63,908 nucleotides of DNA, taken from positions 1-63,908 of the forward strand of contig CAUYUJ010000296.1 in assembly GCA_963575745.1 (NCBI GenBank), given 5' to 3'. A program made the translations under genes and the position numbers. The stretch comes from Prorocentrum cordatum (lineage: Eukaryota). Below, piece after piece: positions 1 through 63,908 of this stretch. Numbering within the stretch: the stretch's first letter is position 1; each line of letters begins with the position of its first letter. The notes below the pieces were generated by a model. That model was not told the origin of the DNA. It ran no database searches and saw only the letters and a list, made by a program, of their open reading frames with translations.

Positions 1-779
1 TTACCAAAAGCTCCACGGAAACGCCTCCTACGTCGACAACCCTCAATACGCCGCCGCCGAACCGTGAGCCGTGCCGCGATTCAAGAGAGGCTGAGTCTAG
101 AGGGAGTAAACCCAGACGGAGCTCGAGCACTTCGTGCGGACTTACTCCGTACGGGCTTAGCATCCTATCAGGAGGGGCTGAGTCCAGACGGATCCAGCCC
201 AGACGGAGGCCGAGCAATCCGTGCTGACTTATTTAAATCAGAGCCCAATCGGGCTGGTACAACACTGCCGGGTGTCTGGAAGTCCGCTTGCCGCGGGAAA
301 TTACCGCCCCCCCAGCCCCGTGCGTCGAACGGTCGGGGGACGAGCTGCTGCAAAGGCTCCGTCCGCCCGAGCTGGTGCGCCGTTCCGCCTGGCTCACAGG
401 TGGCGCGACGGCGCCGGGGCGAGGGTGCGAGGGCCCAGGAGAGTCCTCCTCCTCCACCTCCTCCTCCTCTTCCTCGCCTCCCTCCTCTTCCACATTTACT
501 CAATATGAATACCACTCTCCCTCTTCCCCTGATGGCGTGCTGGGAGTAGTAGACCCCCCCCCCGCGTACTGTTTTTTACACACAGGATTCCCAGGAGTTG
601 GGTTTTCGCCTGCGTTTTTTTTCAAAATGCTGCTCTCGCTGAGGCGCCGGCCTCATTTCTGCTCCCGAATCGTTCCGAATCGTGCTCCCGCTGCAGCGTT
701 GGCCTCATTTTCGGATCGGTGTTTTGCCTCCGTCGTTCAGGATGGCGTTCTCGCCCCAGCGCGGGCCTCTTTCTCGCGC

Positions 780-979
780 GCCCATCCGCCCGCCACCACC
801 GCGCCGCACCACGCCCCGCCCGCCGCACGCACACCCACCGCCACTTCCACCCACCAACGCACGCACGCACGCACGCGCACCACCACCGCGCACCGCCACC
901 ACCACCGCACTACCCCACCCCCCACCACCACGCTACACCGCGTCACACCACATCACACGCGCGCACACACAGACACACA

Positions 980-1011
<32 letters not shown>

Positions 1012-1310
1012 CACACATACACACACACACATACACATACACACGCACACACACACACACACACGCACACACACACAGACACACACACACACACACACAC
1101 CACCGCCACCACCACCACCACCGCCATCACGCACGTACGCACCTGGCCCACCACCAAACCACCAAAACGCCACACCACGTCACACCACAGCACACGCGCA
1201 CACACGCACACACACACATACACACCACCACCACCACAACAACCACAACCACGCACACACGCACGCACGCACGCGCACCACCACCCACTACGCACACGCG
1301 CGCGGAGCCA
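780..1310. repeat. (CA)n/(CACG)n/(CAC)n compound microsatellite
   Basis: Direct reading; source of the His/Thr-rich pseudo-ORFs at 288-1396. Confidence 0.95.
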
Positions 1311-1424
1311 CAGGTCCGCTACGACACGCGTTCGCGAATAGAGAAAATCAGCGCCATGGTAAGGGATGGGAGGGAGGGGTAGGATGTCAGATGTAGACGC
1401 GAGCGCACCTAACTTGTCCCCGTC

Positions 1425-2230
1425 CCCCTCCCCCTCCCTCTCCTCCTCCTCGTCCTCCTCCTTCTCCTTCTCCTCCTCCTCCTCCTCCTCCTCCTACTCC
1501 TCTTGCTCCTGATCTTGCGCCTGATCTTGCTCCTGCTCCTCCTCCTCCTACTCTTCCTCGCCTCCCTCCTCCTCCTCCCCCTCCTCCTGCTCCTCCTGCT
1601 CCTCCTCCTCCTCGTCCTTAAGCCTGGGGCCCCTCCCCAATGTTCCCCCGATGGTTCCCGACAACTCGGGTAACACGCGGTCCACTAGCACTGCCGTGCC
1701 GACGCCCGACACTCCACCTCGCAGGCGCTTCCTGCAGGCTGGGGGCGGCGGTGATTCGCCTGCGGCGACACGGTCGCCGAGGGGCGATGATGACGACGAC
1801 GACGACGTTGACGACGACGACGATGGGTGCTTGGCATGCCGCATGCCAAACCGATTTTTGCTGCCCTTCCGAAACGTTCCCACGAGCCTTCGGCCCGAGC
1901 TGCGGGAGAAGGCAGGATGCGGCGCCGAGCTGTGCAAAACCCGCGCCGCTGCCCCGTTGGCGACGAGCCGACGCGCTCCGGGAAGCTCGGCGGCGCGGTT
2001 CCAACGGCCCCCCCGGCTCGGCTCTGCCGGGCGAATGCCCTGATAGGGGGCCTGGCAACGAATATTATCCTCCTTCTGTTTCTCCGCCTCGTCTTCTTCT
2101 CCTCCTCCTCCTCCTCCTCCTCCTCCTCATCCTCCTCCTCCTCTCCCTTCTCCTCCTCCTCCTCCTCCTCCTCCTCCTCCCCCTCCCCCTCCTCCTCCTC
2201 CTCCTCCTCCTCCTCCTCCTCCTTCTCCTT
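1425..2230. repeat. (CCT)n/(GAG)n tracts (1425-1620, 2090-2230); same class recurs at 10600-10735, 19520-19720, 20620-20990, 23270-23470, 36770-37060, 37240-37380, 45345-45490, 53380-53710, 61440-62030
   Basis: Direct reading of the trinucleotide runs. Confidence 0.95.
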
Positions 2231-2891
2231 CCAGCGGTTCTGGCCCATGCGAGAGAACGCGAGCGACGGCAAATCTGGTTCATGCTCTTGGCTCAGCCCC
2301 GCCCGCGGGGGAGCACGGGTACAGTGCCGGCGCGCGACACCTTGGAGGTGGCCAGGGGGTCTGAACTGGATGGATCTCGAAAACATCGTCCAAGAGGTGG
2401 GGGTCTGAACTGGACGCACTTTGAGAAAATCGCTTAAGAAAAGGGGATGAGGGCAACTCCGCTCAAAATCGGACCCTGGACCCTTGCCAAGGTCCATCCG
2501 GGTGCGATTTTTCATCCGGATCCGTTTTTGGTCCTGTGGCCCGAAAACGGTCCCCAGAGGCCGAACAAGATACAAACATTTTGAACCCACAACCTCGAAC
2601 CTCGCCCTCCCTTCCTGCTCGCCAGAACCAATGCTGGGCCACCCCAGACCCCCAGCCGGCTCCAAGCGACACCATCCCAGAGACAGAACCCGTAGTCGAC
2701 CAGACCTGCTGTTGCTGAGCTCGCAGAAGCGCTTTGCCTCGCTCCGCAAGGCAACAGCATGCAGCGAGTGTGAGCCACATCGGAGGGCGACCGCCACTGG
2801 CAAAAACTGACCGAGCACGCCCGTTCGTGCATGCGCGCCGCAGACGCTACCAACCGGCTTCCCTTAACCAAGGTCCTGGCTAGATCCGAAC

Positions 2892-3441
2892 TCAGACCAC
2901 CATGGACACGAGGGAGAGAGCAGATACCAGCAAACCTGCAAGCCCCATCACGAGACAGCTGACGGTGCGCCGCGGTTCCTCCACGGCCCAGGAGAGTCGT
3001 GCGGGCACCACAAAGCAGAGAGGCATAACGCAGACAGCACCGAGCAGCTCCAGCAACTTCCCCAAGTCTGGCAACGCCAAGGCCATGCAGTAAACGCACA
3101 CAAGCAGCGCCAGCGTCAGTGCCGCGTTCTTTCCTGCTGAGAGGTCGCCGGAGTTGATGTCCAGGCAAAGGATCGCGAGGGTCAAGGTCCTCAGAGGCAG
3201 GATTATCAGCGGCGTCTTCAAAACTATGAAGCTCGCCAAAAGCGCCTGAATCGAGGTCACTACTCTGCTCTGGCCGCGCACGGCTGCAATCTGCGAGACA
3301 ACATCAGCCTCTGTGTTCTTGCCGAATGCCATGTAGCCAACAACTCCCACGGCCAAGTACAGCACCATCACGAATGCACAGGCAATGAAGGCCACCTTGG
3401 AAGCATGGGGCTTCACGCTTGGCCTCAACTCCGCATATATC
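2892..3441 (-). CDS. Amino-acid transporter (Aa_trans / SLC38-AVT family), terminal exon 3
   Basis: IYAELRP...LYLAVGVVGYMAFG...PLIILPLR...LPDLGKLLELLGAVCVMPLCFVVPA: C-terminal TM helices typical of Aa_trans; stop at 2892. The 5' boundary is inferred from protein continuity (NIAQ|IYAEL). Confidence 0.88.
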
Positions 3442-3854
3442 CGCCACCACGCCTCCTGTCGCGCTGGGGCCTGTTGGAGTGCCTCCGTTATGTCTGAGAT
3501 TGCCTCCGTAATCCGACTGGGCGCGCCCCTCCCCCGACCCTCCCACGCGTGGCACCATCGCACACGGACATATGTTTCATCGTTTCTTCGGCTTCTGCAG
3601 GGGCTCCAAACTTCGCGCCTCGCGCGGCGCGACGCGCGAAGTGCGAATCACTTCGCGCTCTCGCGCCGCCTCCCAGGGGAGGAGAGGAGGAGGAGGGATC
3701 GGAGCCGAACCGCGACGCGCGACGCGCGAATCACTTCGCGCCCTCGAAGGCGCGCCCTTGTTCTGGGGCCCCTCGTCGGGCCCCAGAACCGTCAGAGAAC
3801 TATACTCGGGGTGCATCACTGGCCCGGGGGAAAGGGGTCGGGACTTCTTTGGGG

Positions 3855-4012
3855 GGAAACGAACCTACCTCGCTTTTGACCACCCTGGCTTCCAAGAGAT
3901 ACCAAACGGTGCCAGACTGCAGCCTGTACTGGTCAGGCCGCTTGACGAGGAGGCGCGTGGTATGCTTGGTTTTGCCTGGAAGCGAAAGCGGGGTAGGTAA
4001 TTCACGCTCTGA
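3855..4012. mobile_element. ~150-bp dispersed element with internal inverted repeat (ACCTACCTCGCTTT...AAAGCGGGGTAGGT); second copy at 43565-43724
   Basis: Two closely similar copies 40 kb apart; this copy lies in transporter intron 2. Confidence 0.8.
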
Positions 4013-4760
4013 CTTCTGCAAACCAAGAACATGCCCATCGGATCTCTGGGCCTGTGACGCAGCACCCCGTCGAGGTTTGCGTTCCACACCTCTTCCATCC
4101 CGGCGATCTGGCCAAGCAGACCCCAGGACACAGCACAAATCCACAAGACGGCGCCATTCGTGTTCCACGAAGGCCCCGAAATCCCTCAGACGCGGAGAGT
4201 CTGGGCGAGTTCCTCCGACCCCAAGGAAGTTCCCAGAGGCCCCCCAATTGCCCCCAGGCGGCCCTCCAGGAGGCTCCCCGGGAGGCAGCCCGAAGACAAC
4301 GTGTTGAAGAACGGTAGGTTGCGCAACCACCCTTTCTCGCTGCAAAAGGGCCGCAGTATGCCCCAAACTCTCCCCAAAGACGTCCCCCAAAGCGGTCCCT
4401 GATGGGCACCAGGCAGCTCCGAGACAGTTTCGAGACAACCTCGCCCAAGATCCCCATGGGGCGCCCTGCAGACGGCCCAGAGACCGGGACGAGACGGCCC
4501 CGAGACAGCCCCGCGACTCTTCCAAGACGGGATGGCTCTACAGAACCTCTTCGAGAGAGCTCGGCAGAACAACCGCGCGCAAGGCGACCTTGAGCCTCTA
4601 GGGGCTGCGCTGAGCTCCCCCTGGCCACGGGAAAGTCAGTGCACAATGAAACCGCAGTGGAGCTATGACAGAACCATGGTGGGCCCATGGCAATCGCATC
4701 CAGGATCGATCTCGATGCTGGGCCTGCAGGGTGGAGGGGGTTGCCGCAGGCAGCTGGATC

Positions 4761-5006
4761 TGGGCTATGTTCATATGGCCAAACATCGCGCAGCCAAATA
4801 TAGGAAGCGCGAGAAGGACCGAGGACCACGTCGTGCCCGCCTGCACTGCTTCAGATGCAGGCAACGGCGAGGCGCTGGAGATGCCATACGCTTCCCACGT
4901 GATAAGGGCTACCACAGCGAGGATCGCGCCGGAGCAGTAGGTGGATATCCATGAGAGTCCATGCAGAGACGTTGCTAAACAAAGCGGGTAGATAGCAATC
5001 AAAATC
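4761..5006 (-). CDS. Amino-acid transporter exon 2
   Basis: ILIAIYPLCLATSLHGLSWIS...LPIFGCAMFGHMNIAQ matches the PLsl..sl..L...S and AF.cH.N motifs of Aa_trans; both boundaries are uncertain by a few codons. Confidence 0.85.
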
Positions 5007-5354
5007 CGCCACCCCCCTCAGGGAGCACCGGGCTGCAGTGATCAAGTTGCCTTGGCCAAAAAGCATGAGCACATGAGGATGGCCTGCAAATTGGCCGCTG
5101 TACAGCTCCATGCACAGAAAGGTCATACAAGCCAGTCACCGTGGACGTTTGCTGTTCTCTGTTCAGCGAGCAAGGGGTCTGACGTAGTTAGCACAAGCCA
5201 GGAAAACTGTCATTCTTGCTGAACACGCGACCCTACGAGGACCAAATGCAAGATATAACGCTCCGCTCTCTTTGGGATAACCTCCGTTACCTCCATTGTG
5301 GTCAGGGACGGGGGGGGGTAGGAGTCAAGGATGGACGGTTGCCACTGTTCTCTT

Positions 5355-5553
5355 GTTAACTGCCCCGACACGCAACACGCAACCCGTAGCGTACTGATAC
5401 GGAACTCAACACGTAGACTGAACACGTAAGTCTGACGCGATACGTTCGCCAAAACGTAGGCCGATACGCTGAGCCAACACGCAACGCATTGGCACGGACG
5501 TTGTAAGCAAGGTACGTGTTGCGTCTCAAAACGGACGTATCGAGGCAGCTAAG
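5355..5553. mobile_element. 199-bp MITE with 8-bp TSD (hAT-like) in transporter intron 1
   Basis: TIR TTAACTGCCCCGACACG / CGTATCGAGGCAGCTAA; direct repeat GTTCTCTT at 5347-5354 and 5554-5561. Confidence 0.7.
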
Positions 5554-5719
5554 GTTCTCTTTAAGCATGATTTTCGATGTTTGTACATATCTGCAAGCGA
5601 CCCAGCTCCCCCATACCTCCCTCCAGAGAGGGCAAATAGGAACCTGCAGCGGCGGCTCTTTACAACACAGATGCCTGGCGCCCGCGCGCTCCAAAGACAC
5701 GTGAACATGCAGACATACC

Positions 5720-6040
5720 TTCGGATAGCTCCAAGAGGACCTAAACGGCCTCAAGGTGGCCAAGACGGCCCCAAGCTGGCTCCGAGGGGCCCCAAGACAA
5801 ACCCAACGGCCTCCAAAGGCCCACTTACGCCCCGAAGTGCCCCCCCCCCAAGGCCCAAGCAGCTACACCGTGGCCCCCAAAGGCCCAATCATGCCCTCGA
5901 GAGCCCCCAATCTGGTTTCGACGACGGCCCCGACAGGGCCGGAACGCGGCCCAGAGGTACACCCAGGATGCCTCAGGATGGCGTGAGGCGTAACATCGCC
6001 GAGCAAATCCCCAAGATGGCCCCAAGAAAGCGTACCAAAC
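5720..6040. repeat. Degenerate CCAAGA(C/T)GGCCC-type low-complexity repeat; inverted relative at 63090-63400
   Basis: Repeated CCAAGA/GGCCCC words; the same family gives the APRRPKR-type pseudo-ORFs. Confidence 0.65.
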
Positions 6041-6106
6041 ATTCAGCCCGACGGCCCTCGGGCCATGAACCCGTCGGGGGTGGCGGCGGCAGAGGGCGAA
6101 GCTCTC

Positions 6107-6597
6107 CGCGTTGTGGCAAAGAGGCCTCGGTTGCTCAGCAAGAGCCCTGGGCTGGACGCGTGCAGCGCCTGCGAGGCCACGCTGCGGATGATGTGCGCGG
6201 AGATGAGCACGCAGGCCGTCGTGGCGAGGATCAGCAGAAGCCACAGGGCCACGTTCGTGTACCGGCTCCAGGCCCGGGGCACCGCGTGCGCGCCCTCAGA
6301 GCGCTCGATGAGGCCCCCGTAGGACGGGACGCGCAGCTGGCTGGTGCAGCGGATGAGCGACGCGTACGAGAGCTGCACGAGGCCCCCCAGCACGAGCAGC
6401 GCCGCCGGGCCGCCGAGGCAGCCGCAAAGGGCGAAGCAGTAGGGCGAGGCCACGATGCCGGTGCCCAGCATGCTCACCGCGAGAGAGGCGGCTCCTCCCA
6501 GGAAGCCCAGCCGCTCCTCGACGCCGGCCCAAGTGCCCGGCGGCTCACCGAGACATTCGTAGCCCTCCACATCAGCTTGACGCGAGGCCGTCGCCAT
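6107..6597 (-). CDS. Amino-acid transporter exon 1 (ATG at 6597)
   Basis: GFLGGAASLAVSMLGTGIVASPYCFALCG...SYGGL is the classic TM1-TM2 signature of Aa_trans; the ATG lies ~75 nt downstream of an SL relic. Confidence 0.9.
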
Positions 6598-6671
6598 GGC
6601 CGACGCCCAAACGGGCTCTGGTCTCTGCCGAGAGCAAGTCTTCCTGCCCGGGCCCGCGAGCCAAAAACAGC

Positions 6672-6693
6672 CCAGAGCCAGAATGGCTACGGA
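6672..6693 (-). promoter_or_regulatory. Relic dinoflagellate spliced leader (DinoSL), followed by a second more degenerate relic at ~6655-6671
   Basis: TCCGTAGCCATTCTGGCTCTGG = 19/22 match to DCCGTAGCCATTTTGGCTCAAG, followed by GCTGTTTTTGGCTCGCG. Confidence 0.9.
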
Positions 6694-7327
6694 CCGAATG
6701 CGATTCATTCGCAGCTCGCTCGCTGGATATAGGACTGCTCCGGCTGGGAGAGGGGGGAGGGGGGGGAGGGGAGGGAAATGGGGTGAGGGGAAAGGTGAAC
6801 GGGGGTAGGTCAGACAGTCCCACCGCCGCCAAATGTTGAGCTAAGTTGCCGGACCACTGGGCTCAGCCTGGGACCAAGACTGACTGGATCAAGCAACGAC
6901 CACACACACAGAATTTCTGGTACGGTAGCTGATGGCAAACACACGGTGACCCGGAAAGCCTCTGCAAACCGTGACGAACCAACAGGCGTGCCAGATCTGT
7001 CCGCGCCCAGTAAGCCATTCCAACCACAGACATACGCTGAATGAGGGCTCTGAAGCTCAGGGTTCAACCTGGGAGAAAGATCGACTGGATCGAAGACGAT
7101 GACGATGCTTGTCATCGTCAGCGTCATCATTATCATCGTTATTATCGTCATCGTGGCGACCGCGCAGGAAGCTTCGGGCAGCAAGGCCAGACAGAGACAG
7201 ACCACACGTCGTCCCTGGACAACTCTCGGCAAGGCGCGACGGACCGCGAGGCCGCGCCCGCGTGCCCCATCTGTCCGCACCCTGGCCAGGGACATCGCGG
7301 CTCGCCACGGCAGCCAGGGCCTGAGCA

Positions 7328-7515
7328 CGGCAAGTTCGCCTCGTGCCGACTTCGGCGTTGGTTCTTGACACCGTGGGGATCATTCAACCTTGAACGATCC
7401 GCCGTTACCGAAACGTCACATCGTTCAGCATCGACCGATTCAGAGCCGCCGGCGGCGTTTAATGTTGAACTCCGGCGACGGGGCCGCCGCAAGTCGACAC
7501 GACGCGAATCTGCCG
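7328..7515. mobile_element. 188-bp Tc1/mariner-type (TA TSD) MITE; second copy at 42007-42194
   Basis: TIR CGGCA(A/G)GT.CG..TCGTGCCGAC / GTCGACACGACGCGAA.CT.CCG; both copies are 188 bp, with TA flanks at 42005 and 42195. Confidence 0.85.
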
Positions 7516-7608
7516 TACTGCACGCTGCTCTTTTCATCCTTTCTGGGAGCGCGCACACAACAGTTCCGTGCCCTGATACTCCCGCGCAGGCGCAGTTCGC
7601 CCGCCCAG

Positions 7609-8403
7609 TCACGCCCTCGCGCTTGCCAGCACGACTCGGTCGACGAATTCTTCGTAGCTCAGCGCGCTGGACCCTGGCCGGTCGCACTGCGCCAGCAACG
7701 CCTCTCGACTGGCGCGTTCTATGCCGGGGCAGAGGGCATCGAGCAGGGCCCGCAGGTCCTCCTTGCGCATGCCGCCCTTCCCGCCCACGTCCCACGCACG
7801 GAACACCCGCTTCAGCTCTTCGGCCACGCGGTCGGGGCTCGACGTGAGGCTGACGGCGACCACGACGAGGCTCGCGTCGCCGGAGGTGGCGGGCAGCACC
7901 AGCTGCGAGCCCTCGCCGACCTTGTGGCTGAAGACGCGCAGGGTCGCGGCGGTGTCGCCCCAGCTTGGCGCCGCGGACTCCTCGTGCCAGCCCGCCTTCG
8001 GGAGCGAGTCCGGGAAGCCTCCGCTGCGCGCAGGGCGGTTCTTGTGCTTGATCTCCACGACCACGTAGGCCCGGAAGGGCGTGCTGCCGTGGAGACACAG
8101 CTTTGTGCCGCTGGAGATGATCTGGGGCCCCCTGAAGAAGGTGCCCCCCTTCATGGATGTGGGGATCCACGCCAGGCGGTTCTGGCAGTCGCTCCACACC
8201 AGCATCGTCTCCTCGATCTTCGCCCTGTCGAACTCCGTGCCCTCGCTCGTCTCGAGGGTGACGTCGAAGGCCTCCACGTCGGTCTTGGCGACCAGCATGA
8301 AGATGGCGCCGTCGTTGGCGAGCGGGGGGAGGCACAGAGGCTGGCGGGCTGCCACGCGCCGCGCTAGCACCGCCAGCCTGGACCCGGCCTTCCACTCTGG
8401 GAC
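7609..8403 (-). CDS. Four-repeat + EF-hand protein, terminal exon 6 (end of repeat 3, repeat 4, EF-hand pair)
   Basis: Acceptor CGCCAG|GTC; VPEWKAG...WSDCQNRLAWIPTSMKGGTFFRG...; EF-hands ELKRVFRAWDVGGKGGMRKEDL and CDRPGSSALSYEEF; stop at 7609. Confidence 0.88.
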   Translation of the reverse strand, partial: VPEWKAGSRLAVLARRVAARQPLCLPPLANDGAIFMLVAKTDVEAFDVTLETSEGTEFDRAKIEETMLVWSDCQNRLAWIPTSMKGGTFFRGPQIISSGTKLCLHGSTPFRAYVVVEIKHKNRPARSGGFPDSLPKAGWHEESAAPSWGDTAATLRVFSHKVGEGSQLVLPATSGDASLVVVAVSLTSSPDRVAEELKRVFRAWDVGGKGGMRKEDLRALLDALCPGIERASREALLAQCDRPGSSALSYEEFVDRVVLASARA

Positions 8404-8479
8404 CTGGCGCAGCGGGCCCCGGGAACGGCAGGGCCGTTACTCAATTTTTGTTTAGTTTTTGTTTGTTTGTTTGTTTGTT

Positions 8480-9155
8480 TGTTCCCTACCTAGGCTCTGC
8501 CTAGAAGGGTTCTTACTCTCTAGCTTAAAGGGGCCGGGCAGTGGAAAGCGCCCCGGGCGGTTCCCCCAGTCCCCGCCCCGCGGTTCCCCCAGTTGCGCCC
8601 CCTGGGTTCACCCAGCTTAGCTTAGCTTCAGTTTAGCTTCAGCTTCGCTTTAGCTTAGCTTTAGCTTAGCTTCAGCTTAGCTTTAACTTAGCTTTAGCTT
8701 AGTTTCAGCTTAGCTCTAGCTTAGCTTTAGCTTAGCTCTAGCTTAACTTCAGCTTAGCTCTAGCTTAGCTTTAGCTTAGCTCTAGCTTAGCTTTAGCTTA
8801 GCTTTAGCTTAGCTTTAGCTTAGCTCTAGATTAGCGTTAGCTTAGCTTCAGCTTAGCTCTAGCTTAACTTTAGCTTAGCTCTAGCTTAGCTTTAGCTTAG
8901 CGTTAGCTTAGCTTTAGCTTAGCTTCATCTTAGCTTCAGCTTAGCTTTTGTTTAGCTTTAGCTTAGCGTCAGCTTAGCTTCAGCTTAGCTTTAGCTTAGC
9001 TAGCTTAGCTTTAGCTTAGCTTTAGCTTAGCTTTAGCTTAGGTTTAGCTTAGCTCTAGCTTAGCTTTATCTTAGCTTTAGCTTAGCTTTACTGTTACTAC
9101 TAATGCTGCTTTCCTAGGGGCTCCAACTCCTAGGTAGGGTCGCACTGGGATAATT
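8480..9155 (+). mobile_element. Helentron/HINE (DINE-1)-like element with internal (TTAGC)n array; inverted second copy at 23903-24557
   Basis: Sub-terminal IR CCCTACCTAGG...CCTAGGTAGGG, a 5' hairpin, a conserved ~130-bp core, microsatellite 8615-9090, T-rich insertion sites and no TSD. Confidence 0.7.
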
Positions 9156-9394
9156 AGTTTGTTTCTTGGTGTATATATATAAACTGTCTCTGGAGCAAAA
9201 ACTGTACAAAGAACGGATCCTGGAGACAAAAGCAGGAACTGCTCTGGGACTGGAACTGGAGCCGCAGCCAGAACAACCGAACGGCGACGGGGCCGGGGAA
9301 GCGCTGCGCCAGAAGCAGCAACAAGAACGGCAGAACACAAGAACGATAACCAAAACGCTGCCCTGTCGTTTCCGGGGCCCACCAAGGGTCGGAC

Positions 9395-9640
9395 CTGGTC
9401 CCGCCGCTCCCAGCCGTCAGACAGCAGCGCATCGGGCAGCAGGCCCCCGCTGCGCCCAGGCCGGTTCATCAGCTCGCCCTCCACCATGGCGTACACCACG
9501 CTGGGCGCCGCGGAACGCACCGAGAACAGCGCGCCGGCCGGAGGCCCCGAGTGCGCCCCGCGCACGAGCGTGGCGCCCTTCATCCAATCTGGCACCTGCG
9601 TAAGCCGGTGGCCCTCGTCCCTCCAGGCCGACACGCCCTC
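9395..9640 (-). CDS. Four-repeat + EF-hand protein, exon 5
   Basis: EGVSAWRDEGHRLTQVPDWMKGATLVRG...GWERRDQ; acceptor CTAGAG|GAG, donor CAG|GTCC; in frame with neighbouring exons. Confidence 0.85.
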
Positions 9641-9644
9641 CTCT

Positions 9645-9770
9645 AGAAGCAGAAGAAGCGGCACAAGCATGAACTTTTGGCGCTCCGAGCGGATTTCTTG
9701 GATCTGCGCTGGGCCCCCCTCCCTGATGCGCGGAGCGCGCCAAGTGCGGCGCCGGAGGCGCCGACGGGGG
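9645..9770 (+). mobile_element. Half copy of palindromic MITE family A forming the 3' end of intron 4
   Basis: GAAGCAGAAGAAGCGGCACAAGCATGAAC...GGATTTCTTGGATCTGCGCTGGGCCCCCCTCCCTG matches one arm of the 12319-12513 element in opposite orientation. Confidence 0.8.
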
Positions 9771-9984
9771 GACCGACCGTCCTGTCATTCCTACAAGCCT
9801 GCCACGAAGTGTTCCAAGATGTTTTAAAACAGAAGCACGGTTCTCAGAACATGAACTCGATGTATGAAACCAACACGATCTCAGCCAGAAGTGTTCCAGG
9901 AACATGTCGTGCGGACCACACGAGGCTCTTAGAACACTCTCTGGTGGGCATATACCCTGAGATCCGATGTCGTGTTTTTCTCAA

Positions 9985-10110
9985 CACGGGGTCCCTGGAA
10001 GACTCGACCCATTCCCCAGGACCAGTTTTTCATCCTGAGTCGTTTTTTGACGGTCCCGAGGCCCGGTAAGGGCCCCTGGAGGCCGAAAGTGGTGACGAAC
10101 CTCCGTCGTG
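9985..10110. repeat. Dispersed repeat family B (GGTCCCTGGAAG...TGACGGTCCCG.GGCCCGG); copies at ~10770-10960 (-), 20400-20460, 23520-23625 (-), 30460-30540, 34700-34800
   Basis: Recurring degenerate ~120-bp motif seen by eye. Confidence 0.65.
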
Positions 10111-10157
10111 ACTTTTTTTCCATGCGCTGGACCTCTGGGCAAGTCGGCACGCCAGGA

Positions 10158-10159
<2 letters not shown>

Positions 10160-10253
<94 letters not shown>

Positions 10254-10285
10254 TTTTGTTTGTTTTTGTTGTTTGTTTTTTTTCC
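10160..10285. repeat. ~90-nt T homopolymer plus (TTTG)-rich tail
   Basis: Direct reading; it is poly(A) on the sense strand of intron 4. Confidence 0.95.
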
Positions 10286-10412
10286 GCGTCTGCTCTACAT
10301 GACCTTCCGCAGCCTTCGGATCACGGAGCGAACACCTGGATCATATGCTTCCAGCGCGCGGGGAAAAACGCTGCCACGGAACGCCGGGACGCTTCGCCTC
10401 TGCTCGAGACTC

Positions 10413-10590
10413 CTCCAGGGCCGCGAAGTCCAGGGCCTCGACGCGCGGCCCGCCGGGCACCAGCGCGCTGACCTCGAGGGCGGCGACCGGGGGCGCCGCC
10501 TCGGGCACGACGACCACGCACAGGGTGGCCTCGGCGCCCCGCGTGGGCGGCAGGCAGAGCCCGCAGCCCGCGCCACAGGGGCGGCTGTAC
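10413..10590 (-). CDS. Four-repeat + EF-hand protein, exon 4
   Basis: (M)YSRPCGAGCGLCLPPTRGAEATLCVVVVP...ALDFAALE; acceptor CTGAG|G, GA donor GAG|GAGT; completes repeat 2 by homology to repeats 1 and 4. Confidence 0.8.
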
Positions 10591-11592
10591 CTCAGCTGCC
10601 CCCCCTCCTCCTCCTCCTCCTCCTCCTCCTCCTCCTCCTCCTCCTCCTCCTCTCCTCCTCCTCCTCCTCCTCCTCCTCCTCCTCCTCCTCCTCCTCCTCC
10701 TCCTCCTCCTCCTCCTCCTCCTCCTCCTCCCCTCTCGAGCCATGACAAAATCCTGGCGGAAGGCTTCTCGCTATTTTCGGCCTCTGGAGGCCCTCACCGG
10801 GCCTCTCGGGACCGTCCAAAAACCGCTCGAGTCATGCCCAAATCATGACGGACAACTTCCGGCTATCTTCGGCCCCTGGATGCCCTCGCCGGGCCTCGGG
10901 ACCCCCAACACGACTCAGGATGAGAACCTGGTCCCGGGGAGTGGGTCCAGACCTCGGCGGGTCGACGTCACGAAACAATCATGACGTCGGGGGTCTGGGC
11001 AGCGCGCTGACGCGGAGCTCAGCGCGTCAGCTGAAAGCACTGGCCCGGCGCGATACGTTCGCCACAACGTGGGCCAACACGTGCCGAGCCACCACGCAGC
11101 GCGTTGACACGGTGGGCACGGTGCGTGCTGCGCTTCAGCACGGGCGTACAGCCGGGCCGAGGACAGGAGGAACATCCTTCAAGAGCACGAGGCCCTCCGC
11201 CGGTCACAGCACCCCAAACCACAAGATCACCGAGGGTACCCTTCCCCAGGATGCACAAGAGCATGCGACGAGCAAGAAGAACACCGTGGGTCAGGAGAGC
11301 CCAGAATCGATACATCGGATCGGCGATCGACATACATCGGATCGGCGGAAATCGGCAGCCGAGTCGGGGAAAGTCGAATCGGCGGACGTCGGCAGGCTAG
11401 TAGGCCTCCAGTGAGACATCGGAGCCCAGATCGGAGTCCGAAGTCGAATCGAATATCGGCATCGGGAGCCGTCCAAGTCGAATCGAATCGACTCGGGGGA
11501 ATCGAAACGAGCCCTGTGTGGCCGCCCTCCCCGAGCCGACCGCGATCTGGCACGCGTCGGCCCGGCCGCACCCGGGCAGCTGAGGGCTGCGC

Positions 11593-11648
11593 ATGGCCAA
11601 GGTCGCCGTGTCGTGCCAGCGTGGGGCCCCCGGCTCCGGCCGCCAGCC
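11593..11648 (-). CDS. Four-repeat + EF-hand protein, 56-nt exon 3
   Basis: GWRPEPGAPRWHDTATLA aligns with GWHEESAAPSWGDTAATL (repeat 4); acceptor CCAAG|G, GC donor AT|GCGC; the phase joins exon 4 exactly. Confidence 0.78.
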
Positions 11649-11691
11649 CTTGGCGGGGATGCTCCGGTGGCAACTCACGGGAGGCCTCCCT

Positions 11692-11925
11692 GGGAGGCCT
11701 CGCAGATGGGGTCGGAGCAGACAGGGTCGGAGGATTGCGCCGCATCGCCGATGCATCGCGATGCACTGGCGATGCGCAGGCGATGCATCGTCGACGTCGC
11801 CGATCTATCGGCGCCGTCGGCGTGGAGAAAATCGGGCTCCGCATCGAGCCGTATCGTCGATGCATCGTCGATGAGGCGCGATCCTCCGACCCCATCTACT
11901 CCGACCCCATCTAGGACGCCTAGAC
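11692..11925. mobile_element. Palindromic MITE family C (~200-230 bp); copies at 14441-14640, 24940-25075, 30738-30935, 59063-59277
   Basis: TIR AGGCCT..AGATGGGGTCGGAG.AG.TGGGGTCGGAGGATCGCGCCGCATCGCCGATGCATCG and its reverse complement; at least five copies. Confidence 0.85.
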
Positions 11926-12106
11926 TCCCATACCATCTCGTCGGCTCCTGCGATTCGACGCTGGTCGACGCCAATCGACGCCATATGACGCTAAATCGGC
12001 GCTCATCGACGCTGACAGCGACGCTCAATCGGCGCTGTCTTATCGACTCCCAGAAGCTCATCGACGCCAGAAACGGAATCGAGAGGGCATACCAGGCTGC
12101 CATGAC

Positions 12107-12310
12107 TTGCTGCCGAAGGATGCTCTCGTCCAGGCCGCCGCTACCCGCCTTCTCCAGCAGCGCGTACACGCGCGCCCGCGTGCTCGGCCACACGGCCAGC
12201 GCGGTGCCGTCGGGCAAGGCCTTGGGCCCCTGGAACAGCGTGCCGCCCAGGAGGCACCCTGGCACGCCCGTGAGCCTGTGTTCGCGGTCCTGCCAGGCCG
12301 TGACCCCCTC
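12107..12310 (-). CDS. Four-repeat + EF-hand protein, exon 2
   Basis: EGVTAWQDREHRLTGVPGCLLGGTLFQGP...SILRQQ; acceptor GTCGAG|GAG, donor CAA|GTCATG. Confidence 0.85.
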
Positions 12311-12318
12311 CTCGACGG

Positions 12319-12513
12319 CAGAAGAAGAAACAACGCCAGAAACATATAAACCTTTGGCGCTCCGCGCGGATTTCTTGGATCGGCGCTGGGCCCCGCTGGC
12401 GGCGCCTCCGGCGCCGCCCCCTGCGCGCTCCGCGCGCCAGGGAGGGGGGCCCGGCGCAGATCCAGGAAGTCCGCGCGGAGCGCCACAAGCTCATGCTTGT
12501 GCCGTTCTTGCTT
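12319..12513. mobile_element. MITE family A (195 bp, ~75-bp TIRs, 11-bp TSD; Mutator-like) constituting intron 1; other copies at 27011-27213, 37693-37889, 44401-44605, fragment at 34384-34450
   Basis: Perfect direct repeat CTCCTCGACGG at 12308-12318 and 12514-12524; long imperfect TIRs containing GGATTTCTTGGATC.GCGCTGG. Confidence 0.9.
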
Positions 12514-12516
12514 CTC

Positions 12517-13047
12517 CTCGACGGGGACCGCCCGATAGACCTGGCCCTCGGCAGTGGAGGTCATGGAGACGCTGAAGCTCTTGACGAAGATGGGCACGGC
12601 CACGATGAGGATTACCGCCCCGCTCTCCACGATCTCGGGGAGGGTCAGGGACCCGCCCGCCATCAGGGGGGCGCTGAAGGTGGCCATGACGGAGTCCTCT
12701 CCGCACCAACTGGGTGAAGCTTCCTCGCCGGACCATATCGGTGCCTCGGCCAGCCTCGTCAGCAGCCCCCCATCGCGACCCTTGGCGGCGGCACAGTCTT
12801 TTTTCCTTGGGCCCTCCGACTCCACTGACACATAAACTCGGCAGGAACCAGCATCGCCTGCAGTCAGCGTGACGATGGTGCCTTCAAGGATCTTCCCGTG
12901 CTGCGTCCTGACGAGCGCGCCTCCCACGAGGTGAGGTGGGATGTTCGTCAGCTTGTAGTCCGCGTCCGACCATGCAGCACCGCCGTCAACCACTGTATCA
13001 TAGTCAAAGACGACGCCCTTGTTCGATGTGGCCTGCACGACCGACAT
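12517..13047 (-). CDS. Four-repeat + EF-hand protein, exon 1 (ATG at 13047)
   Basis: MSVVQATSNKGVVFDYDTVVDGGAAWSDADYKLTNIPPHLVGGALVR...YRAVPVE; ATG ~80 nt after an SL relic; strong GC3 codon bias. Confidence 0.88.
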
Positions 13048-13126
13048 GTGGTGTGGGCGCCCTGGGCAAGCACACCGGGCTGGCGCGGGAACTCGCACCG
13101 AGCCGCGCGCTGAGCCACGACCGCTG

Positions 13127-13148
13127 CCTGAGCCAAAACGGCTACTGA
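13127..13148 (-). promoter_or_regulatory. Relic DinoSL, with a possible older relic at ~13109-13125
   Basis: TCAGTAGCCGTTTTGGCTCAGG = 19/22 match to DinoSL; downstream GGTCGTGGCTCAGC. Confidence 0.88.
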
Positions 13149-14629
13149 ACCCTATATGCCGGTCCGCGCTTCTGTAAGATGTGGCACCCTTGCGGCATAA
13201 GACCCTTCACACACTCAAAAAGGCACACAATGCATCCCAGGGGCCTCATGTGCACGACCCACAGGCATAGTGGCGGGATGGGCCTGAAGTAAACATTGAA
13301 TGCAGCAACCAGCCAAGAGTCGAAGGCCTAGAGGTTGACACGGGCACCAATGGCGGCGGTGTGCCTCCACCGAGGGCAGACGATCCTGGCTTCGGTGACA
13401 GTTGTCATATTCGTGCTGCCCAGATGGCCGAGATATCAACACCAGCACCCAAATCTAGGATCATCTTCCCCTGGTGGAGGCAACCCCCTGTTTGGTGTTG
13501 GTGTCCATTGTTAGGCCTCCAACAAGGGGCCCCTCTCGGGAGGAGGGAGCGAACAAGGAGCCCACAGAAGACGCACAGTGGAGGCCAGTCCACAAGAAGC
13601 CTTCCACACGAAACCCCACCCTGAGACCCCAGGACGCCCGTGGATCTTTGGTGTGGGCACGTCACGCTTTTTATCGCAGAAGCATCGAAACTCAGGGCAC
13701 CCTGGAGGCGAGCAGGGTGTTTCTTCGCATGGGCCCCCGCTGCACGCGCGCCCAGCCACCCGCACGCGAACGCGGCCCCCCGGCCCGCGTTGCCAGCCTC
13801 GTGCCACGAACTCTCGCGCAGTGCATGCTCTCCGAGCCTACAGCCGGACCTGTGCCAGCCAAGCCCTGGAGACGACAAGGCCGCTTTGCACTGGTTCCGT
13901 TCAGCCGTTTTTTCTGCCGGTTCCGACGCCGCTTTTTTTACCGGTTCCGTCGCTGTTTTCTTACCGGTTCCGGCTCCGTTTCCCATCCTGGAGCCTTTTT
14001 TGTTGCCGTTTCGGGTCGCCGCTTTTTTTTTGCCGCTTCCATTTTCAAGAGACACTTGTTCGGACACGGTGAAAAAACGGCTACACGCGAGAGCGACCCT
14101 GGATAGGAGTGGCCTTTGGCGCGCGGCTTTTGGGGGCCGCGGGAGTGCCAAAAACAAGCGCGCAAGGCGCTGCCGCCTCTCGTTCGGAGGTCGGGGGGCC
14201 CCAATGGGCCCGCACCAAAGGTCACTCCGGCGAAGGGTCACTATTACGCGTGGTCGACAGCATACCATCCCTCGAGAGCGTGAGACCCTCCGCCAGCCAA
14301 AAACGAACAGAACATCCAAGGGTACCCTCCCCAGGGTGCGGAGGAACATCCAGCAAGCGCGAAGAACACCAGGCTACCCTTCCCGAACGGACCTCGACCT
14401 GACACCTCGGCCAGACTGTACGACAATTCGTGTGCACGCTTAGAGGCCTCCTATATGGGGTCGGAGTAGATGGGGTCGGGGGATCGCGCCGCATCGCCAA
14501 AATATCGGCGAAGCGGCCAGGTGTGGGGCTCGATTTGCTTCACGTCGACGTCGCCGATGCATCGCCCACGTCTCGACGACGCATCGCCGGTGCATCGGCC
14601 AGAACGCGACTTCACCCATACGCATCCCT

Positions 14630-16200
14630 GCAAGTGTTGCGCACAGCCGAAACGAATGTGCGCGGCGCTTCGGCGAGAACCGCATTTTGAAAAGGAGCCC
14701 CCCTCAATCGTTAAAGCTGCAAAGAACTTTTAGGACGAATGTGCGTAGAGCTAAAGCGAAAACCGCATTTTGACAAAGACCCGCCCTGCTTCCTTCAAGC
14801 GGTTGCAAACTTTTAAAATGTGAGCGGCACTACGGCGAGAGCTACGTTTTAGAAAAGGACCCGCCATCCATGAATAACAAGGCTGCCAACATTCAAAACG
14901 AATGCTCGCGGCGTTGATGCCAGAACCGCAGTTTGAAAACGACACACCCCCTATCCTTGAAACTGCCGCAACGATTCAAAACACATATGCGCGGCGCCAC
15001 AGCGACAACCACTTTTTTCAAAAGACCCACCTTCCATCCGTGAAGCTATTGCAGACTTTTTGACGAATGTGCGCGGCACTGAAACGATAAACACACGGTG
15101 GCAAGAACCCGCCCCGCATCCGTGAACATGCTGCAAACACGCGGCGCTAAAGCCATATTCGCATTTCGGAAATAGCCCGACCTCCATAATTCAAGCTGTA
15201 GCGAACTTTCAAAACGAATGTGTGCGGCGCTAAGGCGAGAGCCACATTTTGAAAAAGGGCCCGCCCTCCATGCTTGAACCTGTTGCAAACTTTGGATACG
15301 AATGTGCGCGGCGCTGAGACGATAATCCCATGTTCTCAATGCCCGAAGCCCATTTCATGCTCTAAGCTATTGCGAATCTCAACCTTCAGGATCACAGACG
15401 GTGAAGGAAAACATCAAGCGAAACGCCTGGCCCGCCCTACCAACACGTCTGGGGGTGCGACCGGGAGGGGATTATTCACAACTGTAAGGAAAAGAAATGG
15501 AGGAGGAAGAGGAGGAGGAGGAGGAGGAGGAGGAGGAGGACCAGTGTACACCCAAGACCCATCAAAGATGTTGCATCACACCCTCCCTCCTAGTTCCCTC
15601 ATCATAAATCCCTACAAGGATTCATTCTCACTGAAGGAAAAGCCCCGTTGGAAAACAACTGTTTGAAGACCCTGAACCGTGCCAACACACCATTACTGGA
15701 ACTATAACGCCGCGAATGAACGTCACTGTTGCGTTCTGACGATCCCGAACCGTGCCATACCACCGTTCTTGGGACTTCAACTTCAACACCGCACATGAAT
15801 GTTACAATTGCGCTCTGACAGTCCTACACCGTGTTAAACACACCATTTCTGGGACGTCAGACTTAGGACCCGTGAAACTGTTTCAACTCTTCACACGAAT
15901 GTGCACGACACTGAAGCGAGAACCACATTTTGAAAAGGAGCCGCTCTCCATACGTGAACTGTTGCAAGGTTTTTGAAACGAATGTGCGTGGCGCTACGGC
16001 GATATGCACATTTTGAAAACGTCCTGCCCTCCATCCTTGAAGCTCTTGCAAATTTCAAGCTTGATGATCATACATCGTGAGCATGTCTCAAGCGAAACGC
16101 CCGGCCCGCCTTGTCGACGCGTATCGGTGTGCGAGAGGGAGGAGCTATGTATGAAAGGAGAAATGACGGAGGAGGGGGAGAAGGAGGAGTGAGGGAGGCG
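14630..16200 (+). repeat. Composite element H with ~82-bp tandem units (GAATGTGCGCGGCGCT..GCGAGAACC.CATTTTGAAA); related copies at 25960-26620 (-), 46390-46990, 610-720 (-)
   Basis: About 9 degenerate units at 14640-15320 and 2 more at 15880-16050, with conserved unique flanks (CCAGTGTA.AC.CAAGA..., GCGAAACGCC.GGCCCGCC) bordered by GAG tracts. Confidence 0.8.
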
Positions 16201-16569
16201 AGAAGTCAGAAGGAAGCTGGAACGTCTCTTGGGGACGCCCCCTCGGGTGGGGAGGGGGCGGGGGCGCGCGTGTGCCGCGCCACGCTGCGCTCCACGCTGC
16301 GCCACACGCGCGCTCCGCGCTCCATGCTGCGCGAGCGCGCGGCCACACGCACGCTCCACGCGCCACCCGCGTGCTCCGCTCGTCACCGGGGCGCTCCACG
16401 CTGCGCCAGCGCGCGACGCGCGGCCGGCTGTCGGCCCCCGCGCTGCCCGCGGGCGGCCCGTCCGCCCCCCGGGCTGGCTTGTCGTCCGCGCGGGCTTCCA
16501 ACGCCCGCGCTCGCCCAGCGCCTCTGCTGTCCGGCTGCTCGCGAGGCAGGAGGGCACAAAGAGGGGGGT

Positions 16570-18210
16570 GGGCCTCTAAGAAGCCGGGGTAGTTCTTAGA
16601 AGGCGGAGTGGTCTTCTCTCTTCGAGGGGCCTGGGGGCTTTTCAGACTGCTTCTTAAAACCGCGAGTGGCTTCCATGATGCCCCCTGTCTTGTGAGAAGC
16701 TTCCCTGCCTTCTCAGAAGGCCGCCCCTGTCGCGCCACTCCTTTGTGCCGTCTGGATACCTTCTTCTTCTCCGCGTTGTCCTTCTTCGCGGGCTCGCTGC
16801 TGGGGCTGGCTGCCTGTGCCCTCTGGCTGCCGCTGCGTCCACCAGGGCGTTGATGCCGCCGCGCCAGGCCGCTCGGTCGCCCTCACGTCCGGCTCGCTTG
16901 GCTCGGTCGCCCTCACGTCTGGCTCGCTTGGCCTGCTTTGGCTGCTCGCCAAGCCCCTGCACTGGCGCGCCTGCCGCCACGGTCCACCCACCTTTGGATT
17001 CCACGGCGGCTGGCGGCTCCCACCGACTCCGTTTCGGCGGCTTGGCCTCGCAGATCTGCCCGCCCTGCTCTTCCGTCACCCCTGGCGGCCGTGGCTGAGC
17101 TGGCTACTGCTGCAGTGATGATGCCCGGGACCTTGGCCCGCCGTGCGCTCCTCACCGCCGCGTGCAAATTCGCTTCAGGCTCCCCAGCATCTGCTGGGTC
17201 CTCTGCATCTCCAGGTTGGACTTCTCCAGCTTCTGGTCGGCCTCCTTCGGTTTCCAGGCCCGCCGTTCTTGCCGAGCTGCTGGCATGGGAATGTTGCACA
17301 CCACTATCTCCACCAGGTGGTGCACTTGCTGCCGCGTGTCGCCGCACATCAGAGGATCTTGTTCTGCTTCGTGCTCGGAGTCCAGGGCGCCCTCCTCGCA
17401 GGAACTCTTTCGCTAAGCGGTGCTGCTGCGCCCGCCTGCGCTGGTCGGTAACGTGCGCCTTGCCCATTTTCCCGCCGACCTCGCCGTCCTGTACGCCATG
17501 CCTCACGGCATATGTCGCTGGCCAGGCGCATCCACGGCAGTCTGGCCTGCTCGGATCCCTGCGGGTGGTGGTCCGCGGGCGCGTCCAGCCACTGGTGTCT
17601 CATCTCCGCAAGAAATACTGGATGCACTTCGCCTGCCGGATGGCCCATGGTTGTCCTTCATGAAGTGCAGCGTGCCACCAGGATGCCACATCCGCCAAGC
17701 TGGCAGTGAGATACCGCTGCCTTCCCCAAGCTGCAGCTCGCTCCGGATCGCTCTCGGGGTCGGTGCGTGTGACTGGTGCTGGCTCCGCGACCGCCCGGCC
17801 TCGCTCCGCTGTCGCCGTGTTCTGGTCTTGCTCAGCTGACACGGCTCGCGCCTCGGCTCCAAATCGTGCCGCCACCAGCTAGTGTTCTTCTGCGGCTCTG
17901 GCGCAGCCACGCTGCGAACCACTCGGTGATGCTTAGTTCCGTACCCGTGGTCGCGCAGGTGTACTGTCTAACCATGCGCGGCGGCACATCTCTTCTGCCA
18001 TGCGCCTCGGTCGCACCTGTTGTCTTTGCTCTGGTGGCTGGGGAAACAAACAGCTGTCTGCAGCCTTGGTGCCAGAGTGCCTGGCTGAATGGCTGTACGC
18101 AGGTTGCTTGCCAGGTGTGGCTTGTCGTCCTGGCGTCTGCGGGGATCTACCATGTGCCTAGCTCGGGTATGGCCGTCTGGAGGCGTCGGACCCTGTCCCA
18201 GGCCCCCTCC
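16570..18210 (-). pseudogene. Degenerate coding-like segment, possibly a retroelement gag/ORF1-type remnant
   Basis: Frameshifted K/R/E-rich coiled-coil-like pieces, a C-x2-C remnant (PDCRGC) and an in-frame 30-nt duplication (AKRARREGDR); no recognisable catalytic motif. Confidence 0.3.
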
Positions 18211-20008
18211 GGGGTTTCAGGTTTAGGATTCAGGGTTTGGGGTTTAGGGCCAAGAGGAGCGCGAAGACGTCAACATCCTGGACGTGTCATACACTAGCGA
18301 GGTGCCCACGTCCCACCCACCCTGGAAACCCATTGCACATGAAGACACACGCTTTGGTGCATGCAAGCCAGTGGGGAAGGCCGCGTGGAGCAGAGAGGAG
18401 CAGCGAGGTGCAGGGAGGAGCACGCGGGAGGAACCGCAGGCAGAAGAAGCAACACAGGAGCGCGCGCGGTGGCACCTGCGAGGATCGCGCGACATCGCTT
18501 CGGAGCGCCTGGGGCCGCCTGGGGGCGCGCGGCGGTCCCTGCGAAGCGCGCGCCGCCCTCGAGCGGGCGCCGCGTGGGCGGAATGCGCCCGCACATGTTT
18601 TTCGAGGACGATCGCCAAAGGCGTACCACAGCCGCGCGGGTGGATGTGCCCCGCCGCTTTTCTCGTGCAGGGTCGGCGGCGCGCGCAGACCGTGGCCCGC
18701 GCCGCATTCTTGATGGAGGACCGTGCGAAATTAGGAATTAGCGTCGCATGGCGATGTGCGCCGCATCGCGTAACTATTGATTTTTTAATGGATGATCGTG
18801 ATTAATTTACGAATTGGCGGGATCCGCGGAAGGCTCTTGTTTTGGAATTGAACTTATATTGATAAAATGGGTGCTTAGAATGTAAGGTTTTGGGTTTTCC
18901 TTGCGCTGCTTTCTGTTGTTCTGGTCGTCGCTGTCATGGCTTCATGCTTCACTTCGCATCGGCCATGGTGTTGGTCTCGAAGTGTGCCGCTGGTGACACA
19001 TGTGAGGTATGCCAAGGCCTCATGCAACTTGCTGAGCGCCGTGGTTTACCCCGTGCTGAGGGGTCCACCGCTCGCACAGCTTTTTGCCGCCACCCTGGGG
19101 CCGTCGGCCTCATCTGGCGGGCCTGACCTTCGAGCATCGGCTGCCCTTCTGCTTGAGGATGGACTTGGACACCTGCTGCTCCTTTACCCAACTGTATCTA
19201 CTCGTTGCCGCCGGCTTCATCTTCCGCATGTGCCTCAGCATCTGGAGGCACCTCTGCGGGTGGCACTGCTCTCCGTCGGATTCAGGGTCCGGCGCCTCTG
19301 GGCCTGGCTGTCCTCCTAGGTTCTGCCAGATCTGAAAGATTCGCTGCGGGGTAGTCCACGTGTGAGTGGGTAATCCTCATAAGCGCCTGTGCTCGTTGAT
19401 GGGGAACCCGCGAATCTCCGCGCCCTGAATGCTGCGCCGTACCCATGCTCTTGTGTCTCCGTTACGGTGCTAGATGCTCAGGCGGTGTATGTAAGCCATA
19501 CGGATGAGGACGCAGGATTAGGAGGAGGAGGAGGAGAAGGAGGAGGAGGAGGATGAGGAGAAGGATGGAGGAGGAAGAGGAGGAGGAGGAGGAGGAGGAG
19601 GAGGAGGAGGAGGAGGAGGAGGAGGAGGAGGAGGAGGAGGAGGAAGAGGAGGAGGAGGAGGAGGAGGAGGAGGAGGAGGAGGAGGAGGAGGAGGAGGAGG
19701 AGGATAGAGGGAGGAGAGGGAAGAGGAGGCAGGGACGGCGGGAGGAAGGGAGCGAGGAGAAGGAAACGCAGAACAACATACCAATACAATGTGCCTCCCC
19801 TTGGGAGCGCCCGTCCGAACCGAACATATAATACCAAACATCTGATCGTATACCGTCATCCAGGTGGTATGACCAGAAGGTGCCCACCACCGAGCATACA
19901 ATGTAAGCTTCCTGAGCGCGCGCGTCGACCCTAGTGGGCCGGCGCGTACATAGTATGAGTATGATTGAGTGCTGCCGAGGAAAAATGCCGGGGATCTGCT
20001 GGCCCGGG

Positions 20009-20137
20009 TCAGTCCAGACCCAGGCTCATCAAGCTTTGCGAGATCCTGCTGGATCCTGCGCCCAGGCCCGGGTCGATGCAATCCTGGCCCTGTCCTGGCT
20101 CTGCAAGAGCCCTCGCTCTGACTGACCCCCGTCTGCA

Positions 20138-20174
<37 letters not shown>

Positions 20175-22915
20175 TTGAGCCCCAGAGAGGCACTGGACCC
20201 ACGCCCCCGGCGACTCGAGTCCTGGCGCGTCCCGGCGAGCGGCGGGCACACCGAGGCGACCCCCGAGTCCTCCTGTGCCCCGCGGGGCCCTCCAGGGGGA
20301 CGAGGGCCAGGGCGAGAGATCCGAGGCCTTCTTGCATGGCCAATGCTGGCCCCCCCCCCCCCCCGAAGTTCCGACCCGCTCCCCCGTGGCAGGCCTCTCC
20401 TCCCGAGCAGTCTTTGACGGTCCCGGGGCCCGGCGCAGGCCCCCAGAGGGGCCGAGCACGGAGAGCAGTCCCCGCATGGAGCTTCATCTTGCAGGGCGGT
20501 GGGGGTCAAGCGAGGGAGGAAGGAGGGTCGGATTGGGAGAGCGGGCCCGGCGAAGGCCCCCAGAGCCCGAGCATGGCAAACGAGCCTCGCACCGAGATCT
20601 GCAAGGTGTTGGGGGTCCAACGGAGGAGGAAGGAGGAGGAGGAGGAGGAGGAGGAGGAGGATGAGGAGGGAGGGAGGAGGAGGGAGGGAGGAGGGAGGAG
20701 GGAGGAGGGAGGAGGGAGGAGGGAGGAGGGAGGAGGGAGGAGGGAGGAGGGAGGAGGAGGAGGGAGGAGGGAGGAGGGGAGGGAGGAGGAGGGAGGAGGG
20801 AGGAGGGAGGAGGAGGGAGGAGGGAGGAGGGAGGAGGGAGGAGGAGAGGAGGAGGAGGAGGAGGAGGGAAGGAGGAGGAGGAGGGAGGAGGAGGAGGAGG
20901 AGGGAGGAGGAGGAGGAGGAGGAGGAGGAGGAGGAGGAGGAGGAGGAGGAGGAGGAGGAGGAGGAGGAGGAGGAGGAGGAGGAGGAGTCGGATTGGGAGA
21001 GTGGGCTCGTCGGGCTTCTGCTGCTGCTGCTGCTGCTGCTGATGCTGCTGCTCATCATTTGCCAAGACCTCAAGACCTGGGCACGTGAAAACAAGGATTT
21101 CACCTGAGACATCCTCTGAGGTGGATGTTTTCTCAAATTCTACGCCTGCAAAATCAGGTGGCACCGTCGCCCTTGTCGGGCTCTGGCCTGATCCAATCAA
21201 AGCTGCGGAGAGGAGAGGGTTCGAGCACATGAAAAAAGCAGGGGCAAACATTGAATGAACGCCCCCCTGGGCTGTGCTACCCTCCCTCGGCGGTATACTC
21301 GAGTTGGCCTGAGATTAATTGCGTGTATTGGGAAGTCTAACCTTTGATGGAAGCAGGTTCGACTTCCCAATACACTGAATTCTGGTCTCCAGGAGAAGAA
21401 CAATCTATAACACCAAGCAAGCGTTTCGCTCGAGACATCCTCAACACATTCTGCAGAACAAGCATTTCGCTCGAGACAGCCGCGACAGACGAACATATTC
21501 ATTTTACCATGTGTTTTATCTGTCGGGATTTCAAAAATAAGCGTTTCGACAGGGAAATCCTGACAAATTCCGCCGGCCATTCCCGACCTCGATATTTATC
21601 AGGGAATAAGGATGGGTGGTAAGGACGCAAGACCCTTGGAGGCCGAAATTGGGATTTTTTGGGCGGCGGGCGACCAGTGAAAACGGCTAAAGACGGGCCG
21701 CAGAGGCAAGGACACAAGGATTCCCTAGATGAAGGCGCGCGTCCTTGCTAGGCGCGTTGACTGTATCGGGAATGACGCAGGGGAACTCGGGGGGCGGGGG
21801 CGAAACATCAAAACCGCCAGACAATCCGATACGGCCCGTCGCTCACGGCGGACGACGCACCGCCCCTGCGAGCACCCTCGGACTGGCTCGCAGCCTAACA
21901 GGGACTGCCCAAGAGAGCCCACACCTCTCGCTCCCTGAGGTCCGACGTTGCGAGCAAAAATGCAACATCGCGAAACATCACGACTGGAGCCCTAGACTTT
22001 GTCTTTCTGCTGCAAGTCTCAAGCTGGATCGATCCGTGATAGCCCCCGGCGGACCTGAACCGAAGCAACACCGCCCGTTGCGAACACATTACGACGCCAA
22101 AATCTCAGGGGATATTCGCACAGAGCCGCCCCCCCCATAAGGTAGCCCCGGCTGGCCTCAACGGGCCCTGGGCGTAGTCCAAGCTGGCCTCAACAGGCCC
22201 CCTCGGGGGCGGCCCGAAGGTGTGGAGAACACACCAGGCTACTCGGGGGCCTGTTTGAGGCCAGCCGGGGCTACCTTGAGGGGCTAAAAAGAAGAGGGTG
22301 ATGTGGCTGACAGGCTTCATGATGCCTTGACGCCCTCGGCCGGAGGCCAGCCGGGGCTACCTGGAGGGGCTGTCTGTGCGCATCCCGAAGCCGTACGGTC
22401 GAGAACACGTGCTCAGCGTGTCGCCACGGCGGCCCTGGCGCCACGCTATGCCCTGCGAGCTGCCAGCGTGTCGCTCCGCTCCGCGGGGCGGACGGCCCGG
22501 AAAAGCTCGGGACGTCCAGAAGCGCCGCCGGCTTGGAAACGTCATTGCCACCACTGGCCAACCGTAAGGAAGGGACAGAGACATCCCAAGAGAGCTTGGG
22601 CCCAGGGGACCGGGAAGCGGACAGCACAACGCTGGGGCCCTGGGGGACCGGGACAGCGTGTGGCGCCGAAGCGGTGCCAGAACCAGCGGAGCGACACGCT
22701 AAGCCCCAAAGTTCCTGAGCGTCCCACCTCCTCCTCCTCCTGCTGCTGCTGCTGCGCTCCCGCTGGCGGACCGCTGTCCGTAGTGTGCACACACGGGCGC
22801 CCGCGGCCGCGGCCGCGCTGGATCTACCGTCGCCGTCGCCTGACATTCTCCTCCTCCTCCTGCTACTCCGCCCCCTCCGCGCCTCTGGAGCGAGGATCTT
22901 CAGAGCGGCCACCAT
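20009..22915 (-). CDS. Candidate multi-exon gene of unknown function downstream of the third SL relic (exon structure unresolved)
   Basis: Coding-looking islands between GAG tracts: ATG at 22915 (MVAALKILAPE, GC donor), ~22715-22300 (ELWGLACRS...), ~21100-20990, ~20610-20490 (QHLADLGARLVCHAR), ~20120-20009 (...SQSLMSLGLD*). Confidence 0.3.
21610..21770 (+). repeat. Dispersed element end (GACGGGCCGCAGAGGCAAGGAC...TTGACTGTA); second copy at 37918-38092
   Basis: Two similar copies, both ending in GACTG-TA like a Tc1-type terminus. Confidence 0.6.
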
Positions 22916-23825
22916 AGCGGCGGGTCCCGTGCGGGGCGCCGCTGGTCCGGGGGCGGGGGGGGAAGCTGGGGGGCAGCGAGATTCGGCCCTCCTCTTCTTT
23001 CTCCTCCTCCTCCTCCTCCTCCTTCTCCTCTTCCTCCTCCTTCTCCTCTTCCTCAGACCTCGTGCTCCTCCGTTTCCTCTGCCTCCTCCCCCTGCGAAGA
23101 CTGGCCAAAACTTATGGGCAGCCTAGCCGTCACACCCTTGATAACTGGACGCTAATCCTGAAAGGTAAACATCCGAAGTTGTTTACGTAAGAGTCGAGGG
23201 GTGACTGTCGAGACTGGTCCATTGTCTGCTCTTGCACTCGTCCTGCCAGGGGTCCTTGTTAAAGCCTCCTCCTCCTCCTCCCCCTCCTCCTCCCCCTCGC
23301 CTCCTCCTCGTCCTCCTCCTCCTTCTCCTTCCCTCTCCTCCTCCCCCCTCCTCTTCCTCCTCCTCCTCCTTCTCCTTCCCCTCCTCCTTCTCCTTCCCCT
23401 CCTCCTCTCCTTCCCCTCCTCCACCTTCCCTCCTCCTCCTCCTCCTCCTCCTTCTTCTCCTCCTCCTCCTCCTGCTCGCAAGCTTGCAACTATTTGAAAC
23501 ATGAGTACGTTTTCTTTCGCCGTGGTCGACCCCTCGGGGTCTTCGTCCGACCCCGGGCAAAAAATGACTCGGGATGATTAGCCGGCCCTGGGGAATGTGT
23601 CGGGCCTTCCAGGGACCTCGCGGTGAAGACATCAAGGCATCGGATCTCTGGCTCATCCTCCCTCCCCCTTCCTCCTCTCCCCTTCCTGCCCCTCCTCTGC
23701 GATCGCTCATCCTGACTTCTGCTCTCCTGCCGCCCCAGACGACGCCCTTGGTACACTGCCGACCTCAGCCAACTTTTGCTGGCGACGCGTCTCGCACGCT
23801 GGGTGCTCCTCAGGGCCAGGAGCGA

Positions 23826-23846
23826 TTTGAGCCAAAAAGGCTACGG
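23826..23846 (-). promoter_or_regulatory. Relic DinoSL
   Basis: CCGTAGCCTTTTTGGCTCAAA; only two mismatches to the DinoSL consensus. Confidence 0.92.
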
Positions 23847-24654
23847 CTAGGTCGGGCGTGTCCCCCTAAAGGCGGCATTTTGGCGAAACACAAATAATAA
23901 ACTTATCCCAGTGCGACCCTACCTAGGAGTTGGAGCCTCTAGGAAAGCAACATGAACAGCAGCAATAGTGGATGCTGTGCTGCGCTATGCTCTGCTATGC
24001 TATGCTCTGCTCTGCTCTACTATGCTATGCTACTCTGAGCAATGCTATACTGGGCTAGGCTAGGCTATGCTATGCTATGCTGCGCTGTGCTATGCTAAGC
24101 AATGGTATGCTATGCTATGCTATGCTATGCTGTGTTGCGCTATGCTATGTTATGCTATGCTGAGCCATGCTATGCTATGCTATGCTGTGCTAATGCTGCG
24201 CTGCGATATGCTGCGCTGCGCTGCGCTAAGCTAAGGTAAGCTAAGCTAAGCTAAGCTAAGCTAGGCCAAGCGAAGCGAAGCTAAGCTAAGTTAAGCTAAG
24301 CTAAGATGAGATACACTAAGCTAAACAAAGCTAAGCCAAGCTAGGCGAGGCAAAGCTAAGCTAAGCTAAGCTCAGCTAAGATGAGATAAGCTAAGCTAAT
24401 CTAAGCTAAGCTTAGCTAAGCTGGGTGAACCCAGGGGGCGCAACTGGGGGAACCGCGGGGCGGATCCTGGGGGAACCGCCCGGGGCGGGCAACACTGCCC
24501 GGCCCTTTGAGCCAACAGGGTAAGAACCCTCCTAGGCAGAGCCTAGGTAGGGAACAATAATCAAACATGTAGCCAAACGTAGTCGAACATCGTCCCCAGG
24601 TTATTTTTGAACTATCTTGAATATTCCTCCTGTAGAGGGACGTGCCCGACTCAA
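23847..24654. mobile_element. hAT-like MITE family J (8-bp TSD) with nested HINE-like element; uninterrupted ~160-bp copies at 29641-29801, 59278-59437, 59768-59927
   Basis: TIR GTCGGGC.TG.CC / GG.CA/GTGCCCGAC; TSD GGCTACGG (23839-23846, 24655-24662), and GGCTGGGT around the 29641 copy. Confidence 0.85.
23903..24557 (-). mobile_element. HINE-like element copy 2 with (GCTAT)n/(GCTAA)n array
   Basis: Reverse-complement homology of both unique ends to 8480-9155. Confidence 0.75.
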
Positions 24655-27283
24655 GGCTACGGAGACCCTCCGGGCACGGGCCACCTCTGCCCCATCACGG
24701 CGTGTGCCCCCGCGGCACCGCCGCCGACCGTGTCGGGATCGCCGCGCTGCCTCCGCTGGTTTCGGTGGTGGCCCTCTTTAAAGGCCTCTCTCCTCCTCCT
24801 CAGCCTCCTCCTCCTCCTCCTCCTCCTCCCTCCTCCTCCTCCTCCTCCTCCTCCTCGTCCTCCTCCTCCTCCCCTCCTCCTCTCCTCACCACCTCCTCCT
24901 CCACCACCACCTCCTCCTCCTCCTCCTCCTCCTCCTCCTCCCAGATGGGGTCGGAGCAGATGGTGCCGGAGGATCGATCCGCATCGCCGACGTCGACGTG
25001 AAGCAGATCGGGCCCCAGGTCGAGCCGCATCGGCTATGCGTCGGCGATGCGGGGCGACTTTTCGACCCCATCTACAGTCGGACTTGATTGGGCAGGACAC
25101 GCGAGAGGACACAAAACCCTTCCGCGGTCCACATTACCATAGGAATGTAGGAGACATGGGTCGCAAGGCACCGGACACGAGGGTGCCCTTGATCTGGCAG
25201 GGCCGACCTACTAATCCGGGCCGCCTCTGCTCCGACCCCGTCTGGGGAAGCCTGGGCTCTTGCCCCAGCGCGGGCCGCGCATCCGGATACAGTGCCTTCT
25301 TCTCCGCTGCCGCCCCGCCTCCTCTCCCCTCGCCCCGCGACGTGCGACGCGCGGCCATCGTCGCGCCCTCGCGCCGCCCCCCCCCCCCCTGGAGAAGGTG
25401 CAGCCGCCCTGGCGCAGACCGCGACGCGCGGTTGTCTCCACGCCCCCCGCGGGTGACCCAGCCCCTTTTTCTCCCCCCTCTCCAGCATGTGGGTGCGTAC
25501 CCTCCCGAATGCACATCGAGCGAATGGGTCGATTTCTGCAGCTGCCATTCGGAAATCAATGATTTCCAAACCATCCCGCCCGGCGGGCACAAGGGGATCT
25601 AGCGCCATGGGGAGGAACGAGTGGGAGGAGTACGATGCCAGATGTCACGCGATTAGCGCGTGTCTTTCCCCTTCCTCTCCCTCCTTCTTCTTGTTTCTCG
25701 TCCTCCTTTCCTTTCCTTTCCTTTCCTTTCCCCTCCTCTCCGTACTTGATCAACGCCTCCTCCTCCTCCTCCTCTTCCTCCTCCAACTCCTCCTCCTCCT
25801 CCTCCTCCTCCTCCTCCTGCCTCCTCCCAGGGCACCCTCCTCCTCCTCCTCCTCCTCTTCCTCCTCCTTGCTCCTGCCAGGGGGCCCTCCTCCTCTCCCC
25901 CGCCTCCTCCTCTGGGAATTGTCCTTACAATTATCTCTTCCCTGCCGCACCCCGGGACGAGTCGGTAGGGCGGGCCAGGCGTTTCGCCTGAGACCTGCTC
26001 ACCATTTGTGATCGTTCAGCTTGAAATTGGCAACCGTCTCGCAGATAGAGGGCGGGTCGCTTTCAAACTGTGGCTCTCACCTTAGCGCCGCGCACGTTCG
26101 TCTTAAGCGTTTGCAAGAGTTTGGCGGATGGAGGCCGGGCGGTTTGCAACATGTGGCTCTCGCATTAGCACCGCGTGAATTCGTCTTCACCGTTTGCACG
26201 AGCTTAACGGAGAATGAGGGACACTTCTTTTTCAAACTGTGGCTCTCGCCTTAGCGCCGCGCATATTCTTCTTATGAGTTCACAGCAGTTCAAATATTCT
26301 TATGGTTCACGTCCTCAGAATGATGTTTTGGCGCGTTCTAGGGTTGTCAAGGCGCAGCACTCACGTTGATTTGCGTGGTTGAAATCCCAAGAAGTGATTC
26401 GGCACGACTCAGAACCGCTAGGACTCAACAATCAAATTTATTCGCGGCGTTGAAATCCCAGCAATGGTGTTCCGGCACGGTCCGAGATTTTGAATAGGTT
26501 GTCTTCCAATAGGGCACTCCCCTCAGTGAAAATGAACCTTTGTAGAGACCTATGATGAGGGAACCTGGGGGGAGGGTTATTGCAACATCGCTGATGAGTC
26601 TTGGATTTACGCTGGTCCTCCTCCTCCTCCTCCTTCTCCCTCGTCCCTCGTCCCTCCTCCCTTCCCCTCCCCTCCCCCTCCCGCCCTTCCCCTTCCCGCC
26701 CTCCCCTCCTCTCCCTCCCCTCTCTTCCTGCTCCTTCTTCTTCTTCTTCTTCTTCTCCTTCTTCTTCTTCTTCTTCTTCTTCTCCCCCCCCGGGCAGACC
26801 GACGAATCACGCCGTCCCCCAGCCGCCCCCGGCCGGCCGCCGGGGGGGGGGGGGGGACCGCCCCGCGGAGGAGGCCGCCGCGCCCCCCGACCTGCTTCTG
26901 AGCCTCTGGCACTGGCGGGGGGGGCGCGCTGGCGGGGTCGCCCGCTCCGCCCCTCCGACCGGGCGCGCGCTGCCGCCCACCGCGCTCCGCCAGGGGAAGG
27001 AGCACGCAGGGAAGAAGAGCAAAAGGGCATAAGGATAACTTAAGCTTGTGGCGCTCCGCGCGGATTTCTTGGATCTGCGCTGGGCCCCCCTCCCTGGCGC
27101 GCGGAGCGTGCCAGGGGCGGCGCCAGGGGCGGCGCCGGAGGGGGGGTCAGCGCAGATCCAAGAAATCTGCGCGAAGCGCCAAAAGTTTAGGTTCATGCCA
27201 TTGTCTCTTCTTCGAATGCAGTCAGACATAGCTTGATGATGAGTTGCGTGCTCAGTGGGAGCGCAACTGCTCCATCGTTCATA

Positions 27284-27467
27284 CAGTCGGACCTAGGCCA
27301 GAATAACATCCCTCAAGAACATGAGACCCACCGCTGGCCAAGACACACAGAGCATCCTAGGGTACCCTCCCAATATGCATAAGATACATAAGAGCCGCTG
27401 GCCAAACACGAACAACACTAGGGTACCCTCCCCGAGCGGACCTCGATCCTATACCTCGGTCCGACTG
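27284..27467. mobile_element. 184-bp Tc1/mariner-type MITE (TA|CAGTCGGACC...GGTCCGACTG|TA); partial relatives at ~11137-11290 and 14240-14420
   Basis: CAGT-starting TIR, TA on both sides, internal AGGGTACCCTCCC repeats. Confidence 0.8.
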
Positions 27468-27725
27468 TACTGCTTCGTCATCTCGAAAGTCATGTCCTTG
27501 ACAGATCGAAAGGCGAGTCGAGGCCCCGATATGCAGTAGTAGAGAGCATAATCACCACTCTCATCATCAGCACCCCGACAAGCGAAGCCGTTCAGTAAGC
27601 GCACCCAAGAAAGGAATTAAGCAGGACAGGGCCTTTCAAGGCCGCTTCGTAAACTCTAATATGGAGATCGGGGTGGTTCTCCTCCTCTGAGATACGTCCA
27701 GAAGAGCGGCCCTACGAGAGCGAAG

Positions 27726-27756
<31 letters not shown>

Positions 27757-29365
27757 ACGACCACGAACTTGCACAATTTGACAACATACCTACACTCCAG
27801 AAGAAGCCAGCCGACGATGGGGGTGGGGGGGATGCAAGGACCCTCAGATCTTGGCATTGCCAAGCTTTGCATCCCAGGCGTCTTCGCCCTGTTTTGGGCC
27901 CCAGTTGGGCGTTGCTCACTTGGGTGGGCAGCGCACGGGGGGCGAGGAAGCGTGCACCTTTCGTTCCCCTTTTGGACCCCAAGGGGCCCCGTAGGGCCCC
28001 TCAGGTGCACAAGAAGTGCTCTTTTCTTCACCACCCCATGCATCGCCCACCCCACTAGGCAACGCCCGACCTGGGGCCATCACAGATCGATCCAGCTCGA
28101 GAAATGCCATAGAAAGATGGGGCCAGGGCTCTGGCCGTGATTTCTTGCGATGCTATATTTTTCGCAACGCCAGATCCCAGGGGAGGTATCGTCCATGAAC
28201 CCCTTGTTGCCCATCTGCCCTGGGCGGTCTTCGGCGGTCGTCTGGTATTCTTCGGCGCGAAATCTACATGGAGGGAGGGGGAGGGAAAGGGGGGATGGAG
28301 AGAGGCGAGGTTCACGTATCAGCGCGAAAGGATCACAGAGATGTGCTACGAGGGTGCGTGGGCTGTGGGAACCCAAGCTGAAACCTTTTTTTCAGCAAGA
28401 GTGGTCAGGGATAGTGGCTAAAGATGGGCCGAGGATGCAAGAATGAGAGGGTGCCTTTGACAGCTACTCCTTATCATCCTTCCTGAACGTCTTCGACGAT
28501 GGCCCCTTGTTATCCATCGGCCTTGGGCGATCTTCGGCGATCTTCTGATGGTCTTCGGCGACCTCCAGCAGTCTTCGGTGAGACGCCTAGGCGAACGTTT
28601 TTTTGATTCGGCGTCTCGACATTGGGCGGAAGGGGGGGAGAGGGGGGGGGGTCTGGCTCTGGACCCCTGCTGAATGCGACCGTTTGCAACAGTGCGTCCC
28701 ATGGGGGGAGACTCCACCTGCTTGAAACGGGCGCCAATAACAGCCAATATCTACTCCGTGGGGGGGGGGAGGGGGTCGAGGGTCCGCGCGGATCGGCAAA
28801 ACAATGAATAAGAAAACGGTCATTAGAAGGCTGTGTGAAAGAAAGAGTCCACGATTGAGCACCCGAGTACACGTCGTTCATTTCTAATCGTGCTCGTTTC
28901 TCATTGTGCTCGTTTCACATTGTTCCTGGCCCTCTATGTAGTGCCCAGGAAGAGGCCCAGGATAGAACTACTAGAAAGGACAGGATCTTGCCCCCCCCCC
29001 AAAATCAAGAACTTTCAGAAATGAGCAATGTGTAAGTCTGGCCACGACGGAGCCCGGGGGCGGCAAGCCGACGCTCGGCGAAGAGCGAGACGCGGATCGG
29101 ACGCGAACGCCCTTCCCGGCCACAAGCCGTGTCGATACGTCTCCTGGCCGCTCCGACGCGCGGCCGCGAAAGCTCGGACGGGTGAGCGGACCTAGCGAGA
29201 CGAAACGATGGCATCGACGACGAAACGACCGCGCAACGATCGTGACCACGACGACGATTTGAGCCCCCGACCGCGATCGCCGATCGCAACGACGAGGAAG
29301 CGACGGTGATTACGACGACGACGATGCTTCACGTCCCCTGCCTCTCTCGACATCGTTTTGTTGTC

Positions 29366-29402
<37 letters not shown>

Positions 29403-31379
29403 TTGTTGTTGTTGTTGTAATCTCGATGATGTCCGTTATCAGGGTCGCCCTTCCCCCCTCCCTCCTCCCCCGTAATGTCACGCTTTGCGCCAACGCCGTC
29501 TGGGAATGGCGAATGACCAGCAGCCACTTCCCGGAAGGCGCTGGCGCAAATCCTGACGCTACCGACCCCTTCCCCCTCCTCCCCGCAACTCTTGTCATCG
29601 CCAGGGGATGCAAGGAAGCTGGAAACACACACGGCTGGGTTTTGGTCGGGCATGCCCCCCTAGACGCAGATTTTGGAGGAAGAATCAAAAATAGTCCAGC
29701 AAAAAATAAAAAACTGTCAAAACATAGTCGAAACATCGTCCCCAGACTATTTTCTGACTATTTTGGGAGATTTCTCCTGCAGAGGGGCATGCCCGACTTC
29801 AGGCTGGGTTCACATGTGAAACATCCGCAGGCCACGCGCTGGATACCCATGCGGAAGCCCAGCGTGGACGGCCATGAGAAGCACTGAGGGCTGGAAAGAC
29901 ATGCGGCCACGTGCGCATCTGGTCCTCGCCCGAGCTGGTCGCGTTGTGTGTGTGTGTGTGTGTGTCCAGCCAGCTGGTACAACAGATGGCCGAAGGAGGT
30001 AGAAGGGCGATGATGACATCTCGCAACAAGAACAGCACAACGAAGGATCACGGAAGGATCACGGCCGGAGCACGATGACCCCCAAACCTTCTGGGGCACG
30101 CCTCGAGCTGTGCCGATCTGTGGGGGCCCCTGGGCCGGAAACTGTCTGTGGTAACTCCCAGGAGCCTCTCATACCATCTTGCTGGCTTCTGTGAGTCGAA
30201 GCAAATCGACGCTCGTCGACGCCAAATCGACGCTGATCGACGTTAATCCGGCGCTCTCTCATCGACTACCAAGCGCTAGCGCACGCTAGCGCACCCGGAA
30301 GACGGAATTGCAAGGCCGTGCAAGGCTCCCGTGACTCTTGCTACTGGAGAAAACTGGGCGAGAACGCCGGGTGTGCAGCCACTGCGACGCCAAGATCTCC
30401 TGGGGGGAAAATGACGGCGTGATAGTTCCCCCGCGTAGGCCCCGCAAGTCTAGTGCCCAGCACAGTTTTTTCATCCCGAGCCGATGTTCGACAGCCTGGG
30501 GGCTTCGCGAGGCCTCCTGGAGACCGAAAGTTGTCCGACTCCCCCGCAGGGCTCTTTTCACGACGAGACGAGCTCTGGGGAGGGAGGATGGCGACGGCAG
30601 CTTTTCGCAGCAGCCCCTACTCGATGATCCTCAGGACGTATGTTGGCGCCAGCGTGTGCTTAGTCCACCGAAGACCTCTACGACGGCACAGCCGATGCAG
30701 CGAGGGCCGAACGGGGTAAGCACAGACTCGGCTAACCAGAGGCCTCCTGGATGGGGTCGGAGCAGGTGGGGTCGGAGGCTCGCGCCGCATCGCCGATGCA
30801 TCGTCGACGTCGGCGATGCTTCGGCGACGTCGACGTGAAGCAAATCAAGCTGCACATCGAGCCGCATCGGCGATGCATCGGCGATGCGGCGCGATCCTCC
30901 GACCACATCTACTCGGACCCCATCTGGGAGGCCTGGACCAACACGTGTCCTGAGGATCATCGACGCACATTCGACGATGCGTGTTTTTTTCAATCAGCGG
31001 GCCCAGGAGGTCTCGACCGCGTCCCCCGGCGGTAGCCTTCCGCCCCGCATCCACGCGTGATGGCCCTGGAGCCCGACAGTGGGCCCCGGAAGCCAAGAGG
31101 AGCAACCGGCGGGATAGGACAACAACCGGATCGCCGGAGATGGCAGGAGCAGCAGGAGGGGGAGGAGGGGGAGGGGGAGGAGGAGGAGGGGGAGGGAGAG
31201 GAGGAGGAGGAGGAGGAGGAGGAGGAGGAGGAGGAGGAGGAGGAGGAGGAGGAGGAGGAGGAGGGTGAGGGTGAGGGTGAGGGTCAAGCTAGCCAGCTCG
31301 AGCGAGTCAAGCATGGCATGCCCATTCCCACCCGCCCTCCCACAACATAAGAAACAGTGATGGCACAACTGGGGGCTGC

Positions 31380-34050
<2,671 letters not shown>

Positions 34051-35244
34051 GGATTGGGTCGCTATCGGCCGGAATACGACGTAGGTGGGGGTATATAATA
34101 ATAAGAAACAAGGATGAGGGGGAGGAGGAGGAGGGGGAGGGGGAGGGAGCGGGCGACGGCAGCCACTTCCTCGAGGAGGCTGGCCCCCAAGAGCACTCCA
34201 AGCTGGCCCCAAACTTCCAGCACCTTCTCGAGCTTCGGTCTTGGAGTCTCGATTTCCGGGAGGAGCCGCTGACCTCCCCAGCGGTGACCCCCGCCCTGGC
34301 ACTGCCCGATCTTCGCAATGAGCACCTGCCCCTCGTAGGGCAGCAACAAAGCGGTAGCAGTATAAGCCTTCAAAGCTCTTGGGGTCGGTGCTGGACCCCT
34401 CTCCCTCGCGCGCAGAGCGCGCCACGGGGGCCGCGGAGATCGTGCAACGCTCATGTTCATGCCGCCTTGAATTGTGCGAGACTTGCTTCCCGGCCACGCG
34501 CCTCAACGTCGGGAAGATCAGTCACGACCAGAACGCGAGCCCCCATCTCTTTCTGCTGGATCTGTTTCGAGCCGGATCGATCTGTGGCGGCCCCGGGGCT
34601 CGAAGCCTGGCGAACCCGCCGGGCGATTTCGCCCAGGCCTGGCCGCCGGCCGTTTGTCTGCGCGAGCGCAGAACTCAAATGTCTGGTTTTTTCGAGGAGG
34701 GGGTCCCTGGAAGCCTGGGCTCGCTCCCGGGATCCGGCTTTTCGTTCTGATTCTTGTCTTGACGGTCCCCGGGCGCGGCGAGGGCTTCCAGAGAGCGAGA
34801 ACTGCCAACAGAAACCTCCGTGTTGCCTTTTCAATACGTTGGATCTCGGGGACTTTTGACCAGGTTGAATCACATCTTGATGAGATAAACATGTAAGGCT
34901 CCAAGACAGCGTTTGCACTTGAAAGATGTACTCTTTCTTACCAAGCGTGTGAAAACGGACAGTCTCAATGCCAAGGGAGAGGAGGAGGAGGACGAGGAGG
35001 AGGAGGAGCAGGAGCAGGAGGAAAATGATGAGGATGAGGAGGAGGAGGACGAGGATGATGAGGAGGACGTTTCTGTAGGCTATGCGCGAACGAGCTCCGA
35101 AGCAGCGGACTAGGACAAGATCCCGCGCGCAGGGAAAGAGGATAGGTCAGTTTGAACCGGAATATTTCGAACCTTGAGTTTAATTCGAAGATGAAGCCGG
35201 ATCTAACAGCTTTGGCACGAGCGCCGAGCCAATGGAGTAGCCAT

Positions 35245-36385
35245 TTATGAAGTAGACGAGGTGGCACCACGTCTCCGGGCCATCAAGAGCAACATCTCGG
35301 AGTTCGCCTCCTCCAAGCTGAACTTGCATTCCGAGAGCTTCTGCACCAAAACCTCCATCTCCTCGTCGTCGAGGCCGAAGACTGCTTCCATGTGACAGCT
35401 GGGGCGTACCAGGAGTGCACCCTGACCATTTCCAGGGTCGCCTGGCATTGCAGGCCCCTCTCTCCTGGTCTATGGCTTGTGGCACACATCTGCACGCCGC
35501 CCTCTGATGCAACACCACCTTCGAGTTCAGAAACTACATGATGCACGGCACTATCAGGGGCATCTCCACCAAATGCCGCGACCTCCAGCGCCCCAACTTC
35601 GTTGAGGCTTGCAGTGCCTTCCAGCTCAGCGCCTGCAGCGGCGGCCCGAGCCTGCTCCATCTTATCCTCGCGGACGATCTCCTTTCTCATAAAGCGCTTC
35701 GTCCGCTTCTTCTGCTGTATGTGCTTGTTCCTGTCAAGCCTGGCGCCGTCCTGCGCCGTTCCTGTGGTGGAGGCGGTACGGGCGTTGGCGGACTCCTCCG
35801 CGGCGGCGAACGCCCCTGACAACAAGGTCCCCGGCGGCGCTGGCATGCTCTGACCCGCTGGAAGCACTGGCCCACGAGCACCTGCTGCGTCGACTTCTGC
35901 ATGAACGGGTCCTGTATCTTGAGCACTCCTGGAGGTGGCGGTAAAAGATAAGGCTGATGCTCCACCTCCTGGGTCTTTTCCTTGCTCGGAGCGAGATCCT
36001 CCGTGTTGGTCTTCTTTTTCTTCTTGCGCTGCTTGTGCTTCTTCTTCTTCTTCTTCTTCTTCTTCTTGTCGCTCCACTTTGAGAACTTGCTCTTCATGTT
36101 GCATGGCAGCGGAAGGGCCGAAGTGGCCACCTTGTCCAACACAGACACCGTCAACACTTTGTCCAACTCGGACACCTGCAACATCTCCAAGAGCCACCGT
36201 GGAGGAGAGGGTGGTCGCAACACCTTCTTCACGCCGACCGACGTGCGAAGCAAGATGGACGTTTGCACTTTCCAGCGCGAGGTAGGATTGCCACTCGCTG
36301 ATGATGAAGACGTCGCCATCGAATGGCGCAATGCGGTTAATGAGCTCGCCGCTTAACACGTTCTCAAGGCTGAAGAGACGCATCA
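35245..36385 (-). other. Uncharacterised intronless coding-like segment (probably repeat-borne, frameshifted near its 3' end)
   Basis: Non-repetitive protein-like stretches (ENVLSGELINRIAPFDGDVFIISEWQSYL; KHIQQKKRTKRFMRKEIVREDK; EEMEVLVQKLSECKFSLEE); no known motif. Confidence 0.35.
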
Positions 36386-36406
36386 ACGTCCCGAACCACA
36401 CTAGGT

Positions 36407-36602
36407 TCGGGCCTGGCGAAAGGAGGGGATAGCAAAGGGGGGGTTTGAGAATCAGCTCACGTGGCTGATTTTCCCGGCGCCTCCTGGCGCTGGGAGGCGC
36501 CCATGTATCGAGGAATGGGCCCCTCAGTGGGGCCGAAACCAGCTGCATGCAGCAGATTTTGTAACCCCCCCTTTCCCAATCCCCCCCTTTCGTTCGGCCC
36601 GA
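36407..36602. mobile_element. 196-bp MITE with 5-bp TSD TAGGT
   Basis: TIR TCGGGCC...CGAAAGG.GGGGAT...AAAGGGGGGGTT and its complement; TAGGT at 36402-36406 and 36603-36607. Confidence 0.8.
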
Positions 36603-38384
36603 TAGGTCAAGGCAGAAGAAGACCCCGTAACACTCGGTCTCGGCTGCTGGCCTCAGCATCCGATAGCCCTCAACCCGCACAGAGCATCTGGTACAGCGCC
36701 GAGCCGTCGCGCGGGCACGCGGGCGCCGCAGGCCGGGGCCTGCTGTGCTCGAGCCGACGAGGCTTGAGGGAGGAGGAGGGGGAGAGGGAGGAGGGGGAGG
36801 GGGAGGGGGAGGGGGAGGGGGAGGGGAGGGGGAGGAGGGGGAGGGGGAGGGGGAGGAGGGGGAGGGGGATGGGGAGGGGGAGGGGGAGGAGGAGGAGGAG
36901 GAGGAGGAGGAGGAGAGGAGGAGGAGAGGAGGAGGAGGAGGAGGAGGAGGAGGAGAGGAGGAGGAGGAGGGGGAGGAGGAGGAGGAGGAGGAGGGGAGGA
37001 GGAGGGAGGAGGAGGAGGAGAGAAGGGGGAGGAGGAGGAGGGTGGAGGAGGAGGAGGAGGAGCATTAGCATGAGCATGATCAGATGGCAAAGGCAACGTG
37101 TACAACAACCTTAAACATGCATCATATATTACGCCTGCGAACTTCTTGATGCAAGCTCGGCCTGCCCGAGGACCTTAGGCTACAACCCTCTGGATATTCT
37201 GTCCAAGTGTTCAACTCCAGACGGGGGTGCAGGAGCAGAAATAGGAGGAGGAGGAGGAGGAGGAGGAGGAGGAGGAGGAGGAGGAGGAGGAGGAGGAGGA
37301 GGATGAGGAGGAGGAGGAGGAGGAGGAGGAGCAGGAGGAGGAGCAGGAGGAGGAGGAGGAGGAGCAGGAGGAGGCCCGAGGAGGACAAGGACAAGGGCAC
37401 CCGCATATAGGGGGTACAAGGCCCGAGGAGCAGCAGGAGGAGGAGGCCTGGTCGCCGAGAGCTCGTGCTCACGCAACCTCTTCCTCTGTCCGAAGGCGGC
37501 GGCCGGCGCCCCTCAGTCGAAGTAGCGCGGGTCGGCCCGGGGCGCGGGCGGCGACGCGCTGGCCGCCGGGCCGCCGGAGGCCTCTCGCTCGGGGGCGGGG
37601 GGGGGGGAGAGCGGGCGGAGGCAGGGTGCGCGGCAGGCGCGCGCGGCGACTGCCCAGCAACGTTTTTTGCCCTGCGGTGCACTGTGTGGGCAGAGGAAGA
37701 AGAGACGCCACAAGCGTAAACTTCTGGCGCTCCGCGCGGATCTCTTGGATCTGCGCTGGGCCCCCCCTCCCTGGCGCGCGCAGCGCGCCAGGGGCGGCGC
37801 CAGTGGCGCCACCGAGGGTCCAGCGCAGATCCAAGAAATCTGCGCGGAACGCCAACAATTTATGTTTATGGCGTTTTTTTTATTCTTCGAGTTATACTGC
37901 CGAAATCTATAGTAAGGACGGGCGGTAAGGACGCAGGGGCCTCGGGCGCCGAAGTTGGCACTTTTCGGCCGGCTTGCTGCTAACTCCCTGAGGGGCTGGC
38001 AAGTGAAAACCGCGAAGGACGGGCCGCAGAGGCAAGGACGCAAGGGTACCCTGAGGACATCAGTGCGTCCTCACTATGAGTTTTGACTGTATGGTCGCGT
38101 GCATTTTGTAGCGTTGCCGACTTGCGTCAGTCACACACCCATGTTAGCAGGCATGCTGTATGACCCCTCTCAGGAGCTCTCGGGAGCCCGACGGGGCTGA
38201 TGTGACCCCGTGTTGTCCCAATGACCCAACGGGGCTGTGTGACCCCGTGTTGGCCATGACAACCGCTCCAGTACACAGACCTTGTGACGCGAACAAAATG
38301 GACGGCAGCATGTGTATTTAATTGTTTGCTGTTTCCCCACCCCCCCACCCCCTTCTGCGTTGGGTTCTCGTTTTGAGCAGGGTA

Positions 38385-38819
38385 CTGGGGGGCTGCCAAT
38401 TGCGCAACTGTCGCCCCTTTCGTGCGATGCCGGGAGGTCCAGCGGAGTGGAGTGCCACGCGGACCTGGTCGAGACTTCGCTGCCCCACTTTCGTGTGTTG
38501 CTAGATCCAGGGTAGTGGAGTGCAACGCGGACGCAGACGAGACTTCGCTGCTCCCTGGGGGCTGTCAGCTTCGCAATTGTCTTCGCTTTCGTGCGTTGCT
38601 AAGAAATCCGCCAGAGTGGAGTGCCACGCGGACCCAGACGAGACCTCGGTGCGCCCTGGGGGCTGCCAACTGGGCAAACGTCGCCACTTTCATGCGTTGC
38701 TGAGAGGGCCAGCGGAGTGGAGTTGAACGCAGACCCAGGCGAGACCTTGCGGTTCTCTGGTGTGTGTGTGTGTGTGTGTGTGCGTGTGCGTGTGTGCGTG
38801 TGCGTGTGCGCGCGTGTGC

Positions 38820-38865
<46 letters not shown>

Positions 38866-38937
38866 GCGTGTGCGTGTGCGTGTGCGTGTGCGTGTGCGTG
38901 TGCGTGTGCGTGTGCGTGTGCGCGTGTGCGTGTGTGC

Positions 38938-38999
<62 letters not shown>

Positions 39000-39100
39000 T
39001 GTGTGTGTGCTACCAGCTGCGCAACTATCGCCACTTTCGGGCGCTCCTGGAAGGTCCAGCGGAGTGAAGTTGCACGCAGACCCAGACGAGACCTCGTGTG
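38385..39100. repeat. ~70-100-bp degenerate tandem repeat interrupted by a (GT)n/(GTGC)n tract (38760-39010)
   Basis: Recurring CCAGCGGAGTGGAGT..ACGC.GACC.AG.CGAGAC.TCG units. Confidence 0.8.
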
Positions 39101-40458
39101 TCTCTCAATGTGTTCGTCTGTATGGAGGGCTCCTATTCATACTCGGCTTGCGCCTAGAAAGGGGAAAGGGTTGGGCTCGGCTCGGGTGATTCCTGCTATC
39201 ATCGCACGACTTATCACGTCGTCGGGTCTGTGTGCCATGCCGGGGCTGCGATGCAGGCCGGCAATCTGCGGCCAGAAACTCTTTGGCGAACCGGCGATGA
39301 CTGTCCCTCCTCAACAAGGGGGGCGCAGTCATCGTGCTTCCGTGAGGATGCCTGAAGAACGAGCGAAGGGGCTTCTCTGGCAAAAGCCAGGCTTGGCCAC
39401 GAAGAGGTTCTCCGATCTAGGTCTGAACGACGGCCCGAAAACCGGAGCCCGTCCTTAGCCCCAGTAGGCCTTCGTTCCAGCGTTTAGACTGTATGGCGCT
39501 CCCAATCCTTGACTTTCTAGGGCCTTCGACTAGGCACAAACATGTCGGCCCATCTCGGGGACATACGGTGGGCGGCGTCCATCCTCGATAGGGGTGGGGA
39601 GCGTTCGAAGAGCTCCACAGTGGCAACTGCCAGGAGGCCTTTGCAAGAGCTACTCAGGGTTCATGAGCCCCATGAAAAAAAGCATTCAGCCAAATTAGGC
39701 CCAATATTACGCCGGAATGAACGGGTTAAAGCCAGATTCGGCGGGATTTAACGATGTGCGGACGGTTTTCGACGAGAGAATTGTAACCAAGCCTGGCCCT
39801 GATTCCGCACGGTGGGCCCGCAGACATCCGACGCTTCGGTAGCTTGAGGCGGCCAGTCTGTCCCGAATGCTGGCCTCTGGAGGGTGGTTTCGGAGCTCGG
39901 GGCCGTCAACATAACTACACAGAATGGAAAACTGACTCCCCCGGTGAACGGGTCGAGGGGTCCGGGGGCCCATGTCGCCCCGACGCCCTCCGTTGGCCGT
40001 TGACGCCGCCAAGCATTTTCCGCAAGTGCTGATGTCCCCACAAACAGCACATCTGTGAGAGGCTACATCAGTCATGCCGTGACTGCTCTCATGAGAACTG
40101 CCGACGCTCATGGCCCGCTCCTGAAACCCTGAATCGAGTTTCAAACTGGTGACATCTCTCCTGAAGACACATTTTGTTTCCGCCGGACTTCGCCAAACTT
40201 CTCCCAACTTTCGCTGGAAGCTCCCGATTGCGATATGTGAACTTCTCGATCCCTTCAAGGAGAAGCCTTTTTTGGTGGGTCCAATATAAGCCGGCGCCAA
40301 TAGCGCCGCCAGGGGGGACCCAGTGCCAACGCACGAATTCCACGCGGATCGCCGAACAATTACGCTTGTGTCGTGTCTTCTTATCCGTCTTGTTGTTGTT
40401 GCGGTTGTGGTTGTGGTTGTGGTCGTGGTCGTGGTTGTGGTTGTGGTTGTGGTTGCTG

Positions 40459-40529
<71 letters not shown>

Positions 40530-40554
40530 GAAGTCTCGCTACGGAAACATAGTT

Positions 40555-41543
40555 ATGGTTGATCCCCCCTCTGGCGCACATTGTTTTTTCAATTGAAGTG
40601 CCCCTCCCGGCGCTCGCACCCTGTTTTTTATCAAGGACAATCTTCCTCCTCAAGCTGGGCCCCAGGCCCCCGGGTTAGCCAGGACCCCCGCTCCCGCCTG
40701 CGACTTCCTCGCATTTTATTATGAAATCGTGCTCTCGCTTGGGAATTCTATGCAATGTATGCAGGAATAGTTTTTTTTCGGCGCTTTGGAGTCGCGCTCT
40801 CGCTGGAGACTTGCTTGCAATTTACTCAAGACTAGCGCCCTTGCGTTGGAATTTGCCGCAATTTACTCAAGCGCCGCGCTCCCGACACTCAGGCACCCAG
40901 GAGTCGCGCTCACGCTTAGGACTCCCTCACAGATTACTTCTGCATCGGGATATCGCTGCCTTTCGTGGCCCCGTTGCAGCCACTCGTGGCCCCACATGCA
41001 TGCCCTTCGTGGCCCCGTTGCAGCCCTTCGCGGCCCCCTCGCTGCCCTTCGTGGCCGCAAATATGTATGCCTTTTGTGGCCCCCGCTCGTTCGCGCCCGT
41101 CGTGGCCCCATATGCATGCCCTTCGTGGCCGCGCTGTCGCCCTTCGTGGCCCCTTCGCTGCCCTTCGTGTGGCCCCGTTGCTGCCCTCAGTGGCCCCGTC
41201 CTTGCCCTCCGCGGCTCAATATACGTATGCCCTTCGTGGCCCCAGTTCGTTCGCGCCCGTCGTGGCCCCATGTGCGTGCCCTTCGTGGCCCCGCAATCGC
41301 CCTGTGTGGTCCCCTCGCTGTCCTACGTGGCCCAGTTGCTACCCTCCTACTGCTACCCTCAGTGGCCCCCGCGTTGCCTTCTGTGGCCCCGCATTATGTG
41401 CCCCTCGTTGCCCCCGCTCGTTCGCGCTCTCCGTGGCCCCGTACGCATTCCCTTCGTGTCCCCGCTGTCGCCCTTCGTGACCTACTTCGTGCCCTTCGTG
41501 GCCCTGCTGTCGTTCTTTCTCTCGCTTTCGCTTTCGCTTTTGC

Positions 41544-41584
<41 letters not shown>

Positions 41585-43330
41585 GGCGTCGTCGTCGTCG
41601 TGGTCGGTCCACTGTCCGTTCCTCTTGGGGACGGGTTGCCGCCGATCAGCGCTGCCGCTGGCCAGGCCGACGGTCCGCGGCCACCCCGCCGCTTGCCGGG
41701 GCCCGGCCTGCAGGGAAGAACGGTACCCCGCAAAAAGGGCACGATCGAAGACGAAGAGGGCGGGTATCGAGGGTTTGGGAAATACGCGTTAACGGACACT
41801 CGAGCAGATAAGAGCGAACAGCCTTAACATTATTGTTGCTGCTGTTATTATTGTTGTTGCTGTTGTTGTTGTTGTTCTTGTTGTTGTTGTTGTTGTTGTT
41901 GTTTTTTTATGGTTGTTGTTGCTGTTGTTGTTGTTGCTGTTGTTGCTGTTGTTGAATTTTCACGATTGAAGAACAATTATTGCTGATCGCCCCCTCTGGT
42001 AACATACGGCAGGTCCGTGTCGTGCCGACTTCGGCGTTGGTTTCTGACACCGCGGGGATCGTTCAACCTTGAACGATCGGCCGTCTCCGCAACGTCCAAA
42101 TGTTCAACATCGAACGATTCTGAGTCGCCCGCGGCGTTCAAAGTTGAACGCCGCTGGCGGGGTCGCCGCCGGTCGACACGACGCGAACCTACCGTATGTG
42201 TTTTTCAATTGAAGTGCCCCTCCTGGGGTTTGCACCCTGTTTTTTAATAGGGGAACTCATCCTGCTCAAACTGTGCCCCTGGCCCCCCGTTTACAACAAC
42301 AACGGCTCCCGCCTGATACTTCCTCGCAATGTACTAAGGAATCGCGCTCTTGCTAGGGACTTTCTTACAATTTATCAGAGAATCTCGCTCTCACATGTGA
42401 CTTCCTCGCAATTTATTCAGGCGCCACGCCCTCCCCATTCATGAATCGCGCTCTCGCTTGGGTCTTCCTCACCTCATGATATACTTAGGGATCGCGCTCT
42501 CGCCAGAGACTTCCTGGATAATTATGCAGGACTCACGCATTCGCGTAACATGCGTGTTTTTTTGATTGAAATGCCCCCCTTCTGGGGCTCGCTGTGTTTC
42601 TACCAGGGAGCATCTTCCTGCTCAAACTGTACCCCTGGCCACCAGTTTAAAACAACAGCGGCTCCCGCCTGATACTTCCTTGCAGTGTATTGAAGAATCG
42701 CGCTTTCGCTAGGGATCTCCTTGCCATTTATAAAAGAATCGCGCTCTCGCCTGATACGTCCTGACAGTTTATTCAGGCGCCGCTCTTTCGACACTCAGAA
42801 ACCGCGCTGTCGCTTTGGACTTCCTCGCAATTGATTGAGGCGCCGCGTCCTCGACACTCAGGAATCATGCTCATGCTTTGGATTCCCTCACGAGATGTAT
42901 TTTGGAATTGCGCTGTCGCTCAGGGCTTCCTCGCGATTATGCAGGACGCACGCTTCAGCAACCCGCCTGCTCGACCTGGCCGCCTGGGCCCGCCTGTTAG
43001 GGTCTACCCGCCCGATCTGCCCATCTGGTTCTGCCACATGTTTTCTGCTCCTAGCTCCTCTCCTGCTACTCTCTCTCGTGCTTCATCCTCCTCTCCCCCT
43101 TGTCCCTTCCTTCCATCCGTCCTCTCTTCCACTGCCTTAGGTGCTGCACGAAATACGCGTTGCAGGCTAGAAAGATATACCCCCAATGGGATACGATCGA
43201 AGACGAAGAAGGGGTATCGAGTGTTCTGGATATACGTGTTGAATGGCACGTGAGCGGATCAGAGCGCACAGTCTGAAAATGGCTGTTGTTGTTCTTTATT
43301 ATTCTTCTCATTATTGTTATTCTTCGGCAT
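40555..43330 (+). mobile_element. Two tandem ~1.3-1.4-kb units of element F with (GTT)n tails and an internal CCCTTCGTGGCCCC minisatellite; further unit at 55010-56200 plus truncated start at 56225-56280
   Basis: Shared head (ATCCCCCTC...TTTTTCAATTGAAGTGCCCCTCC) and shared tail (ACGATCGAAGACGAAGA.GG.GGGTATCGA...), followed by (GTT)n. Confidence 0.8.
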
Positions 43331-44769
43331 GTCGGCTACACGCAAGAGTGACCCCAGGCAAGAGTGACCTGTGGCGTGTGTCTTGTCTATCCTTGCCCGC
43401 GATGCGACAGTGTCGGCCCGCGCGCCTGGGTTTGCCCGGCTTGCCCTCCCCCCCTCCCCCGGAGAGCCGCGCCCCGAAGGCCACTCTGGTTGAGGGGCGC
43501 CCTGACGCGTCGAACATCTCGCGTGGAGAGGCAATCTGCAAAATCGTTGAACGTCAAAACTAGGGAAAAAACAAACCTACCTCGCTTTTGACCACCCTCG
43601 CTTCCACGAGATACCAAACGATGCCAAATTGCAGCCTGTACTGGTCAGGCCGCTTGACGAGGAGGCGCGTGGTATGGCTTGGTTTTGCCTGGAAGCGCAA
43701 GCGGGGTAGGTAATTCACGCTCTGAAAAACGGTCCACTGATGGCAGACGCGAAGGGCTGAGGATGTGTCGAAGGGGCAAGGATACCAGGGCACCCTTGCA
43801 AAAACGCTCTGCCCTTGTTACGAGCTTTGACTGTGTGTCGCGTATTATTACCAGTCTTCCTCTTCTGCTTCTTCTTCCTCGACGTGTGCCAGACTCCAGA
43901 CACCCTGATTCCCCAAAAAATGCCGTCATAATTCTACTTCCGCTGGCCTTCTATCAGCGGTCCAGCCGCTGTTTCATTTTCTCTGGCCTTCCGCCGAGGG
44001 CGTGGATGCACCGAAAGCGAGGCATTTTCAAAGACGAGAACAATGTCATGAAGCGATTGTCTCAAAATACGTTCCAAGATTTCTGGAGATTCCAACGCTC
44101 CCTGGCCACTCGTACTTGGCCACTCGTCCCCGGTCGCTCGGGACAATACTGGAACGCTTCGAACGTATCGCCACCATGGCTTCTTGCCCATCTGATTCCT
44201 GTGACGCTCCATATGGCGCACTCCTCGGCTTCCTTCTTTCCACAGCCCTGGGGACGAAAGCATGAGGTGTCCACGCGTGCGCACGTCGGCGGTAAGAATG
44301 GCAGCAAGGGAGACGTGGGACAAAGAAATAGCAACGACCACCATCAACTCTCGCCATACGGATTGAGAGGGGCATAGCGATGGGAAGAGCTCCTCCGTCG
44401 CTCGGGGAAAGAGCAATGGCATAAAAATCAACTTTCTGCGCGGATTTCGTGGATCGGTGCTGGACCCCCCTCCCTGGCGCGCAAAGGCGCGCAAAGCGCA
44501 CTAAGGGCGGCGCCGGAGGCGACGCCCGGGTGCTCCAGCGCCGGTCCAAGAAATCCGCGCGGACCTCCGAGCAGTTCTGTTTACGTCATTGTTTGTTTCC
44601 CGAGTCTCCTCCCCCGAAACCTCAGAGATCTTGGAACTCTGCCTCCTCTGAATCCTCGTGTTTGAAGCCTTGGAACTCTGACTCCTCTGGGAACTTTGAA
44701 GTCCGACTCCTGGAAGCCGTGGACGTCATGGATACCTTGAAAATGACGTCTTCCAAGTATTGCAAATGA

Positions 44770-44980
44770 GGCGTGAGTAAACGGGCCAGTAGCTAAGGGT
44801 GCGTTTTCAATGGTGTCCTCAAAGTTAAAGTACAAGTGAAAAGGTACCCCCCCGCCCAGAGTTGTGATGATGTATCGACGTTTTCGTCGTCCCGATTTAT
44901 CACGCACTTGTGCGAGGTAAATGAAATGCCCCGTTCTCGCTGGAAGAGGCCCCTTAGCTACCGCTCCGTTTACTGACGCC
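44770..44980. mobile_element. ~211-bp MITE
   Basis: TIR GGCGTGAGTAAACGGGCCAGTAGCTAAGGG / CCCTTAGCTACCGCTCCGTTTACTGACGCC. Confidence 0.65.
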
Positions 44981-46327
44981 CTGCTTGCAGGGGCTCGGCT
45001 CTTGCTCCTCTGCCTCCTGCCGGCGCGCCCTGTGCGTGCGGGTGCCCAACCGCATCAGCACGGCGCCCTCGCTGCTGGCGCCGCCCTCGCCAGCCTCGGC
45101 CTGGGGCGGGCGCGGGGAGGGCTGCAGCCGGCCCGAATCAGAAGGATGCGCGACGAGGAGGCGAGGGCCTCGGACGCCCCTTTCGAAGCCTTTCGAGCGC
45201 GGCGCGGCGAACGAAGCTGGCCAAGGATGGACCGAGGAGGCGAGGATGCAAGCGTACCCGGACCCTTGGGAACGCTGCCCACGCTTCCTGTGCGGGCTGA
45301 CTGGGCTCCCGGGGGCTCGCGGCCAGGCTCTCCTCCGGCTCGGGGGCCAGGAGGAGGAGGAGGAGGAGGAGGAGGAGGAGGAGGAGGAGGAGGAGGAGGA
45401 GGAGGAGGAGGAGGAGGAGGAGGAGGAGGAGGAGGGGAGGAGGAGGAGGGGAGGAGGAGGAGGAGGAGGAGAGGCGGGAGGAGGAGGAGAGCGAACGGCA
45501 ACGTGTAAACCAGAGGTTCTGGGAGCGCGGACGGCAACACGTAAAAACATAGCTTTCGGCGCTTGGGGCACCTGCCGGGCCCCCGAGACCGTCAGAGACG
45601 GCTCGGCATGGAAAGCCAGAGAGGAGCACCTCGGGCCCCGCCATGTGCGGCCATCTTCGCGCCCGCACGCCCTCACTCCGCACGAGCGCAGTGGGTACTC
45701 CTCCTCCTCCTCCTCCTCCTCCTCCTCCTGCGTCATGCTTCCGGGCACATGGGTACGATGCCCAATAACAAGTCCTGCTCTTTCTGAGCAAGACTCGCTG
45801 TCCGCGCCGCCGCGGACGCTGTCCATTCGAGGCAGGAGGCCGCCTGCCTAATAGCGGCTGCTGTCGGTTTTGGACAACATTTGCTGCTGGGCATCATACC
45901 CATGCTTTCCGTGCCGGTCGTCCAAACTCTCGCCGCCCCCCTGGGATAAGGCCCGCCGCTCCGCCCCAGGCCGCGCAGCGAGGGTGAAACCTTCGCGTCC
46001 CAGGGTGGGCAACCTGAGAGGTCATGATGCTGGCGCGGAGGCACGGGCCCTCACGCCCCCATCGGACCCAGACCTGGCCTTGGATGCATCGCCAGTCGAG
46101 GGAGCTGGCGCGGAACTGGGCCCTGGCGCACAGCAGAACAGCAGAGGGAAGCGGACGCAACGGCAGTGGAAGGCTGAAAGAGCAGGATGTCGGATGATCC
46201 ACGGGCGCCTATCTCGACTCTCCACCTCCCAACCCCCACACCCGCGCGCGAAGGGGAGGGAGGAGGGAGGAGGAAGAGGAGCAGGAGGAAGAGGAGGAGG
46301 AGGAGGAGCAGGAAGAGGAGGAGCAGA

Positions 46328-46394
<67 letters not shown>

Positions 46395-47519
46395 GGAGGA
46401 GCAGTGTAAACACAAGATGCATCAACGACGTGGCAATGAACCCTTCCTCCAAGTTCCCTCTTCATAAGTCCGTACAAGAACTTGTTTTGCTAAGTCGCGC
46501 CCAAACACCATTCCTTGGACTTCAACACTGCGAAACAACGTGACTGTTGCGCGCTGACAATCCTAAACCGTATCAGAACACCGTTCTTGGGACTTCAGCC
46601 ATACGAACCCTTGAGCCTACTGCAAGCTTTGAAAGCGAATGTCCGCGGCGCTAAGGCGAGAACCCCAATTTGACAAAGAAACGCCTTACAGCCGTGAGGC
46701 TGTTGCAAACATTTCAGACGAATGCGCGCGGCGCTCAAGCGATAACCACATTTTGAAAACGGCCCGCCCTCCATCTGAACTTCTGCGAACTTTTACCACG
46801 AATGTGCGCGGCTCTAAAGCGAGAGCCACACTTTGAACTCAGCCGCCCTCCCTCCGTAAAACTGAGGCGACTTCCAAGTTTCAGGGTCAAAAAAGGTGAG
46901 GAAGTCTCAGGCGAAACGCCCAGCCCGCCCTACTGTCACGTCGTAGGGCACGTCAGGGAGGAGCTATTTGTAAGGAGAAGGGGTGGAGAAGGGATGACGT
47001 ATGGCTGCGTCCTCTTGGGCCCCAGAGCCACCAGCCACAGCGGCAGGCGGGGGAGGAGCAGCAGGAGGGGGCGCAGGTCGAGGAGAAAGAGGAGGAGGAT
47101 GAGGAGGAGGAGGGGGAGGAGGAGAAGGAGGAGGAGGAAGGAGGAGGAGGAGGACCAGTACGCTGCGGCGCGCCGGTTCGTCGACCACGACGGCTCGATG
47201 TCTCGACAACCTCACGCGGTTACTGAGGCCAGGCTCCGGACATGGAGGGGAGCCGGGCTGCGGGGGCAGCCGACCACCAAAAAATACGGAAACGCTATCG
47301 GCCTAGTGGCCGGAACAGCGAAAGGGCCATCCGAGACAATCATTGCCCAGGCGCCGGGGCGGAATTGTTACTTAAAGGCGTTTTTTACCTAACAGCGAAG
47401 ACTGATAGGTTTCTAGTAGGGTCAAAAGAAAGCATCATGACGCCCCAAAGGGGTCTGGGCGCGATCCGGGGAGATGCCGGGGACTTTTCTTTAACCAACA
47501 GTTACACACTTCGCGGTCT

Positions 47520-47850
47520 TCGAGGTCCCAAAACTCCATTCCCGGGCCACATTCTGAATGTCCGGAGCCAACTGTAGGCCACTTCGTGGTCTTCGAGTTC
47601 CCAGAACTCCATTCCCGGGCCACATTTTGAATGCCCGGAGCCAACTGTAGGCCACTTCGTGCTCTTCGAGTTCCCAGAACTCCATTCCCGGGCCACATTT
47701 TGAATGCCCGGAGCCAACTGTAGGCCACTTCGTGGTCTTCGAGTTCCAGTTCCCAACTGGGCATGATTTTGAATGCCCGGAGCCAACTGTAGGCGTAGGA
47801 GTTGTAGGCCACAGTTCCCAGAACTCCATTCCCGGGCCACATTTTGAATG
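47520..47850 (+). repeat. 73-bp tandem array (~4.5 units)
   Basis: AACTCCATTCCCGGGCCACATT at 47532, 47605 and 47678. Confidence 0.92.
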
Positions 47851-48770
47851 CTGAGGCAGGCTGATGCTGAGGCTGAGGCAGGCTGAGGCTGAGGCAGGCT
47901 GAGGCTGAGGCAGGCTGAGGCTGAGGCCGAGGCAGGCACTGAGGCTGAGGCTGAAGCAGGCTGAGGCTGAGGCTGAGGCAGGCTGAGGCTGAGGCTGAGG
48001 CAGGCTGATGCTGAGGCAGGCTGAGGCTGAGGCTGAGGCTGATGCAGGCTGAGGCTGAGGCAGGCTGAGGCTGAGGCTGAGGCTGAGGCTGAGGCTGAGG
48101 CAGGCTGAGGCTGAGGCAGGCTGAGGCTGAGGCTGAGGCTGAAGCAGGCTGAGGCTGAGGCAGGAGGCTGAGGCTGAGGCTGAGGCTGAGGCTGAGGCTG
48201 AGGCTGAGGCTGAGGCTGAGGCTGAGGCTGCTGAGGCTGATGAGGCTGAGGCTGAGGCTGAGGCCTGAGGCTGAAGGCAGACTGAGGCTGAGGCTGAAGC
48301 AGGCTGAGGCTGAGGCTGAGGCAGGCTGAGGCTGAGGCTGAGGCTGAGCTGAGGGCTGAGGCAGGCTGAGGCTGAGGCTGAGGCTGAGGCAGGCTGAGGC
48401 TGAGGCTGAGGCTGAGGCTGAGGCTGAGCAGGCTGAGAGCTGAGGCAGGCTGAGGCTGAGGCTGAGGCTGAGGCAGGCTGTTGCTGAGGCAGGCTGAGGC
48501 TGAGGCTGAGGCTGATGCAGGCTGTGGCTGAGGCAGGCTGAGGGTGAGGCCGAGGCCGACGGCAGACTGAGGCTGAGGCTGAAGCAGGCTGATGCTGACG
48601 CAGGCTGAGGCTGAGGCTGATGCAGGGTGAGGCTGAGGCAGGCTGAGGCTGAGGCCGAGGCTGAAGGCAGACTGATGTTGAGGCTGAAGCAGGCTGAGGC
48701 TGAGGCTGAGGCAGGCTGAGGCTGAGGCAGGCTGAGGCTGAGGCTGAGGCAGGCTGAGGCTGAGGCTGTG
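47850..48770. repeat. (GCTGAG)n/(GCTGAGGCAG)n array
   Basis: Direct reading. Confidence 0.95.
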
Positions 48771-48919
48771 ACTGCGACTGCCGTTGCCACTGCGACTGTC
48801 ATCGCGAATGCGACTACGACTGCGAGAACAGCATAATTCTACAACAGGATTCTCATCTGAATCTTAAGGGGAATGCTTCCAGATATGCTCCTACACATCG
48901 CTGTTAGGTTGCTTTGCCG

Positions 48920-51900
48920 GGATAATTCCCTTAGGCGCCGCACCAGTGCAATCCGGAACGCTCTCAATGCCTCCAGCGGCCACGCGACCACTTTCTGGGA
49001 GAAACAGTGGCCGGCGGCAAATTTCCCCCAAAATGGTCGCCCCGCCTGTTCATCAACAAAGGGGAAAGGAGGAGAGGGGAGGCCAACACGAGGAGGAAGA
49101 GGGGCAGACATGGAGTGAACAAGGCATTGCGCCCACGGCGCACTTTTTGCACGCGAGTATGGCAGCCTGCCGTGCCCGTTCCAGGGCGGCAGCGGACGGG
49201 CGCTCTTCGCCCTTGACCTTGTTGTAAAGGTGGAATGCCAACACATCTCGTCGAATGGCGGCTCGGCGAGTGAGCGGGCCAGAAGGAGCGGAGAAAATAT
49301 CTAGGGCCCAACGTTGAATGTGATCGGCAGGAGTCGGAGTCAAGGGAGGAAGAGAGGAGGCCAATGAGGCAGCGGCACCCGAAATAGTGACGGAAGTCGT
49401 CGAAGGCACCTTGGCCAGGGCACCCGAATCGGCAGATTCGCCTGCGAAGGACGTGCATGCGGCCGCGTGTCGTCCAGCCGCCGCACACCGCTTGGAGGAA
49501 AGCTCAGCGCCAGGACGGTCGCACCTGCGGCAGTTCCCCCCGGAGCCTCCTCTCGGCCACCGCCCTGGGCGCTGCTCCGCCGTGCCATGCGCGGAGGCGG
49601 CGGTGAAGGGGGGGGGTGGAGGCCATCAGGGAATCGGGCAAGAAAGATCGCGCAATGGCGCGCTGGATGGGTGGCTTCCTACGCGTCGCCGCTGCCGCTG
49701 CCTGCCGGCGCTCGTCCCGCGCCGATTGCCGCGCGCGCTGGAGCTCCTGTGCACGAAGTGGCGGCAGGTCCTTGTCGCCTTCCGCCGCCTCGGCCAGGTG
49801 CCGGGCAAAGGCCGTCGGGCCCTCCCACAAGCGCGGCGACCACTCCCCCTTCCCTGAAACCCATGAGGAAAGCACCATCTTCTGGCGCGCTCCGCAGACG
49901 CTCCAGGGCCGGCCTCCGGCCCGGGAGAGTGTGCAGCGCCATGCGGGTACGCGCAGCGGCGGTCGCGTCTTCCAGGGCAGGGGCGGCGCCCGCTGGGAGC
50001 CACGTGGCAACACTCGAGAGTTCAGAGCGTGCAAACGAGCTGGGAGGGAGCTTGAGGAGTGAGTGGAGGGCAAAGGACTCCGATCGAGCCATCCGAGGAA
50101 GAGGCGCACAATGGGCTACGTGCGAGTGTCGATGCCGCGTAGGATGCATACAAACGGACTGCGCTGTTGGGCGGGGCGTTGGTCGCTGGAATCTGGTGCG
50201 CGCGGCTCCGCCACTTGCGCCGTGGGCCGTGCCGCTGCGAAGCTCGATCGGCGCCCGGTCCCACGAACAAGCCTAAGTGGCGAGCGTGCGAAGCAATCTT
50301 GAATCTCCCCCACTCCTCGCCTAGCAGACGCAGTTTCTCCGAGAGCCGAGCCACGACGGGAGGTGTCTGGGGCGCGTGGATCGGCGCAACTGCACATGTG
50401 GTGGCCTGCAGCGCCAAGCCAGCAAGGCGCCTCGCGGCGCAGGAAGGGGCTTACAGGAGGCTCAGAGCACGGATGTCGTAGCTGACGATGCCCGCGTCGT
50501 CCGTGCAGCCACCGACGTAGCCGTCTTGCGGTGTCGGGAACGCCGCGCAAATGGAGCGCAAGACGGGGTCCATAGCCGCGGCCCGCGCCGCTCCAGATAC
50601 CGGGCGTTCAAGCAGAAATCGGGGTCGGCGCCTGGCTGCGCGGATCCATGTCATCGGCTGGTAGGGCGAGGCGTTGGGCGTCCAGAGGTGTTCGATCGGT
50701 GGGCCCAACCGCCGAGGAGCGCGCGTGGGCCAGGCCCGGGGCGAGCCGGGAAAGGCGGCGGCGAAGTCGTAGCTCGTGCAGGTCGGCGTCCGTTCCTCGG
50801 CCCTCGGCAGGGTGCCGGCGCGGCGCGCCTCTGAGTCCAGGGCCGCTGCGCGGCTGCAGGAATGCCGATCGTGCACGAAGCCCTTTTGCGACTCGCACGA
50901 CCGCTCCTGCGCCGGGCCGCGGCGCTTGGCGAACATCGTGCTGGCGAGAGCTTTGGTGTCGGTGTTTTCGAGCATGGGGGTGCGATGAGCGTCTGGCGCG
51001 CGGAGCGCCGCGACGGCGTCTTCCACGAGCTCTCCATTGGGGGTGCAGGCCACGTCCGCATGGTTGGGGTGGAACGGGGCGTCGCCTCCCGAATGCAAGT
51101 GCGCCTGCAGGTCCATCGGGATTCGCAGGAAAGCGGGGTACTGGAGCTACGCGTCATAGGTGAGGCCATCTGGCCCTGCCTGCGATCGATGCGCTGTTCT
51201 GAGCGCGGCCTTCACCTCGGCCTCGGAGGGCGCCGCCAAGTCCAAGACGTCGCCGGCAGGCATGTGCAGGTTGATGCAGGCCTCGATCTCCTCCTCGGAC
51301 GCGGACGGTTTCATGGAGATAGGGCCCCAGTGATTCCTGATAGCGTTGAGCATGGACTGGGGGTCGGTGGCAATCTAGTATCCAGACGATGAGTCGCCGA
51401 CGCGGAAGCCCGCAAGGGCGATCCTGCGCCGGAAGGGGGCTCAAGCGAGGGCGCGCTGCATCGCTGCGCGCTCGGCTCGTCGCATGCCCTCCGCTTTCCA
51501 GAGGTTGATTGGCGGCCCGCGCTTCACGAGCTCGGCGTGCGGCAACCTCGCGAAGGCGGATCTGCTCCGTTTCGGTGGCGGCTTTGGCAAACTCCGGCGG
51601 GTTGGTGAGCACCGCGGCGCCGTCCGCCACATCGATGTGCATGGCACCCACATCGGTGGAGTTCCTGAGGTGGGCAACCCGGACGTCCTGCCTCCAGCGC
51701 GCCCGCGCAGGGGCCCAGAGCATGGCCAGGCGCCCCTGCTTGGCCAGCGGCGTGGGGTCGTCGCCGGAGAGCCGGTGCGAGTGTTCGCGGACGATTTGCG
51801 CGGCCAGCCTCATGAGTTGCTTGTGGCATTGCCAACGCTGCACCGCGGGCAAGTGGTCCTGGTGCGACATGTCTGAGAGCTGGCCGAACTCGGCGCCAAA

Positions 51901-53340
51901 CCGGGGGCTCTTAAAAATTGAAGCAGGGAGGGGGCGATCCGCAGGCGGCAGCCCCGTCTGGAAGCCCAGACTGAGGCGAACCGCCGCGTGATCACTCAAC
52001 CGAAAGTCTGACATCCCTGCCTCATCTTGAAGTAGCTCCGCCTGCATGTCGAGCTGCGCACGGTCGTTCGTGGGGGGGCTGAGGAAGATTCGGTCCAAGA
52101 AGTTCGCGGAGTAGTGCTGGCGATCGAAGTGGGTCGGGGTGTCCATAACAATTTCCAACATCATGTCAAACAAGCGTTGCCACGAAAACGCATGGGCATG
52201 ATGGCCACCTCGGGGTCGCAGCGCAGCACGGCGAGGACTCGGGTGCTCGTTGCTCTGCGGGACCGTCTCACCGATGTTGAAGTCGCCCGCTGCAGTGGAA
52301 AACCTGTGCGGCTAGTCCTGGGCGGCCCACGCCACCGCCTGGCGCCAGCATCGGCCGATGTCCTGCCGTGCCCGCTCCATCAGTTCATAGTTGTGCACGT
52401 TGAGCAGCCGGATCTTGAGATGGGAGTCCTTGTGGCTGAAGTCGTGGAGCAAGGCGCGGCCATGGGCGAGCAGGTCATGGCGTGCCTGGACGGGCTGCCC
52501 GGCGCGCAGGTTGCGCGGCCAGAGCGTGGCCGCGCCGCCAGCGCTCGCCGACAAGAACGAAGCGTGGAAGTCGCACTCGAAAGGCTGAGCGGCAAGCCAT
52601 TGTTCGAGGACCACTTCGGAGCCGTGGACGTCCTGATGACGACGACAGCTCCGCGGCGCATGTGCTCGTAGAGCACGCTCAGCTTGCGGAGACGCCGCAT
52701 GCGCCGATAGCACAGACGGTCATTGGCGTTCCAGCTCACCACTTCTGCCTTCGCGGGGGGGCCTGCCGAGCTCCAGGGGGCGAAGCGGTCGTTAAACACG
52801 CCACTCCACCGTATCCGTCGAAACAGTGGATGCGCGGAACTTTCGGAGGACCGCTGCTTTGTCCAGCTGCAGGTGGGCAGCGGCGTCATTGTTCCGCTGG
52901 ACTTTGGTGTCGTCGTCCTGACCGCGGACCTCCAGACGGACCGCCGGCGTCCCCGCACAATGGACCTCGCCGCGAGCTCGCACCGCCCGCCACGAGTGCT
53001 GCGCGGCGACCTTCTGGAGAGCGAGCTGCATCTTCCTCGTGTGGATCTCCTTGCGTATCGTGGGCGCTGTCTTGTTTGGGTTGACGAAGAGGCGGATGGG
53101 GGCGTTGTCCACGTCTGTGGTCTCGAAGGCGCGCCACCCAAAGCTCTCCCAGATGTCCTTTCCCAGCGCCAGGGCACGGGGCAGTGCGACGGGGGACCCG
53201 CCCTTTGCACGCAGCCAAAAGCGTCAGGCGGGAATGTTGCCGTAGAACTCCACCATGTCTGGGGAAAGCTGGGCCGCAGCGATCCAGCTAGCCAGCGCCC
53301 GCCGTACACTATCAGGAGCAGCATGGCGAGGGCACGACAT
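48920..53340 (-). mobile_element. Degenerate non-LTR retrotransposon (LINE): ORF1 3' part, APE endonuclease, reverse transcriptase, C-terminal zinc knuckle
   Basis: Motifs in canonical order across frameshifts: VVSWNAN (~52735), NVHN, GDFNI (~52280), LDRIF, SDHAAV (~51990), AGPDG (~51170), QKGFV, DFAAAFP (~50760), CTDD (~50495), GLFVGP, GGWTTRGRMH..CRFGC..DDFRHY (~49430). Confidence 0.9.
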
Positions 53341-56102
53341 CGAGAACAGCGTGGGGTCCACCTCCCTGTCCTCCTCCAGGAGGAGGAGGAGGAGGAGGAG
53401 GAGGAGGAGGAGGAGGAGGAGGAGGAGGAGGGAGGAGGAGGAGGAGGAGGAGGAGGAGAGGAGGAGGAGGAGGAGGAGGAGGAGGAGGAGGAGGAGGAGG
53501 AGGAGGAGGGAGGAGGGAGGGAGGAGGAGGAGGAGGAGGAGGAGGAGGAGGAGGAGGAGGAGAGGAGGAGGAGGAGGAGGGAGGAGGAGGAGGAGGAGGA
53601 GGGAGGAGGAGGAGGAGGAGGAGGAGGAGGGGAGGAGGAGGAGAGAGGAGGAGGAGGAGGAGGAGGAGGAGGAGGAGGAGGAGGAGGAGGAGGAGGAGGA
53701 GAGGAGGATGGCGCCTGTCTTGCCTCGCCCTGTGTCCTTCCAAGCTCACCTTCCACGGCTCTGGCTCTCCAATCTCCTCTGCGAACCCTGCCTTACCACC
53801 TTTTGTGCTGGGCCCCCGGTCACCACTGGGAGGCCCAAGGGGAAGCGGTCGGGCGGCCCACTATCCTCCTGGATCCTCCTCTTCCTCCTCCTCCTCCTCC
53901 TCCTCCTCCCCAGCTCGAGCCGAAGAGAGCTGATCTAGCTTTTTTCTCCCCCTCCTCCTCCTCCTCCTCCTGCTCCTCCTCCTCCTCCTCTTCCACTTTC
54001 GCCACTTCTTCGTTCTCATGTCCCAAGTCTTCGTTCCTCTTTCCTGTTCCGATCTCTCCCAGTCCCCCACACCCAGGAGGCGGGCGGGTACTGTTTAGGG
54101 TCTCCGCTGCAAGAACGAGCCCCGCCCTGTGCGCGGGGACCAACTCCTGCGCGGTCCTGCTGCCAGTCGGCGCCTACTCAGCCGAGAATAGAATTCGAGA
54201 AGCAGTGCTGGTGAGACCGCTCGATTAGCGAGACCATGCCGACCTTCCCACCCAAGTCCTCACAGTTCCGCCGCAACCCCTCCTCCCCACATCTGTCTCT
54301 CTCTCTCTCTCTCTTTCTCTCTCTTTCTGTGTCTCTCTATCTCTCTCTCTCTTGCCTCCTCCTCCCTCGTCCTCCGCCGTTCCCTGCCCCGACCCTCCCT
54401 GCTACTCTCCTTCCTCGACGCTGTCCTGCCCCGTCCCGCCTTCCGTCTTCCCTCCTCCGCTCTCCCTTCATCCTTCCTGGCTCCCTCCTCCCTCCTCGCT
54501 GTTGTCTTGCCTGGTCCCGACCTCCGTCTTCCCTCCTCCGTTCCTGGTTCCATCCCTTCCCGACTCCCTACTCGCTCTTGCCTCCGTTCAGCCCCTCCCC
54601 TCCTGCGGACGCTCCCCCCCTCCTTCCCTCTCGCTCGGCCCCCAACCGCCCTGCTCTCCCATTTGCCTGCTGCCAAGGGGCCACCCATTCCGCACCCATC
54701 CCCGTCTACCGATGCAATTATCAATATACCTTTGCGGCTTCACTCGGAATACGCTTGCGATTGCGTGTCCCGCATAATGTCTACACGATTACCTTGTACG
54801 CAAACCTGTTTTCGAAATCGCACTTTTATGTGCTGCTGTACTCATGCCACTCAGATCCGTCTCTATCATGTATACACACTCACGGTCGTGTTCCATACCT
54901 TGTGTTCGCATTACCGTTTTCATTGTTGTTGCGTGTTTTTATTGTTGTAATTGAACTAACGATTGTTGTGGTTGGTGATCTTGAGCTCCCACTTCTGAAG
55001 AATAAATATGTCTCATCCCCCTCCGATAACCAATGTCTTTTTTCAATTGAAGTGCCCCTCCTGGGGCTCGCACCCGGCTTTTATCAGGGGAAGTGTGGTG
55101 CCACCGAACTGCGCCACTGGCCCCCGACTTACAACAACAACTGCTCCCGTCTGATACTTCCCCACACTCAATTCAAAAGTCGCGCTTCCCCTGGAGACGT
55201 CCTGAACATTTGCTCTGGAATCGCGCTTTCGCTCGGGACTTCCTCGCAATGGATTCAAACGCCGCGCCTCGACACTCAGGAATCACGCTCTCGCTTGGAA
55301 CATGCTGACGGGTCATGCATGACCCATGCTGCATCGGCCCGCCCGCTCGACCTGCCCGTCTGCGTCGTCCGCCCGACCCGCCCGTTGGGGCCCCCAATCG
55401 CCCCTTGCTGTCTTCCGCCCGCCTTCCATGTCCCTCGCTGCCCTTCGTGGCCCCGCTGTCGCCCTTCGTGGCCCCATTGCTGCCCTTACTGGCCACGTTA
55501 CTACCTGAAGTGGCCCCCTCGATGTCTTTGTTGTGGCCCCACATACGTATGCCCTTCGTGGCCCCCGTTCGCCCGCGCCCTTCGTGGCCCCCTTGCTGCC
55601 CTTCGTGGCCTCGATGTCGCCCTTTGTGGCCCCGCTGCTGCCCTTCACGGCCCCGTTGCTGCCCTCAGTGGCCGCTTCGCTGCCCCGTGTGGCCCCATAT
55701 ACCTATGCCCTTCGTGGCCCCCGCTCGCTCGCCCCCTTCGTCGCCCCCTCGCCCTTACTTGGAACTCGCGCTATCGCTCGAGACATCCTCGCGATTCATG
55801 CAGGACTCACGCTTCAACAACCCGCCTGCTCGACCTGGCCGCCTGGGCCCGCCCTCCGACCCGCCCGTTAGTGTCTCCCCGCCCGATCAACCCGTCTGGT
55901 TCTGCCACGTTTTTTCTACTCCTAGGCCCCCCCCTGCTAATCTCTCTCGTGCTCCATCCATCTCCCTGCCCCTCCATCTGTACTCTCATCCTTTTCGGCG
56001 ACACTGGGGGTACGATCGAAGACGAAGAGGGCGGGTATCGATGGTTTGGGATATACGTGTTTTATGGCACGCGAGCAGGTAAGAACGAACAATCTAAGCA
56101 TG

Positions 56103-56164
<62 letters not shown>

Positions 56165-57309
56165 CGTTGACGTTAACTGCTGCTGTCGTTGTTGAACTCT
56201 CATTTCTTAAACCTGATTTTTTGTTGATCCCCCCTCCGGTAACCGTTGTATTTTTCAATTGAACTGCCCGCTCCTCCCTGCCGACCTGCTGATTACCAGC
56301 ATCTTCCTTGCCACGGTGTGCGCTCGCACACGTTCGTGCTCGCGCCGCATTCGTTGGCTCGCGTGGCTCGGCTCAGCCGAGCGGGACAAAGCCCGAAGCT
56401 GCCTACCTCTAGTAGGTACCTAAAGCAGCTTCCGTGCTGCACGTCTTGCAGCGGAAATATATAGGAGGGCGCCAACTGCACACCGGCACCGATCCTGGCC
56501 GGCGCGATCCTGCGCCCAAGATCGGTGCACATGCCTTCATTTCGGAGGCGTCCAAGAGGGGGGCGTCCAAGAGGGGGGGGCGCAAATCATGGCCGGCGGC
56601 ATGTGCGCGGCCCACGGGGGGGGGGCCGGGGACATATTGAAATAAGAACTGGCGCCATGAAATCTGGGGAGATATCATGGCCCCCGCCATGATATCCGCC
56701 CCCCCTTGTCATCACCCCCCTCTTTGCCGCCCCAGATTACTGGCCAAGTGCACCGACCATGAGCCCGAGACTCGTCTGGCCAGGATCGGGGCAGCAAACA
56801 CAAATCGCTAGCGCCTCTCGAGGAGGAGGCAACTGGAAACACACGGGCGACAACGAGTGCGGACGCGACGACCTCACGCGATGACTTAAAACAGCGACAA
56901 GTACAACGCACTGGGTGTGTGGAGGAGAAAGCGCTCGCGGCAATCCTCCCGCGGACCGGTCATGCGTGATTATCCGCGATGCCGACCTCTTTTGTTATGT
57001 CGCGCAGCTGGAAAGGGAAGAGGACCAGGATCATATAGGAGGATAAGTAGAATAATCATAATACATAATCCGCCGGCCCCCTTGTGGGGCCACCAGGCTG
57101 TAGGCTGGGAATTCGCAGTTTCCTGTACCAGTTGCAGCTTCCAGTTTCCACTGTTACAATTCTGCTCCTTGCTGCTTACTGTTGCTTTTTGACTTCTTGC
57201 TGCTTACTCTTCCTTGTTGATGGACCGCGCGAGGGGGGGAGGCCCAGAACGGGCATTTTTACCACGGCCAAAACGTATGCTCTGAATTGCTTGGGTGGGT
57301 AAAAAATCA

Positions 57310-58022
57310 CACCCCTCACGCAGATCGGCGGGGTCAGGGTCCAAAAACACATGGGATTTGCAACATTTCTGAAATTCGGTGGCAATCCTCACGCAGATCG
57401 GCGGGGTCAGGGTCCAAAAACAAACGGGATTCGGCACATTTCTGACATTCGGTGGCACCCCTCACGCAGATCGGCGGGGTCAGGTCCAAAGCACAAGGGG
57501 TTTGCCACATTTCTGAAATTCGGTGCACCCCTCACGCAGACCGGCGGGGTCAGGGTCCAAAAACATATGGGATTTGCAACATGTTTGAAATTCGGTGGCA
57601 CCCCTCACGCAGATCGGCGGGGTCAGGGTCCAAAAACACATGGAATTTGTAACATTTCTGACATTCGGTGGCACCTCTCACGCAGATCGGAGGGGTCAGG
57701 GTCCAAAAACACAAGGGGTTTGCCACATTTCTGACATTCGGTGGCACCCCTCACGCAGATCGGCGGGGTCAGGGTCCAAAAACATAAGGGGTTTGCCACA
57801 TGTTTGAAATTCGGTGGAACCCATCACGCAGATCGGCGGGGCCAGGGTCCCAAAACTCAGGGGATTTGTAGCATTTCTGAAATCCAGTGGCACCCCTCAC
57901 GCAGATCGGCGGGGTCAGGGTCCCAAAACACATGGGATTTGCCACATTTCTAAAATTTGCTGGCACCCCTCACGCAGATCGGCGGGGGAAGGGTCCAAAA
58001 ACACATGGGATTTTCCACATTT
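57310..58022 (+). repeat. 73-bp tandem array, 10 units
   Basis: CACCCCTCACGCAGATCGGCGGGGTCAGGGTCCAAAAAC... recurs every ~73 nt. Confidence 0.97.
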
Positions 58023-61000
58023 GAGTACAACAACAGACTCGCAATCTCCATTCGTCTTGCCAATTACCCATCGTCTTCGCATGAAGTTCCGACGCTGCTT
58101 CACGGTGAAGCCAAAGCCTCATGACTTCGCTCTTCCATGGCCCATTCTCCGAGAGAGGGGGCCGGCGGCAGGGGGCGAAGCCCTTACGGATGATGATGAT
58201 ACGATGACGAGAGCTATTCTAGGATGTGCCAACGAAATTGAAATACGCCCTTCCGGCTGAAACCACCCTCCCCAGAATTACCTAAACGCTTTCCGTCTCA
58301 CCGCAAGAAGCGCCCATGAAAGAAGAACGCTCAATGCAATTGCCGTTTGGTTGAGTGCCCTGCTTTTGAAAGGAACTGCCCTCCGTCCTTTAATCATTGA
58401 ACAAAGGTGTGACACCAGAGACACAAACGAACTGTCAAACGACAATAACACTGTGCACAGAGATCGCCTTCCATCCGTGCGATTCATTCACAAACCCCGC
58501 CCTCTTGTCACAGACATTGATGACATGTCGGGCGACCGCTACGTGTTCAAGGGCAACCGCCCTTCTCTCGTAGAACTGTTGGAGGGTTATCAAGCGAAGG
58601 CGCACGGCTTTGAAGTAAGAACGACACTATGAACGCTGGATGCTGCTGGATTCTTGTGCGACGAATGTGCAGGGCGCTGAGGCGATAACCATGTGTTGAA
58701 CACAATTATCCATTGTAACTCTTGGCAGTTTCTAGCTCCAGAGTCAGACAGCAAGATCACCTCAAGCAAAATGCCTGAACCGCCCTACCGACATGAGCGG
58801 CGATACGACGAGGAGGGGCGCTTTACGAGGAACAGTTGATGGAAGAGGACGAGGAGGATCAGGAGGAGATAGCAATCAACAGCTGCGAGGAAAATTTATT
58901 GAAGAGGACGGGGAGGACCAGGAGGAGATGACAATCAATAGCTACTAGGAAACATTGATGGAAGAGGACGAGGAGGAGCAGGAGGAGATGGCAATCCACA
59001 ACTGCCTCCAGGCCCGCAGCGCAGCCTGGCAGGAGAGACAACGACATCGTGGTGCAACTGATTAGAGGCCTCCTGGATGGGGTCCGAATAGGTGGGGTCG
59101 GAGGATCGCGCCGCATCGCCGATACATTGGCGATGTATCGGCGATCGAGCGGTGATAAATCGGCGACGTCGGCGTGGGAAAACACGGGCTCCGCATCGAG
59201 CCGCATCGGCGATGCATCGGCGATGTGGCGCGATCCTCCGACCTCATCTACTCGGAACCCATCTAGGAGGCCTAGAGTTAGGTCGGGCGTGTCCTCCTAC
59301 AGGGGGTTTTGACAAACAACAGCAAGATAGCCAAGAAATACACCAAAATGGTCAAACATAGTCACAACATCGTCCCCAGACAATTGCTTTTGGACTATTT
59401 TTGAATATTCCTCCTGTAGGGGGACAGGCCCGACTGAGATCTACTCGGAACCCATCTGGGAGGCCCAGCGGCCCGCAGCGCAGCCCGGCAGGAGAGACGG
59501 CAGCGCCGCGGCGCGGCCGCTGGCGGGGGGGAGCCCCCTCCCCGCTCCACGACCCCTGCGGGGGAGAGCCCCGAAGCGAAGCGACGAGTCGTGTCGGCGA
59601 TCGGAGTGCATCGGATCGGCGGACATCGGCAGCCCAATGTGCCTTCCTTCGGAAGGCGGAGCCCGAATCGGAATACGAAGTCGGATTAATTCAGAATCGG
59701 AACGACTCGGAGGAACCGAAATGAGCCCTGCCTGCGGAGGACAGCACAACCCACCCCAACCCCGGCCTTGGGTCGGGCATGTCCTCCTGCCGGCGGATAT
59801 CGGAGGGAAAAACGAAAGCAGTCAAAAAATCAGCACACATAGTCAACGAATAGACAAAACATCGTGCCCAGACTATTTTTGTACCATTATTGAATATTCC
59901 TCCTGTGTAGGGACATGCCCGACCTAAACCAACCCCCAGTCAGGAACCCCCCTCGACCTGGTTATCCAAGGGGGTCCTGGGTGCTTCTTCTGCGCTTCTT
60001 GGGTGCCGAAAAACCGAGGACGGGCAATTGTGGAGGAAGAGGGAGGAGGACATCGAGGAGGAGAGGACTATGGGGCGTGAACATTCCCAAGTTTCGTGTG
60101 GCAGAACGCATGCTCCACAATGGCCTGGCCTCAAAAACCACCCGACCTGGCGATCCAGAGGGTCCTGACCGGGGATGCGGTGGGTTGTGCTGTCCTCACC
60201 TGTCCCCGCGCTGCTCCACCGCCTCCTGATCCTCTCCTTCCTGTAGGCAACTTCGGGAAACCGTGGTGGCTTATGCTCGTGTGGGGACGGAAGCTCGACG
60301 CCACCGACGCTGCAGTCGTCGTGATGCCCCAAGGAAGTCTGCATCCCGAATCAGGAACGAAGGGGCCCCCCTCCTCGACATCCTCCTCCTCCTCCTCCTC
60401 CTCCTCCTCCTCCTGCTCCTCCCTCCTCGCGGGCGTGAACACCAACCACTCCAGCTCCAGCATACTCACCGCACGCCCTGGACGTCTCTACTCCGCTGTG
60501 GGTCGGGGGAATGACGCACGCTCCTCGAACAAGGAACGGAGGGGCTCTTCTGGCCGCGGTGAGCCTCGGTCACGAACAGATCACCCGAACAGGAACACCA
60601 GGACCCCTTCTGAGCCCAACATGTTACTCGCTACAGCGTCTGAACTGTAGGGGTGAACGCGGATGACGATGAGCAAACTGCGTTCGGCACCTCTGGGGCC
60701 CCCGACCCTCGATCTTGTCTAGACCAGCGCTTTCTCCCAGAATGCCAACTGCGGCATCCCCAAGATGGTGGCGGAAATCGACCAACGCTTAGGTGGGCGC
60801 CCATAATTTGCCCCCTCCTCATCAGACTCCTTCACACCGTCCTCCCTTTCCCCACAAAGCGAGGCCCGCGGCATGCTGTGCCCCGAGACAAAACATCAGC
60901 GCAGGCCCAGCTCACTCCTCCACCATCTCCACCAAGAGGGAAGTCCCACTTGTGAGGCCTGCCGATCCAAGCGTAGCGCTGCGGTCCTGAAGGGGAGTGA

Positions 61001-62334
61001 GCATTTCTCAAGGGGGCGCTGCGTCACTTCCACCGCCTTTCGCGCCCATTTTTGCTTATCCATCCTTGGGGCTGCGCCCGTATCGCGTTCGCCCGCTGCT
61101 GCGAAGCCTCCGCAAGCATCGGCTAAGAAGCTCGTAGAAACGTCCTCTGGGCAACTGTATCCAGCACGTCCACGGAATCTTCCCGAAGGAATGTTGGCGG
61201 CCACGGCTGCACCTTGGCATCTGGCATATCACACCGCGCACCACAGCTGCGACTGCACCAAGGCCCGGTCAGAATTCTGCGCGGTGAGGAGATCTGAAGC
61301 CCCCGGACGCCCGCAGTGAAACCGACGAAGCTGGAAGCCCATGGCCTGGGGCTAAGGGCTTTGGGATGGGCCGTGAGGGAAGGATGCAAAAGCACCCTCC
61401 CTCCGAAAAACAACTAATCCTTGTGACGCGCCTACAAGTGCTCCTCCTCATCCTCCCCCCTCTCCTCCTCCTCCTCCTTCTCGTCGTCGTCGTCGTCGTC
61501 CGTTGTCCTCCTCCTCCTCCCTCCTCCTCCTCCTCCTCCTCCTCCTCCTCCCCCCCTCCCCCTCCTCCTCCTCCTCCCCCTCCTCCTCCTCCTCCTCCTC
61601 CTCCTCCTCTTCCTCCTTTCCTCCTCCTCCTCCTCCTCGTCCTCGTCCCACCCCTCTCCTCCTCCTCCTCCTCCTCCTCCTCCCTCCTCCTCCTCCTCCT
61701 CCTCCCCCTCCCCCCCTCCTCCCCCCCCCCTCACTCCCCCTGCTCCCCCTCCTTCCCCCATACCTCCTCCTCCCCTCCTCCTCCCTCCCTCCTCCTCCTC
61801 CCCTCCTCTCCCCCTCCTCCTCCTCCTCCTCCTCCTCCCTCCTCCTCCTCCTCCTCCCTCCTCCTCCTCCTCCTCCTCCCCCAACCTCCTCCTCCTCTCC
61901 TCCTCCCTTCTCCTCCTCCTCCTCCTTCCTCCTTCTCCTCCTCCGCCCCTCCGCCCCCGCCCTCCGCCCTCCGCCCTCCTCCCCCTCCTCCTCCTCCTCC
62001 TCCTCCTCCTCCTCCTCCTCCTCCTCCGCCGGTCCTGGGCGGAGGGTGACACGCAGGAGGGAGGGATTGAGGCTGAGCTGGCGGCAGGCTGCCACCCAGC
62101 TGGTGATGTGGTGCACGCTGTGTGGTGCACTCTCAATCCAGCGGAGGGCTGAGTGAGGGTGAGGCCGAAGTGCAACGGCGTCCCCCCGCCGGGAGATCGG
62201 TCTCGGCTTCGTGCTCGTGTCGCGCGTGCGAGGCCCGGCTGCGTGCGCGGGGGATGGGGTTTTGATCCTGCCGCTGCTGGGGCGACATCGAGACACATGG
62301 TGTTTGTTCCCGGCCTGGTTGGCGGCTTGGGCCC

Positions 62335-62490
62335 GCGGTTGTCCCGCGATCGTCCCGTGGTTATCCCGCGGTTGTTGCCTGAGTGTCCTGTGGTTGTCCC
62401 GATGGTTGTCCCGATGGTTGTCCAGATGGTTGTTCGGACGGTTGTCTGGGTGGTTGCCCCGGTGGTTGTCTCGATGGTTGTCCCGATAGG
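62335..62490. repeat. 12-bp minisatellite (GGTTGTCCCGAT)n
   Basis: Direct reading. Confidence 0.85.
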
Positions 62491-63524
62491 TTCCGGGGGA
62501 ACACATACATCGGCGCCTTCGGCGCCTCGAGATTTTAACCACGATGCGAAAGTAATGCGCTCGTTGTCCTGATTGTTGCGCGGATGCATATGTCGTGAGG
62601 TCAAAAACAGATATTTATATAGATAGATGGATCGCGAAGAAATGAAGCACATCGATATTGATGCACATCGTGAGATATCATGATATCGATCGACTGTTTG
62701 TGGGGTTGATAGATAGACAGTGGCATGCGCAGATATATAGTGAGATCGATGAATCGATAAAGCGGTCGATCGTGGTATCGATTGGCAAATAAGTCGACAC
62801 ATCTATCGGTAGTGGGATCGGTAGATCATACCGATAGATCGTGAGAACGATAGGGGTGGTTCGATGGACGGAAAAGGCTGCCCCGACGGTTGCCCCGTCT
62901 CATGGCAATGCACGGCCGGTGCGGAGAAGGACAACCGACCGAAAGCGAAACCCAAACCGACAGCGTGCATAACCGAACCCACCGACCGAAACCGACTGAA
63001 CGCGCAGCGACGAACGACCCCGAAAAGGCGACGCTGTGATAATCATGGAACAACTGCAACAGCAACAATCAATTTTGCATCCCGGCAAACTCTTGGGGGC
63101 TCTCTGGGAATCCCTTGAAGGCGTCTTGGAGGCCTCCTGGGCCGTCGTGAAGCCATCAGGGGTCGTCTTGGAGCGCTCCGGGGCCGTCTCGGAGCCCTCT
63201 TGGACTGCCCTGAGGGCATCCCGAGCCATTTTGGGCGGCAGGTTCCCCCTCTTGGCCGGTCTTGGGCGCCTCTGGAATTGTCTGGGGCGCCTCTTTGGCG
63301 ATCGTGGCTCCCTCTTGGAGTGCCTTGAAGCCGTCTTGGGGACATTTTGGGCCGTCTGGGGATAATCTTCGGGGCCTCTTGAGCCATCTTTTGGGCGCCC
63401 TGAATGCTGGAAAGGCGATGCTGTGAAAATCATAGAACTGCAAGAAAAATCCATTGTCCCTCCCGGAAAGTCTTGGGGGCTCTCTGGGAATCATCTGGGC
63501 GTCTTTTGTTGCTGTTGTTGCTGT

Positions 63525-63531
63525 AATAGTC

Positions 63532-63603
<72 letters not shown>

Positions 63604-63616
63604 AGAGTCGTAGTAA

Positions 63617-63652
<36 letters not shown>

Positions 63653-63653
63653 C

Positions 63654-63695
<42 letters not shown>

Positions 63696-63729
63696 CGTGG
63701 AAGTACTATTATTAGTATTATTAGTAGTC

Positions 63730-63763
<34 letters not shown>

Positions 63764-63908
63764 AAGTAGTAGTGGTAGTATTAGTAATATTAGTAGTAGT
63801 AGTAGTCGTAGCAGTGGTAGTAGTAGTAGTAGCAGTGGTAGTAGTAGTAGTATGCAGCAGTAGTAGTAGTAGTAGTAGTAGTAGTATGAGGTAAGTAGGA
63901 AGTAGTGT
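63525..63908. repeat. (TAG)n array running to the window end
   Basis: Direct reading. Confidence 0.95.

What the first reader, a model, noticed from the sequence alone, without database searches (positions are those of the whole stretch)
12308..12524. A Mutator-like MITE is itself a precise GA-AG intron (introner)
Seen: a 195-bp palindromic element flanked by a perfect 11-bp duplication (sense CCGTCGAGGAG) interrupts the CDS. Removing 12516-12311 (206 nt, starts GA, ends AG, next base G) restores YRAVPVE|EGVTAW, matching the sister repeats. Both splice sites come from the AG|GA inside the TSD. At least four other family members occur in the window, and the 44401 copy also has an 11-bp (9/11) duplication containing GAGGAG. 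Known: dinoflagellates accept GA donors and AG|G acceptors, 9-11-bp TSDs with long TIRs typify Mutator-like elements, and introners are described in algae and some dinoflagellates. Inference: GA-donor tolerance makes any AGGA-containing target, which is very common in this GAG-rich genome, a scar-free intron-gain site.
Basis: partly seen in the sequence, partly recalled or inferred. Interest (0 to 1): 0.8.

Follow-up and report, generated by a model that had tools for sequence, protein, structure and literature searches.

The report
Transposon-made intron in a dinoflagellate gene
A 195-base hairpin transposon that landed inside a dinoflagellate gene is cut out of the messenger RNA exactly, so it acts as an intron; this is a clear example of a process already described in these algae.

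Summary
A 195-bp palindromic element (12319-12513) lies between a perfect 11-bp direct repeat, inside a minus-strand gene. RNA contigs from 4 of 4 runs laid (4 studies; two are polyA RNA-seq, two only guessed to be RNA) join 12307 to 12514. They skip 206 nt, with 11 letters of slack. Of the 12 equivalent cuts, only GA..AG|G fits dinoflagellate splice rules.

The six exons translate exactly to a 668-aa protein from public data.

All five introns of the gene have repeated boundary letters. Four have exactly one G[T/C/A]..AG|G option (P about 0.003 for random sites). One, intron 2, has none, and I cannot explain it.

A second remnant of the same element family ends intron 4, at the matching Glu|Glu site of a sister repeat.

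A relic spliced leader upstream marks the gene as a retrogene, so its introns are probably later gains.

This kind of intron is already known. Transposon-derived introns (introners) that take both splice sites from an AGGH duplication, and GA donors in young introns, are published for dinoflagellates. Introner elements are also reported in Prorocentrum cordatum.

The "Mutator-like" label rests on duplication length alone. An insertion-free expressed copy is not excluded.

The parts
12319..12513 (.). Family-A palindromic non-autonomous element (MITE), 195 bp
   Evidence: Arms 52 nt, 83% complementary. Inverted-end score 49 vs shuffle maximum 23. RNA hairpin z = -8.76. Other copies at 72-88% identity.
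12514..12524 (-). Target-site duplication, upstream copy (sense CCGTCGAGGAG); holds the inferred GA donor (12516-12515)
12308..12318 (-). Target-site duplication, downstream copy; holds the inferred AG acceptor (12312-12311), next base G (12310)
12311..12516 (-). Intron 1 (206 nt, phase 0) written as GA..AG|G; the cut may lie anywhere within the 11 repeated letters
   Evidence: Joint 12307->12514 skips 206 with 11 ambiguous letters, one contig in each of 4 runs. Only 1 of 12 cuts is G[T/C/A]..AG.
12517..13047 (-). Exon 1 coding part (ATG at 13047); the transcript reaches up to about 13141
   Evidence: 100% match to P0001 residues 1-177. Contigs cover 12514-13143.
13127..13148 (-). Relic spliced leader (DinoRL-type); the trans-splice acceptor AG is at 13143-13142
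   Evidence: 19 of 22 positions match the DinoSL printed in PMC12014239, compared by eye. Contigs of 3 runs stop at 13143.
12124..12310 (-). Exon 2 (its 3' end is ambiguous by 8 nt)
11663..12123 (-). Intron 2 (461 nt) between 8-bp direct repeats GAGCATCC (12125-12118 and 11664-11657). No G[T/C/A]..AG cut is possible. It holds a nested palindromic repeat (about 11695-11921).
   Evidence: Joint in 3 of 4 runs. 9 equivalent cuts listed. Repeat copies elsewhere. End inverted repeat not above shuffles.
11593..11662 (-). Exon 3
10591..11592 (-). Intron 3 (1002 nt), GC..AG|G. It consists of the first duplication copy GCGCAGCC, then an element with a 12-nt perfect terminal inverted repeat. The exon keeps the second copy GTACAGCC (6 of 8 alike).
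   Evidence: The joint was placed a few nt off and was corrected with P0001 (Y instead of R).
10413..10590 (-). Exon 4
9641..10412 (-). Intron 4 (772 nt), GA..AG|G, at CTGGAG|GAG...CTAGAG|GAG. Same Glu|Glu position as intron 1 but in sister repeat 3. Flanking 11-mers match 8 of 11.
   Evidence: Not covered by the reads laid.
9650..9774 (.). Family-A half copy that forms the 3' end of intron 4
   Evidence: 85-88% identity to other copies. Alignment.
9395..9640 (-). Exon 5
8404..9394 (-). Intron 5 (991 nt), GT..AG|G, with both sites inside a perfect 8-bp direct repeat CCAGGTCC (9398-9391 and 8407-8400). Has sub-terminal inverted repeats.
   Evidence: (score 33 vs shuffle maximum 28).
7609..8403 (-). 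Exon 6 with stop codon; weak EF-hand pair match (below Pfam's cut-off) near the C-terminus
44390..44616 (.). Family-A copy (44401-44605) with an 11-bp duplication matching 9 of 11, in the same N5+GAGGAG register; no clear coding context
27041..27213 (.). Family-A copy, no duplication recognisable
37691..37886 (.). Family-A copy, no duplication recognisable

Best explanation
A non-autonomous DNA transposon (family A: 195 bp, almost fully palindromic) inserted into the coding sequence of a dinoflagellate gene, probably in Prorocentrum cordatum or a close relative. It landed between two Glu codons and duplicated 11 bp (sense CCGTCGAGGAG). Because the duplicated block contains AG|GA, the upstream copy supplies a GA donor. 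The downstream copy supplies an AG acceptor followed by G. The spliceosome therefore removes the element plus one copy of the duplication (206 nt, phase 0), and the mRNA is restored without a scar.

Shown: the anatomy, the multi-copy family, the precise removal in RNA contigs, and the exact match of the joined exons to a public protein.

Inferred: the cut position inside the repeat (GA..AG|G), removal by the spliceosome, and gain after retroposition of the gene.

The whole gene fits this picture. It carries a relic spliced leader, which marks a retrogene. All five of its introns have repeated boundaries, and three of them have significant terminal inverted repeats.
For: 1. An 11/11 direct repeat flanks a hairpin element.
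2. Five other copies lie at unrelated places in the window, at 72-88% identity.
3. The joint 12307->12514 skips 206 nt with 11 ambiguous letters. It is seen in one contig in each of 4 runs from 4 studies, with contigs of 576-2173 nt. X11 and X14 are polyA RNA-seq.
4. Only 1 of 12 equivalent cuts is G[T/C/A]..AG, and G follows it.
5. Six exons joined by coordinates give 2007 nt, which translate exactly to P0001 (668 aa). P0001 aligns to the 47%-identical homologue P0002 with no gap at any of the five junctions.
6. Four of five introns have exactly one canonical option (GA, GC, GA, GT donors; each AG|G). With the same elements dropped at every site of this coding sequence, the chance of 4 or more of 5 is 0.003.
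7. GA donors, an excess of GA in young introns, and both splice sites taken from an AGGH duplication are published for dinoflagellates. So are identical repeated intron boundaries of 2-11 bp with a conserved AG|G.
8. A relic spliced leader lies upstream, and contigs end 2 nt before its CC.
Against: The RNA evidence is assembled contigs, not reads. They cannot show the cut within the repeat, rare unspliced forms, or the strand. Removal of the element plus one duplication copy is exactly what an insertion-free gene copy would look like, and the tool did not report whether the joined form exists in DNA runs (table 5b).

Intron 2 in the same contigs has a perfect 8-bp repeat but no G[T/C/A]..AG option. 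So either non-canonical removal occurs here, or that insertion is absent from the expressed copy.

X3 and X4 are only guessed to be RNA. Only 2 of 6 family copies in the window touch an intron boundary, and both are in one gene. Intron 4 was not covered by the reads laid.
Confidence: 0.78

Rival explanations
1. The transcripts come from another gene copy, allele or strain that lacks the insertion (an empty site). The copy in the window would then be a recently hit, perhaps dead, paralogue, and nothing is spliced at 12311-12516.
For: The joined form equals the empty site by construction. Perfect duplications (11/11 for intron 1, 8/8 for introns 2 and 5) suggest young insertions that may be polymorphic. 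Intron 2 has no canonical cut. Whether the joined form exists in DNA runs was not given. Dinoflagellate genes are highly duplicated.
Against: Exons in the contigs are identical to the window: 0 other letters over 190 + 630 nt in X3 and X4. The 2 other letters in exon 3 are explained by the misplaced intron 3 joint. All 668 residues match. Introns 3 and 4 have decayed duplications (6/8 and 8/11), yet each has a single G[T/C/A]..AG|G option. Random insertion sites rarely give 4 of 5 splice-competent introns (P = 0.003), although a GAGGAG target preference could account for two of the four.
Confidence: 0.1
2. Removal is precise but does not depend on GA/AG. The hairpin and the duplicated boundary guide excision, as proposed for the non-canonical introner elements of Amoebophrya, and the GA..AG in intron 1 is incidental.
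For: Intron 2 is removed at an 8-bp repeat with only GC..GA, CA..AG, AT..GC, GA..CG and similar options. Intron 1 folds so that its two ends meet. Amoebophrya has more than 60% non-canonical introns, some with inverted plus direct repeats (passages).
Against: Four of five introns here do have one canonical option each. Published core-dinoflagellate introns follow G[T/C/A]-AG. The inverted ends of intron 2 are not above shuffles, so a hairpin guide is weakest exactly where it would be needed.
Confidence: 0.07
3. An ordinary older intron into which a MITE later inserted; the flanking repeat is coincidence.
For: Family-A copies also lie in places with no clear coding context, and MITEs often sit in introns. 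Intron 4 holds only half a copy among other repeats.
Against: Intron 1 consists of nothing but the element plus one duplication copy. An 11/11 repeat at the element's ends has a chance of about 4e-7. Sister repeats 1 and 4 and the homologue P0002 read straight through this position.
Confidence: 0.03

Closest known systems
Introner-like elements of Polarella glacialis, classes 13/14 (Roy et al., bioRxiv 10.1101/2020.10.14.339549; text parts 1-2 read)
   Same: A non-autonomous DNA transposon creates the intron. Both splice sites are recruited from an AGGH core inside the target-site duplication. The mRNA is scar-free, there is a strong phase-0 bias, and GA donors are commoner in young introns.
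   Different: Their duplications are 3-8 nt (4 nt for classes 13/14); here it is 11 bp, with the AGGA at positions 8-11 of a longer block. The species is different. Here the three readable duplications share an N5+GAGGAG register.
Introner elements reported in the Prorocentrum cordatum genome (Dougan et al. 2023: preprint passages; supplement passages of PMC10666404)
   Same: Probably the same organism: an annotated P. cordatum protein holds a translated family-A copy, and the reported genome G+C is 59.7%. These are introns with inverted repeats plus direct repeats at both ends, making up 2.4% of its introns.
   Different: They were found by a pattern (inverted repeats of 8-20 nt, direct repeats of 3-5 nt). 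In what I read, no families, duplication lengths, splice-site origins or RNA junctions per element are described. I did not see their tables of genes.
Identical repeated intron boundaries (IRIB) of dinoflagellates (Mendez et al. 2015, PMC5032977; passages)
   Same: A 2-11 bp duplicate flanks the intron and is kept once in the mRNA. AG|G is conserved and the cut is ambiguous within the repeat.
   Different: That paper did not link the repeats to transposon duplications. Here the link is direct: the intron body is a multi-copy hairpin element.
Algal introners of Micromonas and Aureococcus (Huff et al. 2016, as cited; not read)
   Same: MITE-like elements with inverted ends and duplications that create introns on insertion.
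   Different: There one splice site is usually carried by the element, with GT/GY donors. Here neither site is in the element.
Non-canonical introner elements of Amoebophrya (Farhat et al. 2021, PMC7789003; passages)
   Same: Hairpin-forming introns with direct repeats across the boundaries. This is relevant to intron 2 of this gene.
   Different: There most introns lack any conserved dinucleotides and U1 was not found. Here four of five introns follow G[T/C/A]-AG|G.

Membership tests
Introner (transposon family whose copies are spliceosomal introns) | Multi-copy element at unrelated loci | tested here: met
   Five other copies in 64 kb at 72-88% identity. A translated copy sits inside an NCBI P. 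cordatum protein.
Introner (transposon family whose copies are spliceosomal introns) | Transposon hallmarks at the intron ends (inverted ends, target-site duplication) | tested here: met
   11/11 duplication. Inverted-end score 49 vs shuffle maximum 23.
Introner (transposon family whose copies are spliceosomal introns) | The element (plus or minus the duplication) is the whole intron and is absent from mature mRNA | tested here: met
   Joint skipping 206 nt in 4 of 4 runs. Joined exons equal P0001. Caveat: the evidence is contigs only, and an insertion-free DNA copy is not excluded.
Introner (transposon family whose copies are spliceosomal introns) | Many copies of the family each form an intron in different genes | tested here: inconclusive
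   2 of 6 copies in the window touch an intron end, both in one gene. No genome is held. The metagenome scan for the family core found 0.
Introner (transposon family whose copies are spliceosomal introns) | Intron absent at the orthologous site (a gain) | not testable with these tools
   Only proteins of homologues are available, with no genomic DNA. Indirect support comes from sister repeats 1 and 4 being uninterrupted and from the relic spliced leader.
Mutator-like (MULE) non-autonomous element | Target-site duplication of about 9-11 bp (recalled, not from a call) | tested here: inconclusive
   One 11/11, one 9/11, one 8/11; two copies show none.
Mutator-like (MULE) non-autonomous element | Ends shared with an autonomous element that encodes a MULE transposase | tested here: not met
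   None of 231 ORFs of 130 aa or more in the window hit any transposase family in Pfam. The rest of the genome could not be searched, so this is absence in 64 kb only.
Dinoflagellate spliceosomal intron (G[T/C/A]..AG followed by G) | Boundary dinucleotides and a G after the acceptor | tested here: met
   GA..AG|G is available and is the only such cut of 12. The rule is as given. The actual cut was not observed.
Dinoflagellate retrogene (DinoRL-tagged) | Relic of the spliced leader in the DNA just upstream, with a new leader spliced at its AG | tested here: met
   13148-13127 matches 19 of 22 positions of the DinoSL printed in PMC12014239, compared by eye. Contigs of X11, X3 and X4 end at 13143.

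The most novel reading that the evidence does not exclude
In this core dinoflagellate, transposon-derived introns are removed at their duplicated boundaries even where no G[T/C/A]..AG exists, as in intron 2 (8-bp repeat GAGCATCC). That would mean boundary choice can be guided by the duplication or hairpin, as proposed for Amoebophrya. Family A would then be a GAGGAG-targeting element that is born splice-ready between Glu-Glu codons, which would explain the two parallel gains at homologous sites of one retrogene.
Probability: 0.12. Interest if true: 0.75.

Novelty: new member of a known kind. Interest (0 to 1): 0.4.

Why it matters
This is a compact, RNA-supported case of how a transposon becomes an intron at the moment of insertion. 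The duplicated target supplies both splice sites, so the protein is unchanged.

The gene adds three points worth a genome-wide check:
- an 11-bp duplication class not listed in the dinoflagellate introner work I read, where duplications were 3-8 nt;
- two insertions of one family at homologous Glu|Glu codons of internal repeats, which points to a GAGGAG target preference and to parallel intron gain;
- a retrogene that has probably regained all five of its introns from mobile elements.

The one intron with no canonical cut is the item most likely to teach something new.

Tried and rejected
No whole genome is held for the window, so a genome-wide census of family A was impossible.

A scan of metagenome contigs with a degenerate 26-nt pattern of the family core found 0 matches. 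A protein-guided scan with P0001 found 118 pattern matches but no relative.

The earlier-findings look-ups gave nothing relevant.

Rfam found 0 families in the whole window.

Pfam on the exons gave nothing for the repeat domain, only a weak EF-hand match.

A naive count of 11-mer direct repeats at 150-300 bp spacing was dominated by microsatellites and was dropped.

Third-codon-position G+C (GC3) and frame inspection around the copies at 27041, 37691 and 44401 gave no clear coding context. I therefore could not test whether they are introns.

A search for deposited gene models of this gene in the 97-310 aa range found none.

I considered recursive or nested splicing to rescue intron 2 and rejected it by reasoning: the exon-adjacent letters are fixed, and any GC or GA donor paired with the only AG acceptor would change the mRNA length, which P0001 excludes.

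The joint 11717->14523 in X3 (40 foreign letters between its two sides) looks like a contig from another copy of the nested repeat and was ignored.

Parts of the stretch without read cover (13670-19500, mostly) say nothing.

Full report
**Observation**

On the + strand, CTCCTCGACGG occurs at 12308-12318 and again at 12514-12524. The two copies are identical and 206 bp apart. The 195 bp between them have inverted arms of 52 nt at 83% complementarity. An end-to-end inverted alignment scores 49, against a maximum of 23 in 200 shuffles. The RNA of the sense (minus) strand folds into one long hairpin: -155.9 kcal/mol, z = -8.76, with 0 of 200 shuffles as stable.

The gene is on the minus strand. 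Removing 12311-12516 restores ...YRAVPVE|EGVTAW... in frame. At two fixed places, an 11/11 match has a chance of about 4e-7 at this base composition (my arithmetic).

BLAST of the element against the window finds these other copies:
- 9645-9774, a half copy
- 27041-27213
- 37691-37886
- 44435-44563
- 40292-40379, a weak match
- short matches of 54 nt (34382-34435) and 16 nt (50993-51008)

The copy at 44401-44605 has an 11-bp duplication matching 9 of 11. The copies at 27041 and 37691 show none.

**RNA evidence**

A run search with 11900-13300 listed 18 holders. Each held about 0.52-0.57 of the sampled words, roughly the exonic share of the stretch.

I laid four runs from four studies on 10740-19500. 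X11 and X14 are polyA RNA-seq. X3 and X4 are only guessed to be RNA. All four hold one contig (576-2173 nt) that joins 12307 to 12514, skipping 206 nt. Eleven letters fit either side of the joint, and 190 letters lie on the shorter side.

The same contigs in X11, X3 and X4 also join 11656 to 12118, skipping 461 nt with 8 ambiguous letters.

These are assembled contigs. They show that the joined form exists in RNA libraries. They do not show where the cut lies within the repeat or whether unspliced forms are rare. The tool also did not say whether the joined form occurs in DNA runs.

**The gene**

Exon 1 is 100% identical to a 668-aa protein in the public collection (P0001, source jgi). tblastn places all of P0001 on six window exons at 100% identity.

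Joined from coordinates, the six exons give 2007 nt that translate exactly to P0001 plus a stop. The exon coordinates are:

| Exon | Coordinates |
|---|---|
| 1 | 13047-12517 |
| 2 | 12310-12124 |
| 3 | 11662-11593 |
| 4 | 10590-10413 |
| 5 | 9640-9395 |
| 6 | 8403-7609 |

The protein has four internal repeats of about 145 aa and a weak C-terminal EF-hand match, below Pfam's cut-off. A homologue at 47% identity (P0002) aligns with no gap at any of the five junctions, so all five removals leave no scar.

**All five introns**

I listed every donor/acceptor pair consistent with P0001.

| Intron | Length | Boundary repeat | Canonical option |
|---|---|---|---|
| 1 | 206 nt | 11 bp, 12 equivalent cuts | only GA..AG\|G |
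| 2 | 461 nt | 8 bp (GAGCATCC), 9 cuts | none (GA..CG, AG..GG, GC..GA, CA..AG, AT..GC and so on) |
| 3 | 1002 nt | 2 cuts | GC..AG\|G |
| 4 | 772 nt | 11 protein-consistent cuts | only GA..AG\|G |
| 5 | 991 nt | perfect 8 bp (CCAGGTCC) | GT..AG\|G inside the repeat |

For intron 3, the joint was placed a few nt off, because CAGCC recurs there. The Tyr in P0001, where the window would read Arg, corrects it. Intron 3 is built as follows: a first duplication copy GCGCAGCC, then an element with a perfect 12-nt terminal inverted repeat that ends in AG. The exon keeps the second copy, GTACAGCC (6 of 8 alike). This is the pattern published for elements with 8-nt duplications.

Intron 4 lies at CTGGAG|GAG...CTAGAG|GAG.

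Terminal inverted repeats stand above shuffles for introns 1, 5 and (just) 3. They do not for introns 2 and 4.

I then dropped the same five element bodies at every site of this coding sequence. A G[T/C/A]..AG option arises at 11-33% of sites, depending on the element. The chance that 4 or more of 5 have one is 0.003.

This argues that the boundaries are under splice-site constraint. It therefore favours real splicing over transcripts from an insertion-free copy. A target preference of family A could, however, account for two of the four.

**Parallel gain and target site**

Intron 4 ends with about 125 nt of a family-A copy, at 85-88% identity to the others. It lies at the same Glu|Glu boundary as intron 1 (...VE|EGVTAW in repeat 2...LE|EGVSAW in repeat 3).

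The two protein repeats are only about 45% identical, and the four-repeat layout is shared with P0002. An intron inherited from before the repeats duplicated could not have stayed 85% identical. I therefore infer two independent insertions.

The three readable duplications all have five variable letters followed by GAGGAG:
- CCGTC+GAGGAG
- CGGGG/CGACG+GAGGAG
- CCCTG/TTCTA+GAGGAG

The coding sequence has 34 AGG[A/C/T] sites but only 4 GAGGAG sites, and family A occupies 2 of those 4. GAGGAG on either strand covers 1.4% of window positions, or 0.37% outside perfect (AGG)n tracts. Three of five copies in that register would arise by chance with P about 3e-5 or less. This is a post hoc test.

The sample is three duplications in one window.

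**Retrogene**

On the minus strand, 13148-13127 matches 19 of 22 positions of the dinoflagellate spliced leader as printed in PMC12014239 (compared by eye). Contigs of three runs end at 13143. That is 2 nt before the relic's CC, which is what a new leader ending in AG and spliced at the relic's AG would give.

The gene therefore descends from a reverse-transcribed mRNA, and its five introns are probably later gains (inference). This fits their transposon-like ends.

**Organism**

The following point to a dinoflagellate: GA and GC donors, the AG|G rule, the relic spliced leader, and about 60% G+C.

Translating straight through the element finds one NCBI protein named "unnamed protein product [Prorocentrum cordatum]". 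It contains a translated family-A copy at 48% identity. The published P. cordatum genome has 59.7% G+C. I take the window to be from that species or a close relative. This is not proven.

**What is known**

- Roy et al. (preprint text parts 1-2 read) describe dinoflagellate introner-like elements with duplications of 3-8 nt. Their classes 13/14 take both splice sites from an AGGH duplication. They also report GA donors enriched in young introns, and phase bias arising from recruited exonic letters.
- Mendez et al. (passages) describe identical repeated intron boundaries of 2-11 bp with a conserved AG|G.
- Dougan et al. (passages) report introner elements in 2.4% of P. cordatum introns. They found them with a pattern of inverted repeats of 8-20 nt and direct repeats of 3-5 nt. 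I did not see their gene tables.
- The words "Mutator", "MULE" and "Prorocentrum" do not occur in the main texts of Gozashti et al. 2022 and 2025. A library search for "introner" plus "Mutator" gave 3 unrelated papers. Their datasets were not seen.

The mechanism is therefore already described. What may be new is this family, its 11-bp duplication and its GAGGAG register.

**The "Mutator-like" label**

The only support is the duplication length. The 9-11 bp range for that superfamily is recalled, not taken from a call. None of 231 window ORFs of 130 aa or more hit a transposase. The label stays a guess.

**Unexplained**

Intron 2 is removed in three runs at a perfect 8-bp repeat with no G[T/C/A]..AG option. 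Nested or recursive splicing cannot rescue it without changing the mRNA length. Three readings remain:
- the insertion is missing from the expressed copy, which would also weaken the case for intron 1;
- a non-AG acceptor is tolerated;
- removal is guided by the boundary itself, as proposed for Amoebophrya.

**Verdict**

It is a new member of a known kind. Interest is moderate.

Noticed in passing
window 11657-12125 (minus strand): Intron 2 (461 nt, perfect 8-bp boundary repeat GAGCATCC) is skipped in RNA contigs of 3 of 4 runs, yet none of its 9 equivalent cuts is G[T/C/A]..AG. With the cut after 12124 the intron would start GCATCCTT. That is one letter away from the minor-spliceosome donor consensus RTATCCTY quoted in PMC5032977. 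No matching branch site was looked for.
   Followed up: partly
window 13127-13148 (minus strand): A relic spliced leader (19 of 22 positions) lies 80 nt upstream of the ATG, and RNA contigs end at its internal AG. The gene looks like a retrogene that later acquired five introns.
   Followed up: partly
window 11695-11921; also 30739-30938, 59065-59276, 14443-14602, 24937-25075: A second palindromic repeat family (rich in ATCGNCGAT-like motifs) is nested inside intron 2, with at least four other copies in the window at 69-85% identity.
   Followed up: partly
window 10160-10283: A 124-nt homopolymer run (A on the gene's strand) lies inside intron 4, next to sequence repeated elsewhere in the window. 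It could be the tail of a retroposed insert.
   Followed up: no
window 10583-10591 and 11585-11593: The read-laying tool placed the intron 3 joint a few nt off because CAGCC recurs at both ends. The protein (Tyr, not Arg) gives the true GC..AG|G cut. This is a reminder that joints with listed 'other letters' near a boundary need checking.
   Followed up: yes
protein P0005 (NCBI, Prorocentrum cordatum, 283 aa): Residues of about 33-95 of an annotated protein are a translated family-A element. The element is therefore either exonised or wrongly included in a gene model elsewhere in that genome.
   Followed up: no
window 2895-6840 (minus strand): Three ORF pieces match the amino-acid transporter family Aa_trans in order. 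This is a split gene on the same strand directly downstream, as in unidirectional dinoflagellate gene clusters.
   Followed up: no
window 31574-33725, 47850-48768, 8617-9090: Very long simple repeats: (GTA) about 714 copies, (GCTGAG) about 165 copies, and an 11-mer x43 inside intron 5. Many (AGG)n/(CCT)n tracts run through the window.
   Followed up: no
window 12349-12451 in RNA runs: Many short RNA contigs with foreign flanks align to the core of the element, and summed depth there is several times that of the exons. Other family-A copies are therefore present in RNA libraries, as unspliced, exonised or UTR sequence.
   Followed up: no
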